This document shows positions 1-45,079 of a stretch of DNA of 45,079 nt, one piece after another. Under the pieces are notes generated by a model, which saw nothing but the letters and a program-made list of their open reading frames with translations, did not search any database and had not been told where the DNA came from. The position numbers and the translations under genes were made by a program. The stretch comes from Bacteroidota bacterium (GTDB lineage: Bacteria; Bacteroidota; Ignavibacteria; UBA10030; UBA6906): NCBI GenBank assembly GCA_020846365.1, contig JADLEA010000019.1:1-45079 (forward strand). The letters are read 5' to 3'. Every line of letters starts with the position of its first letter. The stretch's first letter is position 1.

Positions 1-1037
1 AGGTTGAACAAAAACGAAAGCAATGTGAACGTGGTCTTTGAATTGAGATCGTTATCTGCAATGTAAAACCAGGCGTCGCGGTATTCCACTTTCACCGCTG
101 CGTCCCGGGGCTCCGTGTTGCTGGTTTGAATGCGCATGACCTTGCCGGTCACCGCACCCCAGTCGAATCGCTTTCCGTCCGCCTGCCTCGTTACCGTGAC
201 TTTTCCCTGTTGTTCGTGGCGCTCCGGGACCTCGACGGATTGGGAAAGAAAGAACATCGTCGAGAGCAACGATCTTCCGGTAAGGGCTATCTCGTCACCC
301 GACGTGGCGGAGCCCCCTTCCGTGACGAGAAACCGGTCTCTGGCCGGATCCAGCCCGAGGAGCTCCTTGAACGCACCTGCAATGGAATCAGCATGAGGGC
401 CGCCGGTTCCGGGCAGCGAGAACACCAGAGACCGCCCGTCCGGACCCATGTCGATTTCCAGGTGCCGTTCGAGCTGCAATGCACGAAGTGCCCTGCTCAA
501 GCGCTGGAAGGGTTCGTATTCGGGGACATATTCCGGCGTGGGGCCTGAGGCGGCAACCGCATTCTCCACATTATTGATCCTCTGGACGCAGCAAAGCATC
601 AGGCGTTCGAAACTCCAGCCCGACTGCGAAAGCAGAAAGATCGTCGCGGGAGGAATAGGGGTCAACAGACGCTTCGCAAACTCCTCTCCCTGCAAGGGGC
701 TATAGGTAAGAGTGGGGGCAAGGACCACCTCGCCGGAAGCCCCGATTGAAGCATCGCCGACGTACTGAGGCGCGAGGGTAATCCCACCCCCGACGGATCC
801 AACGAATCTCATGCTTTGATACGCCACGACGTTTCCCAGCTCCAGGAACATCGGGTTGTCCCTGTAGCGCATGCGCACCAGGTTCAGGAGCATCTGCTCA
901 TCCCAGGAACGCATTGCTGTTCCATTGAGCTCGAAGCGGTTACGAATCAGGTTATCCTGATTGATGGTGGGCGCACAGCCGGCAATGATCAGCGCGCCGA
1001 TGAGTGCGGTTGAACTTCGCAGAGAGTATCGTCTCAT
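1..1037 (-). CDS. Lipoprotein of unknown function. The 3' end runs off the left edge, and the gene is absent from the supplied ORF track.
   Basis: My own reverse-strand translation from ATG 1037-1035 stays open for 345 codons down to position 1. It begins MRRYSLRSSTALIGALIIAGCAPT (signal peptide plus lipobox) and ends ...VEYRDAWFYIADNDLNSKTTFTLLSFLFN. I recognise no family. Confidence 0.55.
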   Translation of the reverse strand, partial: MRRYSLRSSTALIGALIIAGCAPTINQDNLIRNRFELNGTAMRSWDEQMLLNLVRMRYRDNPMFLELGNVVAYQSMRFVGSVGGGITLAPQYVGDASIGASGEVVLAPTLTYSPLQGEEFAKRLLTPIPPATIFLLSQSGWSFERLMLCCVQRINNVENAVAASGPTPEYVPEYEPFQRLSRALRALQLERHLEIDMGPDGRSLVFSLPGTGGPHADSIAGAFKELLGLDPARDRFLVTEGGSATSGDEIALTGRSLLSTMFFLSQSVEVPERHEQQGKVTVTRQADGKRFDWGAVTGKVMRIQTSNTEPRDAAVKVEYRDAWFYIADNDLNSKTTFTLLSFLFN

Positions 1038-1155
1038 GAAATGACCGGGAGAATCCTTGGTGAAATGAGAATCCCGCCGTTACGGCGGGCACGTTGGGGC
1101 CCTATGCCTAACAATGTTCGGCAAAGATTGCATCATTCTCAAGCGCAGGCGTTTT

Positions 1156-2115
1156 TTAGAAGGATCGGAAAAGCGGCTGGATACCCCTGGTCTCCTCCAG
1201 AATTCCCGTTCGTTCCGATGAGGTCAACGGCTGGAGATCCCCGGCCAGGTCCATGGCAAGGCGGAAATGCTGCAGATCTCCGGGAGGGATCGCCGAAGTA
1301 ACATCTTCACTCAGCGTGAAGCGCACCGCATTCTTCGCCTCCTGGAGGCTCTCAATGGGTTGGTACCAGGCCTTGGGATGGGTCCGCTTGCTCCCCTCCG
1401 GCCAGGGCCCCCGGGCAAGCATCTTCAGGGCGAGCCGGGCGACACCCTTCTTTTTGGCGCTCGCCATCACTGCCGGCCCGAAGTGTCCCTGGGCTGTGCA
1501 CACCATGTTGAAGGGAAACAGCACAGAGTCAAATGGAAACCGGTCCATCATCGCAATCGCCGCCTCTTCCGAGTGAGCTGAGAACCCGATGCATTTGATT
1601 CTTCCGTCAGCGCGCGCTTTCACAAACGTCTCCATTGCGCCACCTGCGGCAAAGATCCGATCCACATCGTCGAGCTGCGTAACGGCGTGGAATTGATAGA
1701 GATCCACGTGATCGGTCTTCAGTCTTTTCAGGGAGCGGACAAGCTCCCTCTCCGCCCCTTGAGCATCCCGTTCCATGGTTTTGCAGGCGAGAAACACTCC
1801 CTTCCGGAACGGCGCGAGGGCGGGCCCGAGCTTCTCTTCCGCCTCGCCGTTCCCGTACGACGGAGCAACGTCAAAGTAGTTCACCCCCCGGTCGATCGCC
1901 TCGGCCACGATCCGCCCGGACGAGCGAGGGGACTCTCCCATGAGGACGATCCCGCCGAAGCCGATGATGGACAGCTCCACGTCGTCATTGTAGCGGCGAC
2001 GCGGGAGCGGTTTTGCGGGGGAAACGGGAAGCATCGCACCCATCAGTTTCACCTCCCGGGATTTTCCGACGATGCCCGCAAGCACGGCCGCTGCAAGAAA
2101 CCTGCGACGTCTCAT
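1156..2115 (-). CDS. Aldo/keto reductase with a twin-arginine-like N-terminus
   Basis: 319-aa ORF with GGGAGG 8 nt upstream of ATG 2115. AKR-type body (GVNYFDVAPSYGNGEAE, HVDLYQFH). The N-terminus is MRRRRFLAAAVLAGIVG. Confidence 0.85.
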   Translation of the reverse strand: MRRRRFLAAAVLAGIVGKSREVKLMGAMLPVSPAKPLPRRRYNDDVELSIIGFGGIVLMGESPRSSGRIVAEAIDRGVNYFDVAPSYGNGEAEEKLGPALAPFRKGVFLACKTMERDAQGAERELVRSLKRLKTDHVDLYQFHAVTQLDDVDRIFAAGGAMETFVKARADGRIKCIGFSAHSEEAAIAMMDRFPFDSVLFPFNMVCTAQGHFGPAVMASAKKKGVARLALKMLARGPWPEGSKRTHPKAWYQPIESLQEAKNAVRFTLSEDVTSAIPPGDLQHFRLAMDLAGDLQPLTSSERTGILEETRGIQPLFRSF

Positions 2116-2158
2116 ACGTGGTCCCTCCCGCGTAGCACATCGACGGTCACCCCATGGC

Positions 2159-2362
2159 TTACGCCTTGAGGACGAAGGTCACCTTCATGTTCACGCGATA
2201 CTCTGTGATCCTGCCGTTCTCCACGACAACTTTCTGATCCTGTATCCAGGCGCCTTTGACATTCTCCAGCGTCTTGTTGGCCCTGATGATACCGACCTCG
2301 ATAGCGTCTTCAAAGCTCTTGGTCGATGAGGAGGTGATCTCTGTTACGCGGGCGACGGACAT
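2159..2362 (-). CDS. Dodecin-family flavin-binding protein
   Basis: 67-aa ORF, MSVARVTEITSSSTKSFEDAIEVGI...KVTFVLKA. Size and sequence pattern are typical of dodecins. Confidence 0.8.
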   Translation of the reverse strand: MSVARVTEITSSSTKSFEDAIEVGIIRANKTLENVKGAWIQDQKVVVENGRITEYRVNMKVTFVLKA

Positions 2363-2560
2363 GGTGGCGGTCCTTTCGATGTGAGTGCGGTGCTAGAGGG
2401 GAGCAGAGTATGTGCGAATCTACGCAGTCCGGGATCCAAACGCAAGGTGGCGCTTCCAGCGTACTGTACCTCCATGACGCACAGAGTGTGGAGCGTGGGG
2501 TTCTGCGCAGGGTGGCGCTTCCGGGGGGGGGAAACGAGGATTGGCGTACAGCAGTACGCT

Positions 2561-3244
2561 TCAGGAGTAGTACCGCTCGCACTCCTTTTCCCTCCCCCGT
2601 ATCACCCGCCGTCCTTTCAGCGTCCCCCGGGATTCCGTCACAACGGTGCACTGATTCTCCCGCTCTCCCTTTGCATAGTACACCACCACCCAATCACCGG
2701 TCTTGTCGAGTTTGTGCGCCGTGGCCGTATTGGAAAACATCACGGTGAACTTGAATCCCTTCTGTTCCCTGACCAGAATCGGAAGCCACGCTTTCTTCTC
2801 AGGATTCAACTGCCGGGGCGCAATCTTCTTGAGTCTTCCTGCGGATGCCGACTTCCGGTATTCCTCGTCAATCTCCAGAATCGTGCCCACCGGCAAGAGC
2901 ACCGGTTTGGCAAACGTATGGTCCGCCTTCCGGTCTTTCGCTTCCTTCAGCTTCTCCGCAGGCGTTTCTTTCTCCAGCGTCCGCAGCAATTCCACTTCGC
3001 CCGTCTCGACATACTCGCGGATTAAGCCGGCAAGTTTCTCTCCCACTCCTTTCACGCCCGACAAGCCCTCCACCCCTTTCGATTCCACCAACTTCGCGAG
3101 GGGGCTCCGCGCAGATTTCACTGAGCTAGCGGCGGTGCGATAGCTGCGGATTCTGAACGGGTTTTCTCCCCCGGCATCGAGGAGGTCAGCTATGCGCTCC
3201 AGAAGGGCAGCAATGTCTTTGTTCGATGGAGGTGTTCGTGGCAT
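2561..3244 (-). CDS. Helix-hairpin-helix DNA-binding protein (PolX N-terminal-like domain only)
   Basis: 227 aa. The N-terminal stretch NKDIAALLERIADLLD...NPFRIRSYRTAA...GVKGVGEKLAGLIREY resembles the HhH N-terminus of family-X polymerases. No polymerase or PHP domain follows it. Confidence 0.65.
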   Translation of the reverse strand: MPRTPPSNKDIAALLERIADLLDAGGENPFRIRSYRTAASSVKSARSPLAKLVESKGVEGLSGVKGVGEKLAGLIREYVETGEVELLRTLEKETPAEKLKEAKDRKADHTFAKPVLLPVGTILEIDEEYRKSASAGRLKKIAPRQLNPEKKAWLPILVREQKGFKFTVMFSNTATAHKLDKTGDWVVVYYAKGERENQCTVVTESRGTLKGRRVIRGREKECERYYS

Positions 3245-3330
3245 ACGTCACCTGATGAAGATGGCATGGTGCTCATACCGCTCCCTGCCTGATTCCGGCC
3301 TCGCGGCGCGCGGTAGCGACTCCGTGTGCA

Positions 3331-4716
3331 CTATTCCGGTTGCGCGATTGCAGCGGCACGCGACGTTGTTGGTTCGCGCTCAACCCCGGCGCTCGTCCCC
3401 GTTGAGCTCTCAGGACCACGCATGTCCCGTGCGTCGAGATTCGGCATGATGAGCCGCACCGCTCGTTCGTAAAGGAAGTAGTCCCACGCCCAGTTGATGA
3501 GAACCAGAATCCTATTCCGAAATCCAATCAGCTTTGCCAGGTGCACGCTCAGCCACGTCAGCCACGCGGGAAATCCCGTGAGCGAGAGCTTTCCGACGCG
3601 GGCCACGGCCGCATTCCTTCCGATCGTGACCATGGCGCCCGGATCCCGGTAGCGGAACGGGATCGGTTCCCGTCCGCTGATTTGCCGTGCGATGTTGCGT
3701 GCAGCATGCACTCCCTGTTGAATCGCAACCGGCGCAATCATCGGAAGAGGTTGACCGTCCTTCATCCCCAGGGCGAGATCGCCGACAACATAGATGTTTG
3801 GGTGTTGAGCAAGTTGAAGTGTGGGAAGGACCTCAACGCGTCCATTGCGGGCAGTGGTCATTCCCCAATCTCTCGCGAGGGGGTCTCCGCGCACACCAGC
3901 CGTCCACACGGCCGTTTCGGTTGGCAGCACCGTGCCATCGCTCAGAAGCACATCCGTGTTCGTGATCCGTTGCACATTCGCCCGCAGGCGCACATCAACG
4001 CCCATTTGCTGGAGCCGCGTCCGTGCGTACGTTCTGAGACGCTCCGGGAAATCGGCGAGAAGGGTGTTGGTCGCTTCAAGGAGCACGACCCTCACCGACG
4101 CGAGATCCATATGCCGGTAGTCCTTTGCGAGCGGCCCCCGGACAAGTTCGGCAAGTGCGCCTGCAAATTCAACACCTGTGGGCCCGCCTCCCACGATCAC
4201 AAATGTCAGCATCCGTCTCCTCGCCTCCGGGTCCTTCGTATGCATCGCGTGTTCGAACCGGCGCAGGATGTGGTTGCGCAGTGCCAGCCCCTGATCCACA
4301 TCTTTGAGGAGGAATGCATGCTGTGACGCCCCGGCCACGCCGTAGAAATTCGTCACGCTCCCCGTGGCCAGAATCAGGTAGTCGAAAGGTATGGTAGCGT
4401 GATCGGTCACCACCGCCCTCCGGTCAAAGTCCACCCTCTGCACGGTGGCCAGGCAGAACTCCGCGTTTCGGATGCGTCGGACGATGCTGCGCACGGGGTA
4501 GACGATATCTCCCGCACTCACCTCCGCCGCCGCTACCTGGTAGAGGAGCGGGGAGAACATGTGGTAGTTGTTGCGGTCCAGCAGGATCGACCGAACCGGC
4601 GAACGACCAAGTGCGCGCATTGCCCAGAGTCCGCCGAATCCCGCGCCCACAATGACGACGCGGGGTCGATGAGAAGAGTCTCCAAAGGTTTGTCCCCCGT
4701 TGCTTCTATTGCTCAT
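3331..4716 (-). CDS. ndh: Type II NADH:quinone oxidoreductase (NDH-2) / FAD-dependent pyridine nucleotide-disulfide oxidoreductase
   Basis: 461 aa with two dinucleotide-binding folds (VVIVGAGFGGLWA and FVIVGGGPTGVEFAG) and an amphipathic C-terminus typical of NDH-2. Confidence 0.88.
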   Translation of the reverse strand: MSNRSNGGQTFGDSSHRPRVVIVGAGFGGLWAMRALGRSPVRSILLDRNNYHMFSPLLYQVAAAEVSAGDIVYPVRSIVRRIRNAEFCLATVQRVDFDRRAVVTDHATIPFDYLILATGSVTNFYGVAGASQHAFLLKDVDQGLALRNHILRRFEHAMHTKDPEARRRMLTFVIVGGGPTGVEFAGALAELVRGPLAKDYRHMDLASVRVVLLEATNTLLADFPERLRTYARTRLQQMGVDVRLRANVQRITNTDVLLSDGTVLPTETAVWTAGVRGDPLARDWGMTTARNGRVEVLPTLQLAQHPNIYVVGDLALGMKDGQPLPMIAPVAIQQGVHAARNIARQISGREPIPFRYRDPGAMVTIGRNAAVARVGKLSLTGFPAWLTWLSVHLAKLIGFRNRILVLINWAWDYFLYERAVRLIMPNLDARDMRGPESSTGTSAGVEREPTTSRAAAIAQPE

Positions 4717-4970
4717 GGTCTTCCAGCCGTCTCGTTCCGGATTCCGCAGCGATTCATTCGCATGGACATATCATGATGAGACCGGGACGAGGTCTCATCT
4801 TTTAGAACGAATTCCCAGGCAGACAAGTTCTCGGACGAAGGGGAAAGCCCGGCAGCGGCTCGCCACCCTGGGAAAATGTGCCGACGCGGCGCATTCGGCG
4901 CACCACGTACGGCGCAGCAGACGCTCCGGCGGTTGATTGTGAATCCTGCAATTCGTATGATGTCCTGGAG

Positions 4971-5318
4971 ATGCTTACTTTGTTCGCTCAATATGGAATC
5001 CGCCCTGCGGGATTTCTCCTTGCCATGGTCTTTCTCACCTCCCTGGTGTGGTGCGGAGATGCAGGATGCTGGTCGGGCAGAGGCGACGATGGCTGTGCAT
5101 CACTTGTCTGCGCGCTTCTCGTCGGCCATGACCATCAGGACACGGATCGCGCTGGCGCCGCCTCCTCAGAGTGTCACTGCGTCTGCCACATCCCCACTGT
5201 TCCCGGAGATTGGTATCACGCCGGGAACGACATGAGGGCGCAGGTGACCGGCTTTGTCTTCAATTCTTTCTCGCCACACTCCCCCTGCCGTTCGATCTAC
5301 CATCCCCCCAAAGGATAG
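4971..5318 (+). CDS. Small Cys/His-rich membrane protein (DUF6660-like, recognised from memory) upstream of the metal efflux operon
   Basis: This is the internal ATG of track ORF 4878..5318. The product has an N-terminal hydrophobic helix ending in WCGDAGC, a central HDHQDTD...SECHCVCH cluster and a C-terminal SIYHPPKG. The start is uncertain (4971 or 5025). Confidence 0.4.
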   Translation: MLTLFAQYGIRPAGFLLAMVFLTSLVWCGDAGCWSGRGDDGCASLVCALLVGHDHQDTDRAGAASSECHCVCHIPTVPGDWYHAGNDMRAQVTGFVFNSFSPHSPCRSIYHPPKG

Positions 5319-5477
5319 CGTTACTCCTCTAGCTCGACGTACCTCTGCCTGCATACACCATGGTGTTTTTGCGGCACGTCGGCGAACCTGAAATAGTGTT
5401 GCATTGCCGGCTGACGCAGATCCTGCTCTCACCTGGATCTCAGCCGGGTTATCCACTCAAGTTCAGAGAGGTTCATT

Positions 5478-6731
5478 GTGGACAGATGCATGTCACTCAT
5501 GGGAGCGCTCTTCCTGTTCTGCCATGGCCTTGTGGTAGCGCAATCCGTCGAACGGCTCTCCCTCCAGCAGGCGATCACGATCGCCCTTCAGCAGAATCCG
5601 GAGATCACGAGCGCGCAACAGGCCGTGGATGCGGCGCGCGGACGGTTCTGGCAGGGAGTCTCACTCCCACCACCGTCCCTCGCACTCGGGTACGACTATA
5701 TCCCCACGGGAAGCGGCATTGCGGCCTACGGCGAACGATTCGTCGGGATCAGTCAATCTTTCGACTTCCCCACGACAATTGCGCTCCGCGGCTCGTCGTT
5801 GTCCAGTGACATCGATGCAGCCACGGAAGATGCGCGATCGACCTCGCATCTCATCGTCATGCAGACAAAACACGCATACTTCTCGGTGCTGGCCAGACAG
5901 GAAAAGCTCAGGCTGGCAGAAGAAAACGTTCAGGTGGCAGAGGACTTCGCCCGTAAAGCCGGCATCCGTCTGCATGTCGGAGAAGGGACCAATCTGGAAC
6001 AACTCACCGCAACGGTGCAACTGACTCAATCCCGGAATGACGTGGAGTCGGCGAAGAACCAGCTCCGGATCGCCATGAGCGAACTCACTCTGGTCCTGGG
6101 CGGAGCGAAAGCCCGCCTGGATCAGGAATACATCCTGACCGACACGTTGTCGCACATGCCAATAGTGCTCTCCCTCGAGTCGCTTTCAGAGCACGCTCGC
6201 GACGCCAATCCCGTGCTGAGGTCTTCGCGGTTCAAGCTCGAGGCGGCCTCCACAAGACGCACGATTGCCTGGTCAGGCCTCCTGCCGAGTTTTACGCTCT
6301 CGTATGCCCGCCAGAAGCAGGGGGCTAACGCTGACCTGTACGGGGTCGCACTTGAGGTCTCGGTGCCGATCTGGTTCCTGTTCGATCAACGCGGCCGGAT
6401 TCAGGAGGCGTCCGCGGAGTATGCAGGCCTGGATGCCGCGCTCACGTCACAACAACGGAGCGTGAGCCTCGCCGTCAAGAACGCGTACCTTGAGTTCACC
6501 GATGGCGAGCGGCAGGTCCGGCTCTACGACACAGCTCTGCTTCCCCAGGCCAGAGAGGTGTACCGGGCGGCAGCGGCGAGTTTTCAAGCCGGGGAGATCA
6601 GCTACCTCGAGTTTCTCCAGGCGCGCCAGACGTTGATCTCCGTGCGCGGCGCGTATATTGACGCACTGTTTCGCTACAACGCCTCTCTTGCCCGACTGGA
6701 ATACACGGTCGGCAGCCCGCTTGGCGAATAG
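5478..6731 (+). CDS. TolC/CzcC-family outer membrane efflux protein
   Basis: 417 aa with a signal peptide (LFLFCHGLVVAQS) and an outer-membrane-factor (OMF) type coiled-coil/beta-barrel sequence. It is the first gene of a C-B-A efflux operon. Start is GTG 5478 (GAGAGG upstream) or ATG 5490. Confidence 0.85.
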   Translation: MDRCMSLMGALFLFCHGLVVAQSVERLSLQQAITIALQQNPEITSAQQAVDAARGRFWQGVSLPPPSLALGYDYIPTGSGIAAYGERFVGISQSFDFPTTIALRGSSLSSDIDAATEDARSTSHLIVMQTKHAYFSVLARQEKLRLAEENVQVAEDFARKAGIRLHVGEGTNLEQLTATVQLTQSRNDVESAKNQLRIAMSELTLVLGGAKARLDQEYILTDTLSHMPIVLSLESLSEHARDANPVLRSSRFKLEAASTRRTIAWSGLLPSFTLSYARQKQGANADLYGVALEVSVPIWFLFDQRGRIQEASAEYAGLDAALTSQQRSVSLAVKNAYLEFTDGERQVRLYDTALLPQAREVYRAAAASFQAGEISYLEFLQARQTLISVRGAYIDALFRYNASLARLEYTVGSPLGE

Positions 6732-6761
6732 GACCAACACCACAGCATAAGGTGCACAGCG

Positions 6762-7958
6762 ATGCGACATCACTTGCGTTACCTCCCCGCGCTCCTGACA
6801 CTGACGTCTCTTGTTCTGACAGGCTGCAACGACGGACAGAAGGAACCGGGATCGGGAGAGGCCGATGCTCCCGAACACCATGAACACGTGATCACGCTGA
6901 CAAGGGAAGCCACGAACGCCATGGGGCTGCGCTCGATGGTGGTGGAAGAGAAACCACTTATCGGGCACATGACCCTCCCGGCGACTCTGGTTCCCAACCA
7001 GGACCTCGAAGCGCAGGTGGGCTCGCTCGTCCAGGGAAGAGTCCGGGAAGTATTCGTAACGGTCGGAGCCATGGTGAAAGAACACCAGGAGCTCATGCGG
7101 ATAGAAGGACTTGAAGTCGGCCAGATCAAATCCAATTTCATCAAGGCGAAGGCGCAGCTCTCGTACGCCGAGGCCGCCTACGAGCGCCAGAAGACCTTGT
7201 TGGCAGAAAAGGTCGGATCACAGAAAACGTACCTCGAGGCCCAGGCAGAATATAACAAGGCGTTGGCCGAATTCGATGCCGAAGACAAACGTATTCACTC
7301 TATCGGCTTGAGCGATGCGGACGTCCTGACCTTCGTGGAGGACGGCTCTTCAGAACCGAAAAGCCACACCGGAGGCGTGCTGCCGATAAAGGCCCCGATA
7401 GCGGGAACCGTTGTCGAACGGAACGTCGTCATCGGCCAGCTGGTGGATGCATCCACGACGGCCTTCAGGATCATCAACACTTCCACGCTCTGGGCGGACG
7501 GACGCGCGTATGAGAGTGATCTCCCCGCCCTCGCACAACGTCCGAACGTGACACTCACCGTCACGGCGTTTCCGGGCGAGGAGTTCACGGGGAAGGTCAT
7601 CTATATCGCTCCCATCGTAGATCCGCAAAGCAGAACGATCACCGTCCGTGCGGCGATCCCCAACCGGGGCGGGCGTCTCAAACCACAGATGTTCGGCGAG
7701 TTGCGCATTTCGACGCAGGGCAACGTGACCGGGATTCTGGTCCCGGCCGAGGCCGTCCAGCGGGACGGCACGGTTTCCTACGTGTTCATCGCAACCAGTG
7801 ACACGACGTTCGAACGGCGGGATATCCAGATCGGCACCGCCCTGCAAACCATGCTTTCGGTGAGGCAGGGCGTCCGCGCTGGTGAACGGATCGTCACCAA
7901 CGGATCGTTTCAGCTCAAGTCCGAGCTCATGAAAGAGACTCTCGAGGAAGGAGAGTAG
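6762..7958 (+). CDS. Efflux RND periplasmic adaptor (CzcB/HlyD family) lipoprotein
   Basis: 398 aa with lipobox LVLTGC and a membrane-fusion-protein architecture. There is a 2-nt gap to the downstream RND pump gene. Confidence 0.9.
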   Translation: MRHHLRYLPALLTLTSLVLTGCNDGQKEPGSGEADAPEHHEHVITLTREATNAMGLRSMVVEEKPLIGHMTLPATLVPNQDLEAQVGSLVQGRVREVFVTVGAMVKEHQELMRIEGLEVGQIKSNFIKAKAQLSYAEAAYERQKTLLAEKVGSQKTYLEAQAEYNKALAEFDAEDKRIHSIGLSDADVLTFVEDGSSEPKSHTGGVLPIKAPIAGTVVERNVVIGQLVDASTTAFRIINTSTLWADGRAYESDLPALAQRPNVTLTVTAFPGEEFTGKVIYIAPIVDPQSRTITVRAAIPNRGGRLKPQMFGELRISTQGNVTGILVPAEAVQRDGTVSYVFIATSDTTFERRDIQIGTALQTMLSVRQGVRAGERIVTNGSFQLKSELMKETLEEGE

Positions 7959-7960
7959 CT

Positions 7961-10900
7961 ATGCTGGAACGGATCATCGCGCTCACCCTCAAACACAGAG
8001 CCGTTGTGCTGCATGTGGTCGCCGCCATCGTGGTGTTTGGGGTGTATTCCTACCTGACCATTCCGATCGACGCGTTCCCCGACGTCTCGAACACACAGGT
8101 TGAAATTGTGAGCGACGCGCCCGGACTCTCCGCACTGGAGATCGAACGGTTCGTCACCTCTCCGATCGAGATGTCCATGCGTGGGCTTCCGAACATCGTG
8201 CAAATGCGTTCGACGACGAAATTCGGGCTTTCCGTCGTAACGCTCGTGTTTGAAGACGACATGGACATCTACTTTGCCCGCCAGCTGGTGTTCGAGAGGT
8301 TGGAGGAGGCACGCGGACACATGCCCCATGGCGTGGAAGTGCAGATGGGCCCCATCGCGACGGCCATGGGCGAAATCTACCAATACACACTGCAAAGCAC
8401 CATGCCTGCCGACCCGCAGGAGCGCATACGCGCACTGGCGGACCTGCGTACGCTGGAGGAATGGGTCATCGCCCCGCTGTTAAAGAACGTTCCCGGGGTC
8501 AACGAAATCAACTCGTTCGGCGGGTATTTCAAGCAATATCAGGTCCTGGTAAAACCGGAGAAGCTCCTCGCATACAACATCACCCTGGATGAAGTGTATC
8601 ATGCCATCGAGGAGAACAACCAGAATGTCGGCGGCAGCATCCTGGATCGCTACGACGAGCAGTATATCGTCCGGGGTGTAGGTTTGCTGAGGTCCGAGGA
8701 AGACCTCCGCACGATAGTCCTGCGGGCTGTAGGTGGAACCCCTGTCTGCGTGCGCGATGTGGCCGACGTGAGTATCGGCCAGGCCGTCCGGCAGGGCGCC
8801 GCTCTGATCGACGGCGAGCGTGAGGTCGTGGGCGGCATCGTGATGATGCTGCGCGGCGAGAACGGACGCGCTGTGGTGGAAAGAGTGAAGCAGAAGGTCA
8901 AAGAGATCAATACGAGCAGGATTCTTCCGGAGGGCGTCAGGATCGTTCCGTACTATGATCGCTCCGATATTGTCAGCAACAGCATCTGGACGGTCGCCAC
9001 CGCGCTCATTGAAGGCTCGATACTGGTCATCATTGTCCTGTATCTCATGCTGCGCAGCTACCGGGGGGCGCTCGTCGTCATCCTGGCGTTGCCCCTGTCG
9101 CTTCTTCTGACCTTCATCGTGATGAAGTTTGCGGGCCTGGATGCCAACCTCATGTCGCTCGGCGGACTCGCGATCTCCATAGGCATGATCATTGACGCCA
9201 CCATCATCCAGGTGGAGAACGTTCAGCGGCATTTGAGTCAGTTGGGGAGTACCGAACCGACGCTTCCGGCTGTGCTCAAGGCCGTTATGGAGGTGCGCAA
9301 ACCCAGCATTTTCGGGGAGATCATCATCGCAACCACGTTCGTCCCGATTCTCGCCCTCGAGGGGCTGGAAGGCAAGATGTTCGCACCGCTCGCGCTGACG
9401 GTAGCCACGGCATTGCTGTCCTCCCTGCTCCTCTCGATCTTTGTCATCCCTGTCCTGTGCTCCCTGGTCCTGAAGCCGGGCGCAGAGAAGGAGAGCATCG
9501 TCATGCGTCGGGCCAGGAAAGTGTACGTTCCGCTTCTTGCGTGGGCAATGAGGAACAAGGCCTTCGTGGTCTCATCGGCGACCGTCCTCCTCCTTGGCGC
9601 GCTCGCTATGTATTCCTCGCTGGGAACAGAGTTCATGCCGATCATGGACGAGGGTGCCTTTGACATGGATGTCCAGCTCCTACCCGGCATATCCCTTGCG
9701 AAATCCCTGGAAATGACGAATCTGGTTCAGCAGAAACTGAAGCAGTTCCCGGAACTGACCACCGTCGTCTCCCGGACAGGCCAGACAGGAGTGGCCCTTG
9801 AGGCACGGGGGGTCGACAAGACCGGCTTCACGGGCATACTCCTCCCGCGATCCGCATGGACCACCACCACCGACCGCGAGGAGCTGATCGACAGGATGCG
9901 GGAGGCGGTAGCGGACATTCCTGGAATGGCGTTCAGTTTCAGTCAGCCCATCCAATGCCGTATCGACGAGCTCGTTGCCGGGACACGGACCCAGCTCATC
10001 GTTAAGGTGTTCGGTGAGGATATGGAACTGCTGAGAGCGAAAGCGGAAGAGATCAGCCGCGCCGTCGGCAGGATCAGCGGGACTGCCGATCTCGTGGTCG
10101 AGCGCGTGGCCGGACAGCCGTACCTGGCCATCACCATTGACCGGGAGAAGATTGCACGGCACGGTCTGAACGTGAACGATGTCCAACACGTGATCGAGAT
10201 CGCCGTTGGCGGCAAAGCGGCTACACAGCTTTACGAGGAAAACCGGACGTTCGACGTCACGGTGCGTTATCCGGAGAAGGATCGCAACTCCATGGAGACT
10301 ATCAGCAACACGCTTGTTGCTACCCGTCAGGGAGACAATGTTCCCCTGAAGCAACTCGCGGATATCGCTCTCGTTGAGGGGCCTGTGCAGGTGAGTCGTG
10401 AAGACGGATTGCGCAGGATCGGGATCGAGATCAACATCACGGACCGGGACATCGGCAGCTATGTTGCGGAGGCGAAAGAGGCGATCCTGAAGGAGGTCTC
10501 CCTTCCGCCGGGATACTACACGACATGGGGCGGCCAGTTCGAAAACCAGCAGCGGGCAATGAACACGTTGCTGATCATCGGACCCGTGGCCATCGGGCTG
10601 ATCCTTCTCCTCCTGTTCGTGACGTTCAGGTCCATTCGCCTGGCCCTGCTCGTCCTCACAAACCTTCCGTTCGCCCTCATCGGCGGCGTCTTTGCCCTCT
10701 GGCTCTCGGGGCTCTATCTCTCAGTCCCGGCATCCGTCGGGTTCATCGTTCTCTTCGGCGTCGCCGTGCTGAACGGCCTCGTTCTGGTGTCACACATTTC
10801 GCAATTGCGTCACGAGGGTGTTCCGTTGGAGGACGCAATTATGCGGGGAAGTCATGACAGGGTGCGACCTGTCTTGATGACCGCCTCCATTGCGGTCTTC

Positions 10901-11083
10901 AGTCTCGTGCCGATGCTGTTCGCCTCGGGACCGGGATCCGAGATCCAACGCCCGCTTGCCATCGTTGTGGTGGGCGGGTTGATTACCTCGACGCTGCTCA
11001 CGCTTGTGGTACTCCCGGCGCTGTATGGATGGTTCGAACGACCGACCTTCGTGTGGCATCGGCATCCGGACTCAGCGCTGTGA
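7961..11083 (+). CDS. CusA/CzcA-family heavy-metal efflux RND transporter
   Basis: 1040 aa. GGAAGGAGAG lies upstream of ATG 7961. The N-terminus MLERIIALTLKHR and the TM4 motif GGLAISIGMIIDATIIQVEN are typical of heavy-metal-efflux (HME) RND pumps. Confidence 0.93.
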   Translation: MLERIIALTLKHRAVVLHVVAAIVVFGVYSYLTIPIDAFPDVSNTQVEIVSDAPGLSALEIERFVTSPIEMSMRGLPNIVQMRSTTKFGLSVVTLVFEDDMDIYFARQLVFERLEEARGHMPHGVEVQMGPIATAMGEIYQYTLQSTMPADPQERIRALADLRTLEEWVIAPLLKNVPGVNEINSFGGYFKQYQVLVKPEKLLAYNITLDEVYHAIEENNQNVGGSILDRYDEQYIVRGVGLLRSEEDLRTIVLRAVGGTPVCVRDVADVSIGQAVRQGAALIDGEREVVGGIVMMLRGENGRAVVERVKQKVKEINTSRILPEGVRIVPYYDRSDIVSNSIWTVATALIEGSILVIIVLYLMLRSYRGALVVILALPLSLLLTFIVMKFAGLDANLMSLGGLAISIGMIIDATIIQVENVQRHLSQLGSTEPTLPAVLKAVMEVRKPSIFGEIIIATTFVPILALEGLEGKMFAPLALTVATALLSSLLLSIFVIPVLCSLVLKPGAEKESIVMRRARKVYVPLLAWAMRNKAFVVSSATVLLLGALAMYSSLGTEFMPIMDEGAFDMDVQLLPGISLAKSLEMTNLVQQKLKQFPELTTVVSRTGQTGVALEARGVDKTGFTGILLPRSAWTTTTDREELIDRMREAVADIPGMAFSFSQPIQCRIDELVAGTRTQLIVKVFGEDMELLRAKAEEISRAVGRISGTADLVVERVAGQPYLAITIDREKIARHGLNVNDVQHVIEIAVGGKAATQLYEENRTFDVTVRYPEKDRNSMETISNTLVATRQGDNVPLKQLADIALVEGPVQVSREDGLRRIGIEINITDRDIGSYVAEAKEAILKEVSLPPGYYTTWGGQFENQQRAMNTLLIIGPVAIGLILLLLFVTFRSIRLALLVLTNLPFALIGGVFALWLSGLYLSVPASVGFIVLFGVAVLNGLVLVSHISQLRHEGVPLEDAIMRGSHDRVRPVLMTASIAVFSLVPMLFASGPGSEIQRPLAIVVVGGLITSTLLTLVVLPALYGWFERPTFVWHRHPDSAL

Positions 11084-11345
11084 CAGCGGAGGCGGGGCTT
11101 TGCAGCATGGCGGTCAGACCTATCCCCTTTTTCATCGGGATGCTCCACCGGCGGTGTTCAGCCGGCAGATGACTTGCTACTCTCCGGAAACTTCGGTTCA
11201 TTGTGCCTGAGAGTATTGCGGTTACTCTCGATACGTTCTCGCCAGGCCTGTGGTTTCCGTTGCTGTGCTGGCGAGCGACTTCGACTTCTCCCACGCGGGG
11301 CTGCGCAACGAGTTCAGACACATCACGAGGAAAGGAGAACAGCGT

Positions 11346-12023
11346 ATGCGACTCCAGGTATGGAAGACGGGGCTTGTCGTTCTTGTAACGGCGGCGCTCA
11401 TTATGACCGGGTGTTCCGCCAGCAACACGGTGAAAGGGGGCGCGATCGGCGCTGCAGCGGGCGGCGTGATCGGCGGCATCATTGGCAACCAGGCGGGCAA
11501 CACTGCCGTTGGCGCTATCATCGGAGCGGCGATTGGCGGCACGGCCGGGGCGCTGATCGGAAACTACATGGATGACCAGGCCGAGGAAATCCAGAAGGAT
11601 ATCGAAGGTGCGAAAGTCGAGCGGGTGGGCGAAGGCATCAAGATCACCTTTGATTCGGGCATCCTCTTCGCCATCAACTCATCCGATCTAACCCCTCAGG
11701 CCAAGACCAACATCGAGAAGCTCTCGACGATTCTGAAGAAGTACGAGGACACGAATATTCTGGTGGAAGGCCACACCGATTCGACGGGAACCGCCGAGTA
11801 CAACCAGAAGCTGTCTGAACGTCGCGCGGCTTCCGTGACCAGCCATGCCACGGCGCTGGGCGTGACCGCCTCAAGGTTCAACGCGGTTGGTTACGGCGAA
11901 TCCCAACCCCTCGTTTCAAACTCCACCGCCGCCGGCCGTCAGCAGAACCGGAGGGTCGAGATTGCGATCTTCGCAAACGAGGATCTGAAGGAAGCAGCGA
12001 TGAAGGGAGAGAAGTTGAACTAG
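11346..12023 (+). CDS. OmpA-family lipoprotein with a glycine-zipper segment
   Basis: I moved the start to ATG 11346, which has AGGAAAGGAG upstream and gives a lipobox LIMTGC. A Gly-zipper (GGAIGAAAGGVIGGIIGN...) is followed by an OmpA C-terminal motif (VEGHTDSTGTAEYNQKLSERRA). Confidence 0.85.
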   Translation: MRLQVWKTGLVVLVTAALIMTGCSASNTVKGGAIGAAAGGVIGGIIGNQAGNTAVGAIIGAAIGGTAGALIGNYMDDQAEEIQKDIEGAKVERVGEGIKITFDSGILFAINSSDLTPQAKTNIEKLSTILKKYEDTNILVEGHTDSTGTAEYNQKLSERRAASVTSHATALGVTASRFNAVGYGESQPLVSNSTAAGRQQNRRVEIAIFANEDLKEAAMKGEKLN

Positions 12024-12047
12024 CCTCCTCCCGGGCAGGCGACATCC

Positions 12048-12107
12048 GGGGCCCTGGCAGTTCCGTTGCGCATTCGCGCGAGCTGCCCGGGCCCCCTCGT
12101 TTTTGTT
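12048..12107 (+). terminator. Rho-independent terminator after the OmpA-like gene, between convergent genes
   Basis: GGGGCCCTGGCAG (12048-12060) pairs with CTGCCCGGGCCCC (12083-12095) at 12 of 13 positions. The stem is followed by CTCGTTTTTGTT. Confidence 0.55.
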
Positions 12108-12300
12108 CAACCTCTTCGGCCGCGCCAGGATCTGATTCGGCCGTATAAGATTCTGCGCAGCCATGTGGTAGCACGGCTGCTCCTTCAGATTTCCAGAGGA
12201 TCCTGGCAGCATGCGCCCACTCCATCTGCACTCCCCGCCCTGAACGTGATACGGAGGTCAGTGTTCTGGAGGCACACGCAGTCGGCTCGACTTGCAGAAC

Positions 12301-13566
12301 TTACACCTCCAGTCGCCGGCCCTTTGTCTCAGGGAATGTCCAGATCCAGGCGCCGGTGAGAAGGGCGAAAAGAGCTGCGAGGAAGATGCCACCGGAGAGT
12401 CCATAGGATCGGGCAAGCACGGCGATGGCAACGGGGGTGAAGAACTGAACTCCCCGGGCGAGGTTGAACGCCGAGCCCATTGCGGTGTTCCTGATACTGG
12501 TCGGAAAGAGCTCGGCGAAGAGCGGACCATACCCTCCGAACATCCCCGTTCCGAACCCAACGAGGAACATGAAAATCAGAATCACGACGGGTTCCGCCGC
12601 GATACGGTCCCAGAACAGCGTGATCATCGCGAGTCCGACAGCCATGACCACGGAATAGAGGGAGTATGCCGGCCGCCGTCCGAGACTGTCCGCAACAAAC
12701 CCAAACGTGAAGTAACCGATAAACCCTCCGGCCTGTGTCACCAGAACCCAGACAGCAGACTTAACCATCGAAAACTGCCTCTCTTCATGAAGGTAGCCGG
12801 GAAGCCATGAGTAGGTGAACCAGTAGGCGGACATATCGAAGATAGCAAGGACCAGTGAGAGGACGAACAGCTTTCTGTAGGATGTCAGGAGTAACCTCAC
12901 CTTGTCCAGAAGATCCGCGAGTCCTGAAGAGGGCGCCTCTCCTTCTCTTGCTCTCAGTTCCTGGCGCGCTTTCCATACGTCGGATTCAGGCAGATGTTTT
13001 CGAATGAAGATTACGAGCAGGGCGGGAAAGAACGAAACAAAGAACGATGCTCTCCAGCCGATCTCCGGAGCAATGAGGCCCCCGACCACCGATGCGAGAG
13101 CGACGCCGATGGGCGCGCCTGTCTGCATGAATGCCCCGTAGCGGCCGCGCATGCGCGGGGGACATGCCTCGCCGACATAGGTTTGCCCTGTGGCCCATTC
13201 GCCTCCCACACCGAGCCCCGTGACAATGCGAAAGACGACAAGCAACTCGAGGCTGCCAGCCAGACCACTGAGCAGCGTGCCGATGCTGTACGTGAGGATC
13301 GTCCATTGAAGAACGCTCTTTCTGCCGTACTTATCGGAGAGGATGCCGAAAATAACGCCGCCGATGGCCGTCGCTGCCAATGATGCGCCCAGAACGAATG
13401 AGAGCTGGACTTTGGAGAGCTGTAATTCCTGGCCGATAGGAATGAGAAGAAACGTGTACAGGATCAGATCGTAGAAGTCAAAGACCCAGCCTGCCCAACT
13501 CATAAAGAGGATGCGGTAGTGTACTGCAGTGGGCCTCTCGGATTCGCTCAAGAGCGGTTTGTCCAT
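12301..13566 (-). CDS. MFS transporter (sugar/organic acid porter type)
   Basis: 421 aa with 12 predicted TM segments and an MFS signature (GILSDKYGRKSVL, RIVTGLGVGGEW). Confidence 0.85.
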   Translation of the reverse strand: MDKPLLSESERPTAVHYRILFMSWAGWVFDFYDLILYTFLLIPIGQELQLSKVQLSFVLGASLAATAIGGVIFGILSDKYGRKSVLQWTILTYSIGTLLSGLAGSLELLVVFRIVTGLGVGGEWATGQTYVGEACPPRMRGRYGAFMQTGAPIGVALASVVGGLIAPEIGWRASFFVSFFPALLVIFIRKHLPESDVWKARQELRAREGEAPSSGLADLLDKVRLLLTSYRKLFVLSLVLAIFDMSAYWFTYSWLPGYLHEERQFSMVKSAVWVLVTQAGGFIGYFTFGFVADSLGRRPAYSLYSVVMAVGLAMITLFWDRIAAEPVVILIFMFLVGFGTGMFGGYGPLFAELFPTSIRNTAMGSAFNLARGVQFFTPVAIAVLARSYGLSGGIFLAALFALLTGAWIWTFPETKGRRLEV

Positions 13567-13792
13567 GCGGCGGTTCGCGCTCCGGGTGGATGGGCGGGCA
13601 GATGTGTGCCTTTGGCGCAGCGAGACTCAAACCTCCGGCTCAAGATAGAGTTGCGCCGTGCCATAGTCAAGAAGGGAATCCGGGCACGGGCTTGCTTCGC
13701 CGGCAAATGGTTCCTATACTTGGAATGCAATACGCCTCAAACCTCCCGCCGGCTCTTCGCGCCGCAGAATCCGTCATATGATAGGAGACCCG

Positions 13793-14572
13793 ATGACTCT
13801 TCACGTCAGGTCCGTGATCCTCACCGCAATCGCGGTTATCCTCGCCCTCGGCCCGGCAGGGCCGCAATCCTCGGGCCAATCACGACAGGAGGGACGAACA
13901 GCGCCAAACACGCTCTCTCCAGCGGAGCAGGCACAAGGATGGAAACTCCTGTTCGACGGTAAGACGCTCGCCGGCTGGAGGGGGGCGTATCTGGACTCCC
14001 TCCCGGCGAAGGGCTGGTCAGTGCGGGAAGGAATGCTCATGGTACAGGCCTCAGGAGGCGGCGAGGCCGCGTTCGGCGGAGATATCGTCACTCTTGATGA
14101 GTATGGCAACTTCGACCTTCGCCTCGAATTCAAACTCACCGAAGGAGCCAACAGCGGCATCAAGTACTTCGTGACGGAACGACAACCCAGGACGCCGGGG
14201 TCCGCCAAGGGCCTGGAGTTCCAGCTCCTGGATGACGCCCGGCATCCGGACGCCAAGCTGGGCATCAAGGGAAACCGAACACTCGCGTCACTGTATGATC
14301 TCATCCCCGCATCCCGGAAAGAGGCGAGACCGGTTGGTGAATGGAATGAGGCACGCATTCTGGTAGTGGGAAAGCACGTTGAACACTGGCTGAATGGCAG
14401 AAAGGTCCTGGAATACGAACGGGGCGGAAAGCGGTTTCTCGCTCACAAGGCCGAAAGCAAGTTCAAGGACCTGGCGGGGTTCGGCGAATCGGAGACCGGA
14501 CATATCCTGCTTCAGGATCACGGGAACCAGGTCTTCTTTCGCAATATCAGAATCCGGGCTCTCGACAAGTAG
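13793..14572 (+). CDS. Secreted DUF1080 (3-keto-disaccharide hydrolase-like) protein
   Basis: The family N-terminal motif GWKLLFDGKTLAGWRG and C-terminal FFRNIRIR are present, along with a signal peptide. AGGAG lies 4 nt before ATG 13793. An alternative ATG is at 13778. Confidence 0.85.
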   Translation: MTLHVRSVILTAIAVILALGPAGPQSSGQSRQEGRTAPNTLSPAEQAQGWKLLFDGKTLAGWRGAYLDSLPAKGWSVREGMLMVQASGGGEAAFGGDIVTLDEYGNFDLRLEFKLTEGANSGIKYFVTERQPRTPGSAKGLEFQLLDDARHPDAKLGIKGNRTLASLYDLIPASRKEARPVGEWNEARILVVGKHVEHWLNGRKVLEYERGGKRFLAHKAESKFKDLAGFGESETGHILLQDHGNQVFFRNIRIRALDK

Positions 14573-14593
14573 CATCCTCACGGAGGCACACCC

Positions 14594-15916
14594 ATGAGTA
14601 AACCGTCACGACGTCAATTCCTGAAAGATGCAGCCATCGGCGCATCCGCTGTACTCGCGGGATGGAACGCCAGGAGCTATGCACGCATTCTGGGCGCAAA
14701 TGACAGAGTCCAATTCGGGGTCATCGGCCTGCATGGCCGGGGGTATGCGCACATGGAATCGGTGAAGTCCGCTTCCAACGCCGACGTCACATACGTTTGT
14801 GATGTGGATCGCCTGGAACTGGACAAGTTCGCGGCGGCAACCCAAAAGACCTTCGGCCATGCACCCGCAAAAGGAAAGGACTTCCGGCGGCTGCTGGAGT
14901 CACCCGACGTGGACGCCATTACCATCGCTACTCCGGAACACTGGCACGCGCATATGGCCATCATGGGACTGCAGGCCGGGAAGCACGTCTATGTGGAGAA
15001 ACCGTCCAGCCATAACCCTCTCGAAGGCGAGATGCTGGTGGAGGCCCAGAAGAAGTACGGCAGGCACGTGCAGATGGGAAATCAACAGCGCTCTTCGCCC
15101 CATACGATCGACATCATCAAGAGGATCCACGCCGGCATTATCGGGAAGCCGTATCTCGGCAAGGCATGGTACCGGAACACCCGCGCGTCCATCGGAATCG
15201 GAAAACAGATCCCCGTACCGGACCATCTGGATTGGGACTTGTGGCAGGGACCTGCACCGCGTCGCCCCTACAAAGACAACATCCATCCGTACAACTGGCA
15301 CTGGTTCTGGCATTGGGGAACGGGCGAAACCCTGAACAACGGTACGCACGAAGTCGATCTCTGCCTCTGGGCGATGGATCTCGGCTGGCCGAAGATCGTC
15401 ACTGCTTCAGGCGGACGGTATCACTTCACAGATGACTGGGAGTTCTACGACACGCTGACCACGAGCTTTGAGTACGATCATGCCATGATCACGTGGGAAG
15501 GATTAAGCTGCCAGGGCAAACTCTCCGAGGGGCGGGGACGTGGCGCGCTCATCCACGGGACGAAGGGGTCTGTGCTCATCGATCGTGCCGGCTACCAGGT
15601 GTTTGACCTGGACGACAGGAAGATCGAGGAATTCACGACGGACACCAAGACGTCGACGACGGATCTCCGGAGCGTGGACGCGATGACCGATGCCCATATC
15701 CAGAACCTTGTGGGGGCCATTCGCGCAGGAGAAGCGTTGCGCTCCCCCATTCACGAAGGGAACGTCTCTGTGACCATGCTCCAGCTCTCGAATGTCGCCT
15801 GGAAACTGAACCGGACGTTGCACCTCGACACGTCGAACGGGCACGTGGTCGGCGATCCGCAGGCGTCCGCGCTCTGCAGGCGGGACTATGAGAAAGGGTG
15901 GGAACTGAAACTATAG
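14594..15916 (+). CDS. Tat-exported Gfo/Idh/MocA-family oxidoreductase
   Basis: 440 aa. Features are a twin-arginine signal (SRRQFLKDAAIGASAVLAG), a Rossmann fold (FGVIGLHGRGYAH), a VYVEKP motif and CGGAGG upstream. Confidence 0.9.
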   Translation: MSKPSRRQFLKDAAIGASAVLAGWNARSYARILGANDRVQFGVIGLHGRGYAHMESVKSASNADVTYVCDVDRLELDKFAAATQKTFGHAPAKGKDFRRLLESPDVDAITIATPEHWHAHMAIMGLQAGKHVYVEKPSSHNPLEGEMLVEAQKKYGRHVQMGNQQRSSPHTIDIIKRIHAGIIGKPYLGKAWYRNTRASIGIGKQIPVPDHLDWDLWQGPAPRRPYKDNIHPYNWHWFWHWGTGETLNNGTHEVDLCLWAMDLGWPKIVTASGGRYHFTDDWEFYDTLTTSFEYDHAMITWEGLSCQGKLSEGRGRGALIHGTKGSVLIDRAGYQVFDLDDRKIEEFTTDTKTSTTDLRSVDAMTDAHIQNLVGAIRAGEALRSPIHEGNVSVTMLQLSNVAWKLNRTLHLDTSNGHVVGDPQASALCRRDYEKGWELKL

Positions 15917-15923
15917 TCCGACC

Positions 15924-17489
15924 TCAGGACGGGGATTTGAACAGTCCGAATCCGGTCAACGTCGGGCTCGTTCGCGAGCGCTCGATGACCAGGCGCACCC
16001 TCTGCGCGGTCACCGGTGAGAATCGAAGGAGCCGCTTGTACCCGATCGTCGTCCCGCCCGCAAACCGCACCCAGGAGCTTCCGTCCCATGCCTCAAGGTG
16101 GAAACTCTCCACTCGCTGGCCAACCCTGATGTGTTCCTGAAGCAGAACTCTGTCGAACGTCGCCTGATGCCGCAGCATGAACACCACCGTGGATGAATCG
16201 ACGCCGCTCTCCGTGGTCCAGTACGTCCTCTCGTCTCCGTCCATGATGGCATCGCCGGAGTGTCCCGCTTTCTGGTTTGATGCCAGGACGGTCGATGCGT
16301 GAGCGAGATTCGTCTTGAACGTCTCCGAGAGAATATCCCGCATCTGTAGAAGGTGCTTGATATCCTGTGCGTGGATCCGGCCTCTCTTGTCCGGCGGGAT
16401 GTTCAACAAGAGCACTCCATTCCTTCCCACCGAACTGAAGTAGATATCCACCAGCTTCTCGGGTTCCAATACCTGGTGGTCCTGATCTGCATGATAGAAC
16501 CAGCCGGGGCGGATGGAGACATCGGTCTCTGCGGGGTACCAGATCAGCGCCTGAGCCGAGCGGATTTTCTCCCGGCTCCCGAGATCCTCACCCATGCGGT
16601 CGCCGTAGACGAGCCCGTCAGCGGCATCGGCCTCGGGGTAGCCGGCGATGAGACTGTCGAGGCGTTCATCCACGATCGGAATTACGCTCCACTCGGTCTC
16701 GCGGCCGTACCCGGACTCCGTGCCCACCCAGCGCACATCCGGTCCCATGCCGAAGATGACGGCATCCGGCTGCAATTCCCTGACGATAGCGTAGTACGAC
16801 CTCCAATCATACACCTGCCTCTTGCCATTCGGCCCTTCGCCGCACGCACCGTCGAACCACACCTCGGAGACCGTCCCGTAATTCGTGAGCAGTTCCCGCA
16901 GCTGGTTCCGGAAGTACTCATTGTACCGGGGAGAATCGCCGTAGGTAGGTTCATGCCTGTCCCAAGGAGAAAGATAGATACCGAAGTCAATGCCGATCTC
17001 TTTGCACGCCGCGGCCACCTCAGCCACAAGGTCTCCGTTGCCGTTGCGCCGTGGACTGTTCTTGACGCTGTGTTCGGTATACTTGCTCGGCCAGAGGCAG
17101 AACCCATCATGATGCTTGGCGGTCAGGATCAACATGCGCATGCCGGCTTCTTTGACAATTGTTGCCCATTGTCGTGCGTCGAGTGCCGTGGGATTGAATG
17201 TCGAGGGACTCTCGGACCCTTCTCCCCACTCCCGGTCGGTGAAGGTGTTCATCCCGAAATGCACAAAGGCAATCTGTTCGCGTTGCTGCCATCGGAACTG
17301 GCGTTTGGAGGGAACGACGTTCGCAGCTTTGCGAACGATCTCGTCCATCGTCTCCCCTTTCTTGAGGAGCACAAACGAACGACCCGTGAACTCATCCGTC
17401 TCATTTGGAGCATGGCCGCATCCGGACATCAACACGATAAAGCAGGCAGCCACACACACCCTTGAGACAACGCCATCGGTCGATTTCAT
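15924..17489 (-). CDS. GH29 alpha-L-fucosidase lipoprotein with a C-terminal F5/8 type C (discoidin) domain
   Basis: 521 aa with lipobox LMSGC. GH29 core motifs are present (AKHHDGFCLWPSKYTEHSV, YLSPWDRHEP, EVWFDGA), followed by a discoidin-like C-terminus. Confidence 0.9.
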   Translation of the reverse strand: MKSTDGVVSRVCVAACFIVLMSGCGHAPNETDEFTGRSFVLLKKGETMDEIVRKAANVVPSKRQFRWQQREQIAFVHFGMNTFTDREWGEGSESPSTFNPTALDARQWATIVKEAGMRMLILTAKHHDGFCLWPSKYTEHSVKNSPRRNGNGDLVAEVAAACKEIGIDFGIYLSPWDRHEPTYGDSPRYNEYFRNQLRELLTNYGTVSEVWFDGACGEGPNGKRQVYDWRSYYAIVRELQPDAVIFGMGPDVRWVGTESGYGRETEWSVIPIVDERLDSLIAGYPEADAADGLVYGDRMGEDLGSREKIRSAQALIWYPAETDVSIRPGWFYHADQDHQVLEPEKLVDIYFSSVGRNGVLLLNIPPDKRGRIHAQDIKHLLQMRDILSETFKTNLAHASTVLASNQKAGHSGDAIMDGDERTYWTTESGVDSSTVVFMLRHQATFDRVLLQEHIRVGQRVESFHLEAWDGSSWVRFAGGTTIGYKRLLRFSPVTAQRVRLVIERSRTSPTLTGFGLFKSPS

Positions 17490-17550
17490 CGCTTGGGTTC
17501 CTTGTCCAATGTTGCGGGTCGTACTCTTGCGGCGAATGGTGAGGCGTGTT

Positions 17551-18162
17551 TTACACGATCCGGTGTGAGGAAAACGCCTTCAATAACGAGCTCTTGGTCC
17601 TTCTGACGGCCGCGACGTCAGAAAGTAGAACCACCTCCACTTTATGGCTCCTGGCGAAATGGATCGCGGGGATGAAATCCGCATCCGAGGTAGCCAGGAG
17701 TATGCGTCCGACCTTGCCGCCAATGGTCAGTTTGGCCACATCCAGACCAATCAGCATATCCACTTGCTTCTGCGATAGAACCGGCTCGAAGTCCTCGTCT
17801 GTCAGGGGACCCGGCGCCTTGAGCAGCTTCCGGACCGTCGAGTCTCTGAGCGTCCAGCCGTCAAAAGAGAGATGCCCCCGACGATACACAAAAAAGGGGT
17901 TGGTGCGGAGGGCCTGTTGGAACTCAGCTGCACGGGCATGGACAACGGTTTCTGTGAAGTCACAGGCCGTCCCGGAGACGGGATTGCGTCTCTTTTCGTC
18001 GAATGGCGGACAGTCATAGAAATAGGTTTTGGTAAGGACCTCACCATTGGCAAGGATGGATGTGCAGAATGCTTCGATTTCGGCCACAGAAGGGTGATGG
18101 CCGATCCTGCGCCTGAGAACCCTCCGTGTGAAATCCCCATCCAGCAATATGGCAATGTCCAT
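17551..18162 (-). CDS. NYN-domain (LabA-like) protein
   Basis: The product begins MDIAILLDGDF... and later contains VDMLIGLDVAKL...LATSDADFIPAI, the typical NYN acidic residues. I placed the start at ATG 18162 because the longer track ORF would read through a terminator hairpin. Confidence 0.72.
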   Translation of the reverse strand: MDIAILLDGDFTRRVLRRRIGHHPSVAEIEAFCTSILANGEVLTKTYFYDCPPFDEKRRNPVSGTACDFTETVVHARAAEFQQALRTNPFFVYRRGHLSFDGWTLRDSTVRKLLKAPGPLTDEDFEPVLSQKQVDMLIGLDVAKLTIGGKVGRILLATSDADFIPAIHFARSHKVEVVLLSDVAAVRRTKSSLLKAFSSHRIV

Positions 18163-18169
18163 CCGGTTC

Positions 18170-18210
18170 CTTCGCAAAAAAGGAACCCCTTGCACAATTG
18201 GTACAAGGGG
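18170..18210 (-). terminator. Rho-independent terminator of the TetR-MFP-RND-TolC operon
   Basis: The minus strand reads CCCCTTGTAC-CAATT-GTGCAAGGGG (10-bp stem with one G-U pair, 5-nt loop), followed by TTCCTTTTTTGCG. Confidence 0.7.
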
Positions 18211-18255
18211 CTCTGTGCCGGCCTACCGGCGTTGCGGATTGGTGAAGCTTGATAC

Positions 18256-18284
18256 AAGATACAATTTGGAAGCCCGGTTGTCAA
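18256..18284 (-). promoter_or_regulatory. Sigma70-like promoter candidate upstream of the NYN gene
   Basis: The minus strand reads TTGACA (18284-18279), a 17-nt spacer, then TATCTT (18261-18256). Confidence 0.3.
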
Positions 18285-18299
18285 GCGCCGGATCGCCGG

Positions 18300-19646
18300 C
18301 TACCTCCCCGTCAACTGGAGATACGCGATCCGCATGACTGCATACTGCGCCTTTGCGGCCACGAGATGATCGCGAGCGGTTTGAAGCATGGCCTGTGCCT
18401 CCAGCAGGTCAGCCACCGCGATCAGGCCATTCCGGTAGCTTTCCCTGTTCACGGCGGCATTCTCTTCTGCCTGCGCTTTCGACTGTTCGCACAGGAATAC
18501 CTGCCTGTGGGCTTCCGTGACGTCCTGCCAGGCCTTCTCCATCTGAAGGAGTAGTTGTTCACGGCTGTCCATGAGCTTGTTTGCCGTGATCTCCTCTTCC
18601 ACGCTGCGCTCGCTCAGCACGTGAAAGGCCTCCCACCATCCCGAGAGCGGGACAGAGACAGTGCCGAACACCATGCCGACGGTTTTGTCTTTTGCGTTAT
18701 CCATCTTCATATACAGACCGCTCACGCCCACCCCCACCTGGGGGAGATACTCTCCGAGTTTCATTTTTGTCTGAAGTTCCTCTGCTCGCACGGCGGCTTG
18801 CAGGAGGCGGTACTCTGCCCGACTCTCGATCGCCAGGGAATGATCCACAACGTACGATTGCGGCGTGTCCGTGATCTCCAGCGAATCCGCGAAGACAAGC
18901 GCGGAGTCGTAGGGAATCCCCATGTGCTGACAGAACGACATTTCCGCAATCCGGATGCCATTCTCCACCGCCGATGTGTTGAGTTGAACTTCACTCTTCT
19001 TCAGGCGCACCTTCAGCACATCGTTTCGCATCACCACTCCGGAGTTGTAGGCATCTTCCACCTGCCGGAGGAGTTCGTCAAGCATCTCTTCGTACGCACG
19101 CACTGTTTTTGCCTTCTCACGCAAAGAGACGATCTGCCAGTATTGCTGGTGCGTAGAAAGGATGACATCGTTCCTGGACAACCGCTCCTTATATTCGCTC
19201 ACTTCTTCTCCCAGCGCGGCCAGTTTGTTTCCGTTCCAGATCCTGCCGCCGGCAAAGAGTGGCTGCACGGCGGTGAGCGTTCCGATCGTGCCGGTTTTCA
19301 GCATACCTGTCACGCTGCTCGGAAAATATGCAAACTGGGTGGGGGTGAGCAGGTTTACGGGATCGCCGTCGTAGACGGGAAGATTCCCTCCCCCGGTGGA
19401 GACCTCCAGCAGCTCTTTCTGCGCCCGGAACATCGATCCACCGGCAGAGATGGAGGGAAAGAAAGAGGTGAACGCGGCCGCCCGTACCTGCCGCGCGGCT
19501 TCCGTTTCCAGGGTGCTGTTCTTGATTCTCACATTGTTGTGGAGGGCCAGGCGCGTGCTTTCCTCAAGCGTGAGGATCCGCTGCGCCGACACGGGACGGA
19601 GAGCCGCTGATACGACAAGCAGTGCGATAACGGTCAGAGGTTTCAT
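18300..19646 (-). CDS. TolC-family outer membrane efflux protein
   Basis: I set the start at ATG 19646, which gives MKPLTVIALLVVSAALRPVSAQ (a signal peptide) and overlaps the RND gene stop as ATGA. The sequence is of the outer-membrane-factor (OMF) type. Confidence 0.85.
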   Translation of the reverse strand: MKPLTVIALLVVSAALRPVSAQRILTLEESTRLALHNNVRIKNSTLETEAARQVRAAAFTSFFPSISAGGSMFRAQKELLEVSTGGGNLPVYDGDPVNLLTPTQFAYFPSSVTGMLKTGTIGTLTAVQPLFAGGRIWNGNKLAALGEEVSEYKERLSRNDVILSTHQQYWQIVSLREKAKTVRAYEEMLDELLRQVEDAYNSGVVMRNDVLKVRLKKSEVQLNTSAVENGIRIAEMSFCQHMGIPYDSALVFADSLEITDTPQSYVVDHSLAIESRAEYRLLQAAVRAEELQTKMKLGEYLPQVGVGVSGLYMKMDNAKDKTVGMVFGTVSVPLSGWWEAFHVLSERSVEEEITANKLMDSREQLLLQMEKAWQDVTEAHRQVFLCEQSKAQAEENAAVNRESYRNGLIAVADLLEAQAMLQTARDHLVAAKAQYAVMRIAYLQLTGR

Positions 19647-22600
19647 GCTTCTTCGCTCGATGCGACGTGGACGGTCTCGTTGCGGTGAAAGAGATAATAG
19701 AAGACGGGAAGTTCTACCAGGGAGAGGATCAACGCGAACAGCAAGCCGAAACACACCACGGCACCCAGAGGCCCCCAGAGCGACGACCCGCTGGCGATCA
19801 TGGGTACCACGCCCACTGCGGCCGCTGCAGACGTAAGGAAAATCGGACGCATTCTCCGTTTCCCTGCAGCGATGGCAGCCTGCTCGGCCGTGTATCCCTG
19901 GCCCCGGCGCAGTTGCTCTGCATAAGAGACGAAAATGATCCCGTTCCGCACGACGATCCCGAACAGGCCTATCAAACCGATGAATGACGTCACTCCGAAC
20001 GGATATCCCGTGACGAAGACGCCGAACGCGGCACCGAACACGGTCAGCGGGAGGGTGACCATGATCAGGAGCGACGTGCCGACTTTCTTGAACTGAAACA
20101 TCAGGATGAGAAAGATTACGCTGATGCTCGCTGCCAGCGAGAAGTAGAAGGGGGTCAGGTAGTCGCGGCTGTCTTCGTAGTCGCCGCCATAACTGACGGT
20201 CACCCCTTCCGGCACCTTCAGCGCCTCGATCATCGGTCTGACCGTGTTAAAGACCGTGGAAGAATAGAGACCCCGGTCCACCTCTGCACGGACTGTAACC
20301 GTCCGTACTCCGTTCCGCCGCGCGATCTCCCCCTCCGTCCACCCCGGCTGCAAAGTGGCCACCTGACGAACCGGTACGGAAGAAACGCCGAGCGGCGTCG
20401 TGACGTGTTGATCCAGGATGTCTTGTGCTTTCGTCTTCTCTTTGCTGTTCACCATCAACCGGACATCCACGGGGTAGTCCCCTTCCCAGATCCTCGCAAC
20501 CGGGAACCCCTTCGTGCCCACCATCAGCGAGTAGGCAAGATAGGTATTCGAGAGGCCGAGCCGGGAGGCCTCATCGTGCCGGACAACAAGATCGGCGCTT
20601 TGCAGCGGCTGCGCGTAATCGGTGCGGATGAAGTCCGTCCCTTCCACGTTGCGGAGGATGTCGGCAACCTGCGACGCCACATGCTTGATGGTGTGTATAC
20701 TGTCGCCCGCAACCCGGATCTCGATGGGTGACGGCGCGACCGCCATGAACAATTGCCGCCATTTCAGATCGGCGTTCGGATAACGGTTCTTCATCTCCCT
20801 GCTGTACCGGCCGAGCACCTCCGGCGTTGCGTCATTCGACTCCGTCACCACGATCATTTGCCCGTAGTTCTTGGAAGGAAAACTCGGCCCGTACAGCGTG
20901 TGGAACCGAGGGGAGCTTGTCCCGACGAACGACGCCACGATGTCGACCTGCGGATCACTCCGTAGCACCATCTCGAGGTCGCTCATCACCGCGTCCGTCT
21001 GCTCCAGCGAACTCCCCTGGGGGAGGTAGATCTCCACGGCGAACTGGTTCCGCTCGATCTTGGGGAAGGATTGCTGTGGCGTCAGGGCAAGAATGATCAG
21101 TCCAACGAGAAACGAGCAGATCCCGATAACGACGACCAGGCGCTTCCGTTTGAATGCAGCATCCAGGAGACGGTCGTACAGCCGCTGTATGCTCTCCAGC
21201 CGACCGGCCTTCCCCCTCGCGGCCTCATCATCCCTGATGCCGGTCTTGATGTGTGCATAGTTGAGCAGGGGTATCAGGGTCACCGACAGCACCAGCGAGA
21301 CAAGGAGCGCATAGCTAATCGCCAGGGGCAGTGATCGGACAAAGTCTCCTCCGGCCCCTTTCAGGAAGTAGGGCATCGGAAGGAAGCATGCGATGATGAT
21401 GAGCGTGGCGGAGAGTACCGAACTGAACAATTCGGTCACACTGTGCGAGCCGGCGTCGTGAGGCGACATGCCGTGGTCCACCTTTTCCACATAGTTGTCG
21501 ATGATCACGATGGCGTCGTCCACGGTGATCCCCAAAACGATGATCAGTCCCGCCAGAGAGACCGTCTGCAGGTCCATTCCACTCACCCACATGAGACCGA
21601 TGGCGGTGAGGATCGATGCGGGAATTGAAACGGCCGCGATCCGCGCAATTCTTCCCGGAAGCAAGATGATGGTGACCAGAATGACCGCACAAATCGCGAT
21701 GAGGAATTCCTTGAGGAAATTCGCGATCGCCCTGGAGACAGCACCCGGGATATCCGAGATGGTAACCACGGAAACGTCCGGGGGGAGGGTTTCCTTGAAT
21801 CTCTGAATTGCCTCACCCACATCTGTGCCGAATTGCACGACGTTGTTGCCGGGGACCATTTCCAAGGCGATGATCAGGCACTTCTGGCCGTTCACTCTGA
21901 TGTGGGAGTCCGGCTCGGCGTATTCGCGGACGATCCTGGCGACATCCTTCACCCGCAGGACGATGCCGCGGGGATCCGCGTAGATGATCTGGTTGGCAAT
22001 GTCCTGCTCCGTCTGGAAACGCACCGGGATGTGGATCGGACGCTCGAGAATGCCGTTGTCGATATCCCCCGCGTAGTCCACGACGGTCTGCGGTTTGAGC
22101 GCTGCCATCACCTGTATGGGCTTGATGCCGTACTGCGCGAGCTTCGCGTCATCGATGTACACACCGATCTGCTCGCGTTGCATACCGTAACGCTTTACGC
22201 GCGAGACAGACGGCACCTTGCGCACGTCATCTTCCAGGGTCCTGATATACTGTTCGAGCTGTTTGTACGTCTTTCCCTCGGACTGGACGGCGAAAAGCAG
22301 GGCCGAGGTGTTGCCGTAGTCGTTGTCGGCGGTCAGAGAGAGCACCCCGGCAGGAAGCTCCCCTTTCAGCTCGTTAAGACCGTGACGAAGTTTTGCCCAG
22401 AACGCCTCCGGGTCCCGTTCGTTTTCGGCGATCTCTACATAGATCACCATGACGTTTTCCTTCGAGATGGAGTGCGTTCTGGCCCGGTTCACGGATTTGT
22501 ACTGAAACAGGTACTTCTCCACCGGCGCGGTCAGCTGTTCCTCAACCTGGTGCGATGAAGCGCCCGGAAACACGCCCACAATGAGGCCGACCGGTACGTT

Positions 22601-22732
22601 GAACTGCGGCCATTCGTCGCGCGGCATCAGAACGAGTCCGGCAATGCCGAGCAGCGCCGCACTGACGACGAAAATGTAAATCACCTGCTTGTAACGCAGA
22701 AGCAAATCCAGCAGCGTCGGGGGCGTCTTCAT
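19643..22732 (-). CDS. Efflux RND transporter permease (AcrB/HAE-type)
   Basis: 1029 aa with a 12-TM RND architecture. It overlaps the adaptor gene stop as ATGA. Confidence 0.93.
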   Translation of the reverse strand: MKTPPTLLDLLLRYKQVIYIFVVSAALLGIAGLVLMPRDEWPQFNVPVGLIVGVFPGASSHQVEEQLTAPVEKYLFQYKSVNRARTHSISKENVMVIYVEIAENERDPEAFWAKLRHGLNELKGELPAGVLSLTADNDYGNTSALLFAVQSEGKTYKQLEQYIRTLEDDVRKVPSVSRVKRYGMQREQIGVYIDDAKLAQYGIKPIQVMAALKPQTVVDYAGDIDNGILERPIHIPVRFQTEQDIANQIIYADPRGIVLRVKDVARIVREYAEPDSHIRVNGQKCLIIALEMVPGNNVVQFGTDVGEAIQRFKETLPPDVSVVTISDIPGAVSRAIANFLKEFLIAICAVILVTIILLPGRIARIAAVSIPASILTAIGLMWVSGMDLQTVSLAGLIIVLGITVDDAIVIIDNYVEKVDHGMSPHDAGSHSVTELFSSVLSATLIIIACFLPMPYFLKGAGGDFVRSLPLAISYALLVSLVLSVTLIPLLNYAHIKTGIRDDEAARGKAGRLESIQRLYDRLLDAAFKRKRLVVVIGICSFLVGLIILALTPQQSFPKIERNQFAVEIYLPQGSSLEQTDAVMSDLEMVLRSDPQVDIVASFVGTSSPRFHTLYGPSFPSKNYGQMIVVTESNDATPEVLGRYSREMKNRYPNADLKWRQLFMAVAPSPIEIRVAGDSIHTIKHVASQVADILRNVEGTDFIRTDYAQPLQSADLVVRHDEASRLGLSNTYLAYSLMVGTKGFPVARIWEGDYPVDVRLMVNSKEKTKAQDILDQHVTTPLGVSSVPVRQVATLQPGWTEGEIARRNGVRTVTVRAEVDRGLYSSTVFNTVRPMIEALKVPEGVTVSYGGDYEDSRDYLTPFYFSLAASISVIFLILMFQFKKVGTSLLIMVTLPLTVFGAAFGVFVTGYPFGVTSFIGLIGLFGIVVRNGIIFVSYAEQLRRGQGYTAEQAAIAAGKRRMRPIFLTSAAAAVGVVPMIASGSSLWGPLGAVVCFGLLFALILSLVELPVFYYLFHRNETVHVASSEEA

Positions 22733-23802
22733 GGGACAGGCAGCTCCGAAGGACGAACACTGACAATGCGGACGGCGGAACTATCCACAAGCTTGTGTTG
22801 CCCTGCGACGACAACCATCTCTTGCGCCGCCAAGCCATCCATCACCTCGATTCCTCCGTTCACCAGCGAACCCGGCACCACATACCTCCGCACCGCCATG
22901 CCGGCTGCGGTGTCCACGGCGTACACAAAGGATCTCCCGGATTCATCCACCATGATCGCGTGACCCGCGATCACCACGCTTTGCGTCGCCACCGGCCGTT
23001 CGATGCGGACAGCACAGATCATTCCCGGTTTGATCTCGCGCTTGGGATTGGGAATGGCGATCCGTACCGTGTAGGTGTGCGATAGGGGGTCGGCCAGCAC
23101 GCCGATCTCCTCGACGGTTCCCCAGACGCTCATGCCGTTCAGCGCTGAAATCCTGACCACCGCCCGCTGCCCTTTGCGCATCGCGGCGATTTCATTCTCC
23201 GAGACCGACACGCGCGCGTACACCTTCTGGATGTTCACGATCGTAATGGACGCGATGTTCGGCAGCGCACTCATACCGGGCTCGACGGAGCGTCTCCCAA
23301 CGATGCCTGCGACCGGCGTAACCAGGACACAGTCATCCAGGTTCTTCTTCGCGATGGTCGCGGCCGCCCTGGCGCGTTGCAGGTCTGATTCGATTTCCAC
23401 GTACTTGACCTCGGGAAGCGTGCCGTTCTTGTACATCGGCTGCAAGCGCTTGAAGGCATCTTCGGCCTGTCGCCGCGTTGCCTCTGACATGTCGAATGCG
23501 TTCCGATAACTCTCGTCATTGAGGAAAGCCAGAGGTTGCCCCTTCTTTACATAGTCTCCCTCGGAAACCACCACGCGTGAAACGGTCCCCACCACCGCGA
23601 AGCTCAGAGGAACTGACTCGGATTCCTCGATCGTGCCGCTGTAGGCAAATGCACGGCTCCCGTCGGCGATCACGGATTGCTGGGCTTCTACGTTGATGGG
23701 TTCGACAACCCGGTCACTCCTGCCCTGAGTACGGGAGCAACCGGCAATCATGAAAGCCATGCCCGCCGCTAGAAGTGAGGAGAAGAGTGGTGAGGATTTC
23801 AT
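22729..23802 (-). CDS. Efflux RND periplasmic adaptor lipoprotein
   Basis: I set the start at ATG 23802, giving MKSSPLFSSLLAAGMAFMIAGC (lipobox). The body is an HlyD/MFP type. Confidence 0.85.
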   Translation of the reverse strand: MKSSPLFSSLLAAGMAFMIAGCSRTQGRSDRVVEPINVEAQQSVIADGSRAFAYSGTIEESESVPLSFAVVGTVSRVVVSEGDYVKKGQPLAFLNDESYRNAFDMSEATRRQAEDAFKRLQPMYKNGTLPEVKYVEIESDLQRARAAATIAKKNLDDCVLVTPVAGIVGRRSVEPGMSALPNIASITIVNIQKVYARVSVSENEIAAMRKGQRAVVRISALNGMSVWGTVEEIGVLADPLSHTYTVRIAIPNPKREIKPGMICAVRIERPVATQSVVIAGHAIMVDESGRSFVYAVDTAAGMAVRRYVVPGSLVNGGIEVMDGLAAQEMVVVAGQHKLVDSSAVRIVSVRPSELPVP

Positions 23803-23866
23803 TGCCAATGCCTTCAGAGGTTTGGACGAAATTCGTATTTGGGTCGAATCACAGACAAAAAAAACA

Positions 23867-24457
23867 TCAAATGCCATTGGCGATGAGTCGCGCTGCCATG
23901 TCCACATGTTTGCTGTTGTAGTTTTCGAGAAAGAGCTGGAGCTCCATTGCGCGGACCAACTCCAGGACGACCCGGGCAGCTGTGTCCAGTTCATCCCCGT
24001 CCGCAAACGTAAACTCCTTTGTTTCTACCCCGAGCGTGAGGATATCTTTCAGAAACCGAAGCTCCGATTCCTCGAACATAATCCGGACTTTTTCGATGAA
24101 GCGCGGATTTCCTCTGACCTCCCTGCGGACAATGTCGTAAATAGTGGCTGTGTTCTTGATCTCGGTCAGAGAGGCGATGAAGTACTGTTTCAGTTTCTCC
24201 TTTGCAGACGGCACCATTTGCACCGAGGCCTTGGCCCTTGCGAGCAGTGAGCCAATCTCTACTCTGATAAGCGTGTCGAAGATCTCATCTTTGCTCTGAT
24301 AGTAGTAGTAGAGTGAGCTTTTTCCCTTGCCCGCCTCATGTGCAATGTCTTCCATGGTCGTCTTGTGCAGACCCCATTTCTGAAAGGTCCGCCCAGCCGC
24401 CTCCAGAATCGCCCGTCTTGTTTCTTCGTCTCGTTTGATTTCCATCGTTTCGACCAT
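23867..24457 (-). CDS. TetR/AcrR-family transcriptional regulator
   Basis: 196 aa with an N-terminal TetR helix-turn-helix (ILEAAGRTFQKWGLHKTTMEDIAHEAGKGKSSLYYYY). An alternative start is ATG 24445. Confidence 0.9.
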   Translation of the reverse strand: MVETMEIKRDEETRRAILEAAGRTFQKWGLHKTTMEDIAHEAGKGKSSLYYYYQSKDEIFDTLIRVEIGSLLARAKASVQMVPSAKEKLKQYFIASLTEIKNTATIYDIVRREVRGNPRFIEKVRIMFEESELRFLKDILTLGVETKEFTFADGDELDTAARVVLELVRAMELQLFLENYNSKHVDMAARLIANGI

Positions 24458-24476
24458 TTTCGTTCTACGGTCGAAA
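24448..24476. promoter_or_regulatory. Candidate TetR operator palindrome
   Basis: TTTCGACC (24448-24455), a 13-nt spacer, then GGTCGAAA (24469-24476), located at the tetR 5' end. Confidence 0.3.
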
Positions 24477-24580
24477 TGTACATCGGTTTCCGCTGAAAGT
24501 CAAGACCAGTGTCCAAAATGCGTCAGAATTCGTGATCCAGGGCACACTTCGAGCTCTTCGGTCCTAGCAATTCCGGGTTC

Positions 24581-25180
24581 CTACCCGGCATGGAGTGCGT
24601 GCGAGGCGAACAGACCCACAACCAGGATGACCAGCCCGATCGCCGCCAGCGCCTCTCGACTCGGGAAGTACTTCCTCATGTTCCGAAGATAGTGTGAGAG
24701 AGCCTTCCAGTTGAACGTGACGTGCATGATGGCGAAGAGGACAAACAACGTGGCCGCCGAGTTGTGGACTGCCATCCAGAAGTGCCGCTCGGTGGTAAGC
24801 CCGGAGAATTGCAGATCATGATTCAGGGTGCCCGAAACTGGCAGGATCAGTCCGGAGACCACCATGGCCACAGAGGTGAATGCCCTCTTGTTGAATATTC
24901 GTTTCACAACCTTTGGTTCCGTTGTTCTTGGTTCGATCGTAGTCATGGGGGTGTTCCCTTCAATTGAGGTCACAGCTTCAAAGGCACACACCTCTGCGCA
25001 CTTCAGGCAGCCTGTGCAGCGATTAGGATCTTCAATCCGGGCGTGCCTGTGTCCCAGCACATCAACCTTCTCTAAAACATTCTGGGGGCAAACCCTGACA
25101 CACCGCCAGCACGCCTTGCACGATCCGGTCTGAAGCCGGATGAACGCGGTTCTTGGCGGTCGTAAAAAGGAGAAGATCAT
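24581..25180 (-). CDS. 2x[4Fe-4S] ferredoxin domain fused to a DUF4405-like His-containing membrane domain
   Basis: I set the start at ATG 25180, which has GGAGG upstream. The upstream part of the track ORF overlaps the crp gene. Cluster motifs are CKACWRCVRVCP and CTGCLKCAEVC, followed by 3-4 TM helices with conserved His (HDLQF, RHFWMAVHNS, IMHVTFNW). Confidence 0.7.
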   Translation of the reverse strand: MIFSFLRPPRTAFIRLQTGSCKACWRCVRVCPQNVLEKVDVLGHRHARIEDPNRCTGCLKCAEVCAFEAVTSIEGNTPMTTIEPRTTEPKVVKRIFNKRAFTSVAMVVSGLILPVSGTLNHDLQFSGLTTERHFWMAVHNSAATLFVLFAIMHVTFNWKALSHYLRNMRKYFPSREALAAIGLVILVVGLFASHALHAG

Positions 25181-25358
25181 GTGTGCGCCTCCGTGTGTCT
25201 GCGATGTGCGGCTACACAAGCATACGGACGGCGTCCGCCAATCGACGTTATCCATTGTTAAGAAATTCACCGCGCACTGCATGGGGATGTTCGCGCACCG
25301 GACCAGAGAGACACCCGCTGGAGCCACGACACAACAAGATCGTAGTCGCCAGAAAGCG

Positions 25359-26027
25359 CTACGTACTGCGGCTCCGGATTCTCTTGCGGATGCGGCTGAG
25401 TGAGACGGGGGTAATACCGAGATAGGATGCGACGTAGTGCTGCGGGACCCGCTCAATGATTCTTGGATCGCTCTTCATCAACGCGAGGTACCGCTGGCGC
25501 GGGGTCAGTGTAAGATAGGACGCAAAGAGCCGCGCGTATGCTTCAAATCTCCGGAACAGCAATTCAAGTAACATGTCCTTCATATCCGGAAAGTCGCGCA
25601 GGAGCGCCTCAAAGCCCCGTTTCTGCAAAACCACAACGATCGATGGTTCAACGCTCAGGATACTGATCTGGCTGGGTCGTCCTGACCTGAAGCTCTCGAT
25701 GGATGCCACAACATCATTCTCGAAGAAGAACTGAGTCGTAATGGCTTTGCCATTTCGATCGATGGCCGTGCGGAGACAACCCTTTTCCACGGAGAACACC
25801 TTGCTGGGGATCTCGCCTTCACGCAGAAGCACTGCCTTCGCCGGGAACTCTATCCTGCGGAAAAATTCCCGATAGTCCTCCCATCGCGCTTCCAATCCGG
25901 GAATGCCGCCGAAGATGTTGGGCGGGTCGACGACGCGCAATGCGCGGAGGGATTGTCTGGAGTGTTTCAATGCCGGCTCAGTCGCTCTGCCATAAGGTAC
26001 GCTACGGAAGCGACTTACGCAACGCAT
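25359..26027 (-). CDS. Crp/Fnr-family transcriptional regulator
   Basis: 222 aa. A cNMP-binding-like beta-roll (LLREGEIPSKVFSVEKGCLRTAI) is followed by a C-terminal helix-turn-helix (VPQHYVASYLGITPVSLSRIRKR). Confidence 0.8.
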   Translation of the reverse strand: MRCVSRFRSVPYGRATEPALKHSRQSLRALRVVDPPNIFGGIPGLEARWEDYREFFRRIEFPAKAVLLREGEIPSKVFSVEKGCLRTAIDRNGKAITTQFFFENDVVASIESFRSGRPSQISILSVEPSIVVVLQKRGFEALLRDFPDMKDMLLELLFRRFEAYARLFASYLTLTPRQRYLALMKSDPRIIERVPQHYVASYLGITPVSLSRIRKRIRSRST

Positions 26028-26185
26028 AGGTCAGCCCCGCGTGCCGCCGGGAGAACGGGAAATCGGGTGTGTATCGACCCGGATGCGCACAAGCCACGTC
26101 TGCGCGTAACCCGGCATCCGGCTACGCGCAGGCATGGCATGATCGACAGCTTGCGACTCTTGGCGGCGGGTGTGGTGAATCCAGC

Positions 26186-26545
26186 CTACCGTGCAACGAA
26201 TGTCTTGAATCCCCCGTAGAGCATCCGTTTCATGTCGAAGGGCATGTTCTTCTCGTCCATGAACTTCTTTATTTGCGGGTCATTCATGACCTTCTTGTTC
26301 ACCTGGTCGCGATGGGCGCGGGATTTGAATTCGATGCAGGACAACACCACCACCTCGCCTCTTTTGAGCTTGACGCTCCGTGGAAACGACACGCTGCCCT
26401 TTGCGCTCACGTCGTCCGACACCGACTCCCAGTAGTTTACCGCCCCATGCTTTCGCCACAGCCTGGCCCCGAGCTTCGCCATCGCCGTGTATGCCTTGAA
26501 TTTCTTCTTTGGTATCGCCAACACGAAGCCGTCAACGTAGCGCAT
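26186..26545 (-). CDS. DUF1428-family protein
   Basis: I set the start at ATG 26545 (GGGAGG upstream). MRYVDGFVLAIPKKKFKAYTAMA...MLYGGFKTFV is characteristic of DUF1428. Confidence 0.78.
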   Translation of the reverse strand: MRYVDGFVLAIPKKKFKAYTAMAKLGARLWRKHGAVNYWESVSDDVSAKGSVSFPRSVKLKRGEVVVLSCIEFKSRAHRDQVNKKVMNDPQIKKFMDEKNMPFDMKRMLYGGFKTFVAR

Positions 26546-26741
26546 GGATCCTCCCGGATGGATTGGTGTTATGGTGCTCTCTTCGCCCCCTTCATTCCAT
26601 AACACCCTTGTCACGAGGAAGGGTTCCGGTATCAGCCGAAAACCGAGCATGAGATCGCGGCGATACCAAAACGAGGGTCATACTGCCCGGTCAGGTCCTG
26701 CACATTCGGAAGACAGGCCCGGCGGTCCGGCGGGAATGAAC

Positions 26742-27929
26742 CTAGTGATCCTGGGCCAGACTCTCCCCGAGATATGGATCCTTGACGGGGAAGATCTTGT
26801 GCTTGCCGAGTGATGTGAAGGTCAGAAGGAAGAACCCGCAGATCCCTGCAGTCATCGGGGCGAGTTCCCACAGGGAGACCGTCGGACCATCCTTCATGAA
26901 CGGAGGGAGGATCATCCAGAACAAGTCGATCCAGTGTCCGAGCATGACGATCATGCAGACACGGAGCAGAAGGCCTTCGCTGCGCTTGGCCCAGGCAGGC
27001 ATGAGCACAACGAATGGGATCAACCAGTTGAAGAGGACGTTCACAATGGTCAGGGTCAGCCATCCCCCTCCTGACCGCATTGTGTAGAAACGCACCTCCT
27101 CGGGAATATTGGCATACCAAATCAGGATGTACTGGCTGAACCAAATGTACATCCAGAATGTGCTGAAGGCAAAGATGAGCTTCCCGAGGTCGTGAAGGTG
27201 CGCTTCGGTCACCGCGGTCCCAAAGTACCCCCGTCTGCGCAGGAGAATAACGACCACGGTGATTGTCGCGAGGGCGTTCAGAAAGAGCCCGCTGAAATTG
27301 TAGACGCCGAAAATGGTGCTGTACCAGTGGGGCTGGAGGGACATGATCCAGTCCATGCTCGCAAGCGTAAACGTAAAGGCAAACACCACAATGAATGATG
27401 CGGAGACCCTGCGGTTCCTGAGGGTGTGGTCGATGCTGCCGTCGAGATCCTGGGCGCGCGAGTACCGGAGGATCAATGAGGAGAGCGCAATCCAAAGGCC
27501 GATGTAGGCCACGGTCCTGATGACGAAAAAGGGTGCATTCAGCCATCCGGCCTTTGCCTGCAAGACGTGGCTGTGCTCCACCGCCGATGGATGGCTCCAC
27601 TCATAAAGCGACGGGATGCCGAACAAGATCAGGATCATCACCACACCCGAGACGGGCAGTGCGAGCGTCATGGCTTCTGGCACCCTGCGTATGACGGTCG
27701 CCCATCCCGCATGAGAGACATACTGCAATGCCACGAACAGCACCCCGCCGAGGGCGAGGCTCATCAGATAGGTGTTGGCGAGGAGAAGATTGGGCCAGGT
27801 GCGATCGGGGGAAAGCACTATCCCCGCGCACGTTGCAACCACCCCGGCGCCCGTGACGGCGAGAAGAGACTGGCGGAATGGCGCGGTCATCCGGAACGAC
27901 CTGTGCGATAGCATGAGCGCGTTCCTCAT
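26742..27929 (-). CDS. actF: Alternative Complex III subunit ActF (second NrfD-like quinol-interacting membrane subunit)
   Basis: Polytopic membrane protein. I set the start at ATG 27929, which overlaps the actE stop as ATGA. It occupies the last position of the actABCDEF order. Confidence 0.82.
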   Translation of the reverse strand: MRNALMLSHRSFRMTAPFRQSLLAVTGAGVVATCAGIVLSPDRTWPNLLLANTYLMSLALGGVLFVALQYVSHAGWATVIRRVPEAMTLALPVSGVVMILILFGIPSLYEWSHPSAVEHSHVLQAKAGWLNAPFFVIRTVAYIGLWIALSSLILRYSRAQDLDGSIDHTLRNRRVSASFIVVFAFTFTLASMDWIMSLQPHWYSTIFGVYNFSGLFLNALATITVVVILLRRRGYFGTAVTEAHLHDLGKLIFAFSTFWMYIWFSQYILIWYANIPEEVRFYTMRSGGGWLTLTIVNVLFNWLIPFVVLMPAWAKRSEGLLLRVCMIVMLGHWIDLFWMILPPFMKDGPTVSLWELAPMTAGICGFFLLTFTSLGKHKIFPVKDPYLGESLAQDH

Positions 27930-28522
27930 TGCTGTGCCGGAGTCATTGCGATCGCCGCTGTCTGAAGGCGTCTGATGAACATCACCACGCGCCATCGATC
28001 ATCGCGGGCGGCCTGTGCGGCGAATGGCGGCATGTTGCCCTGTCCAAAGGTGATGACGTGGAAAAGCTGTCCATCCTTCATGGAGTTCGCATGCGGAGCG
28101 GTGAGCGGCGGAGGCGGCGGGAATCCTCTCTGCGGTATCAAGCCGTCCCCCGCACCGCCGGGGCCGTGGCAGGGGCTGCAAACGTTCTTGTACACCACCG
28201 CCCCACGGGCAAGATTGTCCGCACTGTCCACCAACGCCAACGGGTTGCGCAGTTCAAATCCCGCCCGGAGAGCATCTTCCGCCGATCGTGTGTACGGCAG
28301 AGGATCGAAGCCCCGGGCTATCGTGCCCCTGGACGGCGCCCGTGCGGCGTTGCCGTCGACATACACGACAGCCGCGGCCTGGGTCTCATACGCCGCCGGC
28401 TCGACCATGCCCGGCATGAACTCCACATTTTTCTTCGAGTAGTCCCTCCGGGCAAGGAAGACCGTTCCCGTCATAGCCGTCAGAAGGACCATGAGAACCA
28501 GATTCCGAACTCGTACCGACAT
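27926..28522 (-). CDS. actE: ACIII monoheme cytochrome c subunit ActE
   Basis: 198 aa with an N-terminal TM anchor and a single CSPCH heme motif. It ends in the conserved tail MPPFAAQAARDDRWRVVMFIRRLQ. Confidence 0.85.
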   Translation of the reverse strand: MSVRVRNLVLMVLLTAMTGTVFLARRDYSKKNVEFMPGMVEPAAYETQAAAVVYVDGNAARAPSRGTIARGFDPLPYTRSAEDALRAGFELRNPLALVDSADNLARGAVVYKNVCSPCHGPGGAGDGLIPQRGFPPPPPLTAPHANSMKDGQLFHVITFGQGNMPPFAAQAARDDRWRVVMFIRRLQTAAIAMTPAQQ

Positions 28523-28525
28523 GCG

Positions 28526-29050
28526 CTACTCCCGTACAATCTGTTCTTCCAGATGGAGAAGTTTGAACGGCCTGAACAGCGCCTCGACGTTCCTGACATC
28601 GAAGGATGCATCGCGTTCTTCGAGCACGAGAACGAACTGATCGTCGGTGGCGCGGAAATACGTCGCCTTCGGCGCCGCTCCCGGGAAGAGCCGGCTCCGG
28701 AGCAGGAAGGCAAGGACCGTTCCGACCCCGGCGAACAGCACCATCACCTCGAACGTTACCGGAACAAACGCAGGTATCGACACGAGCGGTTTCCCTCCCA
28801 CATTTACCGGCCAGTCCCATGCCGATGTCCAGATCTGAAAACCGAGCTTTGCTATCGCGCCGGTGAGCCCAAAGGCGAGACAGACGTAAGCGAGCCGCGT
28901 TGGCCGGATTCCCATCGCCACGTCAAGGCCATGCACCGCAAACGGGGTGTACGCATCCAGTATGGTATACCCGCCCTCTCTGGCTCGTGCTGCTGCGCCT
29001 ACAATATCCTCCTCTGAGCCAAAGACGTTCACCAGAATCCGTCGGCTCAT
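28526..29050 (-). CDS. actD: ACIII subunit ActD (DUF3341)
   Basis: 174 aa, [42 protein letters not shown], then two TM helices. The ATG at 29050 overlaps the actC TAA by 1 nt. The N-terminal extension in the track ORF is a shadow of actC. Confidence 0.85.
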   Translation of the reverse strand: MSRRILVNVFGSEEDIVGAAARAREGGYTILDAYTPFAVHGLDVAMGIRPTRLAYVCLAFGLTGAIAKLGFQIWTSAWDWPVNVGGKPLVSIPAFVPVTFEVMVLFAGVGTVLAFLLRSRLFPGAAPKATYFRATDDQFVLVLEERDASFDVRNVEALFRPFKLLHLEEQIVRE

Positions 29051-30471
29051 TATGCACCTCCGTTCACTGACCGACCGTACCGTAGCACCCCCTTCACCTC
29101 CCCGATGGCGACCATCGGCAGGAACCTCGCAAAGAGGAGAAAGAGGGTGAAGAAAAGCCCGAAACTCCCGACCAGCGTCCCAAGGTCCACCAGCGTGGGT
29201 GTGAAGCCGGACCAGCCGGCCGGTATGTAATCCCTGGTTAAGGATGTCATGATGATCACGTACCGTTCGAACCACATCCCGATGTTGATGAAGATGGAGA
29301 GCGCGAACACGGCGGCAACATTGGCCCGGACTCTCTTGAACCAAAAGAACTGAGGCACCAGAACATTGCACGAGATCATGATCCAGTAGGTCCATGCATA
29401 GGGCCCCAGTGCTCTGTTGACGAACGCAAACCTCTCGTAGGGATTTCCGGAGTAGTACGCCACAAAAAGCTCTGTGGCATAGGCCAGTGCCACCATCCCT
29501 CCCGTAGCGAGAATGATCGTGCACATTTGTTCGATGTGATGGGGGGTGATATATTCCTCCAGGCGCATCACCCTTCGCACGATGAGCATCAGGGTGAGTA
29601 CCATGGCGAAACCGGAGAATACCGCGCCGGCGACAAAGTACGGTGGCAGAATCGTGGTGTGCCATCCGGGAATGACGGAAGTCGCAAAGTCCCAGCTCAC
29701 GATGGTATGCACCGATATCACCAGCGGTGTTGCAAGTCCGGCAAGCAACAAGTACACCTTCTCATAACGATGCCATGTCCGATTCGACCCGTTCCACCCG
29801 AGGCTGAGGAAGGCGTAGATCCGCTTTCTGATGCCGGGTGCGGTGCGGTCCCGGAGGGTCGCAAAATCGGGGATGAGCCCGACAAACCAGAACACGGCTG
29901 AGATTGTGAAATAGCAGCTGATGGCGAACATATCCCACACCAACGGAGAACGGAAATTCACCCAGAGCGGACCCCGAAAGTTCGGGTATGGCAACAACCA
30001 GAACGCAAGCCAGGGCCGGCCTGTGTGAATGATGGGGAAGATTCCCGCACATATCACGGCGAAAATCGTCATCGCCTCAGCAGACCGATTCACCGATGTC
30101 CTCCATTTCTGGCGGAACAGGAATAGAATGGCGGAAATCAAGGTGCCGGCGTGGCCTATCCCGATCCAGAAAACGAAATTGGTGATATCGAAGGCCCATC
30201 CCACGGTGTTGTTCAAGCCCCACACCCCGACGCCCGTCAGAACCTGGTATCCGACTGACAGCGCGCCGACTGCAAGCACCGTAAGAGACACAAGGAACGC
30301 AGCCCACCACGATAACGAGGCCTTCTGATCAAGCTGCGAACAGATGTCGCTCGTCACATCCCTGTAGGTCTTGTTTCCAAGGATGACCGGTTTCCGGAGT
30401 CCGGGTTGAGGCGGGACAGCTCTTCCGGCGCTTGCGTCAAACACCTTTTCTCCCGTCACGACGTCATGCAT
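29050..30471 (-). CDS. actC: ACIII NrfD/PsrC-like membrane subunit ActC
   Basis: Polytopic NrfD-type protein. I prefer ATG 30471 (an 8-nt overlap, ATGCATGA, with the actB stop) over the TTG at 30510. Confidence 0.9.
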
Positions 30472-33400
30472 GGTCCGCTTCCCCTGCTTGTTCTTCCCGG
30501 TTGCGTACAAGGGTCAGGTATCCCACTGATGGGCGAACGCCGAGTTCTTCCAGAACACGGTAGTGACGGGGACTGGAAAGGGTTTTCGAGATTTCACTGC
30601 TGGGATCGTTCACGTCGCCAAAGATGATGGCCCGGGCCGGACACGACTGGGCGCACGCTGGTTGCGCATCGCCGTCGTTCAGTGGCCTCCCTTCCCGTTT
30701 TGCCCGGATCTTTGCTCCCTGGATTCGCTGGATGCAAAACGAGCATTTTTCCATCACTCCCCTCTCGCGCACGGTGACATCGGGGTTCAGCACCATCCTC
30801 TGCATCTCGTCCCCGTGCCTGTACTCGAACCAGTTGAATCGTCGCATCTTATAAGGGCAATTGTTCGCACAATACCTGGTTCCCACACACCGGTTGTAGA
30901 TCTGCTGATTCAGCCCCTCCGCACTGTGCACGGTTGCGAGCACCGGGCACACCGTCTCACACGGCGCATTTCCGCAATGCTGGCACATCATCGGTTGGTG
31001 GGAAACCGAGAATTCTCCGCGTGCCTCGTCATAGTAGCGATCCACGCGGATCCAGGCCAGTTCCCTGTTCCGGCGGACCTCGTCCTTCCCTACCACCGGG
31101 ATGTTGTTCTCCGCCTGACAGGCCATGACGCATGCCGAGCAACCCGTACACGCCGTGAGATCGATCGTCATTCCCCAATGGTGGCCAGCGTACTTGTGAT
31201 CGTCGGGCCACAGGGAGTCGAGTTCCTCTTTGTGGAAGCTCCCGGCGCTCGGATCGTTTGCGAAGGCAGCCAGCGTGGTTTCCTGCACTATCGGCCGACG
31301 GTGTCCGGTCTCCCCACCGAAGAGGTTCGGCTCGCGCAACGAGTGGTATTCCTGCGTAGTCACCAGGACATGTGTTCCGCCTGTAGGAATCAGCCGCGCA
31401 GCATCAATCCTGTTTGTCCGGCAACCAGCCTCGATGAGGCCGAACAACGCCGCATTCTTCCCCACGGTTTCGCCCGAGCCCACAGTGGGGCGCGACTGAA
31501 GCCACTCCGGTCCGATGTCTCTGAAGCGGTCTGTTCCTTTCCTCCCGTAGCCAAGGGTCACGACAACAACAGCATCGTGCTGTCCGGGTTGGATGTGCAC
31601 GGGGAGTTCAAGGAACTTCTGATTGGCCTCGATCCGGATCAGGTCGCCATGCCGGACGCCGAGTGCTTCGGCAGTTTTCCGTGAGAGCGACGCAGCGTTG
31701 TCCCACACGATCTTTGTGACGGGATCGGGAAGCTCATGCAGCCAGGGATTGTGCCCGTGCCGGCCGTCCAGTATGGTAAGCGATGGGTGAAGCAGGAGAG
31801 TGTATCGCCCGCCCGCGAAGCCGGGAGGCGGGCCGCCCGGAGAGGCCGTGACGCCTCCGGTTGCCGGTGGGATGCTCACGCTCGTCGGCCCACGCTCAGT
31901 CACGACGGTTGCGACCGCGTCGTAGTCGCACGCATGGTGGGGCGCCGATGCGGATCGGACAACGGCGTAGCCGTCGGCCAACGTACGATTCCAGAACGCA
32001 TCCATTGTCTGACTGGTCGCATGCCGTTCCCGGATCGTGCGCTCCCACTCCCGGCGGATCAGATCTAACGCCGGAGCATTGTCGCCGCTCCACACGCTGA
32101 GACTTTCGATCATCTGCCGGCTGTCTCTCAGGGACCGGATGGTGGGTTGCGCCAGCGCGACGATTCCCGAAACCGGTTCGCTGTCATTCCACGCCTCAAG
32201 GAAGTGTGGCGTGGGGCAGACATACCGGGCACATGCTGCGGTTTCATCGTCTTCTCCCGAGAAGCTCACAACGAACGGAGTTTTTTTCATCCATTCTCCC
32301 AGCGCCTGGCCCTCCGGAAGATCGTACACGGGGTTTGCGCCCGAAACAAAGAGGGCCTCAACGCTCCCTCGCCGCAACTCGTTGAGAAGGTCTTCCACAC
32401 CGGCGTCATTCCCGGCGTACTGGTGTGACGGCGTGTCGATGTCGACGGTGCCGCCGTAATTGTCCAGCATGGCATTGAGAGCATTCACCAGCACCTGATG
32501 TCTCACGGTGTTCACGCCACAGACGACCAATCCTCTCCCGCGAGCATTCCAGAGGCGATCTGCGAGCCGGCGGACGCTGTTATCCAGATTCGCCGGCAGG
32601 CGCACAGAAAGTCCTAATGTCCGGCCGGCCCTTTCCGCAATGATCGCAGCCATTCCCTCCAGGCAAAGCTGTAACTCGTCGGGAGAGACACATACCCTTT
32701 GGTCTGCGTTGCTCCCTGTCAGGGACACGCGCGACTCGAAGTGCGCGTGAAACGAGAACCGTGCCGGGTTGCCTGCAGGTGTCCTTCCTGCGCGATATCC
32801 CTTCGTGAATTCCACCGGCGAGATCCAGTTGCCGAGAAAATCCGCGTCAAATGCGGTGATGACACTCGCCTCCGCAAAATGATACCGCGGTAGCACACGC
32901 GCACCGTGCGTCAATCGGTGGGCATCCAGAATGGCAGCACAGGACATCGGATCATACTCCACATGTCTCGCATCAGCGAAACTGCCGAGGAATCGCTGTA
33001 TCACCGCCCGTGTCGCCGGGCTGGTCACGGTGCCCGTGAGAAACCGCACTGCACCTTTTCCGCGCCGGATGCGATCGAGTTCCGCCATCACGTGCCGATC
33101 GAGTTCTTGCCAACTGGACGGGGCTCCCTTCATCAGGGGCGCTTTCAAACGCAATGAATCATAGAGTCCGAGCAGCGAGGCCTGACCGATTGCGCACATG
33201 CCGCCTTGGGAGAGGGGATGTCCGGGATTGCCCTCGAGTTTGATCGGCCGTCCGTCTCGCACTTTTGCCAGGATGCCGCAGCCGGCCTGACACCCGGCAC
33301 AGATGGTGGAGTACCAGACAGCGCTACCCGGGGTTGATTCCTCCGGTTGCACCAGGTGGGGAATCGCCTTTTCGACTCCACCTTGCTGACACCCTGCCAG

Positions 33401-33499
33401 CACGGCGCCTGCGAAAGAGAAGCCTGCGAGTCTAAGGAATGACCGCCGCCCCATTCCGGGCAGCGACGCGACGTTTATGTGACCGTACTCCTCTGTCAT
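30464..33499 (-). CDS. actB: ACIII subunit ActB: Tat-exported fusion of a molybdopterin-oxidoreductase-like domain and a 4-cluster Fe-S domain
   Basis: Twin-arginine signal [21 protein letters not shown]. The N-terminal motif is CX2CX3CX27C. C-terminal ferredoxin motifs are [37 protein letters not shown] and CAQSCP. Start is ATG 33499, or the TTG at 33613 used by the track. Confidence 0.9.
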
Positions 33500-33641
33500 G
33501 CATGCCTGTCTGGCTTGTGTTGTGAGGGTGCGCCGTGGTCTCCGGTTTTTCACATGTTTGGCCGGGATCGTCTTCCGGTTTCCGCGTTCCTGTCCTGTCA
33601 GGGAGATCCACAAGGTCCGGCGGGTGCGGAGCCCAATCCCT

Positions 33642-34307
33642 TCAGTGGTGACAAACGATACAATCCGTTGAAGCCGCCACCTTCCTGCCGTTGATCCCCG
33701 ATCGATTTGCTTCGCGATGACAGTTCACGCACCATCCCATGGAGAGATCAGACACCTGCCGGACTCGTTCCATCGTTTCCACCGCACCGTGGCAGGTCTG
33801 GCATTCCACACCCGCCGAGACGTGTGCGCTGTGGTTAAACCGGACATATGCCGGCAGACTGTGCACTCTCACCCATTCGATTGATGTAGTCGGTTTCGGT
33901 GAGTCCGGTTTGAAATCCGCATTCAGGCCCATCGCGGCGTACACTTTGGCCAGTTCAGGAGAGATGATTCGGCGTGGCTGCCGTTTCTCTTTTGACGCGC
34001 GTTCGTCTTCGGCCCGGACGTTTACCCACGGCGCTGTGACAATCGTATGACAGTTCATGCACACGGCGGCAGCGGGAATGCCTGCGGATCCGCCCCGTTC
34101 CGCGGCGGTGTGGCAATGCAGGCACGGAATCCCCAGTTCTCCGGCGTGAAGCCGGTGGGAGTACTGGACCGGCTGAACCGGCTCGTATCCCTGATGATTC
34201 CCGGGCAGTTTGATGTTGAACGTAAACGACGTAACGAACACGCTGAACGTGAGCAGCACCGCGATGCCAAGAATCACCGTCAGTATTTTGCTGTTCAACC
34301 AGCCCAT
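33642..34307 (-). CDS. actA: ACIII pentaheme cytochrome c subunit ActA
   Basis: An N-terminal TM helix and five CXXCH motifs (CLHCH, CMNCH, CQTCH, CVNCH, CIVCH). Start is ATG 34307, or GTG 34385 as in the track. Confidence 0.85.
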   Translation of the reverse strand: MGWLNSKILTVILGIAVLLTFSVFVTSFTFNIKLPGNHQGYEPVQPVQYSHRLHAGELGIPCLHCHTAAERGGSAGIPAAAVCMNCHTIVTAPWVNVRAEDERASKEKRQPRRIISPELAKVYAAMGLNADFKPDSPKPTTSIEWVRVHSLPAYVRFNHSAHVSAGVECQTCHGAVETMERVRQVSDLSMGWCVNCHREANRSGINGRKVAASTDCIVCHH

Positions 34308-34409
34308 CAGTACACGTCCGTGAGTTGTCTTCCCAGTGTCAATGCATTTGTGTACGTTGCCGCCTTCCTGCGGGAAAGAGCGCACATCACCGCGCCGTCG
34401 GCAGCCAGG

Positions 34410-35969
34410 TCATCCAATATTCGCAGCATGCCGCCGCTGAATCTGGATCGGAACACCCTCAACAGCCCCTTGCACCTGCCTGCGATCTTCTATCTGGCGG
34501 TCCAGCAATGGTGCCTGCTCCCGAAGGATCTTCCGGACCGTCACATGTAACCAGAGATAGCTCCCCAGCGTCACGATGAAGAGAAACATCCAGGCCGTTG
34601 TCCAGATGCCGCTGGTCTGAAGCAGATAGCCGAAGATGATCGGGCACGTGAAGCCGCCCAGTCCTCCGATGACGCCGACGATACCCCCCACGATGCCGAC
34701 TTCTTTTGGATAGTACTCGGGGATCAGCTTGTAGACGCCGGCCATGCCGACGCCCATCATGATGCCCACGAGGAAGACCAGGATGCTGAAGACCCAAACG
34801 TTCGCCTGGAAGTAGACGTGCGTGACGCCGCGCGCCAGCAATTGCTTCTTCACGACGCTGTCCCCGACCCGCACCGCGGGTTCCTGCCAGAACGTGAACG
34901 TCGGCCAGATCAGCGTCGCGTTGTCCCAGGTCCGGTCGTCTGCCCCGGGTCTCGTTAGCACCTGGTAGTCCCTTCCGGATACGCTGATCTTTTCCGAAGT
35001 GACCTCAGTGACCACTCCTCCCTGCTCGGCCATGATTCCCTGTCCGGGCGATTCGATGTCCATGCGAGGCACACACAACAAGGCGAAGCACACCAGGCAG
35101 AGCCCGAAGACCCAGGTCATGACTGCACGGGCGCCGAACCGATCGGAGAGCCAACCGCCCGCTGCGCGGATGACGCCCGTGGGAAAGCTGAACAGACTGG
35201 CCATGAAGCCGGCAAAAGCAACCGTCATGCCATACGCGTTCACGTAGTACGGGATGAGCCACTGGGCGAGCGCAACGAACCCCCCAAACACGACGAAGTA
35301 GTAGAAGCCGAATCGCCAGACTCGCAAGTATCGCAGGGGTGCGAGGCGACGGAGCAAGGTGAGTTCCTGGCCATGCTCCACTTTCCTTGACTTCGCGAAC
35401 GCGAAGAAGACTAGCGCCGTCACTACCAGGGCAACAGCGTAAATGCGCGGCAGGGCGCGCCATGCTTCCAGGTGCTGGCCACCCCCGGTGAGGGTTTGGA
35501 GAAGCACGGGCGCCCCCAGGCTCGTCAGGGCGGCTCCCGCATTCCCGACCCCGAAGATGCCGAGCGCCGTCCCCTGCCGGTCTTTCCTGAACCATAAGGA
35601 GGTGTATGCAATGCCGACGGCAAACGACGCGCCGGAGAGGCCGAACCCGAGACTGGCGAGAAGGAAGCCCGTGAAGCTTGTCGCATAGCTCAAGAAAAAG
35701 GTCGGAATGGCCGAGCAAAGCAGGAGCAGTCCGAAGACCAGACGGCCCCCGAATCTGTCGGTCAGCACACCGATCGGCAATCGCATGACGGAGCCGGTCA
35801 ACACCGGGATGCCGATCAGCCAGCCGATCTGCCCTTTGTCCCAGGCGAACACGCCCTGTTCCACAAGGAACGTCACGAGCACGCCGTTCATCGTCCAGAC
35901 CGCAAAACAGACGGTGAATGCAAATGTGTTCAGCGCAAGAACAAGGATGGCTGACCGGTTCTCCGTCAT
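34410..35969 (-). CDS. narK: NarK-type nitrate/nitrite MFS transporter carrying an extra extramembrane domain
   Basis: I set the start at ATG 35969, which overlaps the narI stop as ATGA. It is an NNP-family transporter with conserved Arg residues (VMRLPIG, GVIRAAGG) and a GVGNAG signature. The 519-aa length includes a hydrophilic insert of about 90 aa. Confidence 0.85.
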   Translation of the reverse strand: MTENRSAILVLALNTFAFTVCFAVWTMNGVLVTFLVEQGVFAWDKGQIGWLIGIPVLTGSVMRLPIGVLTDRFGGRLVFGLLLLCSAIPTFFLSYATSFTGFLLASLGFGLSGASFAVGIAYTSLWFRKDRQGTALGIFGVGNAGAALTSLGAPVLLQTLTGGGQHLEAWRALPRIYAVALVVTALVFFAFAKSRKVEHGQELTLLRRLAPLRYLRVWRFGFYYFVVFGGFVALAQWLIPYYVNAYGMTVAFAGFMASLFSFPTGVIRAAGGWLSDRFGARAVMTWVFGLCLVCFALLCVPRMDIESPGQGIMAEQGGVVTEVTSEKISVSGRDYQVLTRPGADDRTWDNATLIWPTFTFWQEPAVRVGDSVVKKQLLARGVTHVYFQANVWVFSILVFLVGIMMGVGMAGVYKLIPEYYPKEVGIVGGIVGVIGGLGGFTCPIIFGYLLQTSGIWTTAWMFLFIVTLGSYLWLHVTVRKILREQAPLLDRQIEDRRQVQGAVEGVPIQIQRRHAANIG

Positions 35970-36676
35970 GCCGAGCCCCGCCGCAAAGCCCATTTCGTAT
36001 ACCAGCGCACCACCTGGGCTTTGCGCCAGAGGTACGGGTTGGGAACAACCAGGATATGCACCAGGCGCGTAAACGGGGCAAAGGCGATCATCAGCCATGC
36101 GCTGGTCATGTGCACCTTCACCATCCATGGCAAGGAAGCAACCGGCGAGATATCCGGTTGGAGTGTCACCAGCGACCAGAGATAGGGGGCGGCGAGCGCC
36201 GCAAACCAGGATGAGCCCCAACTGTGGTACACCGCTACGTACAGGCCGCTCAGGATCTGTACGACAAAGCTCCCCAGCACGACCCAGTCCGCCCGGGACG
36301 TCACCGCACGAACCTTGGGATCCGTGAGCCGGCGCAAAAGGATCGAGGTCAGACCCACAAGCGTGAGGAGGGCCGCGATCAACGCGGATCCCTCGAGTAT
36401 ATAGAGCCGGATGGGGTGACTGTTCCAGGCAAGAAGCTCTCGCGGGACGAGAAACCCGACGAGGTGTCCAAGCAGGACGGTGATGATGCCGAAATGGAAC
36501 GGCACCAATCCCCAGAAGTGGTTCTGATTTTCCAGGAACTGCGACGACAGACTGGTGAAGGTGAACGCCTCTCTCCGGTATCGCCGGATGGAGACCAGGA
36601 CAAAGATGATCACGGAAACGTACGGGAACACGACCAGGAAAATCTGGTCAAGGATGAACGGTCCGGGAATCGTCAT
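35966..36676 (-). CDS. narI: Respiratory nitrate reductase gamma subunit (diheme b membrane anchor)
   Basis: 236 aa with 5 TM helices. The NarI N-terminus is ...FPYVSVIIFVLVSIRRYRREAFTFTSLSSQFLE...HFWGLVPFHFGI. Confidence 0.9.
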   Translation of the reverse strand: MTIPGPFILDQIFLVVFPYVSVIIFVLVSIRRYRREAFTFTSLSSQFLENQNHFWGLVPFHFGIITVLLGHLVGFLVPRELLAWNSHPIRLYILEGSALIAALLTLVGLTSILLRRLTDPKVRAVTSRADWVVLGSFVVQILSGLYVAVYHSWGSSWFAALAAPYLWSLVTLQPDISPVASLPWMVKVHMTSAWLMIAFAPFTRLVHILVVPNPYLWRKAQVVRWYTKWALRRGSA

Positions 36677-37236
36677 GACGTTGTCTCCAGCGTTGACATC
36701 TGCGCGCAGATCTCGAGCAAGGCGACTCGTGTAGCCGCCAGCACGTGCGCATAAGGATTGTCCTTGCCTGCAAAACCCTCACACATCTTGTCGACAGCCC
36801 TGAGCAGATGGCCGGCGACAAAGGATCCGGCCTCTTCACCGTCTATTCTTCCCAGGGCGAGCAGGAGATGGGTGAGGTGGTCCGGAAGTTCTGTGGATTC
36901 CTCGACAGAGCAACGGCGGAGCAGCTCACGCATCCGGACGAGGAACGCGCCGCGTTCGTAGGTCTCGCCGTAGAGATGCCAGCCGACCTCCAGACTGCTG
37001 ACGGGGTTGATGTCGAACGTCCTCGTATACAGCTCCTCCAGCTCTCCCGCAGTGAGTCCGTCGATCCCCTCTGCGAAACGTGTCATGGCTTCAGCAATGG
37101 CGCGGGCTCCCCCATTGCCGCCGCTTCCCAGACACGCACAGAGTTCTCTGCAGCGGGTGACGGCGGACCGGTAATCTTCGCCCGGGTAGTGCAGAGTGCG
37201 GGCGAGAGCATCCAGGACGTCTCTCGGCATGCCCAT
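36673..37236 (-). CDS. narJ: Nitrate reductase molybdenum cofactor assembly chaperone
   Basis: 187 aa, placed between narH and narI. NarJ/TorD-like sequence (ELEELYTRTFDINPVSSLEVGWHLYGE). It overlaps both neighbouring genes. Confidence 0.85.
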   Translation of the reverse strand: MGMPRDVLDALARTLHYPGEDYRSAVTRCRELCACLGSGGNGGARAIAEAMTRFAEGIDGLTAGELEELYTRTFDINPVSSLEVGWHLYGETYERGAFLVRMRELLRRCSVEESTELPDHLTHLLLALGRIDGEEAGSFVAGHLLRAVDKMCEGFAGKDNPYAHVLAATRVALLEICAQMSTLETTS

Positions 37237-38726
37237 CAGAGACCCCTCCGAGGAGACTCCATGAAGCCGAATCCTGTCGATCCCTTGTGTTCGAGAGGAT
37301 CGCGCATCATCTCAATTGCCTCCTCCCGGTGCATCGGAGGTATGACAAAGCGCTCCTCAAACGTGCACAGCGATGTCAGGTTGTACACCGCCTCGGCCTC
37401 CTCCGGCGAACAATCGGCTTCGCGGAGCATCGCCGTGGCAACGTCCATCGGGATGTCCCCCACAGTGACCGCCCGGCGGTAGGTCCGGATGGCTTTCTGT
37501 TTCTTCAGCGCATACAGCACTTTCCCCTGATGCCCTGCGCCGAACAGGTTGGCCAGAAACTGCAGCGGGACGCGCGAGTCCTCGATGTCGTGGAAAAACT
37601 CTTCCGAAACGCCGCCGACCGTGGTTTCATCCCTGTGCGCCATCACCGGCGACATCGGTGGGACGTAATAGAGCATCGGCAAGGTGCGGAATTCTATGTG
37701 GGGAGGGAGCGCGAGCTTCCATTCCTTCACGAATTTGTATACCGGTGAGGACTGTGCCGATTCGATGACGCTCTCGTGAATCCCGTTCGCCAGCGCTGCG
37801 GCAATCACCGCCGGATCCCGCGGGTTCAGCACCAGTGAGCGGTGCGCATCGACGAGTTGATCGGTGGGCGAAGCGGCGACTTCTTCGATCCGGTCAGCGT
37901 CATACAGCAGGACGCCCAGGTACCGGATCCGGCCAACACAGGAGTGGAAGCAGGCGGGCGCCTGCCCCGTCTCCAGCCGTGGGTAGCAGAGCACGCACTT
38001 CTCAGATTTTCCCGTGGACCAGTTGTAGAAGGACTTTTTGTAGGGACATGCCGCGACACATGCTCTCCAGCCGCGGCAGCGTTTCTGGTCAATCAAGACA
38101 ATGCCGTCTTCTCCCCGCTTGTACAGTGCTCCGGAGGGGCAGGAAGCCACACAGCTCGGATTCAGGCAGTGGTTGCAGATGCGCGGGAAATAGAAGAAGA
38201 CCAGACGCTCAACGGCAAAGAGCTGTTCGCGTTGATCCGGTGTGAGGTTCTTCAGGTTCGGATCGCTTTCCGCATACACGGGGGAACCACCGAGGTCGTC
38301 GTCCCAATTCGGTCCGGCCTCGATGTTGATGTATTCCCCGGTCACCTGGGAGATCGGCCGGGCCACCGGCTGATCGGCGCCTTCGGGCGCGTTGAACAGA
38401 TCGCCGTAGGTGTAGGTCCACGGTTCATAGTAATCGTCCATGCTCGGCATGGAAGGATTGTGAAAGATGTTGGTAATGGTCTTTGCCTTGCTCGTGGACC
38501 GGAGCCGGAGTTTCCCGTCCTGTAGTTCCCACCCTCCCCGGTACTTCTGCTGATCCTCCCACGCTGTAGGGAACCCCGTGCCGGGTTTGGTTTCCACGTT
38601 GTTCCACCACATGTACTCCGTTCCCTTGCGGTCGGTCCAGATGTTCTTGCACGCAATGCTGCATGTATGACACCCGATGCATTTGTCGAGGTGAAACACC
38701 ATCGAGATTTGCGACCGGACATTCAT
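37236..38726 (-). CDS. narH: Respiratory nitrate reductase beta subunit
   Basis: 496 aa beginning MNVRSQISMVFHLDKCIGCHTCSIACKNIWT. All four Fe-S Cys groups are present. AAGGAGAGG lies upstream. Confidence 0.95.
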   Translation of the reverse strand: MNVRSQISMVFHLDKCIGCHTCSIACKNIWTDRKGTEYMWWNNVETKPGTGFPTAWEDQQKYRGGWELQDGKLRLRSTSKAKTITNIFHNPSMPSMDDYYEPWTYTYGDLFNAPEGADQPVARPISQVTGEYINIEAGPNWDDDLGGSPVYAESDPNLKNLTPDQREQLFAVERLVFFYFPRICNHCLNPSCVASCPSGALYKRGEDGIVLIDQKRCRGWRACVAACPYKKSFYNWSTGKSEKCVLCYPRLETGQAPACFHSCVGRIRYLGVLLYDADRIEEVAASPTDQLVDAHRSLVLNPRDPAVIAAALANGIHESVIESAQSSPVYKFVKEWKLALPPHIEFRTLPMLYYVPPMSPVMAHRDETTVGGVSEEFFHDIEDSRVPLQFLANLFGAGHQGKVLYALKKQKAIRTYRRAVTVGDIPMDVATAMLREADCSPEEAEAVYNLTSLCTFEERFVIPPMHREEAIEMMRDPLEHKGSTGFGFMESPRRGL

Positions 38727-38753
38727 GCTGACCTCTCCTTGTTCATTCCGGGA

Positions 38754-41700
38754 TCACCAGATGAGCTGGGGGCATTTCCTCACCAGGATGTGCGTATCAC
38801 GGTTGCAGCCGACGGGGCCCCAGTAGTTGAAGTGATAAGTGAACTGGCCGTATCCTCCGACCATGAGGTTCGGTTTCAGCCGGGTCCGGGTGAGACTGTT
38901 GTGGCCGCCCGCCCTGCGGTTGTTGCGGAGCGGCGACTTGGGGACGGAATACGTTCGCTCCGGTGAATGGTAGATGATGCAGATGCCGCGGGGGATACGG
39001 GCACTCACCGCCGCACGCGTCACGACGACCCCGTGGTCATTGTACACCTCCACCCAGTCGTTGTCGTTCACGCCGATTTCCGCCGCATCTTTGTCATTCA
39101 TCCAGAACGGCTCTACGCCACGGGAAAGGGTCGTCATCCTCTGGTTGTCGCCGTACGTGGAGTGGATGTGCCACTTGCCATGCGGCGTGAGGTAGTTCAG
39201 CATCTTGGACGGGCCGGCCTCTTTGGTGAAACGGAGGTCAGCGTAGTGCACGGGTGCCGGCTTTGGTTTGTAGGTCGGAAGATGCTCGCCGAACTGAATG
39301 TATCCCGGGTGGTCCAGGTAGAAATGCTGTCGCCCTGTGAGCGTCCGCCAGGGCACCCGGGCCTCGATGTTGTAGGTAAAGGGAGAGTAGGCGCGGCCGT
39401 TCTCCGTCAGGCCGGACCACATCGGACTGTTCAGGAGTCGCATTGGCCGGCCCTGCAGCTCGCGGTATGAAATGCGGGTGCCGCGGTTCTTTTCGGCCAG
39501 ATGGACCAGCGGGAGCCCTACTTTTTCCTCCATGTTTTTGTACGATCGGTATGCGAGTTCGCCGTTCGTCACCGTGGCGAGACGCAGAATCGCGTCGCAG
39601 ACGTGAACGTCCTTGTTCAATGAGGGGTAGCGCCCTCCGTCAAACGACTCCACCGCACCGGTCTCCATCAACTCGTCGTAGAAGTCCTCAACGCCGTAGT
39701 GCGTCCCGTGTGCGCCGAGCCCGTTTGTCCGCACCAGGGGGCCGAGCGAGATAAACTGATGGTACACCTTCCTGTAGTCGCGCGTTACCACGGTCAGCTT
39801 TGGCATGGTCTTGCCAGGGATCGCCTCCGCATCCCCTGTGATCCATTCTTTCATCTGCGGCTGCGCGACCTCAGCGGGAGAATCGTGCGCGAGTGGGGTG
39901 GCAACAATATCTCTGACGGGCTCGGGGAAGTGGCGGCCCGCCAGCTCTGAAAACTTCCGCGCGATTGCCTTGAAGATGTCCCAGTCACTCCGGGATTCCC
40001 AACACGGCGGAACGGCTGCCGAAAGAGGATGGATGAAGCTGTGCATGTCGGTAGAATTCAGATCTGCCTTCTCATACCATGTCGCGGCCGGAAGCACGAT
40101 GTCCGAATACAGAGCGGAAGTGTCCATGCGAAAATTGAGATCAACGACGAGATCCAGTTTGCCGTGTGGGACCTTGTCGTGCCAGGTCACTTCGTGCACA
40201 TCGTCTTTGGCAATGTCCTCGGCCACGGCGTTGTCGTGCGTTCCGAGATAGTGGCGGAGGAAATACTCATGCCCCTTGCTGCTGGCCATCAGGGCATTGC
40301 CGCGCCAGATGTACCAAACGCGGGGCCAGTTTTCCGCAGCATCCGGGTCTTCGACGGAGAACTTGAGCGTCCGGGTCCTGAGCTGATCGACAACGCGGGA
40401 GATGATGTCTTCGGCTGACGAAGCGCCGCTCGCCTCAAGCTCCCGGACGAGATCCAGCGGGTTTCGCGCGAACTGCGGATAGAAGGGCAGCCAGCCGTTG
40501 CGGACCGCTCTTACCTGGGCGTCCATGGTGTGCCCCTGTGCCAGGGAACCCGCTTCCTGCTTCGCGGGCACCGTGTGGTAGTCGGTAAACCCTTTCTCGT
40601 ACCTCCACTGATCGGTGTGCACGTAGTGCCAGCTTGGGGCGTTCTGCAGTCTGGACGGCCCATACCAATCTTTGGCAAATGCTATGGCGCCCCAGGGCTC
40701 CCCGGGTGCCAGTTTCTCCTGTCCGACGTAGTGCGCAAGTCCGCCCCCGTTCACTCCAATGCAGCCGCAGAACATGAGAGCATGAATTCCCGCGCGGTAC
40801 ATCAGGTTTGCGTGATACCAGTGATTGATGCCTGCACCGATGATGATCGTGCATTTGCCGTTCGTATGCAGAGCGGTGCTCCCCCACTCCCTCGCGAACT
40901 TGATGACATCCTTCCGGTCGATCCCCGTGTACTTTTCCGACCAGGCGGGAGTAAACGGTTTCTCCGCATCATCGTAGTCGTCCGGATATTCCCCCTGCAA
41001 TCCGCGCGGGACCCCATACTGTGCCATGAGGATATCGTACACGGTGGCAACCGGGACCGTTGCCCGGTCGCCCGTCGGGATGAACCTGACCGGAACATGG
41101 CGGCAGTGGCTGGTCGCGTCGGCGAAGTTGTCGAACCGCACCGGGAGAGTGGTTGCCTCGCCGTCGAGGAACGAGAGCTGCGGGGCGATGGGAGTGCCAT
41201 CCAGGCCATCCTGGAGGACCAGGTTCCACTTCCCTTTTTCCGTCCCCCACCGGAAGCCCGAACTCCCCATGGGCATCTTCACCGATTGCGACTGCTCATC
41301 CCAGACGAGGAACTTCCACTCCGCGTTCTCCACCCCGGCGTATTTCTGCACACGGCCGGCACGGAGAAGTTGACCCGCTTCGTAAGTATCCCCGTCTCTG
41401 GTGAGTTCGACAAGGTAGGGCGCGTCGGTGTACTGTTTTGCGTACTCCAGGAAATAGGGTGTCTGCTTTTCGTGGTGGAACTCCTTCAGCAGCACATGGT
41501 TTACCGCCATCCACCAGGCACCGTCCTGGCCGGCGTTCACGGCAACCCAGTGGTCCGCGTATTTTGCCACCTGACTGAAATCCGGAGAGAACACATACAT
41601 CTTGGTCCCGTTGTGTCGTGCTTCCGCCGCGAAGTGGCAGTCGGGCGTGCGGGTCATGTTCAGGTTGGAGCCCATCACCGCGAGCAGCTTCGCATTGTAC

Positions 41701-42398
41701 CAATCAGCTGATTCCTGCACATCGGTCTGCTCTCCCCATGTCTCCGGGGAGGCGGGGGGAAGGTCGCAGTACCAGTCGTAGAAGGAGAGGGAGATGCCGC
41801 CCAGCAACTGCATCAGGCGTGCGCCGGCGGCATAGCTGATCATGGACATGGCAGGGATCGGGGAGAAGCCGGCAATGCGGTCGGGACCGTGTGTCTTGAT
41901 CGTGTGGATGTTCGCGGCGGCGGTAATCTCCAGGGCTTCGTCCCAGCTGGCGCGTCGAAATCCGCCCTTGCCGCGTGCGCGCTGCCACCGGCCGCGTGCG
42001 TCCGGATCCGAAACGAGCGCCTTCCATGCATCTACCGGGTCTTCATGCTCCGCACGCGCTTTGCGCCAGAGGTCCAGCAACGCGCCGCGGATGTACGGAT
42101 ACTTGACGCGCAGGGGGCTGTAAAGATACCAGGAGAAAGAAATGCCCCGCTGGCAACCCCGCGGCTCGTATGGCGGGAGACCGTGCTCCAGGGACGGGTA
42201 GTCGAGCCCCTGCATTTCCCATGTCACGATCCCATCTTTTACGTGAATCATCCATGTGCAGCTCCCCGTGCAATTGACGCCGTGCGTGCTCCGCACCACC
42301 TTGTCATGCTGCCAACGATTTCGATAGAACTCCTCCCAGCTGCGGAGGTGCACGTCGTCTTCGTCTTTGATCCAGCTGATATGGCCGGTGTCACTCAT
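38754..42398 (-). CDS. narG: Respiratory nitrate reductase alpha subunit (cytoplasmic nNar type, no Tat motif)
   Basis: I set the start at ATG 42398 ([15 protein letters not shown]...). The FS0 motif [11 protein letters not shown] is present. The Mo-ligand context [23 protein letters not shown] is conserved, with the Asp codon at 41764-41766. Length is 1214 aa. Confidence 0.95.
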
Positions 42399-43323
42399 GC
42401 GCAATCTCCAGTCGTTTCTTCCGTACCAAATCCCGCCGTACGGTGCGGAAGCGTTTTCCCCATACGACATCCAGCAGGCCCATGATGAGGAGTGTGCCGG
42501 CAAGCCCGACGAGAATGAAGTTGAGCCGGGCTGGGGAAATATCGTCGGGGTTGCGCGCAAGTGTGCTCTGGAAATAGGCGACAATCGCAAGCACTTCATC
42601 GCTGTGGAGGGGCGCGCGGGTGTACAGTGAACTCATGGTGGGTGTTTGCGGGGCGGAAAGCCACGCCGAGAGAGTCTTGCGCCCCTGGTACCGCTCCAGA
42701 ACAGTCGTGAGGTCAGGGGCAAGGGTCCCACCGCCGAAAAACGTGAATCCCTGAACGGTGTGACACGACATGCAGGCCGGACCTCCGTTTTTCAACGGCA
42801 GAGAGCCCACAAAGACCCGCCTGCCCCACTCGACGTCTTCGGGCGTGAACGGCCGGTCACTGACTTGCGTCCCCGCAAACTGCGAACGTGAAAGCTGTGA
42901 TTCTGCCTGAATCAGATCCAGCAACGCCTCGGCGCGAAGGCGGGTCATTCCCTGAAGGCTCGGCATAACGACGCCGCGCGACGCTTTGACAAGCTCTTGC
43001 GCGTAAGGATCGCCGGCATCGATCATGCTCTTGGGGTCTTGGATGAACTGAATCAACCATGACCGCTCCTTCCGCCGCGCGACGTCTTTGAGATCAGGTC
43101 CGGTCAGCCGCCCGCCTCCGATCGTGTGGCAACTCTGGCAGTTGTTCCGGAAATCCACGGAGACATCCTGTGCAAGCATTTCCGGGACCGGCAGCATCAC
43201 GCACAGCGCCCATAGTGCCGCCCCCGGGAGGGCCACATGGCGCCAGCCCTCCCGTACGCGGAAGGCACATCTGGATGGAGAATGCGACCACGGACGGCTG
43301 GACCTCTCGACGGCAGGGTGCAC
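42391..43323 (-). CDS. narC: NarC-like membrane-anchored diheme cytochrome c
   Basis: 310 aa. GTG 43323 is preceded by AGGAGG at an 8-nt spacing. Features are a signal-like N-terminus, two CXXCH motifs (CQSCH at 43126-43140, and CMSCH) and a C-terminal TM helix ([20 protein letters not shown]). Its stop overlaps the narG start by 8 nt. Confidence 0.75.
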
Positions 43324-43345
43324 GGATCAGGCCTCCTGTCCTGAT

Positions 43346-43367
43346 ATTCAGACTGAATTGTCTGAAT
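43346..43367. promoter_or_regulatory. Perfect inverted repeat in the narC leader
   Basis: ATTCAGAC-TGAATT-GTCTGAAT (8-bp arms, 6-bp spacer), 23-44 nt upstream of the narC GTG. Confidence 0.35.
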
Positions 43368-43428
43368 TTATCCCACAACAAGATGCCCTGCAGGCATCGT
43401 TGGACTCTATATCAGACTATTTCGTCGG

Positions 43429-43457
43429 AATATACTCGTGCGGATCGTGAATGTCAA
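43429..43457 (-). promoter_or_regulatory. Sigma70-type promoter candidate for the nar(-act) operon
   Basis: The minus strand reads TTGACA (43457-43452), a 17-nt spacer, then TATATT (43434-43429), about 105 nt upstream of narC. Confidence 0.45.
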
Positions 43458-43464
43458 GGGGGGA

Positions 43465-43514
43465 AAGAAAAAAACATCCGCAAACGTCAGTGCCGCCCCG
43501 GAGAGAGGCGGCAC
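43465..43514 (-). terminator. Possible terminator after the cupredoxin gene
   Basis: The minus strand has GTGCCGCC-TCTCTCCGG-GGCGGCAC (8-bp stem, 43490-43514), followed about 14 nt later by a T7 run. That T-tract spacing is non-canonical. Confidence 0.4.
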
Positions 43515-43589
43515 TTTCGCACCCGCGTCATGTGCAAGCACGCATCTCAGCGTATGACCGAGCTGACCCGCAGAACACACGCCGGCTCC

Positions 43590-44243
43590 CTACCGCACAA
43601 GCACCATGGTTCTCGTGCTCGAAAAGCCGGATGCCGAAAGCTGGTAGACGTAGATCCCGCTCGGCAGATTGCTGGCGTCAAAGGTCACTACGTGATTCCC
43701 CGCATTCCTCAACCCATTCACCAGCTCCGCCACCTCCTGTCCGATCAGGTTGAACACAGCGAGCTTCACCCAGGATGCCGCAACACCGGGGACCTGATAT
43801 CCGATCGTGGTGGAGGGGTTGAACGGGTTGGGATAGTTTTGCCGTAGCTCGAACCTCCCGGGCTGCGCCGTCCCCTCGTCAACCGCACTGACCACCGCAA
43901 TGAACGAGCCGCTCATCCCCGGTCCGTGCGAGTCGCAGGTATAATTGTAGTTGCCCGGGGCAGGCACGACATAGTTGAACACGGATCCGGATGCGCTGGT
44001 GAATGCCCCCGCACCCGCCGGTACCGCGGTCGAACTCAGCGGATGAAATCCGAAATCCCCCTGCCACCGTACCGTGTCGCCTACCGCCACGGCCAGCTCG
44101 TTCGGTGTGTACGAGTTCCCGAATTCACCGCCGAACCGGATGACATGCACTGTCGCTCCCGCCTCCGACGGTGAGAGCACTGCAACAAGTACCGCGGCCC
44201 GAAACACCCATGCGGTATACATCGACCACCGACTGCCCTTCAT
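43590..44243 (-). CDS. Cupredoxin (type-1 blue copper, plastocyanin/pseudoazurin-like) protein with a T9SS C-terminal sorting domain
   Basis: I set the start at ATG 44243, which has AGGAGG upstream and gives a signal peptide (MKGSRWSMYTAWVFRAAVLVAVLSPSEA). Candidate Cu ligands are His in GFHPL and C-X2-H-X3-M in YTCDSHGPGMSG. The tail QNYPNPFNPSTTIGYQ...SGIYVYQL...TMVLVR matches the type A T9SS C-terminal sorting domain (CTD). Confidence 0.75.
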   Translation of the reverse strand: MKGSRWSMYTAWVFRAAVLVAVLSPSEAGATVHVIRFGGEFGNSYTPNELAVAVGDTVRWQGDFGFHPLSSTAVPAGAGAFTSASGSVFNYVVPAPGNYNYTCDSHGPGMSGSFIAVVSAVDEGTAQPGRFELRQNYPNPFNPSTTIGYQVPGVAASWVKLAVFNLIGQEVAELVNGLRNAGNHVVTFDASNLPSGIYVYQLSASGFSSTRTMVLVR

Positions 44244-44550
44244 CTGCCCCTCCTCTTGAGAATGCGTGACTTCGTGAACGTTTAGCTCTAAGACGTATTC
44301 ACCATAACAGGAGAACCGGTGCATCAGTTCCTCCGAGAACCCCCGGCGGGGGAAAGGACTATGTGGACTGGATGGGACATGAGGCATCCGGCGCGATCGT
44401 CCACGCCACAGAACGAGCGTCAGGTCCAACCCCGTCGGTCTGGTAGTCCAAACCCATCGGTTCAGTCGCGTTCGCCTGCCACAACCCGTATCTTGACAGG
44501 AAGTATCAGGCCGTTTCGTCTCGTCGCCCACAGTACGCCAGGAGAGTTGC

Positions 44551-45079
44551 ATGCCCCTGAAACACGCTCTGCTCGTCTTCTCGCTGTTGGTGCCGTGGTT
44601 CACCGGTGCCGCACAGAGGGAGTCTCCCAAAGGGACCATGAAAGGCAGGGTTATCGACGCCGACTCCAGGATTGAGATCCCCGGGGCGCATGTGATGATC
44701 CAAGGAACAGCGATTGGGACGGCCACAGATGAAAACGGGGAGTTCATCTTCAAGGACGTGCCCGTGGGTACCTACGCCCTCCGATGCAGCCACATCAGCT
44801 ACGAGACGCTCGTGAAGACTGACCTTATCGTGGGGTCCCCCCGGACCACGTACGTGCGGGTGGAGATGCGTAGTGCCGCGGTCGAGATTGCGCCGGAAAC
44901 CATCACGGCCGGCTACTTCGCCGCTACCCGGGTGAAGCCCCTGAGCGCTCTTGCCTTCTCTTCAGAGGAAATACGCAGGGCCCCGGGCGCAGCCGGAGAC
45001 ATCAGTCGCATCATCTTCGGCCTTCCTTCTCTTGCCAAAGTGAATGACACCAAAAACTCCCTCATCGTTCGGGGCGGAA
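44551..45079 (+). CDS. TonB-dependent receptor (CarboxypepD_reg domain plus start of the plug). The 3' end runs off the window, and the gene is absent from the ORF track.
   Basis: My own translation from ATG 44551 (GGAG upstream) reads MPLKHALLVFSLLVPWFTGAAQ...GRVIDADSRIEIPGAHVMIQGTAIGTATDENGEFIFKDVPVGTYALRCSHISYE...SSEEIRRAPGAAGDISRIIFGLPSLAKVNDTKNSLIVRGG. The frame is open to the window end. Confidence 0.8.
   Translation, partial: MPLKHALLVFSLLVPWFTGAAQRESPKGTMKGRVIDADSRIEIPGAHVMIQGTAIGTATDENGEFIFKDVPVGTYALRCSHISYETLVKTDLIVGSPRTTYVRVEMRSAAVEIAPETITAGYFAATRVKPLSALAFSSEEIRRAPGAAGDISRIIFGLPSLAKVNDTKNSLIVRGG

Follow-up and report, generated by a model that had tools for sequence, protein, structure and literature searches.

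The twelve genes narCGHJIK and actABCDEF of this Bacteroidota bacterium most likely constitute a single nitrate-respiration module, conserved, inherited together and probably co-transcribed, in which a Thermus-type NarC-NarGHI, with NarJ and a NarK-type transporter, is combined with a dedicated alternative complex III (ACIII). We would put the probability of this reading at roughly 55%. The block lies within the window, i.e. the whole stretch of 45,079 nt that was analysed, and its features are as follows.

26742-43323, minus strand: nar-act block, 16.6 kb, 12 genes, in the order narC-G-H-J-I-K then actA-B-C-D-E-F
43429..43457, minus strand: sigma-70-like promoter element, TTGACA-17-TATATT, upstream of narC, 11/12 matches
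43346..43367, no strand assigned: perfect palindrome ATTCAGAC-N6-GTCTGAAT, between the promoter and the narC ribosome-binding site
42391..43323, minus strand: narC, first gene of the block; periplasmic dihaem cytochrome c, C-terminal membrane helix
38754..42398, minus strand: narG, catalytic subunit of a cytoplasm-facing respiratory nitrate reductase (TIGR01580)
37236..38726, minus strand: narH, iron-sulfur subunit (TIGR01660)
36673..37236, minus strand: narJ, assembly chaperone (PF02613)
35966..36676, minus strand: narI, dihaem b membrane subunit (TIGR00351)
34410..35969, minus strand: narK-like MFS transporter, 519 aa (TIGR00886, MFS_1)
34308..34409, minus strand: narK-actA spacer, 102 nt with the actA start at ATG 34307
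33642..34307, minus strand: actA, pentahaem cytochrome c with an N-terminal membrane helix
30464..33499 (inferred start codon), minus strand: actB, Tat-exported fusion of molybdopterin-oxidoreductase-like and Fe-S domains
29050..30471, minus strand: actC, NrfD-type quinol-binding membrane subunit (PF03916)
28526..29050, minus strand: actD, PF11821 (ActD), 170 bits
27926..28522, minus strand: actE, monohaem cytochrome c (PF13442)
26742..27929, minus strand: actF, second NrfD-like membrane subunit

Each of the 12 genes has a single terminal stop, and all are on the minus strand. On the nar side, narC and narG overlap by 8 nt (42391-42398), narG and narH are separated by 27 nt with an AGGAG inside, narH and narJ overlap by 1 nt, and the narJ/narI and narI/narK junctions are ATGA overlaps; the GTG start of narC is preceded by AGGAGG, 8 nt before. 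On the act side, actB and actC overlap by 8 nt and actC and actD by 1 nt, actD and actE are 3 nt apart, and actE/actF is an ATGA overlap. The narK-actA gap is 24 nt with the actA start at GTG 34385 and 102 nt with ATG 34307, the latter start being backed by homologues of 218-221 aa (98-100% query coverage). The earlier note had listed these co-directional genes with their overlaps and gaps, and every junction in its list was confirmed. A junction absent from that list is the actA-actB gap, which is ~142 nt if actB begins at the ATG before the Tat motif RRSFL.

The TTGACA-17-TATATT element is the only strong sigma-70-like site within 26000-45079 and, since the total of promoter-like sites was not above the shuffle expectation, it is to be read as a consensus match only. 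The sigma-70 and terminator scans found no promoter-like or terminator-like site in the narK-actA spacer, in agreement with the earlier note, which had described one good promoter-like element upstream of narC and no hairpin plus T-tract between narK and actA. Folding of this spacer (z = +1.5) and of the actA-actB spacer (z = +0.4) was not better than that of shuffled sequence. Promoters of the FCB group differ from the sigma-70 consensus, and the scan models sigma-70 only. The palindrome, a possible operator, has no conserved counterpart 5' of narC in related loci. Judged from the sequence, the genes of the block are probably co-transcribed.

The set of Nar subunits and that of the six ACIII subunits are both complete, and their cofactor motifs and topology signals are as expected. 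NarC matches Pfam Cytochrom_C and has two CxxCH motifs and a C-terminal hydrophobic helix (residues 262-280). Over both haem domains it is 29% identical (E = 1e-10) to the cytochrome encoded directly before narG on Thermus thermophilus plasmids, and its haem domain 1 is similar to the additional cytochrome c domain in Flavobacterium johnsoniae ActA (E = 4e-7). NarG (1498 bits against TIGR01580, cut-off 1084; no Tat motif at the N-terminus), NarH (649 bits against TIGR01660, cut-off 524) and NarI (123 bits against TIGR00351, cut-off 106) score above their cut-offs, while NarJ passes Pfam PF02613 (34 bits) and stays under the TIGR00684 cut-off of 59 with 43.8 bits. The NarK-like protein scores 177 bits against TIGR00886, a subfamily model, which is below the model cut-off; its MFS_1 match is confined to residues 17-303, it carries a hydrophilic insert of ~90 aa, and orthologues are found in related loci. 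When NarI was aligned to E. coli NarI (PDB 1Q16 chain C), all four haem-ligand His were kept. These residues are invariant, the quinol-site position of E. coli Lys86 is Arg in 65/65 NarI sequences, and Gly65 and His66 are likewise kept. With a basic residue at the Lys86 position, it remains plausible that NarI itself oxidises quinol, as had been claimed before.

Among the closest known systems is narCGHJIK(T) of T. thermophilus, located on a nitrate-respiration conjugative element, which has the same narC-to-narK gene order, a homologous dihaem NarC with a C-terminal anchor encoded directly before narG, a cytoplasm-facing NarG and also a dedicated electron-transfer partner beside nar, the Nrc NADH dehydrogenase. 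It differs in that the operon is followed by DUF2249 (drp) genes and not by ACIII, that its partner module is on the donor side (NADH to quinone) whereas that of the window is of the quinol-to-cytochrome c type, and that its NarC has only 29% identity to that of the window.

The six-gene cluster is, on sequence grounds, a bona fide ACIII. ActA has five CxxCH motifs, and its best solved-structure match is 6BTM chain A (158 bits). ActB, with its RRSFL motif and Molybdop_Fe4S4 and Fer4 domains, scores 585 bits with 6BTM chain B and 579 bits with 6F0K chain B, and ActC scores 630 and 617 bits with the respective C chains. ActF finds no match among Pfam or NCBIfam models and scores 245 bits with 6F0K chain F and 196 bits with 6BTM chain F. 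ActE has one CxxCH motif and an N-terminal hydrophobic segment. The complete actABCDEF cluster proposed in the earlier note is borne out by these matches of ActA, ActB, ActC and ActF and by the PF11821 assignment of ActD. The same gene set and motifs are found in the ACIII-caa3 of Rhodothermus marinus (PDB 6F0K) and the ACIII-aa3 of F. johnsoniae (PDB 6BTM), whose ActC is 61-63% identical to that of the window. These clusters follow the same logic of placing ACIII genes beside those of an electron-transfer partner, but there the partner is a haem-copper oxidase and here an anaerobic nitrate reductase. The extra monohaem domain of F. johnsoniae ActA is absent from the ActA of the window, and a similar domain is found in NarC instead.

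Nor is the arrangement confined to this genome, a possibility that the earlier note had raised against its own reading. The comparison covered the 80 ActA relatives closest to the query in species-representative genomes, chosen by that similarity, and 4 metagenome loci; all loci with enough upstream DNA except three have narCGHJI, followed by 0-2 or more MFS genes and by actABCDEF. Uncultured bacteria of at least 70 species, from about 11 phylum-level groups, carry the block; the record titles name Acidobacteriota, Planctomycetota, Bacteroidota, Ignavibacteriota/Chlorobi, Zhuqueibacterota (KSB1), Calditrichota, Verrucomicrobiota, Elusimicrobiota, Hydrogenedentota, Armatimonadota and 'Deltaproteobacteria'. 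A narC was found in 23/23 loci with room for it, and genes for Rrf2-family regulators occur repeatedly 5' of it. Spacing before actA is operon-like, with many overlaps: the median gap is 10.5 nt where an MFS gene precedes (n=60) and 14 nt where narI does (n=15). Downstream of actF, the genes that run in the same direction encode MFS transporters and proteins of molybdenum-cofactor biosynthesis; narK lies 3' of actF in nine loci, in one of them (L063) with a 4-nt overlap. The flanks of related loci contain no aa3 or cbb3 oxidase and very few nir, nor, nos or nrf genes, with a qNor-like gene in one locus.

The Nar and ACIII subunits also appear to have evolved together. Comparison of the subunit identity matrices shows that the correlation between the two complexes is as good as that within each (narH-actC Mantel r = 0.64; 0/999 permutations as high). 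ActC of the nar-linked loci is monophyletic (bootstrap 91/100) with respect to three outgroup sequences only, the oxidase-linked and phototrophic ACIII of known structure from F. johnsoniae, R. marinus and Roseiflexus. The ACIII described here is most likely a dedicated paralogous lineage, separate from oxidase-linked ACIII. One member of the ActC clade without nar (L064) adjoins nosZ and nosD. The cultured Ignavibacterium album has no Nar, and its ACIII is different, being caa3-linked and having a fused ActDE (PMC3362086).

Domain searches of the window support the earlier note in that no oxidase is present and the genes 3' of the block are only those for DUF1428, a Crp-family protein and a ferredoxin-DUF4405 fusion; nir, nor and nos genes are likewise found nowhere in the 45,079 nt. 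The neighbouring cupredoxin, which the note had offered as a possible acceptor for ACIII, is an unlikely one: its T9SS C-terminal sorting domain makes export to the cell surface probable, and between its gene and the nar promoter there is a hairpin with a T-run. The note's central suggestion of a dedicated Nar-ACIII unit has fared better. Because the block is conserved with operon-like spacing across about 11 phyla, narK or molybdenum-cofactor genes sometimes follow actF, no oxidase is attached and the subunits co-evolve, there is strong support for viewing Nar and ACIII as a single dedicated functional unit rather than as neighbours by chance.

We suggest that menaquinol would be oxidised at two sites, both encoded on the same transcript. 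NarI would send electrons across the membrane to NarH and NarG, and nitrate would be reduced in the cytoplasm. ACIII would take quinol electrons at ActC and pass them through ActB and the haems of ActA and ActE to periplasmic haem c carriers, with the membrane-tethered dihaem NarC as the likely partner for docking or relay. This would supply the periplasmic enzymes by which exported nitrite and later N-oxides are removed, and would conserve extra energy. A precedent comes from Thermus, whose NarC, a subunit of Nar, interacts with NarI and is required to respire nitrite and NO while complex III is repressed (PMC7694296). Several points weigh against the module. The 102-nt narK-actA and ~142-nt actA-actB gaps may hide a promoter type outside the sigma-70 scan. 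The proposed periplasmic acceptors are unseen, the window having no nir, nor, nos or nrf genes and the flanks of related loci holding very few. In Thermus, NarC is believed to pass electrons to Nir and Nor by itself, so that strict necessity does not account for the presence of ACIII. The ACIII could be the sole complex III and could serve oxidases encoded beyond the 45 kb as well.

An alternative that we regard as doubtful is that ACIII is the quinol oxidase for nitrate reduction itself, in a physical Nar-ACIII supercomplex like ACIII-aa3, with electrons passing from menaquinol through the ACIII haems, NarC and the b haems of NarI to NarH and NarG. ACIII proton translocation would then add to charge separation by NarI and raise the H+/e- ratio of nitrate respiration. 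The strict synteny with translational coupling, the universal NarC at the head of the operon and its likeness to the extra domain of F. johnsoniae ActA would fit, as would the frequent embedding of ACIII between narI and narK or molybdenum-cofactor genes and the near absence of periplasmic N-oxide reductase genes from the flanks. Genetic work in Thermus points to electron exchange between NarC and NarI, which in Nitrobacter NXR runs the opposite way (PMC7694296), and the menaquinol-to-nitrate span of ~500 mV leaves energy unused by NarGHI alone. However, the invariant basic residue at the Lys86 position, with Gly65 and His66, fits quinol oxidation by NarI, the homologous Thermus NarCGHI draws its electrons from the quinone pool, and transfer from c haem to b haem may be uphill.

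It is improbable that ACIII is merely the general complex III of the cell, with its own promoter, serving oxidases and any cytochrome c-dependent reductase encoded elsewhere without a special tie to Nar, even if the adjacency may be selected. The gaps before actA and actB in the window, FCB promoters beyond the model of the scan and the cytochrome c oxidases encoded by Zhuqueibacterales relatives (PMC11683472) would allow it, but in most relatives actA comes after only 0-15 nt or overlaps the preceding gene, actF is followed by narK or molybdenum-cofactor genes, Nar and Act co-vary, the ActC clade stands apart from oxidase-linked ACIII, and the ACIII of I. album is of the different, caa3-linked kind. 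Still less probable is reverse operation, in which the NarGHI-like enzyme is a nitrite oxidoreductase, or NarC takes periplasmic electrons, and ACIII runs backwards from cytochrome c to the quinone pool. The cytoplasm-facing Nitrobacter NXR falls into the same NarG clade and comes with a NarC-like cytochrome (PMC7694296), and no direction could be assigned to these enzymes in PMC10732223; against this, the NarG score is that of a respiratory NarG equivalog, there is no linked terminal oxidase, the NarK-type transporter and Rrf2 regulators fit nitrate respiration, and the hosts are mostly from heterotroph lineages.

Prior art on the Nar-ACIII block is thin. In 13 metagenome-assembled genomes of Planctomycetota and KSB1, Suarez et al. 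(2023; PMC10732223) found Nar genes followed by a cluster of six, for a pentahaem cytochrome, a molybdopterin-4Fe4S fusion, NrfD, ActD, a 'ccoP'-like protein and 'quinone-binding subunit 2', which they said to match no known complex. Their proposal of a novel, NrfAH-like membrane nitrite reductase, suggested by the position directly 3' of Nar and by the pentahaem and molybdopterin-like subunits, is hardly credible for the cluster in the window, given that its best solved matches, at the bit scores above, are ACIII chains, that ActD is Pfam ActD, and that the haem motifs are all CxxCH, with no CxxCK catalytic-haem motif on reading the ActA sequence. Their cluster appears to be the same arrangement as ours; it was not recognised as ACIII, as which it is identified here, and NarC, operon spacing, phylum breadth and co-evolution were not described. 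The earlier note's remark that no Nar-ACIII operon fusion had been described is thus nearly right, the arrangement having been reported under another identity. In Thermogutta terrifontis (PMC5673643), a complex III beside NarGHI was likewise proposed to act in nitrate respiration, but it is of the bc1 type and not ACIII, there is no NarC, and the case is a single organism with a deep-branching NarG lineage.

If the block is the nitrate-respiration module that we propose, ACIII, which is usually tied to oxygen respiration, would also have a widespread and barely described form for nitrate respiration.

Alternative complex III (ACIII) is generally regarded as a substitute for bc1 in aerobic or phototrophic chains; respiratory ACIII is typically gene-linked to a haem-copper oxygen reductase, a linkage that does not define the complex. 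Here, we describe a block of twelve intact genes on the minus strand of 26742-43323, in which the nitrate reductase (Nar) genes narCGHJIK are followed by actABCDEF, and profile and structure matches show that the predicted products of the latter would form a bona fide ACIII. ActA is a membrane-anchored pentahaem cytochrome c with five CxxCH motifs and a helix at its N-terminus, and its best match among solved structures is chain A of the F. johnsoniae complex (6BTM, 158 bits). ActB carries the Tat motif RRSFL and the expected fusion of molybdopterin-oxidoreductase-like and Fe-S cluster domains, and its scores are 585 bits against 6BTM chain B and 579 against chain B of the R. marinus complex (6F0K). 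The two NrfD-like membrane subunits, ActC (PF03916) and ActF, score 630 bits to 6BTM chain C and 245 bits to 6F0K chain F. For ActA, ActB, ActC and ActF, the top matches are the corresponding chains of solved ACIII (6BTM, 6F0K, 6LOD, 8K9E). ActD matches the Pfam ActD family (PF11821, 170 bits), and ActE is a monohaem protein with a single CxxCH and a PF13442 match. An exact-protein look-up found no identical protein on record for the ActD of the window.

The Nar genes are recognizable as well. NarG (1498 bits, TIGR01580), NarH (649 bits, TIGR01660) and NarI (123 bits, TIGR00351) all score above the NCBIfam equivalog cut-offs. NarJ passes PF02613 at 34 bits and scores 43.8 bits to TIGR00684, under the cut-off of 59.35; its assignment is supported by the position of the gene between narH and narI. 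The N-terminus of NarG has no RR (Tat) motif, so its active site would face the cytoplasm. A gene of the NarK family of MFS transporters adjoins the Nar genes, and since its score is under the subfamily cut-off, its substrate is one that we infer. In this protein (34410-35969, minus strand; 519 aa), transmembrane helices are separated by an inserted hydrophilic stretch of some 90 aa (at about residues 300-390), and Pfam MFS_1 spans only residues 17-303. The long form is kept in relatives (e.g. 523 aa in the related locus L001). Upstream of actA, relatives usually also have a second, ordinary MFS gene of 400-450 aa; only the long form occurs in the window.

Other features of the window are as follows.

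Features of the window outside the twelve genes (coordinates, strand, description)
3331-4716, minus strand: type II NADH dehydrogenase (NDH-2)
5478-11083, plus strand, and 18300-24006, minus strand: two RND efflux gene sets
24581-25456, 25359-26027 and 26186-26650, minus strand: three genes directly downstream of actF, whose products are a protein with DUF1428, a regulator of the Crp family and a 2x[4Fe-4S] ferredoxin fused to a DUF4405 membrane domain
43346-43367: perfect palindrome, ATTCAGAC-N6-GTCTGAAT, lying after the promoter-like element and ahead of the ribosome-binding site of narC
43457-43429: single strong sigma-70-like element 5' of narC
43489-43515: GC-rich hairpin and T-run, 3' of the cupredoxin gene and before the nar promoter
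43590-44753, minus strand: plastocyanin-like cupredoxin with a T9SS C-terminal sorting domain

That the twelve genes could be expressed as one unit had been proposed in the earlier note, a reading made without database searches. All the junctions listed there are correct; the gap of about 142 nt between actA and actB was absent from the list. The narK-actA gap had been put at 24-102 nt, and only the longer value stands: the homologues are 218-221 aa long, which fixes the actA start at 34307 and hence the gap at 102 nt. The promoter-like element that had been noticed upstream of narC was found again, and the absence of a hairpin and T-tract between narK and actA holds, as nothing terminator-like was detected there. 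A hidden terminator in the narK-actA or actA-actB spacer was rejected because neither folds better than shuffled sequence, and no consensus sites or stable hairpins were seen in these spacers in a scan of sigma-70 promoters only. Matches to the FNR/CRP box (TTGAT-N4-ATCAA) numbered 15 against 13.5 expected, and none is near narC or actA. The palindrome may be an operator; as a conserved operator it was discarded, being absent 5' of narC in related loci. Rrf2-family regulators recur 5' of narC in relatives. The Crp-family gene downstream of actF is reminiscent of DnrT from the nar region of Thermus.

To place the block in a wider context, an ActA alignment was scanned against one genome per species, and the best 80 of at least 574 relatives (45-73% identity) were annotated by tblastn with the window proteins. 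Grouping the loci by single-linkage clustering of ORFs called de novo was dropped in favour of tblastn because over-extended and antisense ORFs in GC-rich DNA merged the families. The three closest ActA homologues on long contigs share 70-76% identity, and precomputed Pfam labels place each of them in a narCGHJI-MFS-actABCDEF block. Among the matches listed, loci with enough upstream DNA have the order narC-G-H-J-I, then 0-2 or more MFS genes, then actA-F; of the loci with over 6 kb of upstream sequence, just three have no nar (L046, L064, L078), and narC is present in 23 of the 23 loci having room for it. The synteny check suggested in the earlier note thus gives an order that is kept among the best 80 of at least 574 relatives and is not peculiar to this genome. 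By record title, the hosts among the matches listed are Acidobacteriota, Planctomycetota, Bacteroidota, Ignavibacteriota/Chlorobi, Zhuqueibacterota (KSB1), Calditrichota, Verrucomicrobiota, Elusimicrobiota, Hydrogenedentota, Armatimonadota and one 'Deltaproteobacteria' genome. Nearly all carrier genomes are metagenome-assembled.

The spacing of the genes in relatives also argues for one unit. Among the matches listed, where an MFS gene precedes actA the median gap is 10.5 nt (n = 60), and where narI does so it is 14 nt (n = 15). Overlaps of 1-15 nt occur in many loci, and the 102 nt of the window is at the long end of the range. In nine of the matches listed (L025, L026, L037, L038, L051, L052, L063, L070, L081) a NarK-type transporter gene is found 3' of actF, in L063 overlapping it by 4 nt. 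With the nitrate/nitrite transporter gene placed after actF, and not before actA, the ACIII genes of these loci are embedded in the nar gene set. The co-directional genes 3' of actF serve mainly MFS transport and the biosynthesis of molybdenum cofactor (MoeA, MobA, MoaA, MoaC, MobB), and among those of the related loci in the matches listed there is no aa3 or cbb3 oxidase.

Comparison of identity matrices shows that Nar and Act proteins co-evolve: the correlations between complexes (narH-actC, r = 0.64; narH-actB, 0.68) are as good as those within each complex (narH-narI, 0.61; actC-actB, 0.70), and in a Mantel test 0 of 999 permutations were as high. In a neighbour-joining tree of ActC with three outgroup sequences and loci picked by similarity to the query, the window and all these loci form a clade (bootstrap 91/100) that excludes the oxidase-linked F. 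johnsoniae and R. marinus and the phototrophic Roseiflexus. The ActC of the window is 64-86% identical to those of related loci and 61-63% to the two FCB-group references. Both nar-less loci with an actC nest within the clade. One of them, the planctomycetotal locus L064 (1880-5601), carries a member of the same ACIII clade without nar upstream, and nosZ and nosD (nitrous oxide reductase) lie divergently beside actA. The linkage is real, non-random and conserved, and we consider it very probable (about 85%) that the Nar-ACIII block is a co-inherited functional module.

How could the two complexes work together? In NarI of the Nar-ACIII blocks, the four haem-ligand histidines are invariant, and where E. 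coli NarI has the quinol-site lysine Lys86, an arginine is invariant in 65 of 65 sequences, which fits retention of quinol oxidation by NarI. NarC, the product of the first gene of the block, has two CxxCH motifs and a membrane helix at its C-terminus, and its gene overlaps narG by 8 nt. By sequence it is a homologue of Thermus thermophilus NarC: an alignment of residues 52-263, covering both haem domains, with the product of the gene directly before narG on pTTJL1801 has 29% identity (E = 1e-10). In Thermus, NarC is a fourth Nar subunit that interacts with NarI, is required for Nar maturation, and is needed for electron flow to Nir/Nor and for growth on nitrite or NO under complex III repression; the binding to NarI and the requirement in maturation and electron flow come from Thermus genetics only (PMC7694296).

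From the homology of NarC, its role in Thermus and the conserved quinol site of NarI, we argue that a branched model is the most economical one, with slightly better than even odds of being right. NarI would oxidize quinol for nitrate reduction in the cytoplasm. In a parallel branch, a co-expressed, dedicated ACIII would oxidize quinol and reduce periplasmic haem c carriers, with NarC as a plausible tethered relay, and these carriers would pass electrons to reductases of nitrite, NO or N2O whose genes lie elsewhere. Everything here beyond the joint conservation of the genes is what we infer. NDH-2 is a possible quinone-reducing donor. In the window itself there is no oxidase gene, as the earlier note had stated, and no nir, nor or nos gene. 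Rare pointers to periplasmic or N-oxide partners come from other loci, as hints: a 529-aa multihaem cytochrome 3' of actF (L004:18207-19796) and, in one locus, a qNor-like gene 3' of actF (COX1 and NorB cytochrome c-like domain; alignment A2).

A less probable alternative, which we regard as unlikely, is that Nar associates physically with this ACIII lineage in a supercomplex where quinol is oxidized mainly by ACIII rather than by NarI. Electrons would then pass in series from the ACIII haems through NarC and NarI to NarH/NarG, adding proton translocation by ACIII to the charge separation of NarI for a higher H+/e- ratio, and the module would have been transferred horizontally across many phyla. 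Among the matches listed, NarC is universal in Nar-ACIII blocks and almost all flanks have no N-oxide reductase genes, both of which speak for this alternative. So does the likeness between the first haem domain of NarC (residues 58-126; gene at 42391-43323) and the additional monohaem cytochrome c domain that F. johnsoniae ActA carries (E = 4e-7 to 6BTM chain A); the same NarC domain also resembles SCO1/SenC-fused cytochrome c domains. Loss of the NarI quinol site was tried as a test of the series arrangement; since the residues are conserved, it does not discriminate strongly. The neighbouring cupredoxin, named as a periplasmic acceptor in the earlier note, is an unlikely one, because its T9SS sorting domain probably makes it a cell-surface protein and the hairpin and T-run probably terminate its gene ahead of the nar promoter.

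In the ACIII literature, the complex is linked to oxygen reductases or phototrophic acceptors (PMC3362086, PMC9386147), and in dating the ActB family, a 2023 evolutionary study took aerobic respiration as its sole role (PMC10100899). The earlier note knew of no described Nar-ACIII fusion. We found none recognized as ACIII, but the arrangement itself was reported by Suarez et al. in 2023: in 13 Planctomycetota and KSB1 genomes, Nar genes lie 5' of the same six-gene cluster, which was said to match no known complex and was tentatively called a novel nitrite reductase (PMC10732223). The term actD has zero occurrences in the supplement of that paper. We found no other prior mention of the linkage; older literature on ACIII gene context (Refojo et al. 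2010) might contain one. It is undescribed in work on Caldithrix, Ignavibacterium, peatland Acidobacteria, MBNT15, Gemmatimonadota, Zhuqueibacterota, Limisphaera and NOR evolution, and in aquifer and deep-subsurface metagenome studies (PMC3903129, PMC7509429). In Thermogutta, a neighbourhood of Nar with bc1 has been reported, whereas here it is ACIII that lies beside Nar. What is new is that a Thermus-type NarCGHI is joined to a distinct ACIII lineage, an arrangement that the literature had noticed superficially and misread.

We would correct the published reading of the six genes, which left the complex unassigned or took it for a nitrite reductase, to ACIII. An operon-level fusion of this ACIII lineage with anaerobic nitrate reductase would alter genome-based reconstruction of denitrification and nitrate-to-ammonium pathways, and its carriers include Acidobacteriota, Planctomycetota, Bacteroidota and other abundant groups of soil, sediment and groundwater. 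A Nar-linked ACIII would also weaken the aerobic-only premise used in dating ActB (PMC10100899). Nar-NarC-ACIII is a specific candidate for a supercomplex and a possible route to more energy from nitrate; if such a supercomplex exists, it would be a nitrate respiratory chain of higher yield that horizontal transfer has carried into many phyla.
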